DNA of 64,000 bases from the IMG/VR virus record IMGVR_UViG_3300007735_000799, positions 32,001 through 96,000 of that record; one strand, 5' to 3'. The notes below the pieces were generated by a model that was not told the origin of the DNA, searched no databases, and saw only the letters and a list, made by a program, of their open reading frames with translations. The position numbers and the translations under genes are program-made. This stretch comes from a virus. Numbering within the stretch: the first letter of the stretch is position 1; each line of letters starts with the position of its first letter. This document shows, one piece after another, positions 1-64,000 of this stretch.

Positions 1-493
1 CTTCTCCGTATGAAACAGCACGGAATGGAATGTTCTTGGCGATCTTGGTTGCCCACACGCACATGTGATACGGAGGACGCTTAATATCGCCTAGACTACC
101 ATCAGGATTTTGCTTAAGTCCTTCGTGAGGATTACCCATACGGAAATCAACCTTGAACTCCTTGCCGTTTACCGAGCAATGCTGTTCAAAAGTAATAACA
201 TCCGCAGGCTTGGTTCTCAAGGTTTCAATCAGGGTTGAGATGTAATCTTCGGATACAGCATCATCGTCATCCAAAAAGGCAATCCACTTGCCTCTAGCCG
301 ATTGAATCAAAGCCTGACGCTTTTCACCGATGCTCATGCTCTTGTTGTCTACAAGAGTTAGAACCTCAACACAAGTCTCGTTTCCAATCTGCTCCAACAA
401 ACGATTGTAGGTTGGAATCAAGCACTTCTCAAGACGAGAAGGAATTGAAAGAATCAGAACGCTGAGTAAGATTTCATTAGGAGGCGTTGGCAT
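1..493 (-). CDS. GT2-family glycosyltransferase, runs off the window edge (not in ORF track)
   Basis: Manual translation from ATG at 493: MPTPPNEILLSVLILSIPSRLEK...SIGEKRQALIQSARGKWIAFLDDDD, typical GT2 N-terminus and DxD motif; frame open to base 1. Confidence 0.8.
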   Translation of the reverse strand, partial: MPTPPNEILLSVLILSIPSRLEKCLIPTYNRLLEQIGNETCVEVLTLVDNKSMSIGEKRQALIQSARGKWIAFLDDDDAVSEDYISTLIETLRTKPADVITFEQHCSVNGKEFKVDFRMGNPHEGLKQNPDGSLGDIKRPPYHMCVWATKIAKNIPFRAVSYGE

Positions 494-1166
494 GTTGTGG
501 CAAACCGAAGTTTGCTGCCTTTCTTTGTTGGTATAACGCACCGTCACGGGCGTAGAGTTCGCGGTTCTCGTTACGCATGTATAGAGCATCCACACCGATC
601 TCTATCCAGAAGTGACGAATAATAACCTTGTCAATGTAAGTTGCTTTGCCTAGAATCCTGCTCACATCGGTAAACTCGTTGTCGGGGAATACGCTGATGT
701 ATTCAGGATTGTAGATATAACCAAAACGGTCAAAATACTTCTTGCCGAAAATGCAAAGAGTATTCAAACGCTCGCCTTGCTTGCCATCGTTGTAATGAAG
801 AACACCATCACCATCAGGGTAATAAGTCTGCATATCCTGCATGATGATATCGTCGTATCCCTGCATCTGAGGAATCATATCATCGGATGCAAGTAGCATT
901 ACATCGTAATCGCCTGCGTGTTCCAAATCAGCATTGATGGCTTGTATCTTGGTTTTAGAGTTGCCCCAAAATGCTTTAACTGAATCACCTTGCTTGGCAA
1001 TCCAGTTACGCATACCGGCGTTATTCATGGTGGCATCGTCAAGATCAAACGAGCATAAGAACTGAACATCGTGCTTGCCTGATGCCATATTCTTGTAGAG
1101 ATTAAACACCTCCATGAACTTGGCAGGACGAGATCTGCTTGGTAACTTAATCAGTAATTTCGCCAT
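477..1166 (-). CDS. GT-A fold glycosyltransferase-like protein
   Basis: KTKIQAINADL followed by LLASDDM (DxD-like) and a late IRHFW; adjacent to a GT2 gene. Confidence 0.65.
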   Translation of the reverse strand: MAKLLIKLPSRSRPAKFMEVFNLYKNMASGKHDVQFLCSFDLDDATMNNAGMRNWIAKQGDSVKAFWGNSKTKIQAINADLEHAGDYDVMLLASDDMIPQMQGYDDIIMQDMQTYYPDGDGVLHYNDGKQGERLNTLCIFGKKYFDRFGYIYNPEYISVFPDNEFTDVSRILGKATYIDKVIIRHFWIEIGVDALYMRNENRELYARDGALYQQRKAANFGLPQHANAS

Positions 1167-1446
1167 GTAGTTCCGCCTCTTCGTTGAATTCTTCTATGGT
1201 ACAGCGATTAACAAGAACAGGAGTTCCTTCTCCAAGATAACCACCTAAAGTATTTACTTCAAGCCACTCATAGGCATCAATCACATCCATGCCCTGCTTA
1301 ACTAGAATATCTAAACACTTCTCGTAATCGTAGACAGCCACAGGAACAATCTGTCCAAACTTGCGAAGACTTCCAAGAAAGGCTTCTTGAAATTCAGGAT
1401 AGACGATTATATCATCCTTCCGCTTCAATGGTTTCCGTGGATTCAT
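1147..1446 (-). CDS. hypothetical protein
   Basis: Fills gap between uvsX and GT; start moved to MNPRK to reduce overlap with uvsX. Confidence 0.55.
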   Translation of the reverse strand: MNPRKPLKRKDDIIVYPEFQEAFLGSLRKFGQIVPVAVYDYEKCLDILVKQGMDVIDAYEWLEVNTLGGYLGEGTPVLVNRCTIEEFNEEAELHGEITD

Positions 1447-2482
1447 TGGTTGCCTCACTTTCCGTCGTATCAGAACCATACTTGAATTCACGAGCGGCAG
1501 CAGTCTCCAAAGACTTCATCACTTCTTCGGTGAAATACTTGGTTGGATTCTTAACAATCTGACTTTCAAAAGCAGTAGTGCCGTTAGGCAGTTCAATCTT
1601 GGTGGAAACCTTCTTGAACACATTCTGCTTCAAAGCCAAATCCACAAGACCGTAGTACCGGTCAAGTCCCTTGTCAAAGGTGAGAAGAACATCCACCATC
1701 TTGTTTTCACGGGTTAGACGACCCTTGTAGAGTTTGCAATGAATGATGTTGCCTACGATCTCATCATCAACCTTGTGCTTCTTCTTGGAAAGATACACAA
1801 TGGTTGAAGCGGCATACTTGAGACCTGAACCACCACCCATTTCCTTGGTTGGCACATACGCACCCACCACATCGTAGGTATGATTAGTCATAACCATTGG
1901 AATGTTGTAAAGACCCAACTTCATGGTGAGAACTCTGAAGGTTCCCTTGACAACTTGAGCGCGGGTCATGTCTCGCACTTCCTTGCCTTCAAGGGTATCG
2001 TTGGTTTCCTTGGAGGTACTCAACATGCCTAGTGAGTCAAGAACAACAAAGAAAGGCTTACGCTTCTTCTCGTCCAACTTGCCGTAGTTGTCAATGATTT
2101 GCAGCAACTGATGGCGGAAACTCTCAACGGTAGCAACAGGGAATACTGCTACACGATTGGGATCAAGACCGCGTGACTTAATCATGTCACTTGTAACAGC
2201 CTGCTCGGAATCAAAGTAAAGAATTGCACCTTCGGGATTGTCAGCCAAGAACTGTGCTGCGATACCCAAGGCAAAGTAAGTCTTGCCTGTGGCAGACTCG
2301 CCTGCGATACCTAGAATCTTATTGTTGGCGATACCGCCGTTCAGAGAACCTGAAAGCAGAGCATTCAGAGAGTAAGAACCGGTGTTAACAAAACCAGTAA
2401 CATCACCCTCAACTCCGTCCTCTGCAAGTGAGGCGAACTCATTACCCGATGCACGAATCATACCCTTTAAAAAGTCACTCAT
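1412..2482 (-). CDS. uvsX: UvsX RecA-like recombinase
   Basis: Walker A GESATGKT, VLDSLG Walker B, GGGSGLKYAAS. Confidence 0.95.
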   Translation of the reverse strand: MSDFLKGMIRASGNEFASLAEDGVEGDVTGFVNTGSYSLNALLSGSLNGGIANNKILGIAGESATGKTYFALGIAAQFLADNPEGAILYFDSEQAVTSDMIKSRGLDPNRVAVFPVATVESFRHQLLQIIDNYGKLDEKKRKPFFVVLDSLGMLSTSKETNDTLEGKEVRDMTRAQVVKGTFRVLTMKLGLYNIPMVMTNHTYDVVGAYVPTKEMGGGSGLKYAASTIVYLSKKKHKVDDEIVGNIIHCKLYKGRLTRENKMVDVLLTFDKGLDRYYGLVDLALKQNVFKKVSTKIELPNGTTAFESQIVKNPTKYFTEEVMKSLETAAAREFKYGSDTTESEATNESTETIEAEG

Positions 2483-2502
2483 TGTGTAATCTCCATTGTA
2501 TT

Positions 2503-2531
2503 ATTATATCACTTTTTTCGCTGCCAGTCAA
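2503..2531 (-). promoter_or_regulatory. sigma70-type promoter for uvsX
   Basis: TTGACT-17 nt-TATAAT on minus strand, GGAG RBS downstream. Confidence 0.7.
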
Positions 2532-2672
2532 GTCTTTTAAGAGTTTCTCTGACTCTTTTTCGCTTCTGTTTTAATTCCTCTTCACGCTGTCGCTTATCCT
2601 TATGGCGTTCAACAGATATGTGAATCACCAAACCTATAGCGAAGCATAAAGAAGTTATTAAAATTATTCCAT

Positions 2673-5228
2673 TCATGTCCATGTAAACAATCCTTCAAGA
2701 CTACTAACTTCACGCATATGCCAACCAATCACATTTAAAATTGCATTGAGTGGTTCCTCAAATGATTTCTCAAATTGAGTATCATAATCTATGTATTTTG
2801 CTTCAAGCCCAAACTCCTTGGGAATTCCTACAGTAAAAGAAATTACTTTGTCACGAACAGGATTTGGAACACGCAGATACACATATTTAATTTTTTCACC
2901 GTCACCAATCTTTGGATATCGTTTTGAAAGATTTTTCTCACGCAACCAATGATTGTAAAGCAATGCGCCCTTAACATGTAATGGAGTAGACTTGCGATAG
3001 ATTGTTGTGTCGTCCCGATACTCCTTCAATCCGTTGCAGCCTCGCGGGAACGCAATCTCTTCCACCTTACGAGTAAAGAAATCTGTCTTAAAGGCTGCAA
3101 CATAATCTCGGAGTTCAGATTCAGTACCTTCCATGATAATTCCGATGGATTTCTTGAGAGCATCACGAACAATTTCAGGGGTACTACTCTTTGCAGTTTC
3201 AAGACCCATGATTTTAGTTTCAGGCTTACTCAACAGCACATCGTCTTCGCCCATCCAAATACTCAACATGTATCGCTTCTTGGCTGTCCAAATGCCCTTG
3301 CTAGAAATACCTTCTCGCTTCATACGCATCTTTTGAGAGTAAGCGTTCTGTTGCTCTGCAAGAGCAGCGTATTGCTTATCAATGAACGGCTGCAACACTT
3401 CGTTGCAGAACTTGTTCAAGAACTTTGTAATCTTTTGTGGATCGGTTTCTTTTGGAATCACTTGCTTCACAAGGGAACCCAATCTCAAATACACCGAATC
3501 AGTATCCGATGCAATCACATAATCTACCCCGGTTGTCTTTAGGGTTTTGTTCAAGAATTGATTCAATCCATTCTCAATCCAACGAATAGATACCTGCCCT
3601 GAAATCGTAATAGCCTCGGCAATCTCTTGATCGTAGTAACGGAAGTATTGATTGCCGCAAGCACCGAAAGCAGAGTTCAATTGAATCTTACGAACAAGTT
3701 GAAAGTTATGGAACTTGGTGATGTCAAGTTTCAGTTGGGCTTCCTGCTCAGGAGTTGGATTTACCAGTTTCTTTAAAGTGGCTTTGGCTTCCAACATTTT
3801 CTTCTTGAAGGCTTTGCGCTCTTCATACATGGTTTCCATGAGTTGCGGCAGGAAGCCCTGCGTATCCTTACGGAATGCCACACAATTACCCGCTACGCTT
3901 AGATTCTTGGCTCGCATGTTATCAAGATAATCTCTCGCGCCTGCGCCCGTGTCCGTGGGTGCGCTCGCGCCCGCGCCCGCGAGGAAATCATTTACAGAGA
4001 ACTTATTGCGAGTTCCCACATTAGTTTTGGTTTCAGGAGACAGATTGTATTGCATGATAAGATGCGGATACAGCGAGTCCAAGTCAAAACTCACCACCCA
4101 ATCGTGCGCTCCAACAATAGGATCTTTAACATACGCACCTTCAAACTTTGTTTCTTTATCCTCGGCTTCTACCTTCATGGGGATAGCAATTCGCTTCTTG
4201 GTGAGATGATGGTAGATGATGGCATCCCATGTGCGAACCTGCGAGAACACATCGTTCAAATTAACCTTGGCGGAATACGCAAGGGCTAGAGCAAGTTCCA
4301 TCAGTTTCAATTTGTTCTCAAGCATTCCCACAAGCAGGGTATCGTGGTGGTTATACTCCATGAACTTTTGAAAATCATTCTTGTAGAAGTCGGCTAGAGT
4401 TCCATCGTATTGCTTCTTGCGCTCGCCCAACTCAACCCAAACGATATGATCTAGTTTGTAGGTTTCACGGGTCACATAGGTGAACTTACGATACAGATCA
4501 AAGTAGTCTAGGGTGGCAATACCTAACAGATCATAAACCTCATTCTTCTTGTTCATCACTTCCACTTCACGAGAACGAATCTCTCGCCACGGAGAAAGAC
4601 GCATGGCTTCCTTCTCGTCAAACAGACGAGTGATGCGATTCACGATATACGGAATATCAAAGAAGTTGACATTCCATCCTGTCACGATGTCTATATCCAT
4701 TGCTTCCCATGCTGCAAGGAAGTCTCGCAACATATGCTTTTCGTCATCGTATTGAAAGCACTTGGCATCAGGAATATTAAACTCACCCAATCCAAACACC
4801 AACACCTTGTTGCCCACCTTTAAGGTAATAGCGTTTATGCGTTCGGTTGCAGTCTTGATAGACGGAAAGCCTCCCTCGCATTCCGTCTCAATATCAATAT
4901 ACGCCACCTTTAATTTGCTTGGATCGTATTCCACTTCGTTCGGGAACGCCTCACCGATATACTGATACAACCATTCGGTGTTTCCAAATAGTTCAAAGCC
5001 AACCACTCCCTTGTACTCATTGATGAACTCTTTAGCATCACGAATGGAACCAGGCTTGAATGGTTCAACATACTTGCCTTCAAGAGTCTTCCATTCGGTC
5101 TTCTTTCCCTTGGCAGGAACAAACAGAGTGGGCATAAACGGAACCTTTTCGGCTATTCGCTTTCCGTTCTCGTATCCACGATACAGAATGTTAGAACCTC
5201 TAACAGCAACATGTGTGTAGAATTTCAC
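2673..5228 (-). CDS. gp43: family B DNA polymerase (T4 gp43-like)
   Basis: ExoI DIETE, motif A SFDLDSLYP, motif B KIQLNSAFG, motif C SDTDS, KKRY, C-terminal clamp-binding LEGLF. Confidence 0.97.
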   Translation of the reverse strand: MKFYTHVAVRGSNILYRGYENGKRIAEKVPFMPTLFVPAKGKKTEWKTLEGKYVEPFKPGSIRDAKEFINEYKGVVGFELFGNTEWLYQYIGEAFPNEVEYDPSKLKVAYIDIETECEGGFPSIKTATERINAITLKVGNKVLVFGLGEFNIPDAKCFQYDDEKHMLRDFLAAWEAMDIDIVTGWNVNFFDIPYIVNRITRLFDEKEAMRLSPWREIRSREVEVMNKKNEVYDLLGIATLDYFDLYRKFTYVTRETYKLDHIVWVELGERKKQYDGTLADFYKNDFQKFMEYNHHDTLLVGMLENKLKLMELALALAYSAKVNLNDVFSQVRTWDAIIYHHLTKKRIAIPMKVEAEDKETKFEGAYVKDPIVGAHDWVVSFDLDSLYPHLIMQYNLSPETKTNVGTRNKFSVNDFLAGAGASAPTDTGAGARDYLDNMRAKNLSVAGNCVAFRKDTQGFLPQLMETMYEERKAFKKKMLEAKATLKKLVNPTPEQEAQLKLDITKFHNFQLVRKIQLNSAFGACGNQYFRYYDQEIAEAITISGQVSIRWIENGLNQFLNKTLKTTGVDYVIASDTDSVYLRLGSLVKQVIPKETDPQKITKFLNKFCNEVLQPFIDKQYAALAEQQNAYSQKMRMKREGISSKGIWTAKKRYMLSIWMGEDDVLLSKPETKIMGLETAKSSTPEIVRDALKKSIGIIMEGTESELRDYVAAFKTDFFTRKVEEIAFPRGCNGLKEYRDDTTIYRKSTPLHVKGALLYNHWLREKNLSKRYPKIGDGEKIKYVYLRVPNPVRDKVISFTVGIPKEFGLEAKYIDYDTQFEKSFEEPLNAILNVIGWHMREVSSLEGLFTWT

Positions 5229-5497
5229 TTGCCCTCTCGGTCAACCATAGCCACCCAATCCTGATGGATAAGATTGTTTCTGCCGTATCCTTGACCACGA
5301 ATCTTGGAGATATCCCACAGTACCTTGTCGCCAATCTTGACATCCTCGGTGAGTTTATCACCAACAGAAATTACCGTGCTCCAAACAAGTTGAGAGTTAA
5401 TCTTCTCGGTGTAGATAATACCTTCGGTAGTTTTCTTCTCGCCACCACCAACAGTTTGCACTTCAATCCACTTGCCAATCGGTCTCAGTTTAGTCAT
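5225..5497 (-). CDS. GroES/Cpn10-like co-chaperonin
   Basis: KLRPIGKWIEV...KTTEGII...VISVG...VKIGDKVL pattern, 90 aa. Confidence 0.75.
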   Translation of the reverse strand: MTKLRPIGKWIEVQTVGGGEKKTTEGIIYTEKINSQLVWSTVISVGDKLTEDVKIGDKVLWDISKIRGQGYGRNNLIHQDWVAMVDREGK

Positions 5498-6441
5498 GCT
5501 AAAAATCCTTGTAATGAGTTTGCTACTTCTTCACGAATTCGGTCTTCTGCAATCTTAACATACTCAGGGTTCAGTTCAGTTCCCACATAGTTTCTGCCGT
5601 TGCTCAAAGCCACCACAGCGGTTGTGCCGCTGCCAGTAAACGGATCAAGCACCGTGCCGCCAACAGGAGAACCTGCAAGCACACACGGAGTAATCAGTTC
5701 TTTAGGATACACCGCAAAGTGTGCGCCTTTGTATCCCTTGGTGTTAACCGTCCACACAGATCGCTTGTTCTTCTTGCCGTCGCCACCCCATACTCGCTCA
5801 GGTTCAAGAGCAGGATCTCTTGCTCCCTTGTCTTCAGGCTGAGTTCGGTTCTTGTTGCCTGGTGCGTGAGGAGAACTAACCGCTGCTTCCTTGATTGCTT
5901 CATGGTCATAGAAGTAGTGAGACTTCTTGGAAAACATAAAGATGTATTCGTGAGCACGAGTGCAACGGTCGGTTACGCTTTCAGGCATAGGATTCGGCTT
6001 GTGCCAAATTAGGTCTTGACGCAACCACCATCCGTCTGCTTGCAGAGCAAATGCTACACGCCACGGAATACCAATCAGATCTTTAGTCTTGAGACCCTTT
6101 TGATCTTTTCTGTTACCTGGCACAAAGTCTGACGGCATGCCTCGTTGACCACCGATAGTTTGTGGTGGAGGAGCACAGTTCTTTGCTGCCATGTAAGAAT
6201 CACCAAGATTCAACCATAGCGTTCCATCGTCACGCAAAACTCTACGAACTTCGCGGAACACTTCCACCATCTTCTGCACATACTCGTCTACAGTTTCTTC
6301 TTGACCAATTTCCGCATCGCCACCTTCATAGGAACGCAAACCAAAATACGGCGGGGAAGTTACACAGGTATGCACAGACCCTTCAGGCAGAGTCTTCATA
6401 CCTTCAATGCAATCACCTGTTATGATTTGATGTGTGTTCAC
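5494..6441 (-). CDS. N4-cytosine/N6-adenine DNA methyltransferase (beta class)
   Basis: Catalytic TSPPY before SAM-binding VLDPFTGSGTT; SPPY suggests m4C. Confidence 0.92.
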   Translation of the reverse strand: MNTHQIITGDCIEGMKTLPEGSVHTCVTSPPYFGLRSYEGGDAEIGQEETVDEYVQKMVEVFREVRRVLRDDGTLWLNLGDSYMAAKNCAPPPQTIGGQRGMPSDFVPGNRKDQKGLKTKDLIGIPWRVAFALQADGWWLRQDLIWHKPNPMPESVTDRCTRAHEYIFMFSKKSHYFYDHEAIKEAAVSSPHAPGNKNRTQPEDKGARDPALEPERVWGGDGKKNKRSVWTVNTKGYKGAHFAVYPKELITPCVLAGSPVGGTVLDPFTGSGTTAVVALSNGRNYVGTELNPEYVKIAEDRIREEVANSLQGFLA

Positions 6442-6839
6442 ACAATATCTCCATACTTGGTTCCGCGCACAAAGAACTGTTCTTCATGCCACTCAAACCC
6501 AAAGCACTCTCTAGCATACTCTATAATAATACCCTTGTCAAACTTATTGCAAGAGTAAACATCAAGTGTAATGAACCGCTTTGGCTCCATTGAGTGAATC
6601 TGAATTCCGCTCTCAATGAGTGGAACCCAACCGCTTACTCCTGCCTTGTCAGGGTACAGTTCCGTGCCGTTGTTTGTTGGAGCATGTATCACGAACGGTT
6701 GGCTCATGCGGGTCATGCCGATCTTGTCTACAACCCGCTCAAGAAAGCGGTAGTGGAGTTCCAAGTCATCGGCTGCACCGATGCGGCAGTTATACATGTC
6801 CAAATAGTAAGAGTATCCGAATGGTTTAATCTCGCTCAT
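6438..6839 (-). CDS. speD: S-adenosylmethionine decarboxylase proenzyme-like
   Basis: GVSGWVPLIES-GIQIH...LDVYSC, matches pyruvoyl E|S self-cleavage region (ESG in place of usual ESH). Confidence 0.75.
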   Translation of the reverse strand: MSEIKPFGYSYYLDMYNCRIGAADDLELHYRFLERVVDKIGMTRMSQPFVIHAPTNNGTELYPDKAGVSGWVPLIESGIQIHSMEPKRFITLDVYSCNKFDKGIIIEYARECFGFEWHEEQFFVRGTKYGDIV

Positions 6840-7774
6840 TATTTACCTCGTTGCTTTGGATACGGCTTTGGAGGATTTCTATCCTCAAACTCTCGCCGCA
6901 GTTTCTTGGTTTCTGCTTTAGTTCTGCCCAATACAAACGCATACTTGTGCTTGCTTGGCATTTGAATTTTAGTAGCCTGTTGCTGCTTTAGTTTAGACTG
7001 CTCACGCAACTGCTTCTCAACTTCCGCAGGCATGTTTTCCCACAACACCTTTTGGTCGTTGTTCCAATCCCGCTCCCACTTGATTCCCAACTCTTTGGCG
7101 TACTTCTTGTACGCACTACGCACACGAAAGAAACGGTCGCTTACAACTCTGCCTGTGTACGGATTGATGTATCGTGTTGTGGTTCCTGAATCTTGTCCCA
7201 AGTAATAGAAGTTACAAGCCTGATAGATGGTTCCCAACTCTTTAGCGGTTGGATCAGAGTACGCGGTAAACAAGCGGTACTGTGTGTTTTTCACCATCCA
7301 ACCAATAGACCACATAAGAAATGAACTTGCAAGATTCTTTGGACTCCACGACACGCAAGCCCCGCGACTAACCAAGCGTTCAATCTCTTTGGTGTTTTCG
7401 CCAAGAAGTTTAGAGAAAGCATTCGGCAGATTCATAAGAATTACCCCTGCCATGATATCTCGTCCAATCAATCCTTGTTCAGGATCGTGATAGTACGCAC
7501 CAAACCAATGTGTGGTGTACTGCGACAGATTACCTAGCCATTCGTGTCGCTTGATAAACTCGGTGGCTTCTCGCTTCTCGGCTTCGCTTGTAAGCGGCTT
7601 GAAAATGAAATCAGAAACTCGCAGTTCTCCTGCGCGTTCTTTAGACATAAGTGCTTCTTCCAAATCTTTTTCGTAATTGTTTAGCCGTATATCATACTGC
7701 CAACAATGTTCCTTATCGTAAGACTTGGAGCGTTCAACAATGTCTATATGTTCACTTTTGCTTTTAGAGTTCAC
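6839..7774 (-). CDS. Mom-like GNAT-fold DNA adenine-modification protein
   Basis: FIKRHEWLG...SRGACVSWSPKNLASSFL...YSDPTAKELGTIYQACNFYYLG resembles the Mom family YxD..GxIYQAxNxxYxG motif. Confidence 0.72.
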   Translation of the reverse strand: MNSKSKSEHIDIVERSKSYDKEHCWQYDIRLNNYEKDLEEALMSKERAGELRVSDFIFKPLTSEAEKREATEFIKRHEWLGNLSQYTTHWFGAYYHDPEQGLIGRDIMAGVILMNLPNAFSKLLGENTKEIERLVSRGACVSWSPKNLASSFLMWSIGWMVKNTQYRLFTAYSDPTAKELGTIYQACNFYYLGQDSGTTTRYINPYTGRVVSDRFFRVRSAYKKYAKELGIKWERDWNNDQKVLWENMPAEVEKQLREQSKLKQQQATKIQMPSKHKYAFVLGRTKAETKKLRREFEDRNPPKPYPKQRGK

Positions 7775-7858
7775 ACTTCACCTTAATAATTACCAACAAC
7801 ATTGCTGTTATTTACAACAGCACTACAGGATTCTACTTGGAGAATGGCATCAAGAAAC

Positions 7859-8344
7859 TTACGAGTTTCTTGTGGTATCTTTCCACGGAGAAGAGATGTA
7901 GTAAGTCTTGAGTGGTCTTGTTGGCTCTTCGTTTTTCTTGATTGGAGATTTACAGCATCCATTACCGTTGGTGCTAACAACATCAGAAGGATTGACACCA
8001 GGAACAAATAGAGGACCAGACTGCGTAGATGCTTTCTTGTCATGCAGATAAGCATACATCAAAACTGAGTAGTTGACAATATCAATTATGGTATCTTCGA
8101 AAGATTCATTTTCTACAGCCAATTTTCCAGATTCAACAAAAGATGAAAGACGACTCATCTTATCAGTCATGCGAACCAAGAATCCTTGCTCGGTGGTGCA
8201 AATGCCCATCGCTTCTACTCTTGTGAAATTTGCAAAAGGCTCTAACCCATCGTTGCCTGCGTAATCGGCATTCTTCTTACGCATCAGATTGCGACCCTTT
8301 TCACAAATCATTTCATGCATTTTTAATAAATCTTCGCGTGTCAT
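7859..8344 (-). CDS. DUF1599 / nucleotide modification associated domain 1-like protein
   Basis: KKNADYA...RMTDKMSRL...ESFEDTIIDIVNYS helical pattern; start set at MTREDLL, 2 nt after dut stop. Confidence 0.75.
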   Translation of the reverse strand: MTREDLLKMHEMICEKGRNLMRKKNADYAGNDGLEPFANFTRVEAMGICTTEQGFLVRMTDKMSRLSSFVESGKLAVENESFEDTIIDIVNYSVLMYAYLHDKKASTQSGPLFVPGVNPSDVVSTNGNGCCKSPIKKNEEPTRPLKTYYISSPWKDTTRNS

Positions 8345-8345
8345 T

Positions 8346-8882
8346 TTAAGAAACTCCAGTAGAGCCGAATCCACCTGCTCGGCTAGTCTTGGGCTGAACT
8401 CGCTCATCGGTGGGTTGGAGCGAGTATTTCAAAACAGGAATCATTTCCCCTTGACAAATTCGGTCGCCGTGGGTAATACGAACAGGAAGGTTAGACAAAT
8501 TTGTAACTGCAACCATTAATTGATCCGTATAATCCGAATCAATAACGCCTTCCGAATTGGCTAGAACTATTCCTCCCTTTACAGCCAATCCGCTGCGAGC
8601 GTGAAGGCGCACAGAATATCCCTCGGGAATGTCTAAAACAATTCCAGTAGGAATAAGAACACGAACTCCATCAGGAGGAATTATTAAAAATGGTGGGGCA
8701 TCTGAACGCTCAAATGCGGCTAGCAATCTATGATGAGAATTGTTCTTATCGTAAGCGTCTATAATTCTTGTTTTGTTGCCAAAATAGGCTTTAACATCAA
8801 AGCAAGCAGATTGCTCGGTTGCAAACGATAGGTCAAAAGAATCCAACCATAACTTGTTGTATTTTAGAGTCAAATTGTTCAT
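8346..8882 (-). CDS. dut: trimeric dUTPase
   Basis: ACFDV, ARSGLA, GVIDSDY, GDRICQ, RAGGFGSTG (motifs 1-5). Confidence 0.95.
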   Translation of the reverse strand: MNNLTLKYNKLWLDSFDLSFATEQSACFDVKAYFGNKTRIIDAYDKNNSHHRLLAAFERSDAPPFLIIPPDGVRVLIPTGIVLDIPEGYSVRLHARSGLAVKGGIVLANSEGVIDSDYTDQLMVAVTNLSNLPVRITHGDRICQGEMIPVLKYSLQPTDERVQPKTSRAGGFGSTGVS

Positions 8883-8911
8883 AATATAAAAAGTACAAAA
8901 GTATTTATCCG

Positions 8912-9346
8912 TTACCCTTCGGAATCAGGATCATAAGTTTCATAATTTGTTCGTTTTCTTCCGATATTGTATTTTGGAATTAGTTCCCAAGACTTCTTCT
9001 CACCAAACGGCAATATTTTTAAATATGAGATTGGGACTATAGGATCTTTGCTCTTTGACGGATCACACAATTTTAGTAGACCCCATTCTGCTAGAAGATT
9101 GCATATAGTGTTTCTTCTAGCCTTATCCGCATCGGGAAAGTCTGTGGGCAATCCGTCCAACATGAATAGTTCTTTAAAATGAACGACATAATACTTACCC
9201 TTCTTATGCAGAATGTGGCAAGATTGGTACAGTTTTTTCTCGGTTTTTGAGGATATTCCAATCCTCGTTAAAGTTTCTTTTATTTTAAGAAAGTTTTCTG
9301 GATTGGGTAGTTCAACTTCAATAAAAGAATCAATCAAAATACTCAT
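8912..9346 (-). CDS. regA: RegA translational repressor
   Basis: FLKIKETLTRIGI...LYQSCHILHKKGKYYVVHFKELF. Confidence 0.95.
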   Translation of the reverse strand: MSILIDSFIEVELPNPENFLKIKETLTRIGISSKTEKKLYQSCHILHKKGKYYVVHFKELFMLDGLPTDFPDADKARRNTICNLLAEWGLLKLCDPSKSKDPIVPISYLKILPFGEKKSWELIPKYNIGRKRTNYETYDPDSEG

Positions 9347-9383
9347 AACAATACTCCTTATTTACCAAAGTATTTAGATTTTT

Positions 9384-9767
9384 TTATTTATTGCTACCGC
9401 CAATATAAGTCATTTTTTTCAAATGAGTTATATCTTCTTCAGTCAATAGGGTTAGATACTCTTTAGCCCTAACTCTACTAACTTTATAATAATTCATAAC
9501 CATCTCTTCCGATTCGTTTTCCTCAATCTTGTGCCACTTAGAAAATCTGTGTTTCTTTTTGACGCAATTATAAAGATAATCGTATTGCATCTTTTTTGAT
9601 AGATGGTGAGACTGATTCATGGTGTTTGCACACAGCACCGTGTCTGCAAAATTAGAAAAAGAACGATTAACAATAAACGGATTATATTGCTTTTCCGTAT
9701 CTTCGTTACCGTCTATCAGATTACCAGTTTTATCGTTTATACTCTTTACAAAATCAAAAGGATTCAC
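9384..9767 (-). CDS. gp62: clamp loader small subunit
   Basis: PFDFVKSIN...YNPFIVNRSFS...QYDYL...KRFSKW-like pattern; position upstream of regA. Confidence 0.9.
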   Translation of the reverse strand: MNPFDFVKSINDKTGNLIDGNEDTEKQYNPFIVNRSFSNFADTVLCANTMNQSHHLSKKMQYDYLYNCVKKKHRFSKWHKIEENESEEMVMNYYKVSRVRAKEYLTLLTEEDITHLKKMTYIGGSNK

Positions 9768-10471
9768 TTTATACTCTCTATCATGCCTATCATATTATCT
9801 TCACAGTTTAATTTTATAATCAATCTTATTGGAATGTAAATCCAATCATTTTTCTTAATATCGTAGTATGAACGAAGTAAAAAAGAATCATATGCATTTA
9901 TTCCATGATAACGATCTATTAAAGGAGCCTCAACATGATCTTTGGTTACGGATGGAATTTTGTGTTTAATTTTTGCAGAAATCTTTTTACCATTCAAATC
10001 TTCGTACACAATATCAATATGGCTTGGTGATATTTTATTCAATGCTTTATCAATAAAATCACCCAAAACAACATCTGCTGCTCCGCTTAAATCAAAAATG
10101 TTTTGTACACCACTTTTAGTTTTTCCCCCGACAGCAACCTTTGAAGCAAAATAACTCTTTCTATCCTTAAGAAAGGCTTCTCTTAGTCCATTACACTCTT
10201 CAAGATATTCTTCATAATTGTATTTTTCGGTTATTGTTTCTGTTGAAGACGCTACCTTTTCTATGTCGTCATCAGAAAGTTTTGAAGAAAGATTTATAAG
10301 TTTTTGAAATGGATTGCTAGTATCGTTTTGATTCAGTTCTTGTATGATATTAAAACTAGAGTTTCCTACAGCGGTTTTATATTCCTCAATGAAATCAGAA
10401 ATTTTATATTTCTTATTCATTTCGTGGAGTGCTATACTCAAATCGTTTAAACTTTTGATCTTGTGATTCAT
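9764..10471 (-). CDS. AT-rich hypothetical protein inserted between gp44 and gp62
   Basis: Long ORF; start moved to MNHKIK just after gp44 stop. Confidence 0.6.
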   Translation of the reverse strand: MNHKIKSLNDLSIALHEMNKKYKISDFIEEYKTAVGNSSFNIIQELNQNDTSNPFQKLINLSSKLSDDDIEKVASSTETITEKYNYEEYLEECNGLREAFLKDRKSYFASKVAVGGKTKSGVQNIFDLSGAADVVLGDFIDKALNKISPSHIDIVYEDLNGKKISAKIKHKIPSVTKDHVEAPLIDRYHGINAYDSFLLRSYYDIKKNDWIYIPIRLIIKLNCEDNMIGMIESIK

Positions 10472-10475
10472 ATCA

Positions 10476-11408
10476 TTATTTATCAAAAGAGCAATCCGAG
10501 GCAAGCATCAAACAGCAAGCAACAAGGTTTAATTCTTGGTCAGCAACAAATGCCGCCTTGTATTGATACTCACTCAAGATGAGAATCGCTTGTGGGATAG
10601 AGCCAGGATTAACCTTGTCTTGCAGCCCATCATAGATTCTCCTAAATACAGAAGCGGGTTCTGCATCCGAATGTTCAGCAACCCACTTACGAATGTCAGC
10701 AAATGACTTCGCTTTCATCGCCTTTACAAGTTGGTCAATATCGACATCCTTGCCTGTGGCAAGAATGCTAGAATTAATCGCTCCTGTTACAGAGTGACGC
10801 TGTATGGTGTTGATGATTCTACGGAAATCAGGGAAGTAGCGAATGATGAGTTCAGCAACTGCTTTATCTTCATACTGAATCCCCTCAGCATCCATGATGT
10901 GCTTGGCTCGTTCAAGAAACTCGCCAGCCAACTTAGGCTTTTCCTTCACAGGAATCTTAAAGTCCACCACGGTGCAACGAGAGTGCAGCGGCTCAATAAT
11001 TCTAGCCTTGTAGTTGCAGGTCATAATAAATCTGCAATTACCTGCAAACTCTTCAATTGCACCACGCAGAGCAGGCTGAGTGGACTGTGGATTCAGATAG
11101 TCAGCCTCGTCAAGAATGATGACTTTCTTGCCGCCACTAAGTGAAACCGTTGAAGCAAAGTTCCGAACCTTGGTGCGTAGTGTATCAATACCGCCTTCTT
11201 CGCTAGCATTGATAAACATATAGTCCGCACCAAGTTCAGAACACATCGCTCGTGCAACCGTGGTTTTACCACAGCCTGCACCACCTGACAAAATCATGTT
11301 AGGGATTTCGCCAGTTTGAACGATGCCCTCAAAGGTAGACTTAATCGCCTTGGGCAAAACACAATCCGCAATCTTTTGCGGACGATACTTTTCAACCAAC
11401 GGCAACAT
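10476..11408 (-). CDS. gp44: clamp loader large subunit (AAA+)
   Basis: VEKYRP, GGAGCGKTT, ILDEAD, PLHSRC, FPDFRR; start at MLPLVEKYRP. Confidence 0.95.
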   Translation of the reverse strand: MLPLVEKYRPQKIADCVLPKAIKSTFEGIVQTGEIPNMILSGGAGCGKTTVARAMCSELGADYMFINASEEGGIDTLRTKVRNFASTVSLSGGKKVIILDEADYLNPQSTQPALRGAIEEFAGNCRFIMTCNYKARIIEPLHSRCTVVDFKIPVKEKPKLAGEFLERAKHIMDAEGIQYEDKAVAELIIRYFPDFRRIINTIQRHSVTGAINSSILATGKDVDIDQLVKAMKAKSFADIRKWVAEHSDAEPASVFRRIYDGLQDKVNPGSIPQAILILSEYQYKAAFVADQELNLVACCLMLASDCSFDK

Positions 11409-12117
11409 TGGACTTCTTCTTACTCTTTGTGAACTTGCTATCAGTCTCAAGAGAAATCCAATAAGTCATAGTACCATTCTTGTTTCTAAACTCCGATACC
11501 TTCTTATCAGAAACCTTGACTGTGTATGTTCCAGGAACCATTTTGAGATTTTCTGCCTTAAACATAAACTCAAATGAATCTGCACCATCATATTCACCAA
11601 CATCAATTGAATAGGTGTGTCCTGTGCTATCCTTACGATCAAACACATTCATTGTTAGGCGATTATTGTTATTGCGAAGAGCAAGATCAGGAGCAGCAAG
11701 CACAGCCGCAGCCTTCTGCAACTCTGTAAAATCCTTGGCATCAAGAGTAAAATCAACAACAGATTCTGGCATGGTGAAACTCTTTCCTCCACGAATGATT
11801 TCAAGAATCTGTCCGTCTAGCATTTCTGAGTTTGAATAATAATACCGAACCTTTGCTCGGCTACCATCAGAACTAATAATAACATAATTGTCTTCAAACT
11901 GAAAATGCGGATCCTTGAACATGCTCACCGTTGCCAGGAACTTGCTCAAATCCCATATACAAAACTCAATTGGAAAATCTTCGGCAACTTCAGCCTCAAC
12001 CATAATATTCTTGGTTGGGCTAATAGTCTTGATTGTGCTCCCCGACAGAACAATCAGGTTGCTGTTAATGGTACTGAAGTTCTTCAGAACTGTCAAAGTG
12101 TCTTGTGAAATCTTCAT
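11392..12117 (-). CDS. gp45: sliding clamp
   Basis: MKISQDTLTVLKNFSTINSNL...IWDLSKFL...YWISLE; canonical position before gp44. Confidence 0.93.
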   Translation of the reverse strand: MKISQDTLTVLKNFSTINSNLIVLSGSTIKTISPTKNIMVEAEVAEDFPIEFCIWDLSKFLATVSMFKDPHFQFEDNYVIISSDGSRAKVRYYYSNSEMLDGQILEIIRGGKSFTMPESVVDFTLDAKDFTELQKAAAVLAAPDLALRNNNNRLTMNVFDRKDSTGHTYSIDVGEYDGADSFEFMFKAENLKMVPGTYTVKVSDKKVSEFRNKNGTMTYWISLETDSKFTKSKKKSNVAVG

Positions 12118-12143
12118 AATATATCTCCTTCAAAGATTGTGGT

Positions 12144-12171
12144 ATCATACCACGAAACATAGTAAAGTCAA
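12144..12171 (-). promoter_or_regulatory. sigma70-type promoter for gp45 operon
   Basis: TTGACT-16 nt-TATGAT. Confidence 0.55.
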
Positions 12172-13046
12172 GCACTAGGAGGAAGTAATTCGGAATGATT
12201 GTGTCTCACAAGAGTCTCTAGTAAAAATGCTGTTGGTACACAATAGATTTGCATGTTTCTGCAATTTAAAATTACCACCACACCAATACACTCTCCTGTA
12301 TCTGCACGATACATTCCACCGCCTGAGGAGCCGGGTGCACCATCAGCATCTGTCTGATAGAAGAATGGCAGATGACTTGACAGCGAACTCCGACTCCTGT
12401 TGTTGTTTCCGATTATGCCCCGAGTAATAGTCATGGTATCCATTGAAGGATTTCCCATCAGATAAACAGGTGTTCCAAGTTTCGGGGTGTTGTAATTGAA
12501 TATACATCCTTTCACTAATGGTGTCAAGGGTTTTGTATTTTCAACTTCTAGAATTGCTAAATCGTATTCAGGGTCAACGAATGCCAATTTGCACTTTTCA
12601 GTTGTAATGGGAGACTCTAATTCTCCATCAAAGAGTGTAACCGCAATCTCTTTTGTTCCCCAAGTTTTATCCACAGGTTTTGTAGGTTCAATTGGGCATA
12701 AAGAGTCTTGAGCATTAGGAATAAAATCTATCTCTACAAAGTTGCGTGGTGTAAACCACGGCTTATGCTCTTTGATTGTGTTTTCGTCTTCAACCACATG
12801 TGCTGCTGTTAGCACATACAACTTACCGTTCTTGCGATATGCAATGCCAGAACCAAGAGGTGTGCCGTCGTAGTGTACGACAGCATTTGCACCAACGACC
12901 CCTTCAACCACCTGTTGGTTGTAACCGTTGCAATCGCAATTTGCTGATGACTGACAGGAAACTGTTCCTGCGGTAAGCACGCCTGCGAGCGTGAGTAGCA
13001 CGCCCGCCATGACCAAATTACTCGGTCTACGCATACGCGGCTCCAA
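12168..13046 (-). CDS. trypsin-like serine protease with N-terminal signal/anchor
   Basis: LTAAHV, YDLAIL, GSSGGG catalytic triad motifs; hydrophobic N-terminus followed by CQSSANCDC. Confidence 0.88.
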   Translation of the reverse strand: MEPRMRRPSNLVMAGVLLTLAGVLTAGTVSCQSSANCDCNGYNQQVVEGVVGANAVVHYDGTPLGSGIAYRKNGKLYVLTAAHVVEDENTIKEHKPWFTPRNFVEIDFIPNAQDSLCPIEPTKPVDKTWGTKEIAVTLFDGELESPITTEKCKLAFVDPEYDLAILEVENTKPLTPLVKGCIFNYNTPKLGTPVYLMGNPSMDTMTITRGIIGNNNRSRSSLSSHLPFFYQTDADGAPGSSGGGMYRADTGECIGVVVILNCRNMQIYCVPTAFLLETLVRHNHSELLPPSA

Positions 13047-13104
13047 TCTGTCCTTGTAGGACGGACAGTTTTACCCAAATCTATCCTTCTGAGAAGGACA
13101 GATA

Positions 13105-13112
13105 TATTTATA
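13105..13112 (-). promoter_or_regulatory. T4-type late promoter
   Basis: Exact TATAAATA upstream of the protease gene. Confidence 0.6.
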
Positions 13113-13115
13113 AAA

Positions 13116-13736
13116 TCAATGCTTTTGATTTTTTAAATCGTAGTAGTAACTGTCATCATCGCAGTCAATAACCCAACGGTCGCTGCTTCCCTCGCATCGG
13201 AAAATCTTGTCATCAACCTTGTAGTCAGGCTTCTCGGGGAACGGCTTGGTTACAAACGACATGTGCTTCCAATAGATTCTATTGTTTGGCTGTAGAGCAA
13301 AACACCCGTTATCCAAACGAATCATATGCAAGCACTTGTATTGCGTTGGCTCATCGCTGTATGCGTTGTTATACCAATCAAAAGTCATCATGTAATCCCC
13401 CCAATAGCCTTTACCGTCTTTCAAGATAACCTTGCAACGAGATCCACGAAGAGTTTCGTATGTGGTTACAGTTGAATTGACGGAGAAGCAATCCCACAAC
13501 TGAAGATGGTCTAGTGGGATCTCGGGCGCGTCTTCACGGTGGCAAAGCATGTGAACAGGAACGCGACTGCGAACCAATCCGTTATCGGTTAACACATGAA
13601 ACAGAATTGCTCGCTCAGGATTGGATTGAGCACCAAACACCATAACTTTATCAAACTCGCCTTTGTGAGTTTTATGCTGGTACATATGCTCGCGGCGAAG
13701 CAAGCAAAAAAAGTTTGGTATGTTTAGGTTTAGCAT
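13116..13736 (-). CDS. conserved phage hypothetical protein
   Basis: LNLNIP...HLQLWDCFS...QPNNRI motif recalled from T4-like aquatic phages; start moved out of tRNA-Thr. Confidence 0.65.
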   Translation of the reverse strand: MLNLNIPNFFCLLRREHMYQHKTHKGEFDKVMVFGAQSNPERAILFHVLTDNGLVRSRVPVHMLCHREDAPEIPLDHLQLWDCFSVNSTVTTYETLRGSRCKVILKDGKGYWGDYMMTFDWYNNAYSDEPTQYKCLHMIRLDNGCFALQPNNRIYWKHMSFVTKPFPEKPDYKVDDKIFRCEGSSDRWVIDCDDDSYYYDLKNQKH

Positions 13737-13739
13737 TAA

Positions 13740-13811
13740 AGCCATCTGTGGGATTCGAACCCACGACCTCCAGATTACAAATCAGGTGCACTACCACTGT
13801 GCTAAGATGGC
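13740..13811 (-). tRNA. tRNA-Thr(TGT)
   Basis: Cloverleaf GCCATCT/AGATGGC, loop TTTGTAA, GTTCGAATC. Confidence 0.9.
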
Positions 13812-13816
13812 GAAAG

Positions 13817-13889
13817 TAGTCCCTATAGGATTCGAACCTACAACTTCTTCCGTGTAAAGGAAGCACTCTAGCCGTTGAGTTAAGGGACT
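13817..13889 (-). tRNA. tRNA-Val(TAC)
   Basis: AGTCCCT/AGGGACT, CTTCC-TTTACAC-GGAAG. Confidence 0.93.
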
Positions 13890-13894
13890 ATTAG

Positions 13895-13976
13895 TGTCGG
13901 TGGAGGGAGTCGAACCCACACGCCTTGCGGCAAAAGAACCTAAATCTTTCGTGTATGCCAATTTCACCACACCGAC
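13895..13976 (-). tRNA. tRNA-Leu(TAG)
   Basis: GTCGGTG/CACCGAC, AAAGA-TTTAGGT-TCTTT, long variable arm. Confidence 0.93.
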
Positions 13977-13982
13977 TATTTG

Positions 13983-14516
13983 TTACTTCTTGACCTTGGT
14001 TTTCTTTGCCTTCTTTGCTAAAGACTTCTTAACCTTGGCAACCATTTCCTTTAGTTCCGGCGGAGACATGGCATTAGTTTCCAAGAGAGCGGCTACACGA
14101 GCATCTTCCTCTTTCTCTGCCTGTGTCTCTAGGGTCTTTTCTTCGCCATCAAGTTCCTTGCAGTATTCCACAAGTGCGGCTTGACACGCTGCTTCGCTAA
14201 CAAAAGGCCCATGAAACTTTGCCCATGTTTCATCCCAAAAAATCCAACCGCCGTGCTTGGGAGAATACTCTACAGGATCGTGGCGACCAATAGCAATAAA
14301 GTTTTTCTCGGCTGCTTTAGGCTTGCCCCATTCGCACATCACCTTCTCGTTGTTCTTTATCCACATCTCAACATCAAAGTCAAACGGATAGTGCTTCAGC
14401 AAATCACGAGCAGTCTTGCGAATTGCGTCCTTGCCCATCTTGGTGTTGCTCATAAGTTCCTTCAGAAACTCTGAAGTCTTCACAACAGCCCGATAAGATT
14501 CATATGGTAGCGTCAT
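13983..14516 (-). CDS. hypothetical protein
   Basis: ORF with GGAG RBS before MTLPYES; basic C-terminus. Confidence 0.6.
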   Translation of the reverse strand: MTLPYESYRAVVKTSEFLKELMSNTKMGKDAIRKTARDLLKHYPFDFDVEMWIKNNEKVMCEWGKPKAAEKNFIAIGRHDPVEYSPKHGGWIFWDETWAKFHGPFVSEAACQAALVEYCKELDGEEKTLETQAEKEEDARVAALLETNAMSPPELKEMVAKVKKSLAKKAKKTKVKK

Positions 14517-14697
14517 TGTATAGTTTCTCCTTCCTACGAGACTGTCGCTCGTAGGCTTTGAATAGTCCTTCACTAAATCCTGCATGCTTGCCGTGACCGT
14601 ATCCTTGAGAATACGCCCAAGTATATAACTTTATTTGTGAAGCGGCGAGAGCAGAAATTCCCGAAATGATGAAAAAGATTGTTGCTATGGTTTCCAT
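14500..14697 (-). CDS. small membrane protein
   Basis: METIATIFFIISGISALAA hydrophobic start then YSQGYGHG; internal start of track ORF 14500..14850. Confidence 0.5.
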   Translation of the reverse strand: METIATIFFIISGISALAASQIKLYTWAYSQGYGHGKHAGFSEGLFKAYERQSRRKEKLYNDATI

Positions 14698-14733
14698 ATC
14701 AGTAATTAGTTTAAAACACAATCTGAACAAAAG

Positions 14734-14819
14734 TGCGAGAGGTGGGATTCGAACCCACACGCCTTTAGAGGGCAGCGGATTTTGAATCCGCCGTGTATGC
14801 CAATTCCAGCCACTCTCGC
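14734..14819 (-). tRNA. tRNA-Leu(CAA)
   Basis: GCGAGAG/CTCTCGC, GCGGA-TTCAAAA-TCCGC, long variable arm. Confidence 0.93.
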
Positions 14820-14825
14820 AAACAG

Positions 14826-14898
14826 TAGGATCGGTGGGATTCGAACCCACACTTTACGGATTTTAAATCCGTTGACTCTGCCGTTGGTCTACGATCCC
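14826..14898 (-). tRNA. tRNA-Leu(TAA), short variable loop
   Basis: GGGATCG/CGATCCT, ACGGA-TTTAAAA-TCCGT, variable region only AAAG. Confidence 0.8.
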
Positions 14899-14899
14899 A

Positions 14900-15805
14900 T
14901 TACTTTCGGACATTCGGATATTTTGTTAAAAAGTCCTCAATAGTTTTCTTTAGACCAGTCTTCAAGTCAGTAAATTTAAAATCAGGGAAGTAAGTAGTGA
15001 ACAAGGTATTGTTTGTTGGCTTTCTTATTATACCTTCAGGCTTGGTTTTGTCAAACACTAATTCGCCAGAAAAGCCAAGTTCAGAAATTATAATTTCAAC
15101 CGCTTCACGAATGCTCCACTCTTTACCTGGAGAAACAATCATCATATCAGGAGTTGAGCGTTCATCAACATGAATCATTTGTAAAATTCTACCAAGGTCT
15201 TGGGAAAATACAAATTCACGAAGAGCCTTGCCTTCACCCCAAACGGTAAAAGGTTGATTATTAATCTTTGAAAGATAGCAACGATGAATAAGACTTGGAA
15301 GAACATGACCGTTTTCCATATCGTAATTATCATTTACTCCGTAAAGATTGCAGGGAATAATACACTTTGCATTAACCATGTATTGTTCTCGCAAACTTCT
15401 TGCTCCCACTTCTAAAATTCGCTTTGCGTAAGCGTATCCGTAATTTGTGGGATGTGGTTCGCCGTTGTGAATCTGATCTTCGGTTAGTGGATAATGAGCA
15501 AACTCAGGAAAGATACAAGTAGACAACAAAAAGGTTGCTCGGTTAACTTCTCTACAAGCCTTGATGATGTTTGCATTGATAGTTAGATTCTCAACAAGAA
15601 AATCGTTGATGAACTGCTTGTTGGATTTAACTCCACCAACTTTTCCTGCACAATGAACAACATCTGTAATCTTGTGGTCACGAATGTAACTAATCAGTTG
15701 TTCATAGTTGGTTAGATTAACTTCTTTGCGAGTCGGCTTAAGACCAAAAGGAACTGAGGTTCCTACAAGTCCTGCTCCACCTGTGATTAGATAACGCTTT
15801 TCCAT
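14900..15805 (-). CDS. fcl: GDP-L-fucose synthase
   Basis: ITGGAGLVG, HCAGKVGGV, LSTCIFP, YGYAYAKR, PCNLYG, WGEGKALREF. Confidence 0.9.
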   Translation of the reverse strand: MEKRYLITGGAGLVGTSVPFGLKPTRKEVNLTNYEQLISYIRDHKITDVVHCAGKVGGVKSNKQFINDFLVENLTINANIIKACREVNRATFLLSTCIFPEFAHYPLTEDQIHNGEPHPTNYGYAYAKRILEVGARSLREQYMVNAKCIIPCNLYGVNDNYDMENGHVLPSLIHRCYLSKINNQPFTVWGEGKALREFVFSQDLGRILQMIHVDERSTPDMMIVSPGKEWSIREAVEIIISELGFSGELVFDKTKPEGIIRKPTNNTLFTTYFPDFKFTDLKTGLKKTIEDFLTKYPNVRK

Positions 15806-15812
15806 ATTTAAA

Positions 15813-15884
15813 CTGGCTCGGCTGGATTCGAACCAGCAACCTATCCGTTAACAGCGGATCGCACTACCGTTGTGCTACGAGCCA
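15813..15884 (-). tRNA. tRNA-Asn(GTT)
   Basis: TGGCTCG/CGAGCCA, ATCCG-CTGTTAA-CGGAT, G73. Confidence 0.93.
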
Positions 15885-15889
15885 CCTTT

Positions 15890-16054
15890 TTAGATTTGCT
15901 TTTCCCGCTTAATCCAAAGCGGAAGAATGCCACGATCTTCTAGTTTACGAAGAGTTTCCTTCTTCGCATTCAGCAGAAGTTCCTGACGACGAATCCTACG
16001 AGATTCATAACGACGCTTACGGCGTCTGCGAAGTTCTCTCATCTTGTCTATCAT
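15890..16054 (-). CDS. 54-aa arginine-rich basic protein (not in ORF track)
   Basis: MIDKMRELRRRRKRRYESRRIRRQELLLNAKKETLRKLEDRGILPLWIKREKQI fills gap between ORF and tRNA. Confidence 0.55.
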   Translation of the reverse strand: MIDKMRELRRRRKRRYESRRIRRQELLLNAKKETLRKLEDRGILPLWIKREKQI

Positions 16055-16652
16055 TGTTTAAACCTTTCTTCTTCATAAGATGCTTCACCCAAATTTCAGT
16101 CACAGTCATTGGATGATGAAATTCCTCAAACTTGAAACCGCTAATTGGTTCCTTGTTCTTGGTCTTGAGTGCAGTATAGATGCCGTTCAATCGGTTAGGC
16201 TTGAATTCACCAACAGGTTCTTCCTTGCCGAGACCAGGCCATGCTTCTGCTTTGGTTCCAATTACTAAACCTTGTGGTGATGCGGGCGACTTGAAGAATA
16301 TGGCATCCTGCTCATACTTCGCACCCATCTTCTTGGCAAAGCCCTTGATGGCTCCGCTCTTTGTAGCACTATCATCATCACCTATAATCATAAACGACTC
16401 TTCGGTAACACGACGCTTCTTGCCGTCACCAAGATCTTCTTCGTAAGTGCCAATCACTTTCTCAAAACCAAAACCTGCCGCACGAATATCGTTTTCCAAC
16501 TTCTTGTTGAGTCCACGATTCACCGACAGCGAATTGCTACCACGGAATGCGGTAAGCAAAGCAAACGGTCGCTTCTCAACATGTGAGAACACGCGAGACA
16601 GCGAGATTTCTGTAATCAATTCTTTGCGATAGGTTTCAATTTCTTCAGACAT
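16017..16652 (-). CDS. conserved T4-like phage protein, possible internal head protein
   Basis: LITE-ISLSR start then LLTAFRG...N..LN..L..DIR..GFG...G.YEE...EESF. Confidence 0.65.
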   Translation of the reverse strand: MSEEIETYRKELITEISLSRVFSHVEKRPFALLTAFRGSNSLSVNRGLNKKLENDIRAAGFGFEKVIGTYEEDLGDGKKRRVTEESFMIIGDDDSATKSGAIKGFAKKMGAKYEQDAIFFKSPASPQGLVIGTKAEAWPGLGKEEPVGEFKPNRLNGIYTALKTKNKEPISGFKFEEFHHPMTVTEIWVKHLMKKKGLNNDRQDERTSQTP

Positions 16653-16830
16653 TTGTGGCTCCCCTGATTTCTTCTGTGGACTGCTTTAACTCCAAGTAAA
16701 CTTTTCGTATCTCTTCAAACGCTTGCCCTGCCGTAAACTTTCCGTTCAGTTCCCATTCAACAATACGAGCAGCGCGTCTAGCAAATTCTCCAATGTTCGC
16801 ATGTGCTGCGAAGTCTTCAATATCCATCAT
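16645..16830 (-). CDS. hypothetical protein
   Basis: Internal start MMDIEDF of track ORF 16645..16959. Confidence 0.45.
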   Translation of the reverse strand: MMDIEDFAAHANIGEFARRAARIVEWELNGKFTAGQAFEEIRKVYLELKQSTEEIRGATNV

Positions 16831-16900
16831 CTTTCTCCGAATGCGACCCGTCAAACAACACGACGGCTCTGGTAAGTAAGGTATAGTGTTTAGTATACCG

Positions 16901-17035
16901 TCACTTTCCCTTCGGTGCAATTTTTTTATTTGCTTTCTTCTTTTTCTTAAAAATTGCATCCCAATTCTTTGACCATAGATCGTAATCTACCTTACGGTAT
17001 CTATCTCCCTTACCTGCTGCGTGCTTGCCGCTCAT
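16901..17035 (-). CDS. 44-aa conserved small phage protein (not in ORF track)
   Basis: MSGKHAAGKGDRYRKVDYDLWSKNWDAIFKKKKK; GKGD..R.V..NWD.IF motif recalled from aquatic T4-like phages. Confidence 0.6.
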   Translation of the reverse strand: MSGKHAAGKGDRYRKVDYDLWSKNWDAIFKKKKKANKKIAPKGK

Positions 17036-18033
17036 AACGCCTCCTGGTGGGCTGAGAAGGTTATGCTGTGGATGTTTGACCCATCATCTTGGGCTTCTCC
17101 CATAGCATCAATTATAAAAACCTTCATCTCTCCCAAATCTTTAAAATTGTGTAGAGTTCCCTTGTGATAAACTTTAAAAAATCCCACCTTTTCCAAAACA
17201 TCGCACTTGTTGATAATAAGTTCTGTGCAACCAGACAGAGTTATAGATTGAATCAGTTTATCAAGATTCAACCAATTTACCAAACGCTTTCTGCCGGTTG
17301 TGGTTCCGAACTCACCGCCTGCTTGCAGTACAGCATCAAGTTCCTTGTCATCCCACAGCGATGATGGAAACAGGGGATCGGTTCCACTCTTGGTATCGTA
17401 AATCTTAGCCACACCAATCAGTCTACTAATCTTATGTGGTGAGAAGCCAAGAGAACAAGCACCGTAAGGCATGGTTGTGCTGCTTGTGACATACGGATAA
17501 TCTCCGTGGTCAATATCTAACCAAACGCTCTGTGCTCCTTCGCACAAAATCTTTCCGCGCAACTCATCCTTCAGCAACCATTGCGAATCAAAAACATCCT
17601 TGGCTTGTTTGCCACGACGCAACATCTTGTCGGAATAGCATGGAGCAATGCCTTGCTTGGTTGTGCCAAGATAACCAAGATGCTTGGTATCGTATTCAAT
17701 ATGCTCAGGTGTAATAATATGAGCGTTCGGATGAATCTTAATGAGCGAAGTGTTAAAGCCTTCGCTGCGAAGATACCGAATCTCTTCAAAGAACTTATCA
17801 GGATTGATTACACAACCTGGCCCAATCACACATTGCTTGTCAGCAAAGATGCCAGACGGAACAAGATGAGTCTTGTATCGCTTGCCGTTTCGGTAAACAG
17901 TATGCCCCGCGTTTGGGCCACCGTTCCAACGACACACGCAATCATACTTTTCGGCAAGAGCATTGGCAATCTTGCCTTTGCCTTCGTCGCCCCAAGCAAG
18001 ACCGTAAATCACATCCGCATAATCAATCATCAT
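17032..18033 (-). CDS. purA: adenylosuccinate synthetase, short form
   Basis: AWGDEGKGK, GGPNAGHT, EGAQ..LDIDHGDYPYVTSS, EFGTTTGRKR; start set at MMIDY after tRNA-Pro. Confidence 0.92.
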   Translation of the reverse strand: MMIDYADVIYGLAWGDEGKGKIANALAEKYDCVCRWNGGPNAGHTVYRNGKRYKTHLVPSGIFADKQCVIGPGCVINPDKFFEEIRYLRSEGFNTSLIKIHPNAHIITPEHIEYDTKHLGYLGTTKQGIAPCYSDKMLRRGKQAKDVFDSQWLLKDELRGKILCEGAQSVWLDIDHGDYPYVTSSTTMPYGACSLGFSPHKISRLIGVAKIYDTKSGTDPLFPSSLWDDKELDAVLQAGGEFGTTTGRKRLVNWLNLDKLIQSITLSGCTELIINKCDVLEKVGFFKVYHKGTLHNFKDLGEMKVFIIDAMGEAQDDGSNIHSITFSAHQEAL

Positions 18034-18043
18034 AAATCTCCAG

Positions 18044-18117
18044 TCGGAGAAACAGGATTTGAACCTGCAACCTCTTGCACCCAAAGCAAGCGCACTACCA
18101 AGTTGTGCTACTCTCCG
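18044..18117 (-). tRNA. tRNA-Pro(TGG)
   Basis: CGGAGAG/TTCTCCG, CTTGC-TTTGGGT-GCAAG. Confidence 0.93.
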
Positions 18118-18121
18118 AGAA

Positions 18122-18193
18122 AGCGGGTAGAGGGATTCGAACCCTCGGCAATTGGTTTGGAAAACCAACACTCTACCACTGAGTTATACCCGC
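18122..18193 (-). tRNA. tRNA-Gly(TCC)
   Basis: GCGGGTA/TACCCGC, TTGGT-TTTCCAA-ACCAA. Confidence 0.93.
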
Positions 18194-18214
18194 GAAAAGT
18201 CCGAGCCATTATAG

Positions 18215-19273
18215 TTAGGTGAAAATATTATTGAGTTGACGGTTAACTCGGACAAATGTTGTACATTTTGGCAAGTCCTTCAGACGAGCAGCACCAACAT
18301 AAGTGCAAGCCGAACGAACTCCACCAAGAATCTGTTGAATCACTCCTGAAACAGGCCCAACAGGCTTGACAAGTACTCGCTTGCCTTCTGCTGCACGATA
18401 GGTTGCCACGCCGCCTGAATGCTTTTCCATTGCTGTAGCGGAACTCATGCCGTAGAACTCCTTGCCGTCCTCGGTTTCTTCGCCTGCGGCTTCATCGGTT
18501 CCTGCAAACATACCACCAATCATTACAAAGTCTGCGCCCGCGCCGAACGCCTTGGCTACATCACCGGGGCAGGTGCATCCGCCGTCAGACAGCACATAGC
18601 CGCCTAGCCCGTGTGCAGCATCAGCACACTCCATGATGCATGACAACTGCGGGTAGCCCACACCAGCAACCTTGCGTGTCGTGCAGACTGATCCTGGCCC
18701 AATTCCAATCTTGACAATGTTTGCACCTGCAATAATCAGGGCTTCAGTCATTTCTCGCGTCACCACATTGCCTGCAATTAGAATGTGATCGGGAAACAAC
18801 CCACGAATGGTACGAACATAATTCACAAACTTTTCCGTGTACCCGTTAGCCACATCAATACAGATAAACTTGATGGACTTGTGGCGGTTGAGAATTCGTT
18901 CAGCCTTTTGAATCTCTTGCATACTAGAATTAGCATCGCCCATGCCCAAGGTGTACACCACATTAGGCGACCAATTAACATGAGAGGTTAACCAGTCGGT
19001 CATAAAGGTATCCCATTCGGCTTCGGTGTAATACTTATGAACACCGCATAGAGCATTGAATTCTGCTAGACTCTTAGCCATCTCAAATGTGCCAACTGTA
19101 TCCATGTTGGCAGCAACAACAGGAACGCCTGTCCACTCTTGTTCCATGTTGTCTGGAAGTTTAAATTTAAATGTTCGTTCAACATCAACCTTGCTACGAC
19201 TATCCAAATTGCTTCGCTTTGGACGAATAAGAACATCTGCAAAATCAAGTTTCACATCATCTTCAATTTTCAT
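18215..19273 (-). CDS. guaC: GMP reductase
   Basis: [55 protein letters not shown]; no CBS domains. Confidence 0.92.
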
Positions 19274-19279
19274 GGGTTT

Positions 19280-20269
19280 TCACTTTATGAAAGGTGCGTA
19301 ATCCGAATCAAACATCATGCGAGCAAGAGTAGGCATATCACACTTTGGTTCCCAACTCAATACTCGCTTTGCTTTGGCGGGATTGCCCAACAGATACGGA
19401 ACTTCGTTTGGTCGGAACAGTCTTGGATCAATCTCCACATACTTATTGTAGTCTCCAAGTCCTGCGTAGTCAAATACAACTTCCAAGAATTCACGAACAG
19501 TATGAGTTCGGTTGGTGGCAATCACATAATCATCAGGGATGCTTTGCTGAAGCATCAACCACATGGCTTCCACATAATCTCCAGCAAATCCCCAGTCTCG
19601 CTTAGAGTCAAGATTTCCAAGGAACAGTTTGTTTTGCAAACCTGCCTTGATCTTGGCTGCTGCCATAGTGATCTTTCTAGTCACAAAAGTTTCTCCACGA
19701 CGAGGACTTTCGTGATTGAACAGAATACCTGATGAAGCGTGAAGTTCGTATGCGTTACGATACACTCGGGTCATGTGATGAGCGTGAAGTTTAGCAACAG
19801 CATACGGAGATACCGGCATCATTCGGCTAGTTTCAGTATAACCATGCTTATCGTAATCATCACTATCACCGTACATCTCGGACGAAGACGCCTGATAGTA
19901 ACGAGTAGCAGGACTCACAGTTCGTATCGCTTCAAGAATCTTAAGACTGCCTTGAGCAATACCATCTGAAGTATACTCAGGCACATCAAACGAAACTGCA
20001 ACATGTGACTGAGCAGCGATATTGTAAAACTCGTTCGGCTGATACTTGTCCAACAGATGCACAATCGCCGCTCCGTCTGAGAGGTCATAGTAGTGCATCT
20101 TGAATTGTGAGTTTGAGATTGGATTGTCGTAGATGTGATCTACTCGTCCAGTATTGATAGACGAAGTTCTACGCTTCAAGCCTACCACATAGTAACCTTT
20201 GGAAATTAAAAGGTCAGCAAGGTAAGAACCGTCCTGACCGTTAACACCAGTTATCATCGCTGTCTTCAT
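19280..20269 (-). CDS. gmd: GDP-mannose 4,6-dehydratase
   Basis: ITGVNGQDGSYLA, AAQSHV, YQASSSEMYG, SPYAVAK, LFNHESPRRGETFVTRKI. Confidence 0.96.
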   Translation of the reverse strand: MKTAMITGVNGQDGSYLADLLISKGYYVVGLKRRTSSINTGRVDHIYDNPISNSQFKMHYYDLSDGAAIVHLLDKYQPNEFYNIAAQSHVAVSFDVPEYTSDGIAQGSLKILEAIRTVSPATRYYQASSSEMYGDSDDYDKHGYTETSRMMPVSPYAVAKLHAHHMTRVYRNAYELHASSGILFNHESPRRGETFVTRKITMAAAKIKAGLQNKLFLGNLDSKRDWGFAGDYVEAMWLMLQQSIPDDYVIATNRTHTVREFLEVVFDYAGLGDYNKYVEIDPRLFRPNEVPYLLGNPAKAKRVLSWEPKCDMPTLARMMFDSDYAPFIK

Positions 20270-20313
20270 AGTTTCCTCATGGTTAAAAGATCATTTAGTG
20301 ACGAGTTTATTTA

Positions 20314-20419
20314 GACGGGGATGCGGGAATCGAACCCGCCGCTAGTGAATTATCTATAATCATTTCATCAGCGATTCTACCGATGGCTGTTACTCCTTCA
20401 ACCAAAGAACTCTCCCCGT
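20314..20419 (-). ncRNA. atypical tRNA-like RNA, 106 nt
   Basis: ACGGGGA/TCCCCGT acceptor-like stem and perfect T-arm GCGGG-TTCGATT-CCCGC, but non-canonical interior. Confidence 0.5.
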
Positions 20420-20550
20420 AAAGAAAGGCGGTAGACCTGTGGCTTTGCTAGTCGCGCCTAACAAAGCCTGTAACTACGCCTCCAGACTGAACCACATATG
20501 TGCGGGCAGTTCGTGGTTTTTGGTGAGATTAACGGTCGCCACCAAGGTTT
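20420..20550 (-). ncRNA. structured non-coding segment
   Basis: Stems GGCTTTGTTAG/CTAGCAAAGCC, GGCGTAG/CTACCGCC, AACCAC/GTGGTT, TTGGTG/CACCAA; no ORF. Confidence 0.4.
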
Positions 20551-20554
20551 TAAG

Positions 20555-20626
20555 TGACCCCAACGGGACTCGAACCCGTGTCAGAAGAGTGAAAGTCTTC
20601 GATCCTTGCCGCTAGACGATGGGGCC
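20555..20626 (-). tRNA. tRNA-Glu(TTC)
   Basis: GGCCCCA/TGGGGTC, GAAGA-CTTTCAC-TCTTC. Confidence 0.93.
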
Positions 20627-20645
20627 AAGTAACTTCAACTAGAGT

Positions 20646-20673
20646 ATTATATCGTGCAAACCATCCCTGTCAA
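20646..20673 (-). promoter_or_regulatory. sigma70-type promoter for tRNA-Glu and downstream RNAs
   Basis: TTGACA-16 nt-TATAAT. Confidence 0.7.
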
Positions 20674-20677
20674 GGGA

Positions 20678-21040
20678 TTAAGACAAACGAAGCAGATATT
20701 TTGTCTGATTCAGAGCAGCAAGCATCTCGTCACGAATATTCAAAAGATCGGTGTCAGCCGTCTGATCCAACTTTGTTGGTAGTTCGTGAGTCAAGTAGTA
20801 GATGGCAGCGTTAATCACACCCAAGGAGTTTGAATCCTTGTAGTTGTTAACATTGAAACTAAAACTTGGGTTGCCTAAAGTGTTGCCGTATTTGCCTGTG
20901 TGAACTTCCACAAACTGGTCAACCAATCCATCAAGATCTTCATAAGCCTTTCCTAAAGCCTTATGCTCGGCATAAGACCTGGTTTGCCAGTGAAGAACTC
21001 GTAATTGAGATTGAAGTTGTAGAAAGAATGTTACGCACAT
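20678..21040 (-). CDS. ferritin/Dps-like four-helix protein (DUF5856-like)
   Basis: LHWQTRSYAEHKALGKAYEDLDGLVDQFVE...IRDEML. Confidence 0.7.
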   Translation of the reverse strand: MCVTFFLQLQSQLRVLHWQTRSYAEHKALGKAYEDLDGLVDQFVEVHTGKYGNTLGNPSFSFNVNNYKDSNSLGVINAAIYYLTHELPTKLDQTADTDLLNIRDEMLAALNQTKYLLRLS

Positions 21041-21064
21041 GGTCTAGTATATAGCATTCCGAAG

Positions 21065-21149
21065 CGGGCAGAGAAGGATTCGAACCCTCGGAGGCATTCA
21101 CCTCGGCGGTTTAGTAAACCGCTGCATTAGACCACTCTGCCATCTGCCC
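21065..21149 (-). tRNA. tRNA-Ser(ACT)
   Basis: GGGCAGA/TCTGCCC, G73, long arm, GCGGT-TTACTAA-ACCGC. Confidence 0.88.
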
Positions 21150-21154
21150 AAAAG

Positions 21155-21227
21155 TGACGAAGATTGGAATTGAACCAATGACTTATTCCGTATGAAAGAA
21201 TTGTTCTACCATCTGAACTACTTCGTC
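21155..21227 (-). tRNA. tRNA-Met/Ile2(CAT), non-initiator
   Basis: GACGAAG/CTTCGTC, ATTCT-TTCATAC-GGAAT; paired 1-72 and no triple GC stem. Confidence 0.85.
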
Positions 21228-21256
21228 AAAGCGTAGTGTGGGAATTACCCAAAAAG

Positions 21257-21337
21257 TGCGTCGTGTAGGACTCGAACCTACGAAGTCAAAGACAACAGAT
21301 TTACAGTCTGTCCCAGTTGCCGCTTTGGTAACGACGC
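21257..21337 (-). tRNA. tRNA-Tyr(GTA)
   Basis: GCGTCGT/ACGACGC, ACAGA-CTGTAAA-TCTGT, long arm. Confidence 0.93.
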
Positions 21338-21341
21338 TTAA

Positions 21342-21429
21342 CGGGCAGGGAGGGATTCGAACCCCCGGTAGGCTATTCACCTACTGATGCTTTCAAGGCA
21401 ACCGCGATAGACCACTCTGCCACCTGCCC
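21342..21429 (-). tRNA. tRNA-Ser(TGA)
   Basis: GGGCAGG/CCTGCCC, loop CTTGAAA, long arm, G73. Confidence 0.9.
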
Positions 21430-21440
21430 AAATTTTAAAA

Positions 21441-21656
21441 TTACTTAGTGTCTTCCGTCAAAAAAATCTTGCTTTCATTCATGCCTTGTGCAGCATTGAA
21501 AACAATCTTCTTTTCTGCTTCTGCATATCCTTGACGATACTCTGACCAATACGGTTGAGATTGGGCTTGAGTTACAGATTTGTCTGCTCGCCCTGCCATA
21601 CGATCCGAGTATCCGTCTTTGAATCCTTGTCCAGGAATATAATTGATTGTATTCAT
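21441..21656 (-). CDS. small hypothetical protein
   Basis: GGAG RBS then MNTINY; GFKDGYSD...YRQGY motif. Confidence 0.5.
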   Translation of the reverse strand: MNTINYIPGQGFKDGYSDRMAGRADKSVTQAQSQPYWSEYRQGYAEAEKKIVFNAAQGMNESKIFLTEDTK

Positions 21657-21672
21657 TGTGATCTCCGTAAAA

Positions 21673-21745
21673 TGGATCGAAGAGGACTCGAACCTCCAAC
21701 CCATGCCTTGCAAAGGCATTGTTCTCCCAATTGAACTATCGACCC
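21673..21745 (-). tRNA. tRNA-Ala(TGC)
   Basis: GGGTCGA/TCGATCC with G3:U70, ATGCC-TTTGCAA-GGCAT; 5' end overlaps last codons of upstream ORF. Confidence 0.93.
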
Positions 21746-21945
21746 GTAAAATCTATCCCGTCAATCTTTGTGAAAGAGGCTGCGTAATCATTGGCTCGCT
21801 TCCAAAGATCGCCGTCAATCTCTTTCACATACTCAGCAAACTTCAATCCAAACAACATGATAGCCTGATGATATCGCTTAACCGTTTCAGGATCACGAAT
21901 CTCATTGCCGTCATCGTCTGTAGGATAGAAGTTGTACTTTTCCAT
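21736..21945 (-). CDS. small hypothetical protein
   Basis: GGAG RBS then MEKYNF. Confidence 0.5.
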   Translation of the reverse strand: MEKYNFYPTDDDGNEIRDPETVKRYHQAIMLFGLKFAEYVKEIDGDLWKRANDYAASFTKIDGIDFTGR

Positions 21946-21959
21946 ATTTGTCTCCAAAA

Positions 21960-22030
21960 TTGCCCGACCTAGATTCGAACTAGGACAAAGAGAACCAAAG
22001 TCTCTCGTGCTACCGTTACACTATCGGGCA
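21960..22030 (-). tRNA. tRNA-Gln(TTG)
   Basis: TGCCCGA/TCGGGCA, AGAGA-CTTTGGT-TCTCT. Confidence 0.93.
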
Positions 22031-22058
22031 GGTGCATTCCTGCACTAGACGCTCGCTA

Positions 22059-22271
22059 TTAGCAAGCGGCGTTGTTACCGCCGAACAGTCCCATCACCAC
22101 ATTGGCGACAACGACCACGGCATTCTTCAGCCATACTGCACCGTTCCAAGCGAACGGAAGCAGAGCGAGGGTAATCAACATGCTACGATTGATGTAAACC
22201 TTTGAGAGAAGGCAAGACAACTTATCACAGCCACCAGTAACAGGGCATGAGCCCGATTCAAACTTAGCCAT
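22059..22271 (-). CDS. small membrane protein with N-terminal CPxxxxC
   Basis: AGGAG RBS; hydrophobic C-terminal half. Confidence 0.55.
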   Translation of the reverse strand: MAKFESGSCPVTGGCDKLSCLLSKVYINRSMLITLALLPFAWNGAVWLKNAVVVVANVVMGLFGGNNAAC

Positions 22272-22319
22272 TTTTTTCTCCTTATGTAAAAGTTAATTGG
22301 GGATGGCGATCCCCTGCAA

Positions 22320-22676
22320 TCAGTTACGCTTCTTGCTCTTACGAGAAACCTTGGTCTTACCCTTGGTTCCTGTGTAATTCTCAAGATCGTAATCCTGACT
22401 TTCATAGACCTTATCAGTAAGGTCTTCAATCATGGTTGAAAGCATGTCAATGTTATCGTTGAATTCTCTTCGCACATCGTTAATCTGCGAATGCATTTCA
22501 AAACGAAGACTGGAAATTTCCGAATCAATCTTTTTGTTCATCTCTTCGTAAACACCACTAATGGTCTTCTGATTCTCATCGTCACGCTTCTTGGAAGAAG
22601 TAACAAGACTTCCAATGAAACTAAATGCGTTAGCGGCGAGAGAAACACCAAGCAATCCATAAAGGTAAGTATCCAT
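22320..22676 (-). CDS. membrane-anchored coiled-coil protein
   Basis: N-terminal TM segment then heptad-like region; AGGAG RBS. Confidence 0.55.
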   Translation of the reverse strand: MDTYLYGLLGVSLAANAFSFIGSLVTSSKKRDDENQKTISGVYEEMNKKIDSEISSLRFEMHSQINDVRREFNDNIDMLSTMIEDLTDKVYESQDYDLENYTGTKGKTKVSRKSKKRN

Positions 22677-22726
22677 ACTGTATTCTCCTTTCAAGAGAAG
22701 GTGAGTTTATTTAGACCCGCTATCCA

Positions 22727-23086
22727 TTATAGCAGACCAAAACTTTTAATCAAGTCTGTATTTGAGTGTTCTATTTGATGACAGTTAGCACACAACAATT
22801 CGCATTTTGAAAGTTCGTTATATCTTTCTTTTGTCAACAAACCGTTTCCATTTAATTCGTGGGATTTTTGTGATGGGTCTTTGTGATGAAAATGAAATAC
22901 ACCCGGATGACCTTTAAACCCACATCTTTGACATTTACCACCCAACAATTCAACAAACTCAATTTTTGTCTTCCATCTTCTTTTAGAAACTGCACAAGAA
23001 CCACATATAGTTCTTCTGCTTTTTTTCTTTGATTGTTTAGATGGATGAGATTTAAATTCCTTGTTACAGTGTTTGCATTTGTTCAT
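22727..23086 (-). mobile_element. free-standing HNH endonuclease with Zn-finger motifs
   Basis: CKHC..CGSC, CQRCG...FHFHHKDP...CELLCANCHQIEH; CTAAATA late promoter at 23109..23115. Confidence 0.85.
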
Positions 23087-23125
23087 AGATTAGCACACTC
23101 CTCTAATCTATTTAGTATCCTAAAG

Positions 23126-23383
23126 TGCTCCGGGTGGGACTCGAACCCACAACCTACCGATTAACTTACCACTTCGGCTTACGCCGCCCTTGCGGTTTGT
23201 GGTCTGGACTTTGCCTTCATCCGTTCTGGATGCCCGCCGTCAAGTCTCTACACCTTCCCTTTCGGGCTTGGCTCGGCGTTGGGTCTTTCAACCGTCCACC
23301 GAATTTGACGAGTTTCATGTTTTGTATTCCTACAAAACTGCTCCTATTGAAGTCGGCTACTCTACCAATTGAGTTACCAGAGC
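23126..23383 (-). tRNA. tRNA-Lys(TTT), intron-containing (exons 23350..23383 and 23126..23164)
   Basis: Joined exons give GCTCTGG/CCGGAGC acceptor and GCCGA-CTT|TTAA-TCGGT anticodon arm. Confidence 0.9.
23165..23349 (-). mobile_element. group I intron (IC3-like), 185 nt, no ORF
   Basis: P/Q/R/S-like elements AAATTCGGTGGA, AACGCCGAGCCAAG, GTAGAGACTTGACG, GAAGGCAAAGTCCA; U before 5' splice site and terminal G. Confidence 0.9.
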
Positions 23384-23398
23384 ATATTAACTTGTAAG

Positions 23399-23473
23399 CG
23401 TTCCTGATAGGATTTGAACCTATGACCTGATGCTTAGAAGGCATCTGCACTATCCGGGCTGTGCTACAGGAAC
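23399..23473 (-). tRNA. tRNA-Arg(TCT)
   Basis: GTTCCTG/CAGGAAC, GATGC-CTTCTAA-GCATC. Confidence 0.93.
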
Positions 23474-23481
23474 TTAGTTTT

Positions 23482-23754
23482 TTAAGATTCCTGTTTTATA
23501 CTTTTAACAGAATCCAATGTGAAACTGCGCCAAGCACTCTTATCCAAATCCCAAACGGAAATGGTGGTATCGCTCTTCTTTCTAGGAGTCTTCGCTGTTG
23601 TGGATTCAACAACAGGAAGAACAGGAAGATGCTCGGTCTTCAAGGTGCAGCGCATCACTCGTTCAGAACCATCACGCTTGGTGAAGGTAACAACACAAAT
23701 GTTGTTGTGCAAAATTGCGCTGTATTCGTTTCGCTTATCTTCGGTGGTAATCAT
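23482..23754 (-). CDS. DUF2693/WYL_2-like SH3-fold protein
   Basis: VTFTKRDGSERVMRCTL...VWDLDKSAWRSF. Confidence 0.8.
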   Translation of the reverse strand: MITTEDKRNEYSAILHNNICVVTFTKRDGSERVMRCTLKTEHLPVLPVVESTTAKTPRKKSDTTISVWDLDKSAWRSFTLDSVKSIKQES

Positions 23755-23774
23755 CGTCGCGTTTCCTTGTCGTC

Positions 23775-23803
23775 AGTATACTTCATATAAGCCGACCATG
23801 CAA
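23775..23803 (-). promoter_or_regulatory. sigma70-type promoter
   Basis: TTGCAT-17 nt-TATACT. Confidence 0.6.
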
Positions 23804-23851
23804 GAGTAATTGCTACAAAAACCAAAAGAAAAAATGTAACTGCGGAATCCA

Positions 23852-24061
23852 TTATTGATCCAACTTGTTATCGCTCAACCCACGAAACAATCCACTAAAG
23901 AATGCGTGTGTAAAGAAAAACGCTAGTGGAATCCATAGTGGAGAAAGAGTCCATCGCCAAGACCAATCCAATTGATCCATAACCTTCAGCACCACCAAAG
24001 TAATGGTGGAAGCGGCGGCGGCTGTTGCAACACTATTAAATGTATTGTTGGTTTGTTCCAT
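23852..24061 (-). CDS. small membrane protein
   Basis: LKVMDQLDWSWRWTLSPLWIP two-TM pattern. Confidence 0.6.
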   Translation of the reverse strand: MEQTNNTFNSVATAAAASTITLVVLKVMDQLDWSWRWTLSPLWIPLAFFFTHAFFSGLFRGLSDNKLDQ

Positions 24062-24088
24062 GTGGTATATCTTACCACACAAATCAGG

Positions 24089-24508
24089 TTAAGTCAAGGC
24101 TCTTCTGATTGCATTTCCTCTAGCAAGCAAAGGTAATTTTAAATCAGTAGAACCCTTCATTTTTGAAATTGATTTATAAACTTTACGAAGTGCTTTCAAT
24201 GAATTTTTACTTTCGTGAATCTCTACCGCTTGCTTATCACCGTCTGTGGCTAAAGCAACCCATCCACCGCTTCTACGCTTTTTTAAAGTTCCGTAGAAAC
24301 GACGCATGGCTCCTGTGGGTTCACGAAGTGCCCAATCGTAAGATTCTTTACCTACGCGATAATCTCGGTGTTTTTTAACCATAACAGTAATGCAAGGTTT
24401 TTCGTGACGCATATCTGTGGGACGAATAACAATTGTGCCTGATGGTTCCACAGGTTTGTCTTCATCTGCTCCAGTTAATCTGTCCCACAAATCTCTAAAA
24501 CTTGCCAT
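24089..24508 (-). CDS. hypothetical protein
   Basis: Uninterrupted ORF in gene-dense strand. Confidence 0.55.
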   Translation of the reverse strand: MASFRDLWDRLTGADEDKPVEPSGTIVIRPTDMRHEKPCITVMVKKHRDYRVGKESYDWALREPTGAMRRFYGTLKKRRSGGWVALATDGDKQAVEIHESKNSLKALRKVYKSISKMKGSTDLKLPLLARGNAIRRALT

Positions 24509-24513
24509 TTGAT

Positions 24514-24708
24514 TTATTTACCGTAGTTTGGTTTTTTACGAGAATAAGGAGAAACTTCTATTGCTACAGAAACTTTTTCATCGTTTATTGGAGAAGCAGC
24601 AACAACTTTAAGAAGAGGCAATCCTGGTCTGTCTATAACAGTTCCAAAAAGTAAAAAATTATTGTATATTTCATTTGGAATAGAAACATTGACTACTTTT
24701 TTAGGCAT
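24514..24708 (-). CDS. small hypothetical protein
   Basis: AGGAG RBS, fills gap. Confidence 0.45.
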   Translation of the reverse strand: MPKKVVNVSIPNEIYNNFLLFGTVIDRPGLPLLKVVAASPINDEKVSVAIEVSPYSRKKPNYGK

Positions 24709-24735
24709 AGAATATCTCCTTTAAGTATATTGCTA

Positions 24736-25542
24736 TCATAGTGTTTCCACTAATTGCTTAAGTTTCATGTAAACTCTAGATTGAACCATGACACTATTCT
24801 TAGCATTTTGTATATGAACATATCCTTTTTTGATGGCATCGTTGTCTAGTTTTATGTTACTAATTCTATCAGAATCATCACCATCCAAATATGTTGTTAC
24901 AGTAATTCCATATTTTTTTGCTAAAAACCATAAGTAATATTGCTCGGATATTGTGGCTGGCATCCATGTTTTTTCTTTATACATCACTTCAAATACATCT
25001 TTATTTTTTGCGTCTAAACTGAAATCCAAAGCACTCTTTGCATATTTTTTTATAAACTCATAATTTGTTCCACCAAAAATTCCCATGTTGTATGCTTTAT
25101 GTGTCTTATCTGGCAATTCAAATTCATATTTCTCACCTATGTTAGCATAAAATTTTTCAAGTTTATAATTATTGTATGCGTAAACTTCTGTACTCTGAAC
25201 CACAATATCATTTTGTATAAACTCTTCAGGAATAGGTTTCATTAAAAGAACATCGTAATCTATATGTAAAAATGGTTCTTCTTTTTCTGCCAATAGTTTA
25301 TAAGCATACAGTTTACCTAATGCCCAGTTACGATTTTCAACTCCATCAAAAACATCCAAATCTGTTGTTATGTTTGTGAATGGAGCATCTCGGAATAGAT
25401 CTTTACTTTTACTATCCGTAATAAGTGTTATTTCTTTATAGTGTTTCACGGCATAACTTGCGGATAGTTTATGCAACCCCAAAACATATTCGTTGGGTGT
25501 TTTTTGATATCCACCAGACCAATAAGACATATAAACCTTCAT
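24736..25542 (-). CDS. DUF6734-like putative glycosyltransferase
   Basis: ITLITDS...WALGKLYAY...EPFLHIDYDV (DxD)...YNMGIFGG. Confidence 0.65.
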   Translation of the reverse strand: MKVYMSYWSGGYQKTPNEYVLGLHKLSASYAVKHYKEITLITDSKSKDLFRDAPFTNITTDLDVFDGVENRNWALGKLYAYKLLAEKEEPFLHIDYDVLLMKPIPEEFIQNDIVVQSTEVYAYNNYKLEKFYANIGEKYEFELPDKTHKAYNMGIFGGTNYEFIKKYAKSALDFSLDAKNKDVFEVMYKEKTWMPATISEQYYLWFLAKKYGITVTTYLDGDDSDRISNIKLDNDAIKKGYVHIQNAKNSVMVQSRVYMKLKQLVETL

Positions 25543-25562
25543 AATTATAACTCCTATTTGTT

Positions 25563-25877
25563 TTATCGTTTGGCTGTTTGCCAGTCTGGAACTTGCGGGA
25601 GTGATTGGTCAGCAACTGCTTCTTTAGCATTTGCTCCTGCGGCTTTTAGCCACTTTGCAACTGTTTCTCTGCGTCGTTCCGCATGTAAAGCATTCTCAAC
25701 TTCCCAAGCAAATTTCTTGTGACGAATTTTCTTTTTGTCTATATCGTCTGTGCCTTCAAAATCTTCCACATCAAAATCAGCGGGAATCACATCAGCAAAA
25801 AATCCAAGACCATAATTGAAAATGGCTGTACTATTGCCTGCGCCTTCTTCCTTGATGTAATTCTTAAAAGACTTCAT
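25563..25877 (-). CDS. candidate internal head protein
   Basis: Starts MKSFKNYIKE-E, capsid-targeting-like. Confidence 0.6.
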   Translation of the reverse strand: MKSFKNYIKEEGAGNSTAIFNYGLGFFADVIPADFDVEDFEGTDDIDKKKIRHKKFAWEVENALHAERRRETVAKWLKAAGANAKEAVADQSLPQVPDWQTAKR

Positions 25878-26149
25878 TACTCAGATTTAGGAGTTTTAAT
25901 TTCTTCTGTTTCTTCTTCTTTGCAAGGTGTCTTAAAATATTGATTATAAGCCCACACCACAACCAAGAACACAACAGGCAGATACCATAGAATCCATCCC
26001 CAATTAGTTGTTAGATGGGCGTTGTTTGTAATTTCCCATTGAAGTTTCTTCATCACCACATTGTCTTTCGTGGTATCAGGAACAATAACTGGTGCTGTGC
26101 TGCAAGCCGTTAAAACGAGTGAAGCGATTAGTCCGATTAGGTATTTCAT
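25877..26149 (-). CDS. lipoprotein with C-terminal TM helix
   Basis: MKYLIGLIASLVLTA-C lipobox; WGWILWYLPVVFLVVVWAY. Confidence 0.65.
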   Translation of the reverse strand: MKYLIGLIASLVLTACSTAPVIVPDTTKDNVVMKKLQWEITNNAHLTTNWGWILWYLPVVFLVVVWAYNQYFKTPCKEEETEEIKTPKSE

Positions 26150-26159
26150 GTTTACTCCT

Positions 26160-26588
26160 TTACGACTTGTTTGCTGCTGCTGCTGAACCAAAGTAGAATC
26201 CTACAATGCTCAACAAGATTTGACGATTCTCTGATGTGAACAAGAACCCGTTGATTTCCACGAAGTACTTTCTCAGAACATCAGGCCCCAAGAAATTGGT
26301 TTGAGTTGCATCCACTTCAACGAATGTAGGAACACCAAAGAAGGGCAACACAAACGGAGCCAAGAAAGTTGCAAACAAGGTTGACAGAACTATAATCTGA
26401 CGCACTCCCTTACCCATATCTAACGGAACACGCTCAACTGCTTTTTGTTGATTATCGGTGGTCTGCTTGTTTGCAGCCATCATCTGCTGAAACATTTCTT
26501 TTTGATCTTGAGACTTCTGTGCTATAAAGCGAAACAGAAAGCCTACCGCTGAACCACCAAGCATTGACAATAGTTCTATCATAGGCAT
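26160..26588 (-). CDS. holin-like membrane protein (3TM holin-like)
   Basis: LLSMLGG N-terminus, VRQIIVL TM, C-terminal SIVGFYFG. Confidence 0.55.
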   Translation of the reverse strand: MPMIELLSMLGGSAVGFLFRFIAQKSQDQKEMFQQMMAANKQTTDNQQKAVERVPLDMGKGVRQIIVLSTLFATFLAPFVLPFFGVPTFVEVDATQTNFLGPDVLRKYFVEINGFLFTSENRQILLSIVGFYFGSAAAANKS

Positions 26589-26632
26589 ACCAGCCCCTTT
26601 CTAAAAATACTAAAGTATTTAGGCGGCAAATG

Positions 26633-26658
26633 AAAAGGGGAGGAGTCTCCTCCTCCCC
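26633..26658 (-). terminator. intrinsic terminator after beta-barrel gene
   Basis: GGGGAGGAG-GAGA-CTCCTCCCC-TTTT. Confidence 0.75.
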
Positions 26659-26681
26659 TCTCAAAGAATCTATTTTATAAA

Positions 26682-27452
26682 TCAGAACTTGATGCCGATA
26701 CCAGCAGTCACATTCCACGAGTTCTCGTTGGCAGCATTCATTTCCTGCCATACAGGAACGCCGAAGCCTGCGTTTAGGTCAACATTGTTGGAGACCTTCC
26801 ACTCAGCCTTTGGGCCAAGGAAAGCCACATTGCTGCCCTCGGTGTACCACTGGTTCAAGTCTACGCCGACCTGTAGACTGCTCCACTTGTAGGCAACAAA
26901 CGACTCAGCATTGAGACCGTAGTTGTTGAAGTTACCAAACACAGGAGTGTAAGCGTATGAGCCAACCCACAGAACATCAAAGGTCTGTGTGTAAGCAACC
27001 GAACCCCAAGTCATATCGTAATTAAAACCAACATGTGGGTTCACATTGTCGGTGTTGTAACCAGCAGAACCGGTTGGCATCCATGCGCCACCTTCAACAG
27101 CGAAGTTGGTGTTTGCACCAAGGAACTTTGCGTCCTTGACCAAACCGTATTCAACGCCGATGTCAATAGCACCGTAGCCTGTTACATCTTGCGAGTAAAC
27201 AGGAACAGTAATGTGCCATCCAAGCAAGTCATACAACTTGCCGCTGATGGTGGAATCCAACTCAGTTACAGTACTAACATTCGTCTTTCCCCAAAAGGTC
27301 AAGGTTTCATCAACCGAGATACTGTTGAAGAGAGAAGCCGATGCCTGCGGAGCAGGAGCGGTAGTAGTTGCAGCAGCCTGTTGAGCAACTGCATTGCTGT
27401 TTGCCAAAACTACTACGGCTACAGCAGCGAGGTATCTAAAGAATCGTGTCAT
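26682..27452 (-). CDS. outer-membrane beta-barrel protein
   Basis: Signal peptide MTRFFRYLAAVAVVVLANSNAVA, alternating beta-strand pattern, WMPTG, terminal VTAGIGIKF beta-signal. Confidence 0.8.
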   Translation of the reverse strand: MTRFFRYLAAVAVVVLANSNAVAQQAAATTTAPAPQASASLFNSISVDETLTFWGKTNVSTVTELDSTISGKLYDLLGWHITVPVYSQDVTGYGAIDIGVEYGLVKDAKFLGANTNFAVEGGAWMPTGSAGYNTDNVNPHVGFNYDMTWGSVAYTQTFDVLWVGSYAYTPVFGNFNNYGLNAESFVAYKWSSLQVGVDLNQWYTEGSNVAFLGPKAEWKVSNNVDLNAGFGVPVWQEMNAANENSWNVTAGIGIKF

Positions 27453-27668
27453 TACATTTCTCCTTATATAAGTTAAACCCCTCAACTCCGAGGGGTCTAG
27501 TATATTGGCCTGAAATGTGTTTAGGATACCATTTATAAAATGGTTTAGATTTTAACTTTTTCAGCACGAAGCGTCATGTTGATGTGTGCTGGATAAGTTT
27601 TAGGCAATCCTGAACGAGAAACGCCACTTGGACGATTTCTAGTTTTGTATCCGCCTTTTTTAAAAGCC

Positions 27669-27857
27669 TTACTCGTGTCCTTGTTCTTTGCCATCTGTTT
27701 TGCCTTTCACTTTCACTTCTTTCTTTACATCTTCAAGTTCTTCTTGCGCCTTTAACTCTTCTTTAGTTTCTGATGGTAGAGAAATTTCATTAACTGGTTT
27801 TATCTTACCAATCTCTACTCTTTCTCTAAAATTTGGCCCAAGAAAAAAATTACCCAT
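27669..27857 (-). CDS. small hypothetical protein
   Basis: ORF coupled to upstream stop. Confidence 0.45.
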   Translation of the reverse strand: MGNFFLGPNFRERVEIGKIKPVNEISLPSETKEELKAQEELEDVKKEVKVKGKTDGKEQGHE

Positions 27858-28753
27858 TAAGCGTATCCCTTCATCACCAAGTTGTGTGCTTGTGTGAAGC
27901 CTTTAACGATTTCGTTCCAATCACGAAGATTGATGAATGCTCTGTGTACAGTTTCTTCATCGCCAGAATCTCCACCTGAGCAGACATTTGCTTTCTTGCA
28001 AAGTGCATCAGGAATGAAACTCAGATCGCCGTAGACCGACCAAGTTTGACGGTATCCACCAAAAGTCTTCTTGATACCACCCTCAGAGTAAATCACCATG
28101 ATGGTTCCAATTCCAGGAATGATCTTTTCAATTGCGGGAATACCAGGACCTGTTGGATCGTCTAGCGTTGTTGCCTTCCATCCTTGTGGTGGACGGTTAT
28201 AAAAATCTGGAATCTTTGGTGCAGTTTTCTTACCACCGAATCCAAAAATCTTCTCTTGTAGAGAACGCTTTGCTTCTTCAAATATCTTACGCTGATAGTG
28301 TGGTGCACTGCCGCTAAGTTCAGCAGACTCCACCTTGGAGAAGTTATACTTCTGAGCCAAACCAGGAATAATCTCTGAGGCTAGGCGAGAAATCAAATCT
28401 CTTTCCTTCTGTGTGCATTCAGTATTGAGAATTTTTAGAACCTTTTCAGGACTGTTTGCATTGCTATTGATCTTTGCAGCCAATCGTGGAAGAACCACAG
28501 AAGAGAAACTTGTAAGAAGTAGTTGCTCTGCTGGAGTAGCCTTGGTCTTGAACCATCCAAAGAATTCATTTACAGGAATAACTATGTGTGGTGTCTTGTC
28601 TGAAAGTACGCGAAGCATCTCGTCAAGAGTAACTTCACGATCTTCGTTCACAGACTGATTTTCAACTTTTGGAGCGGCGATTTCGTTGGAAACAACCGAC
28701 TTGGGTTGAAACTTGGCGGCTTCTTCCTGTAATTTCTTATTGTAATGGTACAT
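27857..28753 (-). CDS. candidate internal head protein
   Basis: KKLQE-EAA near N-terminus and internal SLQE; CATAAATA late promoter upstream. Confidence 0.55.
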   Translation of the reverse strand: MYHYNKKLQEEAAKFQPKSVVSNEIAAPKVENQSVNEDREVTLDEMLRVLSDKTPHIVIPVNEFFGWFKTKATPAEQLLLTSFSSVVLPRLAAKINSNANSPEKVLKILNTECTQKERDLISRLASEIIPGLAQKYNFSKVESAELSGSAPHYQRKIFEEAKRSLQEKIFGFGGKKTAPKIPDFYNRPPQGWKATTLDDPTGPGIPAIEKIIPGIGTIMVIYSEGGIKKTFGGYRQTWSVYGDLSFIPDALCKKANVCSGGDSGDEETVHRAFINLRDWNEIVKGFTQAHNLVMKGYA

Positions 28754-28781
28754 TGTCTCTCCCTGAAAATAGGTTCTAGTT

Positions 28782-28822
28782 TATTTATGTTGCAAAATAC
28801 GGCGGTTAAAATTACATAAATA
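28782..28822. promoter_or_regulatory. divergent pair of late promoters
   Basis: CATAAATA on minus (28782..28789) and on plus (28815..28822). Confidence 0.65.
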
Positions 28823-28850
28823 CTCAAAAATGCCTCTAAAGGAGCGTACC

Positions 28851-29462
28851 ATGAACTCGGATTTTAACTTTCGTACCCCACTAAAAGCAAAGAACAATAT
28901 CCTATCGGAAGCGTTCAAGCGTATCGGCAAGATTGCCGCAGATAACTTTAGCCCACTCAAGGGTAAGGGTTCTGAAAACTTGGTGGAGGCGGTTACTCTA
29001 GACCCAACAGAACGAGAGATTTTTCTGTATACCGTGAACCATCATGGCATCTATCGCAGTCGCATCACCCCAATTATTGACAACTATAAAAAGAAGATCA
29101 GCGGTGGTAAGTTTGATCGTAACCTTGCAACCAAAGGATTCACCTACGCTGTTGAAGACGGCATCAAGGAATACAACAAAGAGAACGGAACCACAATCAA
29201 AATGAATCCTGCCTCGCGCATGCGCGTGGCTGAAAAGATGCTTGAGTATTACGGCGAAGAGATTGGCATGTCTGCTCGTAATGTATCGGTACACAAAGAA
29301 GAAGTGGCAGACGAAATTAAACTATCAGAAGTGTCGCCACCAGCAGGTGCTGCTCGCAGATTCTCCAAGAAGCCAGAAGTTAAAGCCTCTTTCAAGAAGC
29401 GTTACGGAGATCGTTGGAAGGAAGTAATGTACGCCACCGCTTGGAAAATGCACAATAAATGA
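28851..29462 (+). CDS. candidate prohead core/internal protein
   Basis: AGGAG RBS; ILSE-A, LVE-A, LSE-V sites; C-terminal KRYGDRWKEVMYATAWK motif recalled from T4-like internal proteins. Confidence 0.65.
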   Translation: MNSDFNFRTPLKAKNNILSEAFKRIGKIAADNFSPLKGKGSENLVEAVTLDPTEREIFLYTVNHHGIYRSRITPIIDNYKKKISGGKFDRNLATKGFTYAVEDGIKEYNKENGTTIKMNPASRMRVAEKMLEYYGEEIGMSARNVSVHKEEVADEIKLSEVSPPAGAARRFSKKPEVKASFKKRYGDRWKEVMYATAWKMHNK

Positions 29463-30031
29463 AATCGTTTCGCTCATTCCTAACCGAAGCACCTGATTGC
29501 GCCGAACAATCCAAATTTATTTGGAAGGGTGCGGTTAAATCTGTTGCTGTATGCAATTTCAAGGATGGGGTTGTATGGAAGGGAGCAACACAATCGGTTC
29601 CTCTTTTTAACATCAAGGGTGGTGTAATGTGGGAGGGTGTGCTGCAAGCCAAGGCTATCGGCAACTTCAAAGAAGGAATTCTTTGGGAAGGCATGGTTCA
29701 AGAAAAAGCCTTGTGCAACATTCGTGAAAATACCGTATGGCAAGGTATGCTTCAAGCCAAGGCAATTTGTAATTTTGGAACTGCTGATGTTCCTGATGCC
29801 AAACCGGTATGCAATCAAGAAACCGTATTCGTATGGCGAGAGATGGTTAAGAGTGAAGCCATTCTTAACTTTAATATGAAAATGAGTAATCACACTAAAC
29901 TTGCGATTGCATACACCTTTGTTATGAAGAATTCTTCTCCTAAAGTAAATAAAAAAACAGCCTCGGGGGATAAGCCCAAGGCTGTTAAAATCACACCAAA
30001 ACCAAATAAGGTTCAGGCGTCCAAAGCGTAA
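29459..30031 (+). CDS. candidate internal head protein with 18-aa repeats
   Basis: MKSFRSFLTE-A start; five WxGxxxxxAxxNxKxG repeats. Confidence 0.7.
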   Translation: MKSFRSFLTEAPDCAEQSKFIWKGAVKSVAVCNFKDGVVWKGATQSVPLFNIKGGVMWEGVLQAKAIGNFKEGILWEGMVQEKALCNIRENTVWQGMLQAKAICNFGTADVPDAKPVCNQETVFVWREMVKSEAILNFNMKMSNHTKLAIAYTFVMKNSSPKVNKKTASGDKPKAVKITPKPNKVQASKA

Positions 30032-30831
30032 TTTTGCGCTTGCGATTTAGGGTTGTTGATGAAGTCTTCCATAGCCTTCATTATTTCCTCATACTGCTCG
30101 TACTGAACTTGATCCCGACCGTTCTTGTCTACGCATTTGGTAGCAACACGCGGTGAACGGAAATCGGGTTGACAATCCGCTAACACACCAGGATGATTGG
30201 CAATGTATTCCCGAGCCGTAGCAACACGATCAAGGTTGGTGGCAAGTACTGCTTCCACATCTAGTTTGCTCGTCAATCGTTCCCACACCTCATTGGATTC
30301 TACCATCGTGGTAAGTGTGCCGTTGCTGCGAACACACATGTTGGGAAGTGTGGTATTTCCCCAAGCGTACAATTTCTCCCACAGAAGTTTAGCAAGCGGC
30401 TGACGCATCAGAAGAAAATCTGAACCGCAAGCATCCAAACGAGTAGACAATCGGGGAAACACTTTATGCTTGCGATTCCAACAATTTGCATCTGTAATGC
30501 AAGTTTTCCAAGAATCTCTAACACACTCAAGTTCTGAGGAATGCAGGAAGATTGGATCTCTATCTTCCACGCGATCTAAAAAAAGAAAATGTTGAATATC
30601 CGTGATGCTGTACGGACACCACGCTCGCAGGAGATTCTTACCGATGCCGCGAGGAGACTCACCCACCCACTCGCGCATGAGAAAAGCAATTCTTGTATCC
30701 TCTTTGGTATCCAACTCCCAAAAGTGAGCCTCCACCACATTGTGGTAGTTTACACCGTACATGCCGATGCTGTGCTTGCCCAACACAGGAACGCCACACA
30801 GATTCTGAATTTCCAACAGATCGTCAGTCAT
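30013..30831 (-). CDS. hypothetical protein
   Basis: 272-aa ORF, AGGAA RBS. Confidence 0.6.
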   Translation of the reverse strand: MTDDLLEIQNLCGVPVLGKHSIGMYGVNYHNVVEAHFWELDTKEDTRIAFLMREWVGESPRGIGKNLLRAWCPYSITDIQHFLFLDRVEDRDPIFLHSSELECVRDSWKTCITDANCWNRKHKVFPRLSTRLDACGSDFLLMRQPLAKLLWEKLYAWGNTTLPNMCVRSNGTLTTMVESNEVWERLTSKLDVEAVLATNLDRVATAREYIANHPGVLADCQPDFRSPRVATKCVDKNGRDQVQYEQYEEIMKAMEDFINNPKSQAQNYALDA

Positions 30832-31060
30832 TTGTTTCCTCTTCTAAGATAAGAATTGCTCCGCGAGCCATGACATAATCCCAATACCCACGAGCGGTTT
30901 CAAGGTTTGTGGTGTAGACCTTTGGAGAGGCTGTCTCTCCTTTAACCCAATGCTTGAAAATCACAAATGTTGGATCAACACTATCGGCTTCAAACTGATA
31001 GATGTCGCATCTGTGTGCAGTTTGGTTCACGAGTTGCCACTTTCTTCGTGTGCGAATCAT
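30824..31060 (-). CDS. small early protein, R-x-x-W helix family
   Basis: Ends NLETARGYWDYVMARG. Confidence 0.55.
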   Translation of the reverse strand: MIRTRRKWQLVNQTAHRCDIYQFEADSVDPTFVIFKHWVKGETASPKVYTTNLETARGYWDYVMARGAILILEEETND

Positions 31061-31311
31061 TGCAGTTCACTCAGCCACTTGTGCCGAGCAATCAATCCAA
31101 ATTCTTTTCTGATAGGCTTGCCTTCACGAAACGCTTGCATCATGTCCATCAGGAACATGGTCATATGCTCGTCGCCTGCAATCAGAGTCTCGTCAAACAG
31201 AGTCTCAAACATTTCAATCAGGGCGTTGAGAGTAACAGGATACTTCTCTTCGCCGTGACGGTAAATCCACACCGGCTTCTGCTTGGTGTTTTTACGAACA
31301 GGCTTCTTCAC
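31057..31311 (-). CDS. small hypothetical protein
   Basis: Translationally coupled ORF. Confidence 0.55.
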   Translation of the reverse strand: MKKPVRKNTKQKPVWIYRHGEEKYPVTLNALIEMFETLFDETLIAGDEHMTMFLMDMMQAFREGKPIRKEFGLIARHKWLSELQ

Positions 31312-31568
31312 GCTCCACCCGTTTCCATCATCATTTTGCCGGTTTTGTAAAGTTCCGAAAGACGAAGAACAGGATGAGCCATTGCATCCCGAAACAGATT
31401 CAAGGTTCCGTGCAAGCCGTCAACCGTATCGCTCAACACGCTTGCAAAGTGCGGAGACACCAGAACGAGAGCGTCATCCTCATACGCTGCTTCGTGAATT
31501 GCGAAGAACTCGTTTCCTTCTTCATCAGTATCGTGGTGAACCACGCGATGATTCCATGTGAATGCCAT
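31308..31568 (-). CDS. conserved small phage protein
   Basis: TWNHRVV...FAIHEAAYE pattern. Confidence 0.6.
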   Translation of the reverse strand: MAFTWNHRVVHHDTDEEGNEFFAIHEAAYEDDALVLVSPHFASVLSDTVDGLHGTLNLFRDAMAHPVLRLSELYKTGKMMMETGGA

Positions 31569-31581
31569 TTTCTGTTTTCCT

Positions 31582-31914
31582 TTACTTGATGGGGTATGTG
31601 AACGGAACGGTCTGACCAGGCGTGAAAGACTGGTCGTTGCGAATCTCGGTCATCTCGGAACGATACTCACCACACTGCTTGGTGACATAGTGTTGCCACA
31701 GTTTGCGACCCTCTTCTAAACTACCTTTCCAATTGCTGAGAATCTTGCCAGGCTTGCCGTTGGCATCGTTGTGACGCACCAACACGCGGCACGGAACAAC
31801 TAATTTGTTGAATTGAGTTTTCTTGTGAATCACGAACTGCACCCACTCATGCTTGGCAACGCCGTTGTAGTTGTCTTGGATAAGCAACCAATAATGAATA
31901 ACTTCCCATCCCAT
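31582..31914 (-). CDS. small early protein, R-x-x-W helix family
   Basis: Start MGWEV overlapping upstream stop (TAATG); SLEEGRKLWQHYV. Confidence 0.6.
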   Translation of the reverse strand: MGWEVIHYWLLIQDNYNGVAKHEWVQFVIHKKTQFNKLVVPCRVLVRHNDANGKPGKILSNWKGSLEEGRKLWQHYVTKQCGEYRSEMTEIRNDQSFTPGQTVPFTYPIK

Positions 31915-32243
31915 TAGACGGTCTCCTCCAACCATTCTGCGGCAGCGATAAGCCCCGCAGCAAGTTCACGAATCTTGGCAGGGTCATTCATTTCCACGCC
32001 AACAGTTTCGTTGTCGTAGCCATCGTTGAACCATGCGTCAACAGACACACGGCGAGCACCAGTCTTGCCGAAAGTCCGTGAATACCACGGGAACACGGCA
32101 ATCCCTGAACGGTCTGCTGCATCACGAACACTCACAGACTTCGGAGCAGTAGCCATCGCCGCGTCCTCAATCTTCTGCATTTTTTCTGCCTTCTTCTGCA
32201 ACTTGGTTTTCAGAGTCGGCTTCTTGGTCTTTTTGGTCTTCAT
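31914..32243 (-). CDS. hypothetical protein with basic N-terminus
   Basis: Start MKTKKTKK after repeated RBS block. Confidence 0.6.
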   Translation of the reverse strand: MKTKKTKKPTLKTKLQKKAEKMQKIEDAAMATAPKSVSVRDAADRSGIAVFPWYSRTFGKTGARRVSVDAWFNDGYDNETVGVEMNDPAKIRELAAGLIAAAEWLEETV

Positions 32244-32248
32244 GTTTG

Positions 32249-32291
32249 CTTTCAGTAAAAGTTTGGATAGTTCGGGTTTGATTCCACGAAC
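32249..32291. repeat. 43-bp exact direct repeat, copy 1 (copy 2 at 32789..32831)
   Basis: ctttcagtaaaagtttggatagttcgggtttgattccacgaac in both places. Confidence 0.95.
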
Positions 32292-32368
32292 TGTACCCAC
32301 TCAAACTTGGCAACGCCGTGGTAGTTGTCGTGGATACGCAACCAGTAGTGAGTGACTTCCCATCCCAT
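32252..32368 (-). pseudogene. 38-aa chimeric remnant ORF
   Basis: MGWEVTHYWLRIHDNYHGVAKFEWVQFV (like 31582 gene) fused to ESNPNYPNFY (end of 32792 gene). Confidence 0.6.
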
Positions 32369-32778
32369 TAGACGATCTCCACCATCCTGGTGTAGATGCT
32401 GTTGATGCGGAACGGACTGCTGGCGAAGTTCTTGAGAACGGCAGTCATCTCCGACTTGCTGCCCTCAAACCCGAAGTCACGCAGACCCGTCATCAGGCAA
32501 GTACCGCTTCCCATGAGCAGACGATCAATCGTCCCCTCACCCATGCGATCCTCCACCCAATCAATCGGATCGTTCATGTCTTGCGTGTTGTTCAGCGTGA
32601 AGGTGATGTTCACACGGTACTGCGGCTCGTGCGTGAAGATGTTGCTGCACAGAGCGTTGTTCACCTTGCGAGTGTTGATGTCAGCCGTGACAGCCTGTGG
32701 ACTGCGTGGTTTGTTGGTGGGAACGGTGGTCTTGGCCTTGCGAGAACGATTGGTGTTGTTGCGAGTCTTGGTCTTCAT
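32368..32778 (-). CDS. hypothetical protein with basic N-terminus
   Basis: MKTKTRNN start, AGGA RBS. Confidence 0.6.
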   Translation of the reverse strand: MKTKTRNNTNRSRKAKTTVPTNKPRSPQAVTADINTRKVNNALCSNIFTHEPQYRVNITFTLNNTQDMNDPIDWVEDRMGEGTIDRLLMGSGTCLMTGLRDFGFEGSKSEMTAVLKNFASSPFRINSIYTRMVEIV

Positions 32779-32788
32779 GGTCAGTTTC

Positions 32789-32831
32789 CTTTCAGTAAAA
32801 GTTTGGATAGTTCGGGTTTGATTCCACGAAC
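32789..32831. repeat. 43-bp exact direct repeat, copy 2
   Basis: Identical to 32249..32291. Confidence 0.95.
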
Positions 32832-33022
32832 AGAGTGTTGAGAATTTGAATCACCCGAAACATTCGGGCAGATTCATCAGCAGGTTCATCCGCGTAATAC
32901 GCAGAGATTGCTCTTACCACGGTTTGACGCAACCGCAGAATCTCGCTGCCTGCTGCTTTAGACAGGTCATCGTTTCTGCGGAACAGGTCATCCACGATAT
33001 CGTGTTTGAACGGTTGAGGCAT
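32792..33022 (-). CDS. small hypothetical protein
   Basis: Coupled to upstream stop (TAATG). Confidence 0.55.
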   Translation of the reverse strand: MPQPFKHDIVDDLFRRNDDLSKAAGSEILRLRQTVVRAISAYYADEPADESARMFRVIQILNTLFVESNPNYPNFY

Positions 33023-33936
33023 TACACATTCCTGCTGCCCAAACGAACGCTCACCCCAAGATAGTCCATAGTGTTCTGATTACACTGAAGACTCGGGTGA
33101 GCCGTGGGGAAATCCCACTGCGGCATGGCATCCACGAACGCAGAATAAACCCCCGTGGAGTGTTCCGTGGCAACCTCGTCAACCTTGCTAGCGTCCTGCT
33201 TCAGACGCTCCAAAGTCTGCATGTCGGAATCGCTTGGCACATACTCCAAGTTGTGTGGCGACACAAAGCCCACATCCGTGAACTTGCCATCAGGACCACG
33301 CTTGTCACTCCAAGCCAACCCGTAGGAATTACCGAAGCGAGTGCGACCCTCCCAAAACAGAACGCCAGTCTTGCCCTTCGGATACTTGCGTCCTGCGATC
33401 ACTTGCCACTTGGAACCCTTGACAGGCTTCGGGTGAACCGTCTTCTCCCACTGGTCACGCAGATTGGCAAGGTAGCGTACCTTCACGGTAGCCTCGGCGT
33501 TCTTCGCCTGCCACTTCGCCCAAGTATTACGCCACCAAATCTGAAAAGCGATTCGCTCCTTCATGGGAGCATCAACGCGGAACTTGGTGTAGAACTTGCT
33601 GTCTCCACGCATCGCCACATACACAGTCTCGTGGCTCTGCACACGCTTGCACAGATACTCATGCTCCATGCCCTTGGCAACGGCATCGGTGTTCTCGTTG
33701 CGGAACCAAGCGTAGAGGCTTGCGAAAGGCGTGATGCTGTCATCCGCGTAAACATGCTCGCGGGAAATTTCGTCCGTCAGGGCAACAATCTTGCCCGTGA
33801 GGTTGGTGAAGAACTCCTGAGCCTCGGTGTTCCACCCGTGCAACTTCGCGGCTTCGGGATTGTCCGAATGGAAGAAAATGGGCGTGATGACGCGCTCGGA
33901 AGCGAGGGTAACGGTGTTGGTTGTGGTCGCAGACAT
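33022..33936 (-). CDS. early hypothetical protein with SH3/KOW-like domain
   Basis: VIAGRKYPKGKTGVLFWEG...FVSPHNLE; strong codon bias. Confidence 0.7.
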   Translation of the reverse strand: MSATTTNTVTLASERVITPIFFHSDNPEAAKLHGWNTEAQEFFTNLTGKIVALTDEISREHVYADDSITPFASLYAWFRNENTDAVAKGMEHEYLCKRVQSHETVYVAMRGDSKFYTKFRVDAPMKERIAFQIWWRNTWAKWQAKNAEATVKVRYLANLRDQWEKTVHPKPVKGSKWQVIAGRKYPKGKTGVLFWEGRTRFGNSYGLAWSDKRGPDGKFTDVGFVSPHNLEYVPSDSDMQTLERLKQDASKVDEVATEHSTGVYSAFVDAMPQWDFPTAHPSLQCNQNTMDYLGVSVRLGSRNV

Positions 33937-33942
33937 ACCCTA

Positions 33943-33971
33943 ATTCTACCCGAAAAACGGGGGCCTGTCAA
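33943..33971 (-). promoter_or_regulatory. early sigma70-type promoter, leaderless geometry
   Basis: TTGACA-17 nt-TAGAAT; ATG 7 nt after -10. Confidence 0.75.
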
Positions 33972-34154
33972 CCTGTAGGGCCGCCGAATCCTCATTTTTT
34001 ATTATCGGACTATACCCCTAAAAGGGCCGGTTTCCTGCGGTGTTTTAGGGGTCATTGGGGAGGCTAGAATGCCCCAGGAGGCATCCCCGCAGTCGGCCCC
34101 GCCCGTTACCCCCAGAACGGGACCACCTCCCCAATGGGCCCTATATTATCGGAC

Positions 34155-35417
34155 TCACCATCTGTAGGTTAGTTCGGTGGGTTCCAGGTTCAAGTAGCGG
34201 AAGAATGAGCCTACGCCGCGACTCAACAAATTTGCAATAAATGAAATTACCTTTTTGATGGCTTCAAGCAATTTCTTAAATCCATCTTTAATGTATTGAT
34301 AACCTTTCATGCCTGCCTTGGTCATACTCTTGCCTGCTGTGGTTAGCCAATCACCCAAGCCTTCGTTGAGTTCATTGTAATAGTAGTTGTATCTTTCGGT
34401 TAATTCTTTTTCTGAGAATACCGTTTCATCCAAATCCTCGTCTTCCAATTTTGAATCGCCTGCCTTTTGAGCGTAGTCAATGCGAGCAGCGATACCACGA
34501 GAACCACCGCCACTCTTGCTGCTCTTGCGACCACGATCACGAAGACTAAACTTAAAGTTGGGAAGAGTCTTTGTAATAAATTCGTTTGCGTCCATGAACT
34601 TAATGGTTCCGTTTTCAAACCATTCAAGGAAGTGTGTAGCAATAAAGTCTTCATTCAAGAAACGCTTTTCGCCTGTGGCAAACTCTCGCAGAAGTTTCTT
34701 GCGATTGTTGGTGTCAATCATAAAGCGACTCATCTCTATAGTCAACTTTTCACGAATTCCTATAATGCCTAGAAACTCGTTCATCTGCTTTATTTCTTCC
34801 TTTGAAGGAACGCCTGCGCCACTCTTGAATCCTGTGACACGACTGAGTAGTTGGTCAAATCCGTCTACCCCGTATTCGTTTTCAAACTTCTTGCGTGTAG
34901 CCTTGTAAACAGTTTCGTTTCCTGATTCTGTAATAATGCGAGCAATGGTTTGTGTGAGTTTTGATCCTTCGCTACTGTTTTTAAATGTGGCGTTTAGAAC
35001 CGCGTAGATTTCATTTGTTTGTGCGGAAGCAACCTGAAATGCTGTGCCGTTCTTGATGGAGCAACGAAACTTTTTGCCACCCACCATAAACACCGCATCT
35101 GTTTTTGGTTCACCACTCTTGATGCTTCTGCCTTCTCCACCTTCAGTATACGCAGGAGCAATCACGGACGGTGGGGCTTTGCCTGCCATGCGATACGCAA
35201 GACGAGGCTTACCACCTAGTTTAGGAAGCAGGGCTTTAATGCACGACTTTGCTGTTTCTTGTGCGTACTTGTTTTGATACTTTAAAGATTCACCGCGAGC
35301 CTTACCTTCAGTTGAAACTTCATTGAAAGCCTTAACCAAATCAATCTCAAACTGTGTAGAGTTGATGGTTCCTTCGGTTAAAAACTTTGTATGAATAAAC
35401 GAGGTAAACTTGTTCAT
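34155..35417 (-). CDS. PD-(D/E)xK-like nuclease, candidate packaged protein
   Basis: EPKTDAVF...RCSIK motif; start MNKFTSF..KFLTE-G directly after AATAAATA late promoter. Confidence 0.55.
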   Translation of the reverse strand: MNKFTSFIHTKFLTEGTINSTQFEIDLVKAFNEVSTEGKARGESLKYQNKYAQETAKSCIKALLPKLGGKPRLAYRMAGKAPPSVIAPAYTEGGEGRSIKSGEPKTDAVFMVGGKKFRCSIKNGTAFQVASAQTNEIYAVLNATFKNSSEGSKLTQTIARIITESGNETVYKATRKKFENEYGVDGFDQLLSRVTGFKSGAGVPSKEEIKQMNEFLGIIGIREKLTIEMSRFMIDTNNRKKLLREFATGEKRFLNEDFIATHFLEWFENGTIKFMDANEFITKTLPNFKFSLRDRGRKSSKSGGGSRGIAARIDYAQKAGDSKLEDEDLDETVFSEKELTERYNYYYNELNEGLGDWLTTAGKSMTKAGMKGYQYIKDGFKKLLEAIKKVISFIANLLSRGVGSFFRYLNLEPTELTYRW

Positions 35418-35451
35418 GTGAGTATTTATTCTTTCCATATGATCGTCACTA

Positions 35452-36390
35452 TTAAACTGGCAAAACTTTAAATGCCTTTTTTGCTATATCAGGACTTGAG
35501 AAATATTTGCTGAAGTGTCGCATGAATATTTCTTCATCCTCTTTCTTCCAATCCCAAACGGTTGTGCGGTTATTTCCTTCAGCCCATTCCGGATCTTCTC
35601 CGTATCCTCCTGGTATATTCTGCATCATGGCAACAAATGCTCGCACAGGAATATAAACTTTACAACGAAGCGGAGAATTGCTTAAACGAATCACTTCTTC
35701 TTCATCACTAATACTTCCCATTACAGCATTCAAAAACGCGCTGCTTGAGTAACGGTTAAACAGAGTTTCTTGTTTGGTTAGATGTGCTTCCATGATTGCC
35801 ATAACTCTAGACTTATTGGTTCGGTCTCGCACAAACCTTGAGGATGTTTTAGCAAATGTTTCTGCAATGCTAAATGTATATGTCCACGATTGTCCTTCAT
35901 ATCTAGACTTGTAAGTTATATCTGTTATTAGATAATTGCCGCCGCCAACAAACGCAACATTATCAAACTTCACATTCTTGAAGTCATCTAATCCCAAGGT
36001 AGTTCCGCGATACGCTAAACCATCAAACCAACTCCACGAAGCACGGGACGGACAGGCAATCAAAGATTTCAATCCTCGCTTCATTGTGTTCATTTCACTT
36101 TGTGAAATATCTGCGTCTACTCCTAGTTTAAAATGCTCTCCAATATTTACTGCCGTCATCCAAATTTCTTTTGTTATGTCTGGCGCACCATCAGCAAACT
36201 TTTTGCGATACTCGTCGTATGCAGTTTTTATTTTATCTGTTTCAATCATATTGTAATCGTAACGAACAGTTTCAAATCTTTCATAACAGAAATACACCAA
36301 CTCTTTTAAAGCGTTGTGATGGGGCTGACGAATCCACCAGCAGATGCCTTCGTTTGTGCTTTCTTGAAGATAGTCTGAGAAGTCTTTCAT
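35452..36390 (-). CDS. ADP-ribosyltransferase-like protein 1
   Basis: MKDFSDYLQE start; YRG, QSWT, DEEEV. Confidence 0.7.
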   Translation of the reverse strand: MKDFSDYLQESTNEGICWWIRQPHHNALKELVYFCYERFETVRYDYNMIETDKIKTAYDEYRKKFADGAPDITKEIWMTAVNIGEHFKLGVDADISQSEMNTMKRGLKSLIACPSRASWSWFDGLAYRGTTLGLDDFKNVKFDNVAFVGGGNYLITDITYKSRYEGQSWTYTFSIAETFAKTSSRFVRDRTNKSRVMAIMEAHLTKQETLFNRYSSSAFLNAVMGSISDEEEVIRLSNSPLRCKVYIPVRAFVAMMQNIPGGYGEDPEWAEGNNRTTVWDWKKEDEEIFMRHFSKYFSSPDIAKKAFKVLPV

Positions 36391-37676
36391 ACGCGATACT
36401 GCCTCCTAGCAATCTTCTCAAACTCTTTCCATACAGGTTGTGTAGTCATCTTTTTTACTGCGTCTTCGCCTGCAATCTTGGCAAGACGCTGTTGGAAATT
36501 TTTCAGGTCATCTGTGGTGGCATTACCTAGTTCTGCGTGTGCCAATTCACCCCAAATGCTTGGTAGATTAACATACCCACGAACTGTTATTGGAGTGTTG
36601 CTTACACGAAGCACTTCTTGCTCATCAGGATGCACAGACACTTGACGAATCACATCAGGCATTAGGAAAGTTTCTTGGCGTTTAATAACATGCTCTATTA
36701 TTAGAGCAACTGTATCGTATGAATTTCCTGGCCCAATGTTTGTGAAATTGTCGGCTACTTCGAAACCGTAAGCCCAAGATTGTGCAGGATACTTAGACTT
36801 GTAGTTTCCTGCACACACCAAATATTTTCTGCCTTGTATTTCTACAACCTCACCTGTGAATCGGAAATTCTGTCTCAGATAACCAGTAGACTTTCGTAAT
36901 CCTCGCCAAACTTTTTTGTTGTCAAACGAGTAAGTCCAGTTTGCACGATTAGGACACTTTGACATTTTAACTATTAACGCATCAGAACCATACTTTTCTT
37001 CGCCTGATTTATCAAAGTAATCGCATACAGCACGAGTATACTGTAACAGTTCGCTGTCTAACGATGAATACTTATACTTGGAATTTTTTTTGTCAACTGC
37101 TTTAACCCAATTCACAAACTCTTTTTCATTTGGTTGAGACAGCAGTTCGCAAATAGTTGGTTCGGTTTCAGTTTCTGCGGCTTCGGTTAACTTCATGTAA
37201 GGCGTCAAGTCAAGCATAATTACTTTTGGCGTGATGCCGTTCATAAACGCAATGTCCATTCGGGTGTTGCCTGCCAACACTCGCATTTCGCCTTTAGGAA
37301 ACTTCACCACGATAGGCATGTCTACCGGCTTGCCTGCTTTTATAAGTTTCTCTAGTTCTTTAAGTGTGTCTTCGTTTCTAAACTTTGGAAACGAACGATA
37401 TCCTGAGATAAGGTTAAGCAACTGCTCCATGTTTTTAGTGCGACTACGATTATCAATATTGCGGTCAACCGCAGCAGATACCTCAACCACAGGAGCGGCT
37501 TTTACGGCTTTCACAAATGCCGCTTCGGTTGGAAAAATGTTTCTAGGCAGTTCGTGAATCAGATGTTTCAGATACTCAATCTGATACTCTTTGCGAATAC
37601 TAGCATCGCTTGGGCGAACCCAATTGCCTGCTTTCGCTTCAGATAATGTTTCACGCAATTGCCAATAGTCTTTCAT
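36387..37676 (-). CDS. ParB/Srx-like plus ADP-ribosyltransferase-like protein 2
   Basis: MKDYWQLRE start; PIVV..VLAGNTR; internal LTE-A; WRG, QSWA, DEQEV. Confidence 0.7.
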   Translation of the reverse strand: MKDYWQLRETLSEAKAGNWVRPSDASIRKEYQIEYLKHLIHELPRNIFPTEAAFVKAVKAAPVVEVSAAVDRNIDNRSRTKNMEQLLNLISGYRSFPKFRNEDTLKELEKLIKAGKPVDMPIVVKFPKGEMRVLAGNTRMDIAFMNGITPKVIMLDLTPYMKLTEAAETETEPTICELLSQPNEKEFVNWVKAVDKKNSKYKYSSLDSELLQYTRAVCDYFDKSGEEKYGSDALIVKMSKCPNRANWTYSFDNKKVWRGLRKSTGYLRQNFRFTGEVVEIQGRKYLVCAGNYKSKYPAQSWAYGFEVADNFTNIGPGNSYDTVALIIEHVIKRQETFLMPDVIRQVSVHPDEQEVLRVSNTPITVRGYVNLPSIWGELAHAELGNATTDDLKNFQQRLAKIAGEDAVKKMTTQPVWKEFEKIARRQYRV

Positions 37677-38782
37677 TTTTTCTTACCTAGAAGAGTCTTG
37701 TAGATATACTCTACCACTGAGTCCTCGTGACGAACTGCTCCTCGGAGAGATTCCTTGGTGATAATAAACTTTGCTTTAATCGGAGCGTTAGACACACGAA
37801 TCACTTCTCTTTCATACACTCCTAATCCTGCCGTTTCCCCTATTTTTTTTGAGGATTGTGCGTTAAGTATACATTCTTGCTTAGGAACTGCTGCGGAAAC
37901 CACAACAGGAATCCAACCAGATATCTTTGTAGAACCAACTGAAGGAAGATCTCCTCCTGAGATTCCTGAGATGTGTATATTGCCTTCAACCGAACCGCTA
38001 GCATTTGCATCGCCTATAGTTGAATTTCTTGCAAATGTTTTGGCTACACTAATGTTTGTTGTCCAAGATTGTGCTCCAAGTCTACTCTGATAAATTCCTT
38101 CAGCGTGTAGTTCAGAACCCACTTGTTTCCATTTCATTTGCTTGGCTTTATCCCAAGGAATAGTTTTTCCACGAGATAATGTGCCACTAAAATTTGGTAT
38201 TGTCCAATTGGCTCGTGTTGGACAATCTCGTATTGCTTTGAAAACTTCTAGAACTGAACTTTTTCCGCGACCCATTAAATTTGATCCAAACCAATCTTTA
38301 AACGCATCATTAAGTTTTAAGACTACAGCCTCAAATTTACTCCATCCGTTCAACTTCCAGTCTTGTAAGAAATACTTGGTGTTTTCGCCCCACTCCGCGT
38401 CTATAACCATAGCATCTTTCCACGGAAATCCTGAACGCACATAAGCCATTTCATCATAAGGCAAACTTATAATATCACACATGGTGACATTAGAGAAATC
38501 AGGAAATCCATCTTTATCCTTTTTTCCTTTGGTTATCTTTAAGAATAATTTATTGTCGTAGGAATCAAGTTTATAATCCTTGAGTTTAGGAGAATCATCA
38601 TCCTTGTCTTTATAACTAGAACTAGATTTCTTTGGTGTCTTGGAACTTGAACTAGATTGCTTTGTTGTTGTTGTCTTAAAATACTTAGGATTGGGTAAAC
38701 CTAAAGCAGTAAAATATCCATTTACACTGTCCTCTTTAACGACAGCCTTTAAATCTTTTCTTAGTTGCCAATAGTCTTTCAC
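37673..38782 (-). CDS. ADP-ribosyltransferase-like protein 3
   Basis: MKDYWQL start; SRG, QSWT, YEREV. Confidence 0.7.
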   Translation of the reverse strand: MKDYWQLRKDLKAVVKEDSVNGYFTALGLPNPKYFKTTTTKQSSSSSKTPKKSSSSYKDKDDDSPKLKDYKLDSYDNKLFLKITKGKKDKDGFPDFSNVTMCDIISLPYDEMAYVRSGFPWKDAMVIDAEWGENTKYFLQDWKLNGWSKFEAVVLKLNDAFKDWFGSNLMGRGKSSVLEVFKAIRDCPTRANWTIPNFSGTLSRGKTIPWDKAKQMKWKQVGSELHAEGIYQSRLGAQSWTTNISVAKTFARNSTIGDANASGSVEGNIHISGISGGDLPSVGSTKISGWIPVVVSAAVPKQECILNAQSSKKIGETAGLGVYEREVIRVSNAPIKAKFIITKESLRGAVRHEDSVVEYIYKTLLGKKK

Positions 38783-38784
38783 AT

Positions 38785-39729
38785 TTACTTTCTTTTACTA
38801 ATGATATTAAAGATGTGGTCGGTCTGTTCACCGTTAATGGTTACAGAATCCAACATTTGTCGTGTAACGAAGAACTTTGCTTTAATTGGTTCGGTGGAAA
38901 CGCGAAGCACTTCCTTCTCGTTTAATCCGCCCATGTCTATAGCAGTTTGAATCTTATCAAGCGTGTTTGGATTAAACAAACAATCTTTTGCAGGAATTAC
39001 TGCTTGAATAATTACAGGAAGAAATCCTGTTATATTTTTTCCGTATACTTCTTTGTCTGCTCTATCATCCCACCGTTCAGGAATTTCTAAATCTAAACCA
39101 CTCATAGCACCTTCGTGTCCTGATGCAAAACTTCTTGCTGTAATCAGGTCTGTTGTCCATGATTGCATAGCCAGTTTACTTTGATAGGTTGCGGTGCATT
39201 CTAGTTTACTGCCCCCGCTAGAAACCCGCCACGGCATTTGCTTGAATTGTTTCCAAGAAATTCTCTTGCCGCGATACAGAGTTCCACCTGCGAATCTTGC
39301 CCAATCACCTCGGGTTGAACACGATTTAATGTTACGGAAAACATGCACAACTTCCGACTTGCCACTACCCATGAGTTCGTCACCAAACGCTTGTCCAAAC
39401 ACTTCGCGTATCTTATCTAACATTCCATCAAAAGTATACCATCCACGAACCTTGTAACCCGACATAATAAAATCATCACTTTGACGAGAAAAAAATCCAG
39501 AACCAACATGACGAAGCAAATATCGGAAATCATCAGTATTCAACGAAACTATATCACAAAGGGTTACTCCGGTTAAATCAGGAACGCCATTTTCGTCTCG
39601 TTTGCCTTTGTTGATCTTCAGAAGTAGTTTTTCATCTGTTGGATTGAATCCTGGAATATCATAATCACTTTTCAGAGTTTTCTTCTGAGCAGCGGTTAAG
39701 TCTTCTAGTAGTTGCCAGTAGTTTTTCAT
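38785..39729 (-). CDS. ADP-ribosyltransferase-like protein 4
   Basis: MKNYWQLLE start; YRG, QSWT, NEKEV. Confidence 0.7.
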   Translation of the reverse strand: MKNYWQLLEDLTAAQKKTLKSDYDIPGFNPTDEKLLLKINKGKRDENGVPDLTGVTLCDIVSLNTDDFRYLLRHVGSGFFSRQSDDFIMSGYKVRGWYTFDGMLDKIREVFGQAFGDELMGSGKSEVVHVFRNIKSCSTRGDWARFAGGTLYRGKRISWKQFKQMPWRVSSGGSKLECTATYQSKLAMQSWTTDLITARSFASGHEGAMSGLDLEIPERWDDRADKEVYGKNITGFLPVIIQAVIPAKDCLFNPNTLDKIQTAIDMGGLNEKEVLRVSTEPIKAKFFVTRQMLDSVTINGEQTDHIFNIISKRK

Positions 39730-40502
39730 TTAAGTAAGAAACTTTCCGCTTCTGAACCTCTGTCAATATAATGATGCTTTTCTTTTCCTGATGGGGTTAT
39801 CTCAAGTATGGTAACACTAGTTTTATCTCCCATTACGGATAGAATCTCACGAACCGCTGCTTTAAACGCTGCCATGTTTGTGCCTTCTAGACTGCAACTT
39901 GCTGATTCAGCACCGTAAACTTTCAACCAGCCTTTATCAAACGCTCGCTTGGCTAGCGGTGGACAAAGGTCTATGATTTCCCGTTTAATCATTTCTTTAA
40001 TGCCCGAGGCTTCTATCTTTTCGCCTTTTTCAAGACCTATGGTTCTCTCGTAGTAATCACGCGACCTTGGATCTAAACCGCCGCTGTTTAATCTCTGTTT
40101 TTGAATATACTCATTCAATGCTTGATCCATTTCACTATCAGTAACACCAAACCTCTGAGGATTTTTCACCACCTGAGTGATGTGATACCCGTCTCCGAGA
40201 TGTGAAAAAGTGAACGGAGGTTTTACTGCGTGCCACCAGCCTGCACACTCTCGCTTCCACGGAAACGGTGGACGATTCAACCCAGACTTTTGTTGCTGTT
40301 GAATCTTTTTGAGTGCATTCGCATCACGACGCTGTGCTGCTGCAATAAGTGCTTGACCGCGTGGACTTCGTTCAAACTTTAAACGCAACTCACGCTCGCG
40401 GGGAGTTTCGTAGTGTCCTCCCTTTGGTTCAAATGCGTTAGGATTAGTGTAGATACCAAGTGCTTCAGTTAACTCGGATAATAATTGAGATAAGGTTTTC
40501 AT
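39726..40502 (-). CDS. candidate internal head protein
   Basis: Start reset to MKTLSQLLSELTE-A. Confidence 0.6.
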   Translation of the reverse strand: MKTLSQLLSELTEALGIYTNPNAFEPKGGHYETPRERELRLKFERSPRGQALIAAAQRRDANALKKIQQQQKSGLNRPPFPWKRECAGWWHAVKPPFTFSHLGDGYHITQVVKNPQRFGVTDSEMDQALNEYIQKQRLNSGGLDPRSRDYYERTIGLEKGEKIEASGIKEMIKREIIDLCPPLAKRAFDKGWLKVYGAESASCSLEGTNMAAFKAAVREILSVMGDKTSVTILEITPSGKEKHHYIDRGSEAESFLLK

Positions 40503-40506
40503 AGGT

Positions 40507-41010
40507 TTAGTCCCACAACATATCTTCGCCACGATCTAGTAGAATTCGGCGAGAGGCTTTGTCTAATACTTGCAATCCTGTGCCAGCGGCTTTCAGTTCC
40601 ACTTCTTTGCCAGACATGCTTAGGTAAGTTTCGCGTCCTAACTTCATGGCTTTCTTGACGAACATGGAACGAGGCTTGCCGTCACGCTCGCGTCCCATGA
40701 TTTCAATTTTAATGTTTACCGGCTTGATGCTCAAGGTTAAAATCATATCCTTGGCGTTATCAATAGCAGCCCGGGTCATTTGCCGAGTAGTGGACCACGC
40801 CTTTTTGTTTGGCTTGGGAATTACATTTCCCATTGCGTCAGTCTTTCTAGCCTTTAAAGGATTCTGAGATCCTACAAAGCGTTGCGGATCGTCTAGATTA
40901 ACTCCGTAACCAATGGTTCCTAAACTTGGGCCTTTGGGAAACTTTGGCTTCTCGGCAAGCAAGCCTAAAACCGCTTCCGCGTTTTCTAAAATCTCTCGGT
41001 AATCGCGCAT
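40507..41010 (-). CDS. candidate internal head protein
   Basis: MRDYREILE start, AGGAGG RBS. Confidence 0.6.
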   Translation of the reverse strand: MRDYREILENAEAVLGLLAEKPKFPKGPSLGTIGYGVNLDDPQRFVGSQNPLKARKTDAMGNVIPKPNKKAWSTTRQMTRAAIDNAKDMILTLSIKPVNIKIEIMGRERDGKPRSMFVKKAMKLGRETYLSMSGKEVELKAAGTGLQVLDKASRRILLDRGEDMLWD

Positions 41011-41033
41011 ACGCCGTATCCTCCTGAATTCAA

Positions 41034-41753
41034 TTATTTAGGCTTTGTAGTAAACGGGGACGCTTCACCCCACCAAGCCAAGGTGCAGTTCGCCATTTCA
41101 GGTCGGGGAGAAGGCATTGGATACAGTTTCGCTCCCATGCTACCGGCTAATCGCTTGGCTATGGTATTGTAGATTACCGCACGAACCGGTCGAGCGTTCG
41201 GCTTTGTGCCCCAAAAGATGCCTTCAGGGTTTTTTTTCTGTTTAAAATCTTTCACAATTTCAATAATGGTTCCAAACACTCGGGTGACATGAGCGGTATC
41301 CGTTCCGCCTAAATCATCGTCTGTGCCTTGGTCAAAGCCGGAGCCGTTTGTGTCTACATAAGTGCCGAAGCCTAGTTCCCACATAGACTCAAACACCGGC
41401 AAAGCGATTTTAGGTCTGATTTCCGCTGAGAAATTTGCTCTGGCTAAACCACGATTGATTCTTCGCATGCCTTCAAAGGCTGTAGTTCCCCGATGCTGAG
41501 TAAAGGTGACTACAACGCGCTGACGCAAGCCGGGATTCTCGGCTCGGTGCTGCGTCATTATGCGATCTGTGGTGGCTATGGATCGTGGCACACCTGGCGT
41601 GAAGTTTGGGCCAGGATCAGGCTGCCAATCTGTACTGCCTGCGGGTTTTATCACATCAAATCGGTAATCGTATGTTGCGCCACCTGAAGTGAAAAGCCGC
41701 CACGGATAAGATCGTTCAAAGATTTCTGTGATGTAAGATTCAAAGTATTTCAT
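41034..41753 (-). CDS. candidate internal head protein
   Basis: MKYFESYITE start; CTAAATA late promoter at 41761..41767. Confidence 0.65.
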   Translation of the reverse strand: MKYFESYITEIFERSYPWRLFTSGGATYDYRFDVIKPAGSTDWQPDPGPNFTPGVPRSIATTDRIMTQHRAENPGLRQRVVVTFTQHRGTTAFEGMRRINRGLARANFSAEIRPKIALPVFESMWELGFGTYVDTNGSGFDQGTDDDLGGTDTAHVTRVFGTIIEIVKDFKQKKNPEGIFWGTKPNARPVRAVIYNTIAKRLAGSMGAKLYPMPSPRPEMANCTLAWWGEASPFTTKPK

Positions 41754-41767
41754 TTGTAGGTATTTAG

Positions 41768-41797
41768 AAAAAACAAACCTCCTTGCGGAGGTGTGTT
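41768..41797 (-). terminator. intrinsic terminator
   Basis: ACACACCTCC-GCAA-GGAGGTTTGT-TTTTT. Confidence 0.75.
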
Positions 41798-41836
41798 TTC
41801 AAAAGTTAAATTTAATTCAGGTGAATTAATTCTCAG

Positions 41837-42301
41837 TTAACGAGTATCAGTAGGAATATCGTTTGTTGCATTCTCTAAACATATTTTTAAATGTGCTTCA
41901 ATCTCTAAAAGTAGACGGTTATGGGCGGAGTTGATACTCTGTACTGCTTCTTCATATTTTTTCCAAGCATCTTCTATGTCTTTATTATATTTTTCGTCAC
42001 ATTTCTCTATAGTCCAATTAGGATAATCAGTTATAGCCCAGATTGACTTACATTCAATATAGGTTGCATATGCTTTTATCAATCTCTGCTTAAGGAAATA
42101 CGCCGCGTTTTTCAAAATTTCCTGACGACCGATTTCCAACTGATTTATGTCTCTGTTGGCCTTTTCAAAACATAGTTCAATACTCATTTTACGCTGCCAC
42201 CACGGAACACGATCTATATCAGAGAGAACTATAGGCGCGTCGTAATCGACTCGTTGATTTAAGTACGGATAATTGGTATTTGTGTTTGGTTTTATAGCCA
42301 T
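41837..42301 (-). CDS. 154-aa four-Cys helical hairpin protein
   Basis: Start reset to MAIKPNTNTNYPYLN to match neighbour. Confidence 0.65.
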   Translation of the reverse strand: MAIKPNTNTNYPYLNQRVDYDAPIVLSDIDRVPWWQRKMSIELCFEKANRDINQLEIGRQEILKNAAYFLKQRLIKAYATYIECKSIWAITDYPNWTIEKCDEKYNKDIEDAWKKYEEAVQSINSAHNRLLLEIEAHLKICLENATNDIPTDTR

Positions 42302-42333
42302 TTGGTGTAATTTCCCGTACCGATATTCATCAG

Positions 42334-42798
42334 TTAAGCAGTAGGCCCTTGTGTTCCTTGTGCCTTCTTTAAACAAGAGTATAAAATTTTGTAATTCGAC
42401 AGTTCCTCTAGAGCCGTCTGTTTTCCAATCGACTCTATTCCTCTTTCATATTGTTCTGCCGCCTCATTTATTAGTTTATCTTTTTGTTTCTTACATTCGG
42501 CTATAGACGGTCGGTTAGGATTCGATAAAGGAAGTTGCCTGATTGTAATACACTCAAAATAGATTTTATATGCTTTTGAGATATCCTCCTTGTACAATGC
42601 TTTGTAGTATTTGATGCGGCGGTAATAGTTTGTTTGTGTCTCTAATTGTAAATTATAGAATGTATCAAAACACTTCTCTATCTCTTCTTTAAAGCGCGTA
42701 TCAGTATCCTGATCCTGAGAACCAACATCTTCCAAGGCATCTTGATCTGATTCATTTAAGTACGGATAATTGGTATTTCTTTCTGGTTTTATACCCAT
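42334..42798 (-). CDS. 154-aa four-Cys helical hairpin protein
   Basis: MGIKPERNTNYPYLN; AATAAATA late promoter at 42828..42835. Confidence 0.65.
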   Translation of the reverse strand: MGIKPERNTNYPYLNESDQDALEDVGSQDQDTDTRFKEEIEKCFDTFYNLQLETQTNYYRRIKYYKALYKEDISKAYKIYFECITIRQLPLSNPNRPSIAECKKQKDKLINEAAEQYERGIESIGKQTALEELSNYKILYSCLKKAQGTQGPTA

Positions 42799-43037
42799 TT
42801 GGTGGAATTTCCCTTCCCGTAAACAGATATTTATTCAAAAGTTAAATTCAACCTGGTTTTAGGGTTTGGGCCACCGCGTGTTTAGGGCGATTTTCAGGAA
42901 ACCGAATGGTTATAGGTTTTAGGGGGTGGGGGCCGACTTTCTACGCGGACGCGATATAATTTTTCCCACTCGGGGTTTACTTGTATGGGAACCCATGCGT
43001 TTCTAAACTAAAGTGGGGGCCCCTTTTTTCTGGCGGA

Positions 43038-43070
43038 AATAAAAAAACCTCGCCATTGCTGACGAGGTTC
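43038..43070 (-). terminator. intrinsic terminator
   Basis: AACCTCGTCA-GCAA-TGGCGAGGTT-TTTTT. Confidence 0.75.
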
Positions 43071-43090
43071 TCTGTAAATCTATTCAGTTT

Positions 43091-43552
43091 TCAGAAGGGA
43101 GGCAGCGTATCGGTACGATCATCAGGATCCTCGGGAATATCCTGGTCATCAATATCATCCGTCATGCCTTCAATCTGCTTGTTCATATCTTGAATCATCT
43201 GTTCAATCTTATCAATCAGATCGTCCTTCATGTTGGTTGTACCGTCCCAAGGAAAGAAAAATACTTCGTTTACTCCCTTGCTAGGCTTTGGCTTGGCTTC
43301 CTTGATGATGTTTCCACCCTTGAAAATCTTGCCAGTACTTTCCGAGTAGATGGTTTCAATCTCTTCAGGAGTCTTAGCCTTGATGATGCGAGCCGTGGCT
43401 TCCATCATGCAGGTATCGGTATTAGTCATAGCCACACCTGCTCGCTGAAGCACTACACTCAGATGATCGTGACTCAAGCAAACCTGATAAAGTTTACTTG
43501 CAAGCAGTTTGTTTTGCATTTCCAAACGACGCACACGCTTTTCAGTATCCAT
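43091..43552 (-). CDS. hypothetical protein, acidic tail
   Basis: AAGGAA RBS, coiled-coil-like ends. Confidence 0.6.
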   Translation of the reverse strand: MDTEKRVRRLEMQNKLLASKLYQVCLSHDHLSVVLQRAGVAMTNTDTCMMEATARIIKAKTPEEIETIYSESTGKIFKGGNIIKEAKPKPSKGVNEVFFFPWDGTTNMKDDLIDKIEQMIQDMNKQIEGMTDDIDDQDIPEDPDDRTDTLPPF

Positions 43553-43554
43553 TT

Positions 43555-43962
43555 TTAATTCCTTTCGTGAATCCAGCGAAGGGCTTCAGCAAACGCTGCT
43601 GATTCCTGTTCAAGTGTCCAATCCAAGTCTCGTGTCCACCATTTAACCAGCCAGTATTTATGAGTTTCTCCCAGATGGCGGGTAATAGTGGTGTTATATC
43701 GGGCTGAGGGGAATTTTGAATTCGGGTCAGCAGGTGTACATTGAACCATTACCTTCTCTCCCCGACCCCACGGTGAAATCACCAAGGCTCCTTCGGTATG
43801 AGCCAGTAATTCAAGTTCAGGATCTGTGGACTCTACCTCTACACACCACAAGGCAGGAGTTAACTCGTGGCACTCGGCTCGGGTGACGGGAACTGACGCA
43901 CGGGTGATGTTAAGGTTTACTTGCACTAGACGCCTTTTGTTGGAAATGTTGATGCAGACCAC
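43555..43962 (-). CDS. hypothetical protein
   Basis: ORF in early block; start uncertain. Confidence 0.5.
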   Translation of the reverse strand: MVCINISNKRRLVQVNLNITRASVPVTRAECHELTPALWCVEVESTDPELELLAHTEGALVISPWGRGEKVMVQCTPADPNSKFPSARYNTTITRHLGETHKYWLVKWWTRDLDWTLEQESAAFAEALRWIHERN

Positions 43963-44215
43963 TTAACTCATCAGGACGCAAGATTCTGCAACACCAATAC
44001 GGTGAGTTGTAAGAATCCATAGCAGCGTTCCATGCACGACGCAATTTCTCTCGCGTGGGATACGGAATGGTTCGCTCCACGGCAGTCAAGGAATTTGTTT
44101 TAAAAATTGACATAACAAACCGTTGCTGTCTAGGACGGGTTTGAATTCGGAACTGACGCACAAACTGATCGCCGGTGGGATTGTGAACCGCAATCATGTA
44201 GTAGTATTCAATCAT
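43910..44215 (-). CDS. small early protein, R-x-x-W helix family
   Basis: TREKLRRAWNAAM. Confidence 0.5.
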   Translation of the reverse strand: MIEYYYMIAVHNPTGDQFVRQFRIQTRPRQQRFVMSIFKTNSLTAVERTIPYPTREKLRRAWNAAMDSYNSPYWCCRILRPDELSGLHQHFQQKASSASKP

Positions 44216-44463
44216 GTGGTATACACAACATCGTTAAATTTCCTGTCAATAATTGCGCCTTGCGACACAATTAAATCCCAAAGTTTCCGAGCGGGTTCTC
44301 GTGTGTGAATAGCACACTGACGAGTTTTAATTAGATTACCCACCTCCCATGAAATCACGGTAATCTCGTTCGGATCAGCCTCGGATTGTTCAAATCGCCA
44401 GTTGTACAGCACACCTTGCGACCGATGCTCTAACGCCCAAATGTTTCGCTTGAAAAGCCTCAC
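44212..44463 (-). CDS. small early protein, R-x-x-W helix family
   Basis: TREPARKLWDLIVSQG. Confidence 0.55.
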   Translation of the reverse strand: MRLFKRNIWALEHRSQGVLYNWRFEQSEADPNEITVISWEVGNLIKTRQCAIHTREPARKLWDLIVSQGAIIDRKFNDVVYTT

Positions 44464-46844
44464 GACAGCACCACCTTCTTGCTGCTCGCAGGCTTCGCCA
44501 TCAGATCCACGAGGCGGGTGCAGAGCAGACGATTGTTGCCTGCCTTCTCCACGCTAGCCGCGAACGCCTTGGCAAGCGTAGCCTTGGTGGCCGACGCCGT
44601 GGGAATACTGTCAAACGGATCAGTCTCGTCCAACTTAGGATTCGGCACAGCGAACCACACCGTGTGACCGTGAACACCCTGAGCCGTCAGGAAGCCGTCA
44701 CGCTTGCTCTGCTCAAGGCACTTATCCTGCTGCTCACCCGTGAGACCTGAGTAACGCAGCAGACCCTTGAACTCACGCTTCGCGGTGATAGAGATGCCCA
44801 CAGAGTTGAGACCCGCGACACGCTTACGCAGCAGTTCATTCATCGCGGCTACATCACGGCTACCGTTGGTGCGAACACGCAGACCCGTGACAGGATCAAT
44901 CAGTTCGCTGCCTGCGGTGTTCCAACCGGTGTAGTTGCTCACAGGATTCGCCACCTCGTCTGAGCCGTAGTAATTCTTCTTGCCGGTAGCCTTGCCGCGA
45001 GCGTACACACGATCACTCGGCTGTCCGTCCGTGAGCGTCACGAAGTGAACAATCTGAAGCGCGTGCTGACGCTTGAACTGTTCCACCACGGTGAGAGCCG
45101 CAGCGGTAGCCGCCACGGTCGGGGTGGAGTTCAACTGAAACAGACGCATCGCCGCCTTGTACTCCTCGTCAGTACCCCAACGACCGTTGGTGTTGTACAC
45201 GCTGTAGTTACGAGCAGAATCAAACGCCGCCATCAAGCCACCTGCGGTGACGCGCCAATCGCGCTCCGACAGACCCTTGGTGCTGACAATGTGAATCAGA
45301 CGCATGCTGGTTTCAAGATCAGCACGATTGGTTTCCGAATCCTTGAAAACCCAAGGAGACTTGATATTGCCAGTCTCGTCCTTGCCCATCCACACCGAGC
45401 CACAACCGTCGCTGAATCCGTACACATCGCACGGAATGTTGCTGCGACGACACCACGCAGCCAGCATCAGCATCTGACGAATGGTTTCACCCATGATGCT
45501 TGCCATGCTGCCCGAGAAGTCCACGAAGATCACGATGCCGTGCGACTGACCGTTACGCACCGTGGTGTTCTGAAGAAAGATATCGTCGGAAATCTTGTAA
45601 CTCCACAGACGGTTCACATCAATGCTACCGGTATCCGCCACGCTAGTGCGAGCCGAAGCATCCGCCGCCATGCGACGAATAAACTCCTGCTGCATGATGC
45701 TCACATCACGACGGCTCGTGCTTTCCCACTTGGCAAGCAGCGTAGCACCATCGCACAAGGCGTTGAACTTCTCAAGAACCGGCAGCACCTTGGTGCGGAA
45801 CGCAATCACGCCGATCTTGGTGTCAAACGCAGGCATGGTGATCGGCATGAAGTACTGCGCCTTGTCGTCACGGAAGCCGTTGCTAGCGGTCTGCATCACG
45901 CTGTCGGTTTCAGCAGCGGTCGGCTCACGATCCGTATCGCTAGGCATACCCTGAGCATCCGAAGTCTCGTTGCCCGCAGCGTCCTGACCTTCGCTCTTGG
46001 CGCGCTTCGCCTTGCTCTGGTCACCCTTGCTCTCGGTCTGCTCCTCGCCCTTGCTGTCATTGTTGTTCTTCTGGCTCTTGCTCTCGCCAGCGTCCGTGTT
46101 CTTGTTCGGCTCGCGGGTGCTGCTGCTGCCCTGCGGGTTGTCCTGCTGCTGACCCTCTTCGCCAGCCGCACCCTCGTTGCCTTCAGCACCTTCGCCACCC
46201 TGCTGACCCTGCTCCTGCTCCTGCGGCTGAGGCTCGGCGTTCTCCTGCTCGCGCTGCATCTCCCAAATGCGGTGAGCCACATCGATCACATCGTCAAAAG
46301 TCTTCGTGGTTTCCACAGCCTGCACCACGGTCAACTCCTCAGCAGTGAACGGCACAGTAACCCACGCGCCCCACTTGTAGTGAATGTTCACGCGATCAAT
46401 CAGACGCATCTCGCCCACCTTGCTGAACAGATCAACAAACAGCGGGTGCTGCATCAGTTCCTTGTAGCCGTTGAAGAACGAACGACGCAGGCCCGGCAGA
46501 CGGGTCTTCATCAGACGCTCAATTCGGGCATCCTCCACGATGTTGAGAAAGGTCTTCGCCGCGCTGCTACCGTTGCGGGTATCCACCTTGCGAATAGCGT
46601 CCATCAGCGGCTGAACGCCAGCCGGAGTGAACAGAGCGTGACCCGTTTCGTGACCCGCGAGCATATCGTACAGGTCGCTGCTCATGCCCTTCCAACACGG
46701 GAACACGAGGCGGCGGCTCTCGGTGTCAAAGTAGGCGGTTTGTGCGTTCGGCACATGCTCCACGGTGATGTTTTCCGTCGCCATAAGACGAGCGAGAATG
46801 GCCTTGGAGTCGAGAACGGTGCGGTTGAGAGTACTTGTGGTCAT
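44460..46844 (-). CDS. CobT-like protein: HExxH metallopeptidase-like domain, acidic linker, VWA domain
   Basis: GHETGHALFT, NIVEDARIE; MIDAS VDFSGSM, LNSTP, LTDGQP. Confidence 0.85.
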   Translation of the reverse strand: MTTSTLNRTVLDSKAILARLMATENITVEHVPNAQTAYFDTESRRLVFPCWKGMSSDLYDMLAGHETGHALFTPAGVQPLMDAIRKVDTRNGSSAAKTFLNIVEDARIERLMKTRLPGLRRSFFNGYKELMQHPLFVDLFSKVGEMRLIDRVNIHYKWGAWVTVPFTAEELTVVQAVETTKTFDDVIDVAHRIWEMQREQENAEPQPQEQEQGQQGGEGAEGNEGAAGEEGQQQDNPQGSSSTREPNKNTDAGESKSQKNNNDSKGEEQTESKGDQSKAKRAKSEGQDAAGNETSDAQGMPSDTDREPTAAETDSVMQTASNGFRDDKAQYFMPITMPAFDTKIGVIAFRTKVLPVLEKFNALCDGATLLAKWESTSRRDVSIMQQEFIRRMAADASARTSVADTGSIDVNRLWSYKISDDIFLQNTTVRNGQSHGIVIFVDFSGSMASIMGETIRQMLMLAAWCRRSNIPCDVYGFSDGCGSVWMGKDETGNIKSPWVFKDSETNRADLETSMRLIHIVSTKGLSERDWRVTAGGLMAAFDSARNYSVYNTNGRWGTDEEYKAAMRLFQLNSTPTVAATAAALTVVEQFKRQHALQIVHFVTLTDGQPSDRVYARGKATGKKNYYGSDEVANPVSNYTGWNTAGSELIDPVTGLRVRTNGSRDVAAMNELLRKRVAGLNSVGISITAKREFKGLLRYSGLTGEQQDKCLEQSKRDGFLTAQGVHGHTVWFAVPNPKLDETDPFDSIPTASATKATLAKAFAASVEKAGNNRLLCTRLVDLMAKPASSKKVVLS

Positions 46845-46850
46845 GCCTTT

Positions 46851-46879
46851 AGTATAGCCTAGAAAGGGGTTTATGGCAA
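46851..46879 (-). promoter_or_regulatory. early sigma70-type promoter, leaderless geometry
   Basis: TTGCCA-17 nt-TATACT; ATG 7 nt after -10. Confidence 0.75.
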
Positions 46880-47191
46880 GTCTATAGGGCGAAAAACGGG
46901 GGCCAAAATGCCGATTTTCTCAAATTTTTACCTAAAGTCCGATAACTATACCCCCGTTATTTCATCAAAAACAGGGCCCTATTACCCGGTAAAGGCCCCC
47001 GTGGCAAGGGGCCTACTTATCAAGAATTAAGGTTAAATCTTGAATCCTAAAAAGAACAACCCCTGGATTCAAGGTCCAGGGGAGTTCCAAAGGGGGAAGT
47101 TTTTCAGTAGCCGAACTGCGGGATGTGGTGGGCGACCACAGGATTCATTTCAATTATACGCCCACCACACCCCCACAGGTTAACCACCAAC

Positions 47192-47497
47192 TCAGGCCGA
47201 GTAGGTGTAGTAGTTCGGGTAGCCAGCGCGGCGCAGGGTGTTGCGACGGAACGAAGCGCGGTGAGCCGACTTCTCCTTCAGCGACACCTTCTGATCCCAC
47301 GCAAAGGTACGGCTCTCGCCGCACTCAAAGCGAACGCGCACCGTGCCCTTGCTAGCGTTGCGAGTGATGCTCTCAACAAACAGGCTCGGCTCGCCACGCA
47401 GAAGGAACTCATCGCCCTCCAGCATGTTCTGAGCAGCGACGCGGATGCGAGAGGCGATCTTGACATTACGACCGTTCGTGGTCATGGTTGCAGACAT
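47192..47497 (-). CDS. small SH3-like hypothetical protein
   Basis: AAGGAG RBS; beta-rich core. Confidence 0.6.
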   Translation of the reverse strand: MSATMTTNGRNVKIASRIRVAAQNMLEGDEFLLRGEPSLFVESITRNASKGTVRVRFECGESRTFAWDQKVSLKEKSAHRASFRRNTLRRAGYPNYYTYSA

Positions 47498-47554
47498 AGT
47501 GACTCCTTAAGTGAATGCGCGAGTGTTTACATTAACTCGCTAGGTTTTGAAAAT

Positions 47555-47754
47555 CCTTAGTGATGATTTCTCACCACTAAGGGGTGTGCAGCAGGAGCAA
47601 ATATACGGCAGAGGGTTTCGCATCATGCTGCTGAGTGCTACTCGCCTTGAGTTCTTGATCCGACGACCCGAATTTTAACTCAGTAAATTATATTATTCAT
47701 GGTTCGTATGTTCCGTTAGGGAAAATCCACCTGTCCTGTTTCCAAGACAGGTGG
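47555..47754 (-). other. two 12-bp GAAA-tetraloop hairpins
   Basis: CCACCTGTCTTG-GAAA-CAGGACAGGTGG and CCTTAGTGGTGA-GAAA-TCATCACTAAGG, each followed by ATTTTC. Confidence 0.6.
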
Positions 47755-47800
47755 GGGTGCGACTCAGATGCCTCACAGGAGTCGCCACTGTCCCTCTACA

Positions 47801-48112
47801 TTAGGCAGTCGCAGCAGCCTCCGAGGGGGTGACAGGGGACTGCGCCCCATTCGCTGCCACGAAAGCATCGAATTCCACCCAAGGGAGGGAGTAAACGGCT
47901 CGCTGCACAGTGAAGTTCGCCGAGTTCGTCAGCCAAGCAGGCCACCGAAGCGTGTACCCGAAAGGACCAGTCTTGCCTTGCCACTTGGTTTGAATATCCA
48001 AGAGTGCCTTGCGTGTCACCGTGGTGGTGCGACCAAACTCCTGTTCAAACTGAGCCATGAAGTTGGCTTGACGCTTGTTCAGACGAATCGTGATGTTGTT
48101 GGTGTTGCTCAT
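47801..48112 (-). CDS. stand-alone homologue of the MoxR N-terminal domain
   Basis: WPAWLTNSANFTVQRAVYSLP matches NPAWLTNDPANRHGRGYYRIP in 49282..50562. Confidence 0.65.
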   Translation of the reverse strand: MSNTNNITIRLNKRQANFMAQFEQEFGRTTTVTRKALLDIQTKWQGKTGPFGYTLRWPAWLTNSANFTVQRAVYSLPWVEFDAFVAANGAQSPVTPSEAAATA

Positions 48113-48123
48113 TTGACTCCTTT

Positions 48124-48151
48124 ATTATACCTGATTTCAGGTGAGATGCAA
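48124..48151 (-). promoter_or_regulatory. early sigma70-type promoter
   Basis: TTGCAT-16 nt-TATAAT. Confidence 0.6.
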
Positions 48152-48191
48152 GAGGCTAGGACTGATTTTGCCTCAGATTCTTTTTTTAAAT

Positions 48192-48536
48192 TCAGTCCTC
48201 GCATTCCACATCCACGATTTCAGAATCGCGGAACAAATGTTGAATGCCGTTGTCGGTAATTCCACTCAGGAGAAACTCAACTTCAGTTTCCTTGAGATAC
48301 GGAAAGTAAAGTGCAGCAGGCTTCAAGGGTGATTCAAGATTTCGCCAAGCCTGCCAGTCTGCGGTTTCCACTGTAACCGAGAACCATTCACCGGTAACTG
48401 GACACTTTCTAGTTACAGTATGCGGTTCCGTGAATTGGCGTGCCACGGGCGTCGCGGGCGTTAACGCCTTCTTCTCTGCAAGTTCAGTTTTCGCTGCGGT
48501 GATACGCTGTGCAATTTCAGTTTCCGTCATGCTCAT
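48192..48536 (-). CDS. conserved small phage protein
   Basis: KCPVTG...WQAW...YL..EVEFLLSGIT. Confidence 0.6.
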   Translation of the reverse strand: MSMTETEIAQRITAAKTELAEKKALTPATPVARQFTEPHTVTRKCPVTGEWFSVTVETADWQAWRNLESPLKPAALYFPYLKETEVEFLLSGITDNGIQHLFRDSEIVDVECED

Positions 48537-48558
48537 TTTGATTTCCCCTTTGTTGTGT

Positions 48559-48879
48559 TCAAGACTGCTTGGCAACCCAAGCGAAGATTTCCACGAGTTC
48601 TGTAGCCTGCACCCAACCCTTCACGGTATCGCCGCTTTGAAACGGCACGAGTTCACCTTGAGGATTAAAGACGCCGACTTCCACAGATTCAAAAGATTGA
48701 GTTGTAGACCAGGTGTGCGTGGTGATGTAGGTAAACTTGCCGTTAAGATACGCGGAGTAGATGCCGTTACCTGCACCAAAGCCGCCTACCCAAGAAACTT
48801 CCCATCCGTTGGGAAACTTAAGGCGACCGCGAAACACTCCATCGGTTTCTCGTGCGTGATCGTGGTTGAATGTAATCAT
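48559..48879 (-). CDS. conserved small phage protein
   Basis: FPNGWEVS...EVGV...VKGWV pattern. Confidence 0.6.
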   Translation of the reverse strand: MITFNHDHARETDGVFRGRLKFPNGWEVSWVGGFGAGNGIYSAYLNGKFTYITTHTWSTTQSFESVEVGVFNPQGELVPFQSGDTVKGWVQATELVEIFAWVAKQS

Positions 48880-48896
48880 GGTGGGCCCTGAGGGGC

Positions 48897-48918
48897 GGGG
48901 AGGACCGAAGTCCTCCCC
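48897..48918 (-). other. C(UUCG)G hairpin in intergenic gap
   Basis: GGGGAGGAC-TTCG-GTCCTCCCC. Confidence 0.65.
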
Positions 48919-48949
48919 TCCGCACGAAGCGGTTAACCCCTCACCAGGA

Positions 48950-49204
48950 TTAGGCGAGAGCCACGGTCACCTGAGCCGCGTCCATGCCGCTGCCCAGACG
49001 CTGATTCCATCGCTGCATCACGATAGGCAGACCCGCTTCGCTGGTCTTGTAGGTGTACGCCACGCGGTCGCCGATGTAATCAATACCGGCAGACTTGATG
49101 TTCGTGCCGCACAGACGCTTGCTGAACGCATCAAACTTGGTCTCGGTGCTGTTATCAAACAGATCCACGCTGACGGTCACGAAATACTTGTTGCTGTTAC
49201 GCAT
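48950..49204 (-). CDS. small hypothetical protein
   Basis: AAGGAA RBS. Confidence 0.55.
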   Translation of the reverse strand: MRNSNKYFVTVSVDLFDNSTETKFDAFSKRLCGTNIKSAGIDYIGDRVAYTYKTSEAGLPIVMQRWNQRLGSGMDAAQVTVALA

Positions 49205-49281
49205 AGTGAGAGTTTCCTTTCAAAGAAACAGGGTTGAGAAGTGAGGAGTGAAACAGGATCAACACGATCCTGAAGTTTAGT

Positions 49282-50562
49282 TTAGAACGGGCACTTGGTG
49301 GAGTTCACCGGCGCGACGGCTTCCTGCGGAGCCTTGCCGAGCGTATCATCCTTCGGGGCGTTCGCGGGATCAATCTTCTGGAACAAGGAGAGCATCGCCT
49401 CGCGGGTCACCTCATCGTAGATGTTGATGCCGAGTTCCACCGCAAGGGTACGCTCGCCGAGAATGCTCAGATTCTGAGCAATCTGCACAAGGCGGCGCGT
49501 GGTCATGGTTTCATCAAGACCGCCCTCGCGGTTCGTCTTGCGAATCATGCCTGCCCAATCCACGAGCAGCGCGGCGAATTCCGCGTCATCCACGCCTGCC
49601 ACAGCCATGGCCTTGTTCAGAATCTTCTTCTCCACAGCCGGAGTGGGATAGTCGGCCACGAAGCACATGCCGCTGAGACGATCACGGAATGCAACATTCA
49701 AGGGATTCGCACCCACGAAGCGACCTGTATCATCGCCGTTGCCCTTGGTATTCGCGGTTGCGCCCACATTGAAGCCCTCAGCAGGCTTCACCCACTGGTT
49801 AATCTTCTTGAGGAACACGGGCTTGCCGTTCAGAACCTGCTGAAGGCACATCACCTTGCTCGTGGCCTGGTCAATCTCGTCAAGCACCAGGAATCCGCCA
49901 CGCATCATAGCCAAGGTGACAGGGCCGTAGATGAACTTGGTTTCGCCGTTCACAAGGCGGAAGCCGCCAAGCAGATCGTCTTCCGTGGTTTCGGTTGTAA
50001 TCTGCACCTCGTAGTACTCGCGCTTCAGATCGGCGCAGGCCTGCTGATAGGCATAGGTCTTGCCGCAACCCGAAGGGCCAACCACATACGACGGGGCCCA
50101 ACGACGCGAGCCGATGATACGCTTCACCGTATCGTAGTGACCATAGGCCACGAACAGCGCGTCTTTTTGAGGAATGCAGTCGCCGCACTCTGCAATCGCA
50201 GCAAGCGAGAGAGTAGCGTCAACAAGCGAATTAGAAGTCCCCTGCGCTGCGGCAGCGACCACCGGTGCAGCAGATGCGGAGGGGACGGTGACAGCCGTGG
50301 GAGACTTGCGCTCGGTCACGGGCGTCGTGTTCAGACTCTTCGCCACGGCAATCTTGTCCGCAGGAATGCGGTAGTAGCCGCGACCGTGACGATTCGCGGG
50401 ATCGTTGGTGAGCCACGCGGGATTCGCAACGCCCGCTTCACGAGCGGCGCGCAGCACCGTGGTGCGGTCAATGATGCAATTGCCGTTGCTAATCTTGAGA
50501 GCGGCGAGAATGAAAGCGGTCTGAGTGGCCGCACGATTACCGGTAGAATTCTTGGTGGTCAT
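49282..50562 (-). CDS. MoxR/CobS-like AAA+ ATPase with N-terminal extension
   Basis: GPSGCGKT, EDDLLGG, VLDEID, ATAN, LNVAFRDR, TTRRL. Confidence 0.92.
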   Translation of the reverse strand: MTTKNSTGNRAATQTAFILAALKISNGNCIIDRTTVLRAAREAGVANPAWLTNDPANRHGRGYYRIPADKIAVAKSLNTTPVTERKSPTAVTVPSASAAPVVAAAAQGTSNSLVDATLSLAAIAECGDCIPQKDALFVAYGHYDTVKRIIGSRRWAPSYVVGPSGCGKTYAYQQACADLKREYYEVQITTETTEDDLLGGFRLVNGETKFIYGPVTLAMMRGGFLVLDEIDQATSKVMCLQQVLNGKPVFLKKINQWVKPAEGFNVGATANTKGNGDDTGRFVGANPLNVAFRDRLSGMCFVADYPTPAVEKKILNKAMAVAGVDDAEFAALLVDWAGMIRKTNREGGLDETMTTRRLVQIAQNLSILGERTLAVELGINIYDEVTREAMLSLFQKIDPANAPKDDTLGKAPQEAVAPVNSTKCPF

Positions 50563-50569
50563 TACCTAT

Positions 50570-50598
50570 AGTATAGCCTATAAACGGGGCCGTGTCTA
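50570..50598 (-). promoter_or_regulatory. early sigma70-type promoter, leaderless geometry
   Basis: TAGACA-17 nt-TATACT; ATG 8 nt after -10. Confidence 0.7.
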
Positions 50599-50638
50599 CC
50601 CTATGGGGGCATTATACCGTCAGATTGTGCAGATTTTT

Positions 50639-50690
50639 ATTATCGGACACAGAGTTTTTCAGCGGGAAATCGGGGGGTGCGTCCGATAAT
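50639..50690. repeat. inverted pair of ATTATCGGAC boxes
   Basis: attatcggac 50639..50648 and gtccgataat 50681..50690; further copies at 34001, 34145 and 46937. Confidence 0.8.
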
Positions 50691-51018
50691 TATTTCCGTG
50701 AATAAACTTGAATAGTTATGCAAAAATATTCAGCGGTAAATTTTAAAACGACGCGATACACCGACCGCTAAGGCGAACACGATATTACGCATTCCCCCGT
50801 GGTCCGCAAGTGGGGGTAAGTGGGGCAAGGTGTAGCCGTGTGCAGATTCCTAGAGTTAAATTAAAAAATTCCCTGATATCGCTCAGAGGAAAGCGGGTTC
50901 TTCGGAATAGGTGAACCGAGTTTGCTTTCGCTCTCTACCTAGACCCGTTGACTCTTACACGGTGACAACGCAGACGGTTAGAACTCTAGAATTCAGGAAT
51001 ACCGACACCTTTGTTTCG

Positions 51019-51324
51019 TTACAAGTCACCGATCCAATCACTTACAGGAGGATGCGGTTCACACCACGGTTCCCATCCTGCGGCAACAAGCGTCTGCCAT
51101 ACAAGTCTACCTGTCGCCACAGGCATGGTTGACACATCTAATGGTTTTAACTGATGGTGGGCCGAATCACTTACTTTAAAAACAACAGTTTCTCGGCTTC
51201 GGTTTTCAATGGTAATCCAGTGCGGTGTCTGCGTCAAGGGTTCCGCTACAATGAAGCGCAAGCGGGTTCCGTCACCGCCGTGTTGTGGGTTTCGCCATAA
51301 ACTGTACTCTTGATGCGGTCGCAT
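51019..51324 (-). CDS. small early protein, R-x-x-W helix family
   Basis: Start reset to MRPHQEY; PVATGRLVWQTLVAAGW. Confidence 0.55.
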   Translation of the reverse strand: MRPHQEYSLWRNPQHGGDGTRLRFIVAEPLTQTPHWITIENRSRETVVFKVSDSAHHQLKPLDVSTMPVATGRLVWQTLVAAGWEPWCEPHPPVSDWIGDL

Positions 51325-51330
51325 GGTAGT

Positions 51331-51359
51331 AGTATACTGTATAGACAAGCGAGCGTCAA
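51331..51359 (-). promoter_or_regulatory. early sigma70-type promoter, leaderless geometry
   Basis: TTGACG-17 nt-TATACT; ATG 7 nt after -10. Confidence 0.7.
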
Positions 51360-51377
51360 GCGGAACTTGGTTGAATT

Positions 51378-51417
51378 AAAAATAAAAAACCTCAGTCCAG
51401 ACTGCTCAGGACTGAGG
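51378..51417 (-). terminator. intrinsic terminator
   Basis: CCTCAGTCCTGA-GCAG-TCTGGACTGAGG-TTTTTTATTTT. Confidence 0.7.
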
Positions 51418-51557
51418 CTACTATGAAGATCTAAAGGTAGCGAAGTTCCTTTTAAAGCATGAATGGCGTAGTTCGCTGGTATACACTGTCCTACACGCCA
51501 ACTCAGCCCGATCATCTTTATTTATAATATAACTTCTTTTCAGAACAAGAGTTAAAT

Positions 51558-51584
51558 AAAAAAGCCCCGATATCGGGGCTTTTT
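51558..51584. terminator. bidirectional intrinsic terminator
   Basis: AAAAAAGCCCCGA-T-ATCGGGGCTTTTT near-perfect palindrome. Confidence 0.8.
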
Positions 51585-51607
51585 CAAGGCGTGAACCTTT
51601 TAAATTA

Positions 51608-52582
51608 TCAATACGGATACTTTACATTGGATTGTGTATCACTCTGTTCTAACACCCGTGCGCCTGATTCTTTTGCCTTTAGGCATTCCTCGTAAACCCG
51701 TGTGCCTTCCACACAACACAATATCTGCTCACAAGGCTTAGTTGTAGGAGGTGAGTCTGGCCATATTCCAGGTTCTTGTCCAGTTTTCCTTCGGTAGGTG
51801 TCGTCGTTATTCTTGGTTGCATTTCCCGCTTCAGTTTCAGCATTAGCAGCACAAATCGCGTAACGCAGCCCGCATTGTTCTGCGGTATTATCCCATCTTT
51901 CACAACTAATCTTATCCGCATAACATTTTGCTAAATCCTGCTTTAGTTTTTGTTCTATTCGGTTGTCTTCTTGTTCCCAGTCTGCAAAAGCCTTGTTTCT
52001 ACAGTTTACGCTAGCACTAATCATACGGTTTATACATTCACGAAAATCTTGACCGGTCGGTGGTTTGTATATAACAACTTCAGAACCTGAATTTTGTGAG
52101 TTTGTTGATTGCCTTGCAATAAAATTTGAAATTACAGGAGTTCCTTTAATTCCGTAATCCCGAACAGGAGTGTAGGTTCCTGCATACTGTGCGGTATCAG
52201 ATATACCACCAGTTCCTATAGGGCCATTTGTATCACAACAAATTTGATACATAGTATCACCTTCTTGTGTGCAATACTGTTCATCGCAACAAGTGAATGA
52301 TGCTCGAAGTTCCGCAAGATCTGTGTTGTATCTATTTTCAAAAAACGCAAACATCTGATTTCTTGTGTCCGCGCACTGAGTTGCACAACCACAAGGATCA
52401 CAACCACACGCTGCAACACACAAGTAATACTCATCACTAATTTGTTGTTGCCGAGCCACCCATTGCTCTGCTAGCATTCTTTCTTGAAACGCTAACATTT
52501 GAGCACGAATAGCAAAACAAGAAGTTTTTGCTCTTTGTTTTTGAATATTGCAGTAGTATTCCCATTTACATGTGGTTGACAT
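51608..52582 (-). CDS. Cys-rich helical protein
   Basis: Start reset to MSTTC after AGGAG; 24 Cys counted in 324 aa; ends YPY. Confidence 0.65.
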   Translation of the reverse strand: MSTTCKWEYYCNIQKQRAKTSCFAIRAQMLAFQERMLAEQWVARQQQISDEYYLCVAACGCDPCGCATQCADTRNQMFAFFENRYNTDLAELRASFTCCDEQYCTQEGDTMYQICCDTNGPIGTGGISDTAQYAGTYTPVRDYGIKGTPVISNFIARQSTNSQNSGSEVVIYKPPTGQDFRECINRMISASVNCRNKAFADWEQEDNRIEQKLKQDLAKCYADKISCERWDNTAEQCGLRYAICAANAETEAGNATKNNDDTYRRKTGQEPGIWPDSPPTTKPCEQILCCVEGTRVYEECLKAKESGARVLEQSDTQSNVKYPY

Positions 52583-52596
52583 TTTATGCTCCTTTA

Positions 52597-53601
52597 TTAA
52601 GAACTGTTTCTGCTTGGCCACGGCGGTAGACCTAGCCCTGCGGGAGGAGGCGCAGTGGGTAGTGAATTTGTTGGTGGAACCGGATTGATTGGTGGAACCG
52701 GTTCGCCCCATGCGTCTCGAAGTTTTTTAAGAATCTCAATTAACAACTTTTGATCTATTTCAGGTGGGCCCAGCAGTGATTTTAAAAACTCTATAAGTGC
52801 TACAAGTCCACGATGATGCCCTGATAAAATTGTTAGTAAATTTATCAGTTCTTGAATAGCGTCGGTTGGACTTTTTTGTGCTTTTCGTATCAATTGTTCC
52901 ATGTAACAGCGTTTTGGAGTTGAACTTTTACTGCAAGGTGGTGCAGTCAGCATTTTCTCAAAGTTTAATGAGTCGAAAAGCAAGTCTACACAACGATCAC
53001 CAAATGGATCGTTTTTACAGTCCTTCCCCAAATCTTCAAGGTCTTTTAAAATGATTCTAAACGCTTCTGCCAAGCAACTAGCAAAATCTTTACATCTGTA
53101 TTTGGTTTTTAAACACTCGGGACATGGTATTCGAGGAGGGCCCGAACAATCCAACATCATTCCACGATTTTTTGGACGAATCCAAACCGAATTTAATTTT
53201 TCACACAATCCTTTTAAAAGATCGTCTTCGTTTGCAAATACACCAAGAAGATTACCGACAGAATCACGACGAGTTTGTTCTATATCCGAAATATTACGAT
53301 ACGAATCAATGTAAGCGTAAGCATCAGATAAAGGCTTATACGGGTATTGAATGCTAGCAACAAGTTTACTTACAGTTGGCTCTTCAATACTTCTTTTTAC
53401 AGGAGACATGCATTTTTCATACTGTTCAGCAAGTTTTTCCCATGCGTCTAATATTTTTTTACATTTAGGATCGTCTGAACGAGTGTTGGGATCATTGCAA
53501 CACCCACAAACATCTTCGTCTTGACAGCAGTAGAAAAAGTACCGCAAGTCAGAAATTTGTTTTCTTAAATCATCACATTGTCTAACTCGAATGTACGGCA
53601 A
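52597..53601 (-). CDS. Cys-rich helical protein with Pro-rich tail
   Basis: TTG start after GGGGAG; CC motifs, QYPY; GATAAATA late promoter at 53632. Confidence 0.65.
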   Translation of the reverse strand: MPYIRVRQCDDLRKQISDLRYFFYCCQDEDVCGCCNDPNTRSDDPKCKKILDAWEKLAEQYEKCMSPVKRSIEEPTVSKLVASIQYPYKPLSDAYAYIDSYRNISDIEQTRRDSVGNLLGVFANEDDLLKGLCEKLNSVWIRPKNRGMMLDCSGPPRIPCPECLKTKYRCKDFASCLAEAFRIILKDLEDLGKDCKNDPFGDRCVDLLFDSLNFEKMLTAPPCSKSSTPKRCYMEQLIRKAQKSPTDAIQELINLLTILSGHHRGLVALIEFLKSLLGPPEIDQKLLIEILKKLRDAWGEPVPPINPVPPTNSLPTAPPPAGLGLPPWPSRNSS

Positions 53602-53668
53602 GACGCTCCCCTTGTTGCTAACAGTTTACAGTATTTATCTAATTTGAGTTATTGCTTTTATTTTTAAA

Positions 53669-54142
53669 TTATTGTTTATTGTTTTTCTTTGAGTTTTCCC
53701 AAAGTTCCCAAATCATCGTTGGGTTTTTTTGCACTTGATTTTTTATGTCGTTTTCCATTTTGTTTAACGAGTCTTCAGTTGGAGTCTCTGAAAATGGAAT
53801 TCCCTCATTTTCCATCCATTCTCCTCCTGTAGAATCCAAAATTTTCCATCTACTTCTTTCAGGGTTATTGGTATCAAGGAAACTACTAGCCCTAAGAATA
53901 GAAAGACTGTTTGCTCGATAAAGGTTGTACACACTGTCGCAAAAATTTACATAATCCAAAAAATTTACAAATTCAAATGAGTCTAACGACAAAATTAAAT
54001 CTGTGTAGTCTACCGCAATTCCATCAATATAATAAACTTTACAGATCTTTATGTTTTGATTTTCTATAAAAATTTCACAGTCATTCAAAATTACTCTATA
54101 GTTGTGAGTGACTTTATTTGTATTACTCATATTATTACTCAA
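53669..54142 (-). CDS. AT-rich hypothetical protein
   Basis: Coupled to receiver-like gene. Confidence 0.5.
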   Translation of the reverse strand: MSNNMSNTNKVTHNYRVILNDCEIFIENQNIKICKVYYIDGIAVDYTDLILSLDSFEFVNFLDYVNFCDSVYNLYRANSLSILRASSFLDTNNPERSRWKILDSTGGEWMENEGIPFSETPTEDSLNKMENDIKNQVQKNPTMIWELWENSKKNNKQ

Positions 54143-54537
54143 TTTCCAATAAGTTTAAAAAGATTTTTCATTGTCCAAGCCCACGGAATTTTAAATGTGT
54201 AATTTTGAGTTCTAGCAAATAAAGAAAGAATATCTTGCGCTCCAACAGAATTTGCAGAATGCACAACAAGAAGAGTGGAATCTGAAATATCGCCGTCATC
54301 AATCTTCTGACGAACCGCTCGGGCAAAAGGCAGAGAAGTAACATACTCACCAGCAGATCCCTCTCCCAAATCGTGATCGAAACAAATCACATCATAATTG
54401 TTAGTCATCAATAAATCAAAAGCCTCCACACAAGTGTATGCAGAATCAACTCGGCAATTTGGGTTGTTTTGAATGAATGCGGCGTGACGATGTTCATCGT
54501 CATCAAGAACCAATACAATAATAGGGTGGGTATTCAC
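54139..54537 (-). CDS. cyclic-phosphate processing receiver-like domain protein
   Basis: LVLDDD...DVICFDHDLG...VVHSANSVGA; TTGACT-16-TATACT promoter 7 nt before GTG start. Confidence 0.75.
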   Translation of the reverse strand: MNTHPIIVLVLDDDEHRHAAFIQNNPNCRVDSAYTCVEAFDLLMTNNYDVICFDHDLGEGSAGEYVTSLPFARAVRQKIDDGDISDSTLLVVHSANSVGAQDILSLFARTQNYTFKIPWAWTMKNLFKLIGN

Positions 54538-54612
54538 ACTAAAAGTATATCACATTGCTCAAAACAGTCAACTTGTTTTACAAAAATTAAAATATAAGAT
54601 TTTAAATTAAAA

Positions 54613-55320
54613 TTATGCTTCCCAACCCGAAACACCCTCTCGTTGACTTATCCTCTTTACAGGATCTATTATAACTTCAGGAAATTTTATTGGAACTGGA
54701 GGAACAACTACTCCACCACCAGGTCTAATTACAGGAGGTAAAGGGGGTTTTCCATTTTGTTTACAGGCATCTTCGGCTTTCTTTCTTTTATCACAGCAAT
54801 TACAAGGAATTGGTGGTGTGTTAAAGGGAGGATAATTTGTTCCAACACTTTCAGCCCATTCTTTATTAGCAGCATCTATTTCTTTTTGATATTCTTCATA
54901 ACCTTTATTGTATATGTTATTGTATATGTTGTTACATTCTTGACAAGCACGACTTTGCAGGCTACTCCCTTGATTTCCGCAACTTTTTGTTTTATATGTA
55001 CAATACGGAAATTTTTCTACATCTTCAGCACAATCGTTTGAACTACACAGAGGATTACCAGGAATTCCAGGAGCGTAAACCCCGCGTCCAGATTCGCGGA
55101 TGCATAGTGGTGCTTCTTGGCAGTCTATTCTAGCCTTAATTGCTTCGTGCACCACTCCAGGAACTAAAAGTTCATTGCTGTTTGGAGGCGGCTTAAATTT
55201 TCCAAACAGTTTTTCTTGAGCGAGTTTTATTCTCGCATCTCTTTTTGCTCCAGCCGCGCTTAGACATTCCTCGTATATTTTGTCTGCATAGGATTTACAA
55301 TCAATTGAGTCGAGTGGCAT
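54613..55320 (-). CDS. Cys-rich protein with Pro-rich tail
   Basis: Helical segments bracketed by Cys, TNYPP and CNCCDK; CATAAATA late promoter at 55362. Confidence 0.65.
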   Translation of the reverse strand: MPLDSIDCKSYADKIYEECLSAAGAKRDARIKLAQEKLFGKFKPPPNSNELLVPGVVHEAIKARIDCQEAPLCIRESGRGVYAPGIPGNPLCSSNDCAEDVEKFPYCTYKTKSCGNQGSSLQSRACQECNNIYNNIYNKGYEEYQKEIDAANKEWAESVGTNYPPFNTPPIPCNCCDKRKKAEDACKQNGKPPLPPVIRPGGGVVVPPVPIKFPEVIIDPVKRISQREGVSGWEA

Positions 55321-55379
55321 ATTAGAGGTTCCTTTAAAGGTTTTGTTTTAAATTACAAAAATATTTATGAAAAACAATT

Positions 55380-56975
55380 TTAAACACCGATTGCTCCACC
55401 ACTACTTATGATACCATCTATAACTCCAGGCAAACTGCTAAGAGAGGAAGCAAATGCTTCGTAAATATCTCCAAAATTACAAGGAATAAGTTCGGGATCG
55501 GGATGCCAACCACAAGCACATCTGTGAGAGTGTACAAAAACACCATACGAAGTCATAACTTGACATGTATTAGCGTGTTTATTAGCGGGTGTATTAGCGG
55601 GTGTATCCCCCGTACAACCCGGACCACAAACTGTCCAAGTATTGATAGCGTATGATGATGGAGGATTCACATCGCCGTTAACTAAACCACATTTTGTACA
55701 ATCGGGTCCTGGTGCACTTCCTCCGTAACCGCTTCTTGGCGGGCAATTTTTCTTAAATCCATTTTGTCCAGGCGTTGCTGCAACATTAGTATTCAGGTAA
55801 TTTTCATTTATATTATCGTAATAAGTTGGAATATACTTGTTGCCCATTAAAAGAGTTAATCCAACTCCTTGAACGCAAGAACCACTACCATCAGAACCTG
55901 ATGAAGAATTTCCACTGCAACCATCTACATCTTTGTCACAACAGCCACTTTTTATTGCGTCTTCCATATCGTTATAGTACTGCTCGGCGGCTGTATATCT
56001 TTCTATTTGCTCGGCATTACGAACAGTTGTTGTCCAATTTTCACATTTTTGATTTAAACATACAACTAAATTCGCTAGTGATCCTAAAAGGATAGCGAGA
56101 GCAACATAGGGAACTGCTCTACCAGTTGCTAGTAAAAGTGTTCTTAAATTACCAATTGTGGAACCCACTAAACCAACAAAAATAACACCAAAGGTTTTAA
56201 GTGCTCCTCTTATTCCTCCAGAGAATTTTGAGAAATTTGCTCTAATGCTTTCTTTGATGTTTTTTAATTCGTGTTGAACCAAAGTGCTAAAAGAAGTTAT
56301 GTTTCTTTTGGGTAGTGTTAACAGATATCTTAGTTTGTTTTCAATTTCTCCTTTTAGAAGCCTTAACGCATCTTTTTCTGGATTTGTAAGTTTTCTGTTT
56401 TTCGTAGGATGCCAACCACTAAACAACATTTCTTCTATTACTTTAAGTTTTTCTCTTTGACCTAGTATTTGCCTATCAAGATTCTCATTAAAAAATATAT
56501 TTTCCAGCATTTCCTTTGTTGTAAGAGCCTTAATATTGTTTATTCTTTCAACAATCCAAGTGCTAGCACTTCCAAGAGCAACAGATAAATCTATTAGGTA
56601 AGTAAAAATAAGAGCAATACCAAATATTTTCATCAAAAAAGAAATCCAGTCTTCCAGACAGTCTAATGCACCATATATAAAGTCTTGTGCCGCTTTTGTA
56701 ATTTTACTGTTTACGGCTCCTAATCTTTTTTCAAAGTTACAATAAATTTCATTAAAAGTATCCGCACAGTCTTTGCTTATGGTGTCGGCATTTTCTCCGA
56801 TAATTGTAGTAACAGAATCTAAACTTTTACCCACATAAAGAGGAAGTTTGTTTATTGGCATGGAATAAGGATATTCCGCGCCTTTAAAATATACAGTAGA
56901 CAACAACATTCCACTTTCATAGTTTAATCCTGTCGGAATGACATTGGTATATAAAAATTGTTCAATTCGTCCCAT
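55380..56975 (-). CDS. Cys-rich hairpin/TM paralogue A2
   Basis: Start reset to MGRIEQFLYTN; SGCCDK and VQGVGLTLLMGNKYIPTYYDNIN core. Confidence 0.75.
   Translation of the reverse strand: MGRIEQFLYTNVIPTGLNYESGMLLSTVYFKGAEYPYSMPINKLPLYVGKSLDSVTTIIGENADTISKDCADTFNEIYCNFEKRLGAVNSKITKAAQDFIYGALDCLEDWISFLMKIFGIALIFTYLIDLSVALGSASTWIVERINNIKALTTKEMLENIFFNENLDRQILGQREKLKVIEEMLFSGWHPTKNRKLTNPEKDALRLLKGEIENKLRYLLTLPKRNITSFSTLVQHELKNIKESIRANFSKFSGGIRGALKTFGVIFVGLVGSTIGNLRTLLLATGRAVPYVALAILLGSLANLVVCLNQKCENWTTTVRNAEQIERYTAAEQYYNDMEDAIKSGCCDKDVDGCSGNSSSGSDGSGSCVQGVGLTLLMGNKYIPTYYDNINENYLNTNVAATPGQNGFKKNCPPRSGYGGSAPGPDCTKCGLVNGDVNPPSSYAINTWTVCGPGCTGDTPANTPANKHANTCQVMTSYGVFVHSHRCACGWHPDPELIPCNFGDIYEAFASSLSSLPGVIDGIISSGGAIGV
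55806..55873. repeat. 68-bp identical core, copy 1 of 4 (also 57439..57506, 59093..59160, 60689..60756)
   Basis: atttatattatcgtaataagttggaatatacttgttgcccattaaaagagttaatccaactccttgaa compared by eye in all four. Confidence 0.95.
56868..56933. repeat. 66-bp identical block shared by A2 and A1 (copy at 60125..60190)
   Basis: aggatattccgcgcctttaaaatatacagtagacaacaacattccactttcatagtttaatcctgt. Confidence 0.92.
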
Positions 56976-56997
56976 ATGAGTGTCCCGTTTCTTATGT

Positions 56998-58743
56998 TTA
57001 CATTCCGCCATAGCCCACAGATCCTGGTCCGTTTCGGGATAACCAGTCACCAATATAGGATGCAAAATCTGTCATTCCTTGTTTAAACAACGAAAGACCA
57101 TCTGAAAGAAGGTTTCCTATTTCGTATGGTGCTGGAGGGTGTTCTACATGTCCGAAGTAGCCTCCTTCGTTAGCCCAACCCGTTTTATCGGGGTATCCAC
57201 AAGCGCATTCAGGCGACGGCACTGTTAAAGACCCAAAACCCAGAGAAATTTGTTTAGTACACCCATTCCAAGGATTGTTGTTTGGGTATGCTCGGAACTC
57301 ACCACTGTCGTCAGGATCTATAATTTTTCCGTATTTAGTACAATCAGGGCCACCAATGCTTCCTGGTTTTGGAGGACAATTTGGTTTCCAACCGTTTACT
57401 CCAGGCGTTGCTGCAACATTAGTATTCAGGTAATTTTTATTTATATTATCGTAATAAGTTGGAATATACTTGTTGCCCATTAAAAGAGTTAATCCAACTC
57501 CTTGAACGCAAGAACCACTGCCGCTGCCGAAACCACTGCCACCACCACTGCCGCCATTGCAGTCTCCGCTACCTTTATCACAGCAGCCACTTTTTATCAG
57601 ATCATTGATTTCTTTTTCGTATCTAACTTCAGCACAAAATATACTATCAGGGTAATTTTTGCATGCGTTTTCTCTATCTGGTCCTAAATAATTTCCTCTT
57701 CCAACCGCTTGATCTATAGCAGATTGCCAACGACGATTGGCCTTGTCGATATTGTCTACTAGTTTTTGATAAGAGTTTAAAAGTGCTTGGACTAGTAGAT
57801 ACATCAAATAAACATCTAGCACATTGATAAGTAGTTTAATAGTCAACTTTAATACTAGCCAAAAGACTTGAAGAACTGTCTTAAATCCTGATAGAATTTT
57901 TGTTATTATATTTATACTTACACTGCCTTTTCTTGCCTTTTTAACCCAATCTTTAGATAACTGTGCTGCGGAAGGTGAACTGTTTCCCCAAGTGGCAACT
58001 GCGGGAAATCTTGAAACAATATCTCTTATGAGAGAGTTAAGAATTGCTTGTCGTAAACGAAGTCTGTTTAATTCATCAAGTAATTGTGATCTTTTTGCAT
58101 CGGTCATGTTAGTTCTAACAGACCGCCAATCAGGAACAGTACCTCCAGTACCACCAAGCAGGAGTATTATTTCACTCATACGCTTTTGATTGTTTTTTAA
58201 TTCTGTCGTATATGCTACCCATTCTGCTTTCATTTGACTATACTGCTGATACAAGCCAGTTGAGATGTCTGTACGAACTACAACACCAGCGGCAACAAGA
58301 GCAGCATACTCTTCAGGAGTATTGAATGCTTCGGCAAATTTATCAGTCAAAATTGCTGGTATGTTAAAAACAGTATATAATGCAGTTGCTTCCCCCAACA
58401 GACTACCGTATTCATACAGACTATCAATAATATCATCATACCAGTTGGAATATGCGTTCCTAATTTGTATGTTAGAGGTTGCTAATGATACTTCTAATTT
58501 ACGAAAGACATTATGGAAGTTATTCAAACATTCTTGAGATACATCGTCAGGATTGCCAGTCAGCATTTTTGTTAAAGAGTCTTTTGATTTACCAACATAT
58601 AAAGGTAAATTGTTGGGAAGAATTAAGTATGGATACTCAGAGCCCTCAGTTTGTACCAAAGACCTTAAAATATCAGTTTGATAATTTAATCCTGTTGGTA
58701 TGTTGTTTGTGTATAAAAAATGTTCAATTCTGTTAGATTGCAT
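56998..58743 (-). CDS. Cys-rich hairpin/TM paralogue B2
   Basis: MQSNRIEHFLYTN; same core; hydrophobic hairpin. Confidence 0.75.
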   Translation of the reverse strand: MQSNRIEHFLYTNNIPTGLNYQTDILRSLVQTEGSEYPYLILPNNLPLYVGKSKDSLTKMLTGNPDDVSQECLNNFHNVFRKLEVSLATSNIQIRNAYSNWYDDIIDSLYEYGSLLGEATALYTVFNIPAILTDKFAEAFNTPEEYAALVAAGVVVRTDISTGLYQQYSQMKAEWVAYTTELKNNQKRMSEIILLLGGTGGTVPDWRSVRTNMTDAKRSQLLDELNRLRLRQAILNSLIRDIVSRFPAVATWGNSSPSAAQLSKDWVKKARKGSVSINIITKILSGFKTVLQVFWLVLKLTIKLLINVLDVYLMYLLVQALLNSYQKLVDNIDKANRRWQSAIDQAVGRGNYLGPDRENACKNYPDSIFCAEVRYEKEINDLIKSGCCDKGSGDCNGGSGGGSGFGSGSGSCVQGVGLTLLMGNKYIPTYYDNINKNYLNTNVAATPGVNGWKPNCPPKPGSIGGPDCTKYGKIIDPDDSGEFRAYPNNNPWNGCTKQISLGFGSLTVPSPECACGYPDKTGWANEGGYFGHVEHPPAPYEIGNLLSDGLSLFKQGMTDFASYIGDWLSRNGPGSVGYGGM

Positions 58744-58753
58744 TTAAATTCCG

Positions 58754-60241
58754 TTATCTATCACCTATTGCTCCACCTGTGTCTAAAACTCCGTCTATAA
58801 TACCAGGAATACTTCTAACCAAAGTTAAAATCCCACCAAGTGCTGAATCAAGAATATCCTTTAAATCACATGGATCTAATGATGGTTCCTTTTTCCATCC
58901 ACACGCACAGGTATGATTAGGAATCGGAATTCCTAATGAAGAAGTTATCGGTTTATCCTTACACTTTTCCCATTTATTATCATCAGGAGTTCTAGTTAAT
59001 CCACAGGTTAGACAATTAAATTGTGGAGGACAATTTGGTTTCCAACCGTTTACTCCAGGCGTTGCTTCAACACTAGTATTCAAGTAATTTTCATTTATAT
59101 TATCGTAATAAGTTGGAATATACTTGTTGCCCATTAAAAGAGTTAATCCAACTCCTTGAATACCAGAACCACTGCCACTACCGTTATCACAGCAACCTGA
59201 TTTAAATATTGCTTCCATAGTGTCATAGTATAGGATTGCTGCGTTAGATCTGTCTATCTGTTCAAGATCTCGAATTTTTGTTAATCTTTTTTCACAAGCG
59301 GCTGTAAAACATTGGTACAGTTTTGTATTAGCATATATCAATACTGATAAAGCGACCCAAGGAAGTAATCGTGCTAATCCCGCCGCCAAAGTACCAAGTA
59401 ATGTTTTAATTTTTGAAAAAAATGTACTAATAAATACTTTCGCTTTGTTTAAAACTCCGGAAACTCCTGAAGTGCCACTTTTTGTGTACTGTTTAACTAG
59501 TCTTTCAATTTCTTGTGCTTCTCGCTCTAATTCGGCAGTTATATAGTTTAGCGGACGAAGTTGTTGTCTCAAATTTCGTAATTCAACGATCAATTCTTCT
59601 CTAAACTTAACGAGAACCCGGCGAACAAGCGGTCCTTCGGGCTTATGACCGTTACGACCAACCAACTGACCTGTAATTTCTTCAATAGTGTCCTCTAGAT
59701 ATTCGATTCGATTTTTAAGTGCATCATTGAACTGTTGATTTGCTGCGGTTTGCTTTCCAATTGCTTCTTTATGTTTTGCTATTCTTGCCGTCAGCCAGGC
59801 TGGAATAGTAGCAGTAATTCCTGATTCTAATCCAGATTCAAGGATATATTCAAATGCTTCTGATAATAAATTTATTCCTAGAAGTGCGCCATAAGTACGA
59901 GCCCAAGTTAAAAGACAATTCATAATATCGTCAACCCAGTTTTCATCCGCTTTATCAATTGAATATTGTATTGATTCTAAATTTTTTTCAAACCCACAAT
60001 AATTTTGATTAAATTTTTCTTGGCATTCTGTGGATATAGAGTCACTATCAATACCACTCATATTTTTTGTAAGAGAGTCTCTACTTTTTCCAACATAATT
60101 TGGCAGATTAAAAATGTCTATATGAGGATATTCCGCGCCTTTAAAATATACAGTAGACAACAACATTCCACTTTCATAGTTTAATCCTGTGGGAATAGCA
60201 TTTTGATATAAAAATAACTGAATTCTATTATTGATTATCAT
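58754..60241 (-). CDS. Cys-rich hairpin/TM paralogue A1
   Basis: NNRIQLFLYQN; same core. Confidence 0.75.
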   Translation of the reverse strand: MIINNRIQLFLYQNAIPTGLNYESGMLLSTVYFKGAEYPHIDIFNLPNYVGKSRDSLTKNMSGIDSDSISTECQEKFNQNYCGFEKNLESIQYSIDKADENWVDDIMNCLLTWARTYGALLGINLLSEAFEYILESGLESGITATIPAWLTARIAKHKEAIGKQTAANQQFNDALKNRIEYLEDTIEEITGQLVGRNGHKPEGPLVRRVLVKFREELIVELRNLRQQLRPLNYITAELEREAQEIERLVKQYTKSGTSGVSGVLNKAKVFISTFFSKIKTLLGTLAAGLARLLPWVALSVLIYANTKLYQCFTAACEKRLTKIRDLEQIDRSNAAILYYDTMEAIFKSGCCDNGSGSGSGIQGVGLTLLMGNKYIPTYYDNINENYLNTSVEATPGVNGWKPNCPPQFNCLTCGLTRTPDDNKWEKCKDKPITSSLGIPIPNHTCACGWKKEPSLDPCDLKDILDSALGGILTLVRSIPGIIDGVLDTGGAIGDR

Positions 60242-60248
60242 GGTTGAT

Positions 60249-60317
60249 CCTCCTGCAACTACTATATCTGGAATTATTCATTATTCTCCTCCTGTAACTA
60301 CTATATCTGGAATTATT
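60249..60317. repeat. 30-bp direct repeat with 1 mismatch at B1/A1 junction
   Basis: cctcctg(c/t)aactactatatctggaattatt at 60249..60278 and 60288..60317. Confidence 0.9.
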
Positions 60318-62020
60318 GTCCTGACATAATCAATAAGCCCTTGGTGAAGACTTTCAAATCCTTGATAAAAAGTTGATACAAAATCGCAAGGACTAACGGC
60401 TGGCTTGTTTGGACGAGGCCAACCACAGGCACATGTGTGGTTTTGAACAGATACTACCGGACTATTTGGATCCGTTGTATTTCCCACAATAGTTACCACA
60501 GGATCAGTACAAATGCTCCATGTATTTTTATCATAAACCGTCCCCGACGAGGAGTTCGTTTCGTCTGCTACTTTGGTTTTACATCTAACGCAATTAGCAG
60601 AATAAGGTGAACCAGGCATAGGCGGGCAATTTGGCTTAAATTCGTATTTTCCTATCACCGATTCTTCATTCGTATTCAGGTAATTTTCATTTATATTATC
60701 GTAATAAGTTGGAATATACTTGTTGCCCATTAAAAGAGTTAATCCAACTCCTTGAACGCAAGAACCACTGCCGCTACCGCTGTTTGATCCACCATTGCAT
60801 CCTCCGCTACCTTTATCACAGCAGCCACTATTTAATATATTTTGAAGACTCTCATAATATTCCTTAGCGGCTTCTGCTCTTTGATTCTCTGCCGAACGAA
60901 CCGTTCTTTCCCATTTTGCACATGCTTGTGATATTTGTTGTTTTAGATTTCCCAACCCTGCAATTAATGCTGATACCGCATAAATTCCAGCAGCAACAAT
61001 AATAACACTCAATGCTATCAAAGTTAATTTTAATGCTATAATAAACGCTCCAACTGCTGCTCCAAGTAAAGAAAAAAGTTTAAGCCATTCCTCCGCTGTT
61101 GGAAGATAAACAGACCCTCGTCTCCAAAAATTTTCTCCGGCAAAATAAGTGTCGCTCTTCCTAGCCATCAGTGTTTTAATAAGAAGATTTATAGTATTTC
61201 TAAAATCTGCCGTAATCGACCCTATTGTTCCAGGACCACCGAACAACTGTGGATTATTTTTTACTATACTTAAAAGTTCAGCAGCGGTTCCTCTTATAGT
61301 ATCTCTCATTATATTCAGTGTTGCTCCAAGTCTGTTTGCTTGAGCGCGCAATATTTTAAGTTCTTTATCAATATCAAAGAGGACACTTTGCTGGCTCATC
61401 TGTCTTCGAACTGCTTCCAATTGAGCAATTCTCTTTCTTGTTTTCATAAATTCAGCGTTTGTCTTTTGAAATTGTATATCTAAGTTCAACAAGTCTTCCA
61501 AATATTCTTGGGCTTGTTGAAATATTGGATCATCTCCTTGAAAACCACCCGCAAATCCTACTGCGAGTATATAATTCGGATCAGTTTTAATATCAAAACC
61601 GTCTTCGCCGACTGGAGTAGTTCCAGCAAGAGAATTTATAAAATTTAAATATAATTCTGGAAGTGGAAATATATCTCTTAAAATGCCAACCCAATCTACC
61701 AATGCACCGCTAATATCCTTAACAAATGTATCTCTTGCGTCTATGATTTTTTTGTTTATACCAGCCAATTTATATTCAAAATTGCAATAAGTGTTTTCGA
61801 AGTCATTCAAACATGCTTGAGATACCTCGTCAGGATTGCTAGTCAGCATTTGTGTTAAAGAATCTTTTGATTTACCAACATAACTAGGCAGTTCAGGTGG
61901 TAAAAATGGGTACTCTGCTCCCTCGTGATACACCAAAGACCGCAACATCGCTGTTTCATAATTTAACCCTTTTGGGTGATTATTGGTGTAAATAAAGTGT
62001 TGAATTCTGTTAAATTGCAT
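60281..62020 (-). CDS. Cys-rich hairpin/TM paralogue B1
   Basis: MQFNRIQHFIYTN; same core; CTAAATA late promoter at 62057..62063. Confidence 0.75.
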   Translation of the reverse strand: MQFNRIQHFIYTNNHPKGLNYETAMLRSLVYHEGAEYPFLPPELPSYVGKSKDSLTQMLTSNPDEVSQACLNDFENTYCNFEYKLAGINKKIIDARDTFVKDISGALVDWVGILRDIFPLPELYLNFINSLAGTTPVGEDGFDIKTDPNYILAVGFAGGFQGDDPIFQQAQEYLEDLLNLDIQFQKTNAEFMKTRKRIAQLEAVRRQMSQQSVLFDIDKELKILRAQANRLGATLNIMRDTIRGTAAELLSIVKNNPQLFGGPGTIGSITADFRNTINLLIKTLMARKSDTYFAGENFWRRGSVYLPTAEEWLKLFSLLGAAVGAFIIALKLTLIALSVIIVAAGIYAVSALIAGLGNLKQQISQACAKWERTVRSAENQRAEAAKEYYESLQNILNSGCCDKGSGGCNGGSNSGSGSGSCVQGVGLTLLMGNKYIPTYYDNINENYLNTNEESVIGKYEFKPNCPPMPGSPYSANCVRCKTKVADETNSSSGTVYDKNTWSICTDPVVTIVGNTTDPNSPVVSVQNHTCACGWPRPNKPAVSPCDFVSTFYQGFESLHQGLIDYVRTIIPDIVVTGGE

Positions 62021-62081
62021 TTGTCCCCCAATTGATTTTAATTTTTTTACTGTTAATATTTAGGTTTTTGCCTATATTGTG

Positions 62082-63182
62082 CTATTCGGTAATTTCAGCA
62101 GACTCTTTAATTGATTTCATACCAGCAATAATCATTGCTTTTGTTTGCTTATCGTAGGAATTTATGATTTCTTTAATTCTTTCAACAGCGTCAGCAGCGT
62201 TCATTTTACGAATCTTTGCGTCAATCTCAGCCTGCTTTGGGTCAACAGCCTCTTCAACTTCTTCTTTCTTAACAGGCTTGCTTGGCTTGCCGGTAATCTT
62301 GTAAAGAGTATCACCTTCGCCGTGTTGAACGGAAATCTTGTAGCCTTGCTGGCGAAGAGCGTTCAAGTCAACCTTGGTTTTCTTTAAAGACTTCCACTCG
62401 GCTTCGGTAACAACCTCTTCCTTCTGAATCTTTTCCTTGGTAACAAAGATGCTTGCAGGCTCGCCTACATCAACCACATACCCACCGCCGTGCTGCTGTG
62501 CCTTGCTTGTGCCACCGTCATCGTAGCGAATAATCCTGCCAGACACCATCTTGCCCTTGTGAGGAACCTTTACCTTGTCGCCGTCTTTAAACGCTTCAGC
62601 AATCTGAACATCTTCACCCATCATTGAGCCTTTAGGACTCATGCTACGCACAATGTCAACTCCCGAGAAGCCTAGACCCTTGCCGTAATTGAATCCACCG
62701 CTAATTGCACCATCGTAAGCACCGCCAACCTGAACTGAATTGCTTGGAAACTGCTTTCTAACAGCATCGTATACACTCTTGCCGAAACGATCTAGCAGTT
62801 CTTTGTTGCTGGCAATTATATTGCCAGTATCAACGGTTATGCCTTCAAAACCACCGTGAAACAATCCTGAAGTGTCTTTAGGCGTCATATACCGAACATC
62901 AAAACGACTTTGAGCCACAATCTTGTATTGTTTGCCAGCGTCGTTCAGCACCTTCTTAAAGAAATTTACAAGTTCAGGTGAAGCACTCTTGCCGTAGACA
63001 CGAAGCATAAACCCGCTAACCGCAAACTTAACATCACCGTCTTCGTCTGCACTCATGGCTTTCAAGAGTTCCATGTTGTAGTTAAAAGGTGCAACTGTGC
63101 CTAGTTGCTTGGCTTCAGCAATAGGCTGTGGGTTAACAATCTGATTTGCGGCTTCGGCTAGTCTTTTGGCGGTTCCTGACAT
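62082..63182 (-). CDS. candidate multi-segment internal head protein
   Basis: Repeated LAE-A, IAE-A, VTE-A, IKE-S sites; SH3-like segment; CTAAATA at 63206..63212. Confidence 0.6.
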   Translation of the reverse strand: MSGTAKRLAEAANQIVNPQPIAEAKQLGTVAPFNYNMELLKAMSADEDGDVKFAVSGFMLRVYGKSASPELVNFFKKVLNDAGKQYKIVAQSRFDVRYMTPKDTSGLFHGGFEGITVDTGNIIASNKELLDRFGKSVYDAVRKQFPSNSVQVGGAYDGAISGGFNYGKGLGFSGVDIVRSMSPKGSMMGEDVQIAEAFKDGDKVKVPHKGKMVSGRIIRYDDGGTSKAQQHGGGYVVDVGEPASIFVTKEKIQKEEVVTEAEWKSLKKTKVDLNALRQQGYKISVQHGEGDTLYKITGKPSKPVKKEEVEEAVDPKQAEIDAKIRKMNAADAVERIKEIINSYDKQTKAMIIAGMKSIKESAEITE

Positions 63183-63208
63183 GGGTATATCTCCTGTTAA
63201 TCTTATAT

Positions 63209-64000
63209 TTAGGTGTTTAAGAGTGCTTCCATCGGTATGCCACCTGGAGCATCCGACCCGAAATCGTATAGGATATAGGTGGCTGTTATAGGTTGAGCGG
63301 ATATCCGAACTGTTTCTCGCTCACGAGTATTTTTAGTAGACAGTTTCAGAGTCAACTTGATTTTGTCGCTAGCATCAGGATTAAACAAGAATTCTTTATC
63401 GTTGGTGCGATACTCTATGGTTACAGGCAGCACGGTATCTGTCACGGTTGCTCCGGCTCCTGATTTAATTCCTCGTTTCAACAACTCTACAAACTTGGCT
63501 CTTTCTACAGGTTCGTCGCCAGGATACTGTGGTTTATCAAACGGCAAGGCTCCTAGTTTAAGGGCTTTTTTAATTTGACTTTCCAAGTCTTCAGAACGCA
63601 TTTTAGCAAACTCTAAAGCCTTTTGATAGTTGTAACTCCAAGACTGTAGGGGATACTGACTTTTGTATGGAGCAGTGCAAACCCAAGATTTGCCTTGTTG
63701 TTTCCACTTACCTAACTTGTTTAGTTCTGCCAACGACATGGCTTTGCCACGGTATATCAGTTGTCCTGCTTTAGGCAGCATCCACGATGATTTGTTTTGA
63801 CAGTTAATCAAGTCACGGAAAAACGGGTACACTTGCTGCTTCTGCTCAGGAGTGGCAGTCATAAGACGATCACCAAAAAAGTCTTCTAGGTTTCGTCTAA
63901 CATTATTGGTGTAATGCAGCAACTGTAGGATTTGAAAATTGTCTATTTGCTTCAACAGTTCATCGGTATTACCAAACTCAAATAGTCTTGGTGCTCCACG
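63209..64000 (-). CDS. ADP-ribosyltransferase-like protein 5, N-terminus beyond window
   Basis: Frame open to base 64000 (RGAPRLFEFGNTDELLKQ); YRG, QSWS, RERET. Confidence 0.68.
   Translation of the reverse strand, partial: RGAPRLFEFGNTDELLKQIDNFQILQLLHYTNNVRRNLEDFFGDRLMTATPEQKQQVYPFFRDLINCQNKSSWMLPKAGQLIYRGKAMSLAELNKLGKWKQQGKSWVCTAPYKSQYPLQSWSYNYQKALEFAKMRSEDLESQIKKALKLGALPFDKPQYPGDEPVERAKFVELLKRGIKSGAGATVTDTVLPVTIEYRTNDKEFLFNPDASDKIKLTLKLSTKNTRERETVRISAQPITATYILYDFGSDAPGGIPMEALLNT

Follow-up and report, generated by a model that had tools for sequence, protein, structure and literature searches.

The window, that is, the whole stretch of 64,000 nucleotides analysed, is part of a 119-kb contig (52% complete according to CheckV) whose source is an uncultured T4-like myovirus, probably of fresh water. 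All the genes of the locus, from regA to gp43, lie on the minus strand. Between these two genes, dut, a DUF1599/Nmad1-like gene, a Mom-like gene, a SpeD-like gene and an SPPY methyltransferase gene are contiguous, as an earlier note on this DNA had described and as the open reading frames, Pfam and PHROGs agree. The upstream limit of the region is the translational repressor gene regA (8912-9346; Pfam Translat_reg, E 2.9e-38), which is kept upstream of dut among relatives. The downstream limit is gp43, encoding a family-B DNA polymerase (2673-5228; phrog_262, E 2.4e-303) with some 50% identity to cyanophage gp43. A GroES/gp31-like co-chaperonin gene (5225-5497; Pfam Cpn10, E 1.5e-6; phrog_3188) is found directly upstream of gp43, both in the window and in most of the cassette-bearing relatives.

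Two further genes, dut and Nmad1, belong to the conserved backbone and lie outside the insert. The dUTPase gene (8346-8882; Pfam dUTPase, E 3.2e-20) scores 102.1 bits against NCBIfam PRK00601, just below the cut-off of 103, and is located directly upstream of Nmad1 in most relatives, with a gap of 1-2 kb in a few and no detected dut in some. The DUF1599/Nmad1-like gene (7859-8407) matches phrog_1485 (E 3.8e-17), while its DUF1599 score in Pfam, 24.1 bits, is marginally below the cut-off of 25. In 22 relatives, 33 columns are invariant; residues 22-128 make up the conserved core, and the C-terminal tail is clade-specific and disordered. The AF2 model is an all-alpha helical bundle (core pLDDT about 80), for which fold searches return weak matches only, to all-alpha NTP-pyrophosphatase-like proteins; the sole match over the whole domain, to AF_0060 (2p06), is itself weak (Z 6.8).

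The boundary between backbone and insert is an intergenic gap of 85 nt between Nmad1 and the Mom-like gene (7775..7858), containing a stem-loop (7822-7803); the GTG start of the Mom-like gene is preceded by an AAGGTGA ribosome-binding site. The insert consists of the Mom-like GNAT gene (6839-7774, 311 aa), the SpeD-like gene (6438-6839, 133 aa) and the methyltransferase gene (5494-6441, 315 aa). The overlaps between these last three genes, also reported earlier, are of 1 nt between the Mom stop and the SpeD start (common TAATG) and of 4 nt between the SpeD stop and the methyltransferase start (common GTGA). In the window's phage, translation of the three genes is coupled, an arrangement that speaks against their independence.

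The content of the interval between Nmad1 and gp43 was surveyed in about 190 related phage loci, among them 64 non-redundant relatives sampled through Nmad1 and 49 complete slots sampled through Mom or SpeD. In the Nmad1-based sample, 48 of the 64 relatives carry none of the three genes between Nmad1 and gp43, which are up to about 2.2 kb apart. The commonest single insert is the methyltransferase, alone in 8 of the 64 loci; Mom plus methyltransferase and SpeD plus methyltransferase occur once each, and the six loci with all three genes belong without exception to phages closely related to that of the window, their gp43 being 82-100% identical. In the second sample, 21 of the 49 slots hold SpeD and methyltransferase, 12 all three genes, five Mom only, three Mom and SpeD, and two Mom and methyltransferase, Mom or SpeD lying outside the slot in the remaining six. 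A methyltransferase gene directly follows SpeD in 33 of the 36 SpeD-bearing slots; this adjacency, too, counts against independence, and a functional link could be hidden in it. At least four gene orders exist in this sample: Mom-SpeD-methyltransferase, SpeD-Mom-methyltransferase (L022), methyltransferase-Mom (L033) and GroES-SpeD-...-Mom (L083). Moreover, the long Mom-like subfamily, to which the window's protein belongs, recurs in unrelated jumbo phages and Vibrio phage 501E54-1, where neither SpeD nor methyltransferase accompanies it, and no neighbour family common to the different lineages bearing it was found.

Mom, SpeD and methyltransferase genes thus assort independently and in shuffled order. 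The earlier note had named a neighbourhood survey as a check on its candidate hypermodification cassette, and a lack of co-conservation as an outcome that would speak against it. This is what the loci display: the co-conservation expected for the components of a multi-gene hypermodification cassette is replaced by subsets, by varying orders and by a backbone devoid of insert. Hyperplastic regions of T4-like genomes are variable slots for accessory genes between conserved core modules, and the Nmad1/gp43 junction is such a slot, collecting accessory genes in the wider T4-like clade. To our knowledge, neither this slot nor the recurrent trio has been described previously.

The Mom-like protein belongs to the Mom family both by sequence (Pfam Mom, PF25680: E 3.5e-13, 50.1 bits against a gathering score of 27.1; phrog_1384, E 2.7e-16) and by fold. 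For its AF2 model (pLDDT 92.7), the best Foldseek matches are the two chains of Mu Mom, 8bv8_A and 8bv8_B (E 6e-8 and 2.7e-7; TM by target 0.61-0.71), other GNATs being at 1e-4 or weaker, and hhalign pairs it with Mu Mom at a probability of 95.9% (E 6e-9). Mom activity needs an HTH-like insertion between late beta strands; a candidate for it in the AF2 model is an insert of helices 213-228 and 250-266 between strands 200-203 and 268-271. Four of the five core catalytic residues of Mu Mom are kept: R137 (equivalent to R111) is invariant and S150 (S124) nearly so in 33 Mom-like relatives, and D174 (D149) and Y184 (Y159) are nearly invariant. R111 and S124 are essential in Mu Mom (PMC13219725), as is R151. 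The latter is not kept, T176 being aligned there in a variable column, and the position of Mu Mom R154 is occupied by a nearly invariant glutamate, E179. Because R151 is unconserved and R154 is changed to Glu, the donor or the product of the enzyme may differ from those of Mu Mom. The acetyl-CoA chemistry on which the earlier note had relied is outdated, since Mu Mom has been found to use Gly-tRNA(Gly) as donor and to act without a partner (PMC13219725, Nat Commun 2026). By homology with it, the product of the Mom-like GNAT is probably an adenine adduct derived from an aminoacyl group, and the enzyme is predicted to modify DNA adenine on its own, in an aminoacyl-tRNA-dependent manner. The phage also encodes a tRNA-Gly(UCC), which is not evidence that the Mom-like protein uses Gly-tRNA.

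As regards the SpeD-like protein, membership of the AdoMet_dc fold is clear (Pfam E 6.9e-14, 52.5 bits against a cut-off of 25), and the pyruvoyl triad Ser77, His82 (+5) and Cys97 (+20) is invariant in two alignments. Its third-codon positions are near saturation while the protein is 83-91% identical, and purifying selection on a working enzyme is therefore indicated. Many phage proteins labelled SpeD are not AdoMet decarboxylases (PMC9992855, PMC10407285), and the score against the NCBIfam equivalog TIGR03330, 36.9 bits, is far under the cut-off of 75.65. Gly at +1 and Glu at +8 occupy the positions of the His and Pro present in all the canonical SpeD sequences aligned; the motif reads HSMEP, Pro coming only at +9, and the alignment has no gap from His82 to Cys97. 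According to PMC10407285, bona fide AdoMetDC always has the conserved Pro of the H-x-x-P-E motif. When the two paralogues of MaAM05 are compared, the phage protein scores 68 bits with the non-canonical speH_1 and 28 bits with the canonical speH_2; they are near-identical to SpeD2 and SpeD1 of V. chlorellavorus, a proven arginine decarboxylase and a bona fide AdoMetDC, respectively (PMC10407285). Canonical SpeDs (P-SSM4, Syn1 and V. chlorellavorus SpeD1) give at most 33 bits. In the tree, the protein falls in a clade of its own, the ESG clade (support 100/98), with canonical SpeDs elsewhere, the deeper order being uncertain owing to rooting and long branches.

Several identities were considered for this protein. 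A bona fide AdoMetDC is probably not what the gene encodes, given the TIGR03330 score, the missing Pro and the separate clade. SpeDC, the ornithine decarboxylase, was rejected: the four markers of its pattern Q-L-I-E-T-S...G-H-F...Y-x-D-x-F-S-C (Gln, Thr, Phe and Tyr; PMC10407285, Fig. S5) are absent from the window's protein, their sites being taken by Val (-5), Glu (-1), Ser (+6) and Thr (+14). Nor does the protein group with SpeDA, arginine decarboxylases of the pyruvoyl type that descend from AdoMetDC: its clade is separate, and neither speB nor speE was found beside the decarboxylase in any of six cellular ESG loci; speB follows the ESH relatives in about 50 of 72 loci. The SpeD-like protein is thus on an uncharacterised branch of pyruvoyl decarboxylases and probably not a producer of dcSAM, and its use as a source of dcSAM in the earlier note is unsafe here.

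The most intriguing thread left by the locus is the ESG clade. Cellular genes of this clade, from CPR bacteria and Bacteroidota, have as neighbours 7TM sensor proteins, histidine kinases, NNMT-like methyltransferases or FeeM-like GNATs. This company of sensors, kinases, N-methyltransferases and FeeM/autoinducer-synthase-like acyltransferases suggests the synthesis of a signalling amine. It is conceivable, though doubtful, that the clade is a new class of pyruvoyl decarboxylases whose product is an amine other than dcSAM and the classical polyamine precursors, with which the phage makes or mimics a signalling molecule. If so, freshwater T4-like phages would carry the ESG gene, under very strong purifying selection, in order to make or mimic a signalling amine during infection.

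The third gene of the insert encodes a beta-class N6/N4 DNA methyltransferase (Pfam N6_N4_Mtase, E 2.6e-53), with motif IV, SPPY, at residues 29-32 and motif I, DPFTGSG, near residue 266, which is the beta-class order. It probably makes m4C or m6A. Regarding other routes of base modification, nothing on the contig points to a hydroxymethyl-pyrimidine route: ThyX is encoded there, but neither a ThyA nor a hydroxymethylase homologue was found.

Taken together, the locus is best explained (probability about 0.7) by three independent, stand-alone modules inserted in the hyperplastic slot between Nmad1 and gp43. In this explanation, the Mom-like enzyme would take an aminoacyl group, most likely from a charged tRNA, as homology to Mu Mom suggests, and, once the DNA has been replicated, would attach it to adenine N6 in the duplex; the modification would block restriction and would need no helper enzyme. 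The SpeD-like protein would process itself and decarboxylate, most likely, an amino acid rather than SAM, yielding an amine (a polyamine precursor or other). The methyltransferase, for its part, would be an ordinary SAM-dependent anti-restriction enzyme forming m4C or m6A. It is very likely that the phage modifies its own DNA, and to this extent, through the Mom-like protein and the methyltransferase, the hypermodification proposed in the earlier note stands.

What does not stand is the single pathway of five genes, in which dut, Nmad1, Mom-like, SpeD-like and methyltransferase products would cooperate through dcSAM, base aminopropylation and acylation by Mom, or the reverse order. The contiguity of the five genes, the overlap of the last three and their joint presence in the window's close kin are in its favour, as is the absence of a spermidine synthase, since no Spermine_synth gene was found in the 52%-complete 119-kb contig, in agreement with what the earlier note had seen in the window. 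As the contig covers roughly half of a genome, speE or other partners may be encoded outside it, which also weighs against independent modules. Yet co-conservation is lacking, all subsets of the genes are seen and dut and Nmad1 persist without the others in most relatives; furthermore, Gly-tRNA and DNA suffice for Mom (PMC13219725) and the decarboxylase is outside both the AdoMetDC equivalog and the canonical clade. From chemistry, moreover, the substrate of a pyruvoyl alpha-decarboxylase would have to be a free alpha-amino acid, and neither an N6-aminoacyl nor a carbamoylmethyl adduct would provide one. This pathway, aminopropylation followed by acylation included, is the least probable of the explanations considered and can hardly be upheld. 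A functional pair of decarboxylase and methyltransferase, either using dcSAM or methylating the amine product, with Mom as an independent passenger, is also very unlikely. Their frequent adjacency points to such a pair, and in two cellular genomes (L226 and L229) the ESG decarboxylase abuts a methyltransferase, although of the unrelated NNMT/PNMT family. Nevertheless, adjacency is expected from position alone in a small common insertion slot; the methyltransferase stands alone in 8 of the 64 unbiased loci and accompanies Mom without SpeD elsewhere, SpeD lacks it at other loci (L026, L083-L088, L110, L116-L121, L125, L128, L133, L138), and the motifs and closest solved relatives of the methyltransferase are those of DNA methyltransferases.

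Finally, the SpeD-like gene could be a bona fide AdoMetDC auxiliary metabolic gene, as in S-PM2, boosting spermidine through host SpeE and unrelated to DNA modification. Host SpeE could serve as aminopropyltransferase, none being found in the 119 kb of the 52%-complete contig. AdoMetDC is the commonest phage polyamine gene and is usually found alone (PMC9992855), the window's protein is a Pfam AdoMet_dc member with its triad intact, and the sequence rules for AdoMetDC are not absolute, because the validated phage enzyme of phiN3 falls in a non-canonical clade. Against this stand the equivalog score, the weaker similarity to canonical SpeDs than to the paralogue matching a proven arginine decarboxylase, the lack of the canonical His and Pro, the separate clade and the fact that speE never adjoins its cellular members, so that this alternative is unlikely.

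In comparison with known systems, Mu Mom (PDB 8BV8), a tRNA-dependent DNA aminoacyl transferase making N6-carbamoylmethyl-adenine, shares with the window's protein the GNAT fold, probably with the Mom-type inserted helical region, a C-terminal ...PYPK tail and the condition of a single gene without a conserved partner. The phage protein is about 70 residues longer and only 13% identical; its insert is larger, and its N terminus is extended by a segment in which a CxQ motif is conserved. The nearest characterised relatives of the SpeD-like protein are the SpeDA enzymes (e.g. Vampirovibrio chlorellavorus SpeD2, WP_181385235; PMC10407285), at 31% identity; both have the class 1b AdoMet_dc fold, the +5/+20 triad spacing and an extra loop before the GxSG strand, whereas SpeDA reads ESH in place of ESG. 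The cyanophage SpeD (S-PM2, P-SSM4, Syn1), a bona fide AdoMetDC auxiliary metabolic gene, likewise stands alone in T4-like phages as a short gene belonging to this Pfam family, but has ESH...HTWPE instead of ESG...HSMEP, with a similarity of only about 30 bits, and in P-SSM4 adjoins uvsY, a different place in the genome. The methyltransferase has the same motif order, IV (SPPY) then I (FxGxG), as its closest solved relatives, TTHA0409 (2ZIE, also SPPY), CcrM (6PBD) and N4-cytosine methyltransferases (8S9M), while its central target-recognition region (about 85-215) is without a close solved relative. The slot as a whole resembles the hyperplastic regions of T4-like phages in its conserved flanks (dut-Nmad1 and gp43), its variable content of 0 to about 7 kb and its shuffled gene order.

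All the genes named in the earlier note were recovered by ORF listing and profile searches, and all of them are on the minus strand. Next to regA (8912-9346) and an ordinary dUTPase, dut (8346-8882), lies a DUF1599/Nmad1-like gene (7859-8407), whose product scores 24.1 bits with Pfam, just below the cut-off of 25, and matches phrog_1485 with an E value of 3.8e-17. It is followed by a Mom-like gene (6839-7774; Pfam Mom, 50.1 bits), a gene for an AdoMet_dc-family, SpeD-like decarboxylase (6438-6839; 52.5 bits), an N6_N4 DNA methyltransferase with the SPPY motif (5494-6441), a GroES-like gene (5225-5497) and gp43 (2673-5228). The Mom-like stop and the SpeD-like start overlap by one base (TAATG), the SpeD-like stop and the methyltransferase start overlap by four (GTGA), and a gap of 85 nt containing a stem-loop separates Nmad1 from the Mom-like gene. 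This stem-loop, GCTGTTGTAAATAACAGC (7803-7822, minus strand), is located at the boundary between backbone and inserts and may serve in transcription termination or RNA processing; a scan for sigma-70 promoters gave results no better than those for shuffled sequence.

The conservation of this arrangement was surveyed in IMG/VR loci fetched by means of the Mom-like protein (61 loci), the SpeD-like protein (80) and Nmad1 (78), onto which all eleven proteins of the neighbourhood were mapped by tblastn. The Nmad1-based sample is independent of cassette content and provided 64 non-redundant loci with both Nmad1 and gp43. In 48 of these the interval between the two genes, about 0 to 2.2 kb long, contains neither Mom, nor SpeD, nor the methyltransferase; the methyltransferase alone is present in eight, Mom with the methyltransferase in one and SpeD with the methyltransferase in one, and the six loci with all three inserts are closely related to the window, with gp43 identities of 82-100%. 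Sampling through Mom or SpeD yielded 49 non-redundant complete slots, containing SpeD and the methyltransferase (21), all three inserts (12), Mom only (5), Mom and SpeD (3), Mom and the methyltransferase (2) or none of them, with Mom or SpeD placed elsewhere (6). Moreover, the order of the inserts varies: Mom-SpeD-methyltransferase in the window, SpeD-Mom-methyltransferase in locus L022, methyltransferase-Mom in L033, and GroES followed by SpeD and, further on, Mom in L083. These counts and the varied gene order assign dut-Nmad1 and gp43 to the backbone and mark their junction as a hyperplastic slot, in which Mom, SpeD and the methyltransferase are gained and lost independently.

The earlier note had proposed dut, Nmad1, Mom, SpeD and the methyltransferase as a candidate hypermodification cassette, and had itself named a lack of co-conservation, to be sought in a gene-neighbourhood survey, as evidence against that reading. 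With inserts missing from 48 of 64 loci and their order shuffled, the integrated five-gene pathway is not supported: the inserts assort independently, dut-Nmad1-gp43 is the backbone, and the region is best read as a mosaic of three accessory modules, each of a known kind and self-sufficient. An alpha-putrescinyl-thymine-type chemistry fed by the decarboxylase was also considered and rejected, since the parent contig (119 kb, CheckV completeness 52%) contains no ThyA or hydroxymethylase homologue and does encode the flavin-dependent thymidylate synthase ThyX (G000:C1:2756-3352, outside the window; E value 4e-49). The observation that no spermidine synthase is visible holds for the whole 119-kb contig; however, because half of the genome is missing, the absence of both ThyA-type and spermidine synthase genes is weak evidence. 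In 2025, a T4-like cyanomyovirus with both a mom homologue and speD was reported, with no link between them described (PMC12801897). An unsupported five-gene route to an exotic base is replaced in this way by simpler, testable claims. The Nmad1|gp43 junction, newly delineated by the present analysis, is a defined hot-spot which can be mined for more anti-defence or metabolic genes, and two of its inserts are of moderate interest in themselves, as members of a subfamily of long Mom proteins in which an active-site residue is altered and of a clade of pyruvoyl decarboxylases with the motif ESG.

The contig, classified as viral in IMG/VR, has a G+C content of 42% and lacks a terminal repeat. Its source is an uncultured, distant T4-like myovirus, since gp43 shares about 50% identity with its T4-like cyanophage counterparts and no DNA-level match to the region came up when 50,697 phage records were searched by megablast. 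Most of the related contigs originate from lake and other aquatic metagenomes. A 6,970-bp contig in a Lake Mendota Cyanobium MAG (JBIPMZ010000397), retrieved in a scan of species' genomes, encodes a SpeD-like protein 83% identical to that of the window; it is probably phage DNA binned in the MAG, and gives a weak hint at the host. The window also contains 16 tRNA genes on the minus strand (13740-23473), including one for tRNA-Gly(UCC) (18122-18193), Gly-tRNA(Gly) being the donor used by Mu Mom.

Regarding the backbone, a core of about 105 residues in Nmad1 is highly conserved (33 columns are invariant across 22 relatives), and the predicted fold is a helical bundle. A profile search of the PDB returned nothing, and Foldseek with VIA-align gave matches at the level of helical bundles only, in which AF_0060, YpjD, DCTPP1 and MazG appear among unrelated helical proteins. 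The resemblance to all-alpha NTP-pyrophosphatase-like proteins is weak, and a MazG-like NTP pyrophosphatase role is a lead rather than a finding. The C-terminal 54 residues (7859-7990) form a Cys-containing, predicted-disordered tail in close kin and are missing from most relatives. The constant pairing of Nmad1 with dut and gp43, whether the modification genes are present or absent, argues that it belongs to the nucleotide/replication backbone and is not an insert. The methyltransferase, the most frequent single insert, has its motifs arranged as in the beta class; among solved structures it is closest to DNA methyltransferases, namely TTHA0409 (which also has SPPY), CcrM and N4-cytosine enzymes; its predicted product is m4C or m6A, which are indistinguishable by sequence alone.

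The SpeD-like protein has been assigned as a producer of decarboxylated SAM, an assignment which is not borne out by the profile and residue comparisons. Work from the Michael laboratory has established pyruvoyl-dependent decarboxylation of ornithine or arginine as the activity of many phage 'SpeD' proteins (PMC9992855, PMC10407285). The catalytic triad is kept (Ser77, His82 and Cys97, with spacings of +5 and +20), but the protein reaches only 36.9 bits with the AdoMetDC equivalog TIGR03330 (cut-off 75.65), shows Gly in place of the His that follows the pyruvoyl Ser, and carries Glu where bona fide enzymes have a Pro said to be invariant. It also lacks all four marker residues of the ornithine decarboxylases (SpeDC), as read from an alignment of fusion proteins published as a figure. 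In pairwise comparisons it scores 68 bits against SpeH_1, a non-canonical paralogue encoded in a speH_2-speH_1-speE-speB cluster, and about 30 bits against canonical SpeDs. That cluster occurs in the record of Microcystis phage MaAM05 (MW495066, 2486-5264), where the products of speH_2 and speH_1 are almost letter-identical to the SpeD pair of Vampirovibrio chlorellavorus (L274, 4486-7255), owing either to very recent transfer or to foreign DNA in the MaAM05 record; of the V. chlorellavorus pair, SpeD1 restores spermidine, and arginine decarboxylase activity has been proven for SpeD2 (PMC10407285). PDB sequences gave a marginal match only (2iii, E value 0.077), and all clusters retrieved from the Atlas carried the generic label 'AdoMet decarboxylase family'.

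Between phages whose gp43 proteins are about 53% identical, the SpeD-like proteins are 83-95% identical. Recent horizontal transfer was rejected as the explanation, since identity at third-codon positions is only 51-70% in comparisons in which the protein remains 83-91% identical; divergence at these positions in a conserved protein indicates that strong purifying selection accounts for most of the identity. The SpeD-like protein is thus predicted, very probably, to be an active enzyme, with rough odds of 15% for SAM as its substrate, 40% for arginine or ornithine and 45% for another amino acid, and the label 'SAM decarboxylase' is unsafe for small phage AdoMet_dc genes.

Cellular relatives were sought in the genomes of 185,579 species, with 80 returned. 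Seventy-two have the motif ESH at the pyruvoyl Ser and 28-37% identity, and in about 50 of them the agmatinase gene speB follows directly. The small ESG group (40-46% identity) is found in Uhrbacteria, Saccharibacteria, Nomurabacteria, Bacteroidota and two unclassified MAGs, with no polyamine genes nearby; the neighbours encode Pfam-less 7TM sensor-like proteins, 7TM histidine kinases, NNMT/PNMT-like N-methyltransferases or FeeM/autoinducer-synthase-like GNATs. In six cellular loci (L226, L227, L228, L229, L230 and L231; match at about 5001-5400 or equivalent) the ESG genes are in conserved clusters, and such clusters may be a module making and sensing a signalling amine. One further match among the 80 is the contig binned in the Cyanobium MAG. 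Neither the u283 sensor family nor the other cellular neighbours were found in the phage contig. In a maximum-likelihood tree with an uncertain root and some long branches, phage and cellular ESG proteins form one clade (support 100/98), set apart from a group that contains the canonical SpeDs as well as the validated arginine decarboxylase. Being distinct from all validated activities and strongly constrained in freshwater phages, the ESG clade lends itself well to substrate discovery.

Finally, the Mom-like protein belongs to a very abundant subfamily of long Mom proteins from T4-like and jumbo phages, comprising 2,429 metagenome sequence clusters at E<=1e-3, or 731 representatives when clustered at 50%. 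Members with 45-63% identity occur in jumbo-phage contigs of 200-350 kb and in Vibrio phage 501E54-1, where they are accompanied neither by SpeD nor by the window-type methyltransferase, and neighbour clustering found no family common to these copies beyond one closely related lineage. In some proteins the domain is joined to a DNA-binding or homing-endonuclease-like domain, as would suit an enzyme acting on DNA; it is C-terminal in the larger metagenomic proteins P0259, P0260, P0264, P0267, P0273, P0301 and P0310, behind integrase, DUF7487, DUF559 (Vsr-like), ParB-HTH or LAGLIDADG-like domains.

The known system for comparison is Mu Mom, for which acetyl-CoA, cited in the earlier note as the established donor, has been superseded: the enzyme takes glycine from Gly-tRNA(Gly) and attaches it to adenine N6 in double-stranded DNA, the adduct then rearranges on the base to N6-carbamoylmethyl-adenine, no other phage protein is needed, and R111, S124, D149 and R151 are essential (PMC13219725, 2026). 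The predicted model of the Mom-like protein, built with 33 relatives (pLDDT 92.7), has Mu Mom (8BV8, E value 6e-8) as its top structural match in the PDB, ordinary GNATs reaching 1e-4 or weaker. By homology we infer a stand-alone Mom-type enzyme, which would probably modify DNA adenine with an aminoacyl-derived group. In profile comparisons, R137, S150, D174 and Y184 correspond to R111, S124, D149 and Y159 of Mu Mom, whereas R151 is replaced by T176, in a variable column, and R154 by a nearly invariant Glu (E179); since one essential residue of Mu Mom is changed, the donor or the product may differ from that of Mu.

Follow-up and report, generated by a model that had tools for sequence, protein, structure and literature searches.

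Four cysteine-rich helical paralogues with hydrophobic hairpins in a predicted late operon of a T4-like freshwater phage

Introduction

In the bi- and tripartite alpha-pore-forming toxins of the ClyA family (YaxAB/XaxAB, AhlABC, Hbl, and Nhe), the length of the hydrophobic 'head' differs between components (PMC6602965). As in the phage gene array described here, each operon encodes several paralogous all-alpha proteins with long antiparallel helices and a hydrophobic head, and the graded hydrophobicity among the array paralogues resembles that of the tripartite toxins (PMC6602965). However, the ClyA-family toxins are bacterial, whereas the array consists of putative phage late genes, and they have none of its cysteine staples, conserved N-terminal module, Gly/Ser linker, invariant core, and Cys-rich tail.

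Type III translocators of the IpaB/SipB/YopB class are proteins of approximately 580 aa in which a coiled coil and a hydrophobic hairpin of two helices accompany an N-terminal segment whose folding requires a partner. The array proteins are of similar size and also have an N-terminal segment, a coiled coil, and a hydrophobic hairpin. In contrast, translocators are Cys-poor and are not known to occur as four concerted paralogues, and the array lies in a T4-like phage record with no secretion system or chaperone context and no Pfam match. The weak profile matches to the IpaB coiled coil (E 0.009–0.02) reflected coiled-coil composition only.

Two phage systems are also comparable. In the distal tail-fibre and adhesin genes of T-even phages, short conserved blocks flank variable segments, and gene copies exchange at these blocks. 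Mosaic tracts in the array likewise point to exchange at conserved blocks, but its proteins are not homologous to gp37 or gp38 and consist of helices with hydrophobic hairpins, and its blocks are kept uniform across the four paralogues of a single genome. Phage tape-measure and ejection proteins are long and helical, as are the array proteins, with hydrophobic segments thought to enter the host membrane, but have no counterpart of the four paralogues, the Cys pairing, or the invariant core. Envelope crossing by contractile-tailed phages of aquatic bacteria and host lysis by T4-like cyanophage relatives, which have no recognisable holins, are both poorly understood.

Results

The window analysed is a 64,000-nt stretch of a 119-kb partial record (52% complete) of a T4-like freshwater phage. 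Four genes lie in tandem on its minus strand: g4 (60281..62020; 579 aa, 14 Cys, A-type), which is the first gene of the array, g3 (58754..60241; 495 aa, 14 Cys, B-type), g2 (56998..58743; 581 aa, 12 Cys), and g1 (55380..56975; 531 aa, 18 Cys, B-type). The ATG at 56975 was taken as the start of g1, and the TTG at 57065 was discarded. A 31-nt tandem duplication of the g4 3' end (60248..60317, minus strand) makes up the leader of g3, in which the GGAGGA ribosome-binding site lies. The array is located in a plastic replication-side region, adjoined by CobS-like, peptidase, and replication genes, and outside the virion structural module. No other part of the 119-kb record is as rich in Cys: three genes of the locus reach 5.4–6.8% Cys compared with a median of 1.3%. 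The phage has a wide distribution across rivers and lakes, with no fewer than four independent studies containing more than half of the locus; the public runs listed as containing it include no RNA run. In two studies, two alleles of the g4 polar arm occur side by side, which would be expected of a surface under selection.

A late-type promoter motif, TAAATA, is located at 62057..62062 on the minus strand, approximately 40 nt upstream of the g4 start, and is the sole such motif for the four-gene array. Two others precede the small genes at 54613..55320 (TAAATA at 55362–55367) and 52597..53601 (TAAATA at 53632–53637). In S-PM2, a T4-like cyanophage, NATAAATA was reported as a late promoter (PMC2984593). 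The preliminary description placed TAAATA before most of the Cys-rich genes; these three motifs were recovered, but the other four of the seven genes (g3, g2, g1, and a 324-aa gene) have none of their own. Each of the four starts 10–40 nt behind the preceding gene, and they are therefore likely co-transcribed. The four large genes are thus a predicted single late operon.

The three small Cys-rich genes, all on the minus strand, differ in their distribution. The 235-aa protein (54613..55320; 14 Cys, 6.0%), which has its own TAAATA, is present in contig L008 (48% identical) and absent from L005 and L006, two related phage contigs of approximately 180 kb. The gene for the 334-aa protein (52597..53601; 18 Cys) is a presence/absence gene, missing from L005, L006, and one contig of run X1. 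The 324-aa protein (51608..52582; 24 Cys), predicted to be co-transcribed with it, has a corrected start: Met44 of the 367-aa open reading frame is the true start, because relatives match from residue 42 and an AAGGAG ribosome-binding site lies at this start. All of its Cys residues are invariant in homologues that are only 46–77% identical. That seven to nine genes form one homologous family, as initially proposed (seven here plus a pair at 41837–42798), is ruled out by the absence of BLASTP and profile-profile similarity. The three small proteins show none to g1–g4 or to each other, and the 41837–42798 pair, paralogous to each other (E 2e-12), is not homologous to g1–g4 and has only 4–5 Cys per protein (2.6–2.8%).

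The four large proteins are paralogues (34–45% identical), and their alignment displayed every shared element listed in the preliminary description. A conserved N-terminus is followed by a helix starting from a Cys, a variable helical middle, and a hydrophobic hairpin of 40–50 residues. After the hairpin come a returning helix ending in SGCCD, a Gly/Ser linker, the invariant core, and a Cys-rich tail. The AF2 model of g3, with pLDDT 80–90 over residues 70–350, agreed with this order: a helix at 71–121 starts from C73, and a helix at 294–347 precedes S348-G-C-C-D352. The tail of g3 reached pLDDT 70–84 in the full-length model only and approximately 40 when folded alone (mean of 40.8 for tail plus core), which fits docking of the tail on the stalk. 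The homodimer prediction for g3 scored 0.00, which weighs neither for nor against a dimer. The N-termini of all seven Cys-rich proteins were devoid of a signal-peptide-like hydrophobic run, as had been stated.

Kyte-Doolittle analysis located a hydrophobic stretch of 38–61 residues in each of the four proteins, in line with the claimed hairpin of approximately 40 residues. The hairpin of g4 (aa 309–360, nt 60941–61096) scored 2.67 and has 48 hydrophobic residues with one Lys. g1 has two hydrophobic regions (aa 104–142 and 251–311, the latter scoring 2.14) and three hydrophobic helices. The stretch in g2 (aa 275–324) is amphipathic-hydrophobic with a score of 2.01, and that in g3 (aa 269–306) scored 1.79. 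Two adjacent hydrophobic helical segments of bilayer-spanning length, as in ClyA-family toxins, are thus strongly developed in g4 and g1 and weaker in g2 and g3. The hairpins of g3 and g2 are weakly hydrophobic and contain Lys, and could simply be a bundle core instead of a membrane element.

Cys residues are gained and lost in pairs. C109 and C311 are both present in 10 sequences and both absent in 13, and C82 and C413 are both present in 15 and both absent in six, with no exception in either case. The C109/C311 co-variation may reflect one evolutionary event. The C82/C413 pair differs between g2 and its own orthologue. In g2, C82 and C413 are missing, as is C316, and an insertion contributes a further pair of Cys. 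C73 and the CC motif are universal in the family. Cys counts are even (12, 14, 16, or 18) in 18 of the 21 full-length members, and each of the seven Cys-rich genes at the locus also has an even count. The registers of C73 with C350/C351 and of C109 with C311 fit one continuous antiparallel helix pair. Co-variation and even counts support disulphide staples, with a tail folded back on the stalk (C82 with C413). The terms "disulphide-stapled" and "modular" used in the preliminary description thus gain independent support from the sequences, in the antiparallel register of the co-varying Cys, the stalk-tail pair, and the even counts. Paired gain and loss, even counts, and Cys residues more conserved than their surroundings are the features of disulphide-rich extracytoplasmic proteins, although in principle the paired residues might instead coordinate metal. 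The proteins have no export signal. Neither thioredoxin nor glutaredoxin was found in the 52%-complete 119-kb record, nor was Erv1, in a search that had no working control. That proteins with paired Cys lack a signal peptide speaks for their oxidation after release.

The same four genes are conserved 1:1 in L005 and L006. The orthologues in these contigs are 90% and 86% identical for g4, 81% and 75% for g3, 88% and 82% for g2, and 98% and 96% for g1, respectively. The g3 orthologues thus diverge fast compared with neighbouring genes (96–99%). A 66-nt core, on the minus strand at 60689..60754 in g4, where it encodes QGVGLTLLMGNKYIPTYYDNIN, at 59093..59158 in g3, at 57439..57504 in g2, and at 55806..55871 in g1, is identical at the nucleotide level in 10 of the 12 gene copies of the three phages. 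The g2 copy continues into a perfect TATAAATA at 57438–57445. Mosaic tracts of 92–100% nucleotide identity occur within genes that are otherwise 25–45% identical. These conversion tracts start or stop at the core; the N-terminus pairs g4 with g2 and g3 with g1, and just past the core g3 pairs with g2. The cores of L007 and L008 have four synonymous changes, common to the paralogues, and the distant lineage L009 has a different core peptide, again near-identical between two tandem paralogues. Cores that differ between lineages yet match within each genome indicate concerted evolution rather than a fixed DNA signal. These comparisons show that the N-terminus and core are homogenised within each genome by gene conversion.

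No relative outside the family emerged from sequence, profile, or fold searches above the coiled-coil background, in agreement with the earlier remark that the family was not recognised. The family has 23 matches, all metagenomic, among 1.84 billion representatives. A search with the four-row alignment found only two further viral loci, and the distant homologues P0030, P0033, and P0025 are on contigs shorter than 3 kb, which give no informative gene context. tblastn and megablast against 50,697 phage records gave no match. Searches of Pfam, PHROGs, NCBIfam, and PADLOC (Pfam and NCBIfam cut-offs for g1–g4, E ≤ 0.1 or 0.01) gave nothing or noise: PspC TM (E 0.096), LmuB (E 0.0016), and phrog_1535 (E 0.0048 and 16 bits, a noise-level score for one paralogue only). 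The PDB profile search reflected coiled-coil composition only, and the Cys-rich tail alone had no match to PDB sequences at E ≤ 10. Literature on Cys-rich transmembrane virion proteins of myoviruses returned eukaryotic viruses only.

Foldseek with the g3 model gave no row at E ≤ 0.001 against PDB or BFVD. The weak, noise-level BFVD rows included a tape measure, an internal virion protein, and a DNA transfer protein. In the ESM Atlas the best score, 0.78, was below the noise level, and the tail had no usable match. VIA-align, in a wide search and a second look, found generic helical hairpins only (Z ≤ 9.6). ClyA-family proteins (YaxB, AhlC, XaxA, and YaxA; Z 6.9–8.6) were among the best structural rows, tied with the coiled coils of Smc, LSD1, and PI3K. 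YaxB (Z 8.6, rmsd 5.3) and AhlC (Z 8.5, rmsd 4.2), each with 105 aligned residues, lie below the helical background of approximately 13. These alignments covered the polar arm (model residues 145–256) only and not the hydrophobic hairpin, and Pfam, NCBIfam, and the PDB profile search gave no match to ClyA-family toxins.

Discussion

The Cys co-variation, the 1:1 conservation of four genes, the within-genome homogenisation, and the tiny, all-metagenomic family are new. The family comprises orphan, all-alpha 'stalk-and-head' proteins. A conserved N-terminal segment of 55–70 residues, which does not fold by itself, precedes a stalk formed by an antiparallel helix pair with cysteine pairs pinning both ends. 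The head consists of a variable polar coiled-coil arm and the hydrophobic helical hairpin of 40–50 residues. A Gly/Ser linker and an invariant 28-residue core come next, and the small tail, rich in Cys, turns back onto the stalk.

Our preferred, though tentative, reading of the array is that the four proteins act together on the host envelope. Their synthesis would be cytoplasmic and late in infection; they would exit together with the virion or alongside it, and their Cys residues would be oxidised once outside the cell. They would then act jointly on the envelope from outside, the hydrophobic hairpin entering the membrane as in multi-component alpha-pore-forming toxins and translocators, and the identical N-terminus and core may serve as docking modules for one common partner or for each other. 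The non-structural location, the lack of an (L/I)xE leader, the weak hairpins of g3 and g2, and the restriction of fold matches to the polar arm are points against action on the envelope. A more specific version, which we consider rather doubtful, is a dedicated four-component, disulphide-locked membrane-insertion machine. This translocon or pore would assemble via the identical docking modules, open or remodel the envelope at entry or exit, and be unrelated to known toxin, translocator, holin, spanin, and tape-measure families.

It is equally doubtful, but conceivable, that the proteins form soluble appendages or adhesins of the virion, for instance fibres, whiskers, or decoration of the head or tail. 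Their N-terminus would plug into equivalent particle sites, the arm and tail would bind the host surface, and the hydrophobic helices would be buried and never in a membrane. A shared, converted N-terminal module with variable distal parts is the organisation of phage fibre sets; the fast divergence of orthologues, seen in g3, and the allelic diversity of the polar arm would fit as well, disulphides suit an extracellular structural protein, and a tail-fibre chaperone and receptor-binding proteins are among the entries in the weak BFVD rows. However, the g4 stretch with its one Lys and the three g1 helices look transmembrane, unlike a coiled-coil core, and the Cys register shows an antiparallel hairpin within one molecule and not a trimeric shaft of parallel chains. 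The array also lies outside the structural module and has no similarity to any fibre or decoration family. Retention in the infected cell is unlikely: as inner-membrane proteins anchored by the hairpin, with large cytoplasmic parts and Cys that are reduced or metal ligands, their role would be in the timing of lysis, superinfection exclusion, membrane remodelling, or scaffolding of assembly. A signal-less two-helix hydrophobic hairpin is a standard insertion route with both termini inside, and the tail bears CxxC and CxC motifs. In T4-like cyanophages, neither holin nor r genes have been recognised (PMC2984593), so that late membrane proteins of unknown role are to be expected. Nevertheless, cytoplasmic domains would not form disulphides, and even counts that are not multiples of four and pairwise Cys loss without replacement by His or Asp fit disulphides better than metal. 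Moreover, g3 and g2 are weakly hydrophobic, and four paralogues of 500–580 aa resemble no known holin, spanin, or exclusion protein.

The nucleotide-identical core itself could be the functional element, either as a recombination linker that swaps paralogue halves or as an internal late promoter, which we regard as distinctly improbable. Its identity in nearly all copies, the tracts bounded by it, and the switch of partner pairing across it would suit such a role, as would its TATAAAT(A/G/C) end, perfect in g2 (TATAAATA), and one contig of run X10 that joins the g2 linker to the g4 linker. With a depth of 3.4, however, that joint may have arisen as a chimera when the repeat was assembled, and TATAAAT has no in-frame start behind it; the synonymous changes in L007 and L008 and the different peptide in L009, with copies still matching within a genome, also speak against a fixed element. 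Very improbable is a set of pore-forming toxins, colicin-like or directed at grazers, that would be released by lysis outside the particle and hit other cells after the burst. The architectural arguments for action on the envelope apply here too, and the multi-gene operon is as in tripartite toxins. In their absent signal peptide, their length of 500–600 residues, their conserved, disordered N-terminus, and their long hairpin of helices, the array proteins are reminiscent of the organisation of colicins. Against release as toxins, a lytic myovirus has no obvious gain from it, Pfam gave no colicin or ClyA-family match, and the ClyA-family fold matches are tied with generic coiled coils, while strict 1:1 conservation and concerted docking-like modules suggest an assembled machine.

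The family, with its four conserved, related, Cys-pinned parts and membrane-type hairpins, is a candidate for a new envelope-active machine. The array is also a clean natural case of concerted evolution inside a phage operon, in which docking-like modules are identical and the rest diverges. A tape measure was rejected on the context, which is not a tail module or a position between tail-assembly and baseplate genes, and on the noise-level score. A capsid-targeted internal head protein of the T4 type was rejected as well, since the N-termini of the array (MQFNRIQHF..., MGRIEQF...) have no leader of approximately 10 residues ending in (L/I)xE. Separately, we observed that neighbouring genes do carry the (L/I)-x-E leader pattern (MSGTAKRLAE and MKSFKTHLTE).

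Architecture of the four paralogues

Four genes on the minus strand, g4 (60281-62020), g3 (58754-60241), g2 (56998-58743) and g1 (55380-56975), form an array of co-directional paralogues that share 34-45% mutual identity in the alignment. All four have 55-70 conserved N-terminal residues; a long helix then starts at a Cys and is followed by a variable helical middle with indels. Each protein has a hydrophobic stretch of 38-61 residues. After it come a helix that terminates in SGCCD, then a Gly/Ser linker, the invariant segment QGVGLTLLMGNKYIPTYYDNIN.NYLNT (hereafter the core), and finally a Cys-rich tail that contains NCPP, CxxC and CACGW motifs.

The 495-aa g3 protein was modelled with AF2 using an input alignment of 24 sequences. 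Helices were predicted at residues 71-121, 125-140, 148-194, 204-227, 236-254, 260-292 and 294-347 with a pLDDT of 80-90. Part of the tail was moderately predicted (pLDDT 70-84), and the N-terminus and the core were poorly predicted. The alignment, the hydrophobicity and the g3 model showed that the common architecture proposed for the four large proteins in the preliminary description was accurate.

Cysteine pairing

We scored Cys co-variation on the 24-sequence alignment, using g3 residue numbers. C73 and the CC of GCCD were universal. C109 and C311 were both present in 10 sequences and both replaced in 13; C82 and C413 were both present in 15 and both absent in six. The state of C82/C413 differed between g2 and its own orthologue P0011, so more than one evolutionary event lies behind its pattern. 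In the g2 type, C316 was missing and an insertion carried two additional Cys; two further Cys appeared together in g1 and the homologous proteins P0008 and P0009.

The registers of 73 with 350/351 and 109 with 311 were compatible with a single antiparallel helix pair of approximately 36-39 residues, and these sequence-derived registers support the predicted hairpin architecture independently of AF2. The putative 82/413 pair would put the tail on the stalk, and this would explain why only the full-length protein gave a model of the tail. Of 21 full-length members, 18 had an even number of Cys (12, 14, 16 or 18), and the count was likewise even for all seven Cys-rich genes of the locus. Judged from the sequences, the Cys pattern is a signature of predicted disulphides rather than of four-ligand metal sites.

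Comparison with known families

Searching 1.84 billion representative proteins with a profile gave 23 matches, nine of them below 1e-30, and a 5.8-billion-protein collection yielded 15. All matches to the family were metagenomic, none was longer than 614 aa, and none carried a Pfam domain. Sequence searches of Pfam, PHROGs, NCBIfam, PADLOC and PDB with the family found nothing, and Foldseek with the g3 model returned no row at E <= 0.001. The best rows of VIA-align were generic helical hairpins (Z <= 9.6).

A second look with VIA-align gave Z scores of 8.6 for YaxB, 8.5 for AhlC, 7.1-7.4 for XaxA and 6.9 for YaxA. Membership in the ClyA family is unsupported because these scores were tied with those of the Smc, LSD1 and PI3K coiled coils, were lower than the helical background (about 13), and came from alignments that covered the polar arm (residues 145-256) and not the hydrophobic hairpin. 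The array resembles the ClyA-family tripartite toxins, whose operons contain several paralogues that differ by degrees in the length of their hydrophobic heads (PMC6602965), and we regard this likeness as only a functional analogy.

Conservation and concerted evolution of the array

In two related phage contigs of 185 and 182 kb (L005 and L006), all four genes recurred in unchanged order, each with a clear 1:1 orthologue. Identity to these orthologues was 96-98% for g1, 86-90% for g4, 82-88% for g2 and 75-81% for g3. The mosaic order of types along the array, B-A-B-A, was borne out. The nucleotide identity between paralogues was 25-45% in the gene middles and jumped to 98% for g3/g1 at codons 21-40, 92% for g4/g2 at codons 51-70, 95-100% for all pairs in the core, and 95% for g3/g2 immediately past the core. 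These high-identity blocks represent discrete conversion tracts whose partners change. The 68-nt invariant core was confirmed, and a 66-nt stretch of it was identical in 10 of 12 gene copies from the three phages.

More distant relatives were also compared. In a relative (L007, L008) whose orthologue was only 53% identical, the core had four synonymous changes that were common to the paralogues there. L009, a more distant lineage, had two tandem paralogues that were 39% identical overall and shared two near-identical blocks, one of about 95 residues spanning linker and core and one at the N-terminus; its core peptide differed from ours. This between-genome comparison shows that the N-terminus and the core are homogenised within a genome while drifting between genomes, the pattern of concerted evolution. 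Given this within-genome identity, we infer a need for the paralogues to match either a shared partner or one another.

Several variants were found in public metagenome runs. A strongly divergent second allele of the variable helical (polar) arm of g4 (61268-61648), with approximately 30 differences and small insertions, coexisted at about one third of the depth in runs X1 and X3, which came from two studies. A low-depth contig (3.4) of run X10 connected the Gly/Ser linkers of g2 and g4 (57540/60762) through 25 other letters; this joint represents either a recombinant array that lacks g3 or a chimera created by assembly across the repeat. The final g4 codons are duplicated in tandem over 31 nt (60248-60317); this duplication makes up the g3 leader with its GGAGGA ribosome-binding site and probably records an unequal exchange within the array, and X3 carried a variant with a 7-nt deletion at this site. 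The core ended in TATAAAT(A/G/C), which in g2 (57438-57445) made a perfect T4-type TATAAATA within the coding sequence, and no in-frame start codon followed it.

Transcription units

We counted 32 copies of TAAATA on the coding strand against 11 on the opposite one; the motif agrees with the late promoter reported for S-PM2, NATAAATA (PMC2984593). Sigma-70-like promoters and terminators were not enriched in the region. Most genes had been described as preceded by TAAATA; this held for g4, with the motif at 62057-62062, for the 235-aa gene and the 334-aa gene, and also for a 366-aa gene (62082-63182), but not for g3, g2 and g1. Since the latter three lie 10-40 nt behind the preceding gene without a motif of their own, g4 to g1 are predicted to be one operon.

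Small Cys-rich genes

Downstream of g1 on the minus strand are genes of 235 aa (54613-55320; 14 Cys), 334 aa (52597-53601; 18 Cys) and 324 aa (51608-52582; 24 Cys). Their products contain 5.4-6.8% Cys, compared with a genome median of 1.3%. A supposed 367-aa ORF corresponds to the 324-aa gene, with its start at Met44, because the alignment with relatives begins at residue 42 and Met44 is preceded by an AAGGAG ribosome-binding site. In the 324-aa protein, all Cys were invariant across homologues of only 46-77% identity. The single family of seven plus two Cys-rich genes proposed earlier did not hold: neither BLASTP nor profile-profile comparison linked the three small proteins to the four paralogues or to one another, and the pair at 41837-42798 were paralogues of each other with only 4-5 Cys.

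The 334-aa gene was missing from L005 and L006, and in L005 the same TAAATA promoter sits directly before the 324-aa gene. The 334-aa gene was both present and absent within one sample: one X1 contig skipped exactly 52584-53648 and another retained it. A stand-alone 132-aa cREC_REC receiver domain (54139-54537; PF20274, E 1.5e-9) and, after it, a 157-aa gene lie between the Cys-rich genes. Their conservation in relatives (84-99% and 73-99%, respectively) was far above that of the surrounding Cys-rich genes.

Possible roles of the four proteins

We tentatively favour a released or virion-borne envelope-active assembly because of the export and insertion logic, the late promoter, the conserved four-part set and the docking-like homogenised modules. 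As the Cys are paired but the proteins lack any export signal, they would meet an oxidising place only once the cell opens. If the hairpin entered the membrane from the cytoplasmic side, both Cys-rich parts would stay in the cell; entry from outside would place them in the periplasm or medium. That the proteins are instead soluble appendages is somewhat doubtful, and released toxins are a very improbable reading. Inner-membrane proteins of the infected cell are an unlikely reading. A role of the core DNA itself, which seems quite improbable, is a side question compatible with the other readings.

Phage and genomic setting

The source record is a 119-kb IMG/VR virus with an estimated completeness of 52%, and the window covers its bases 32001-96000. 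Genes were found for a family-B DNA polymerase, a RecA/UvsX-like protein, a CobS-like AAA protein, a large peptidase (phrog_459), adenylosuccinate-synthetase-like and GMP-reductase-like enzymes, and a GDP-mannose dehydratase. The polymerase is approximately 50% identical to gp43 of T4-like cyanophages such as S-RSM4, S-PM2 and S-CAM3; therefore, the phage is a distant relative of this group. Public runs with more than half of the locus came from at least four studies and comprised river, lake and viral metagenomes.

In S-CAM3, gp46 and gp45 flank the peptidase and CobS genes in the replication/recombination block. In the present phage, the array lies immediately upstream of the CobS-like gene. 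The entire Cys-rich locus (52000-62000) has a GC content of 36-38%, compared with 43-45% in most of the window and 53-55% at 44-50 kb, and this difference suggests an island of separate origin. Past the end of the window, L011 encodes two small proteins (6494-7496) whose C-termini combine a Pro-rich motif with a hydrophobic helix and a basic tail in a PEP-CTERM-like arrangement, and a 646-aa Gly/Thr-rich orphan (8033-9973); none of these had a Pfam match. The neighbours of the array are orphan genes. The N-termini of g4, g3, g2 and g1 lack a T4-like capsid-targeting leader, and several flanking genes (62082-63182 and L011 1210-4103) open with such leaders (MSGTAKRLAE, MKDFQVFNE, MKSFKTHLTE and MKSFTTHLAE). 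Several of these leader-bearing genes are ADP-ribosyltransferase-like paralogues.
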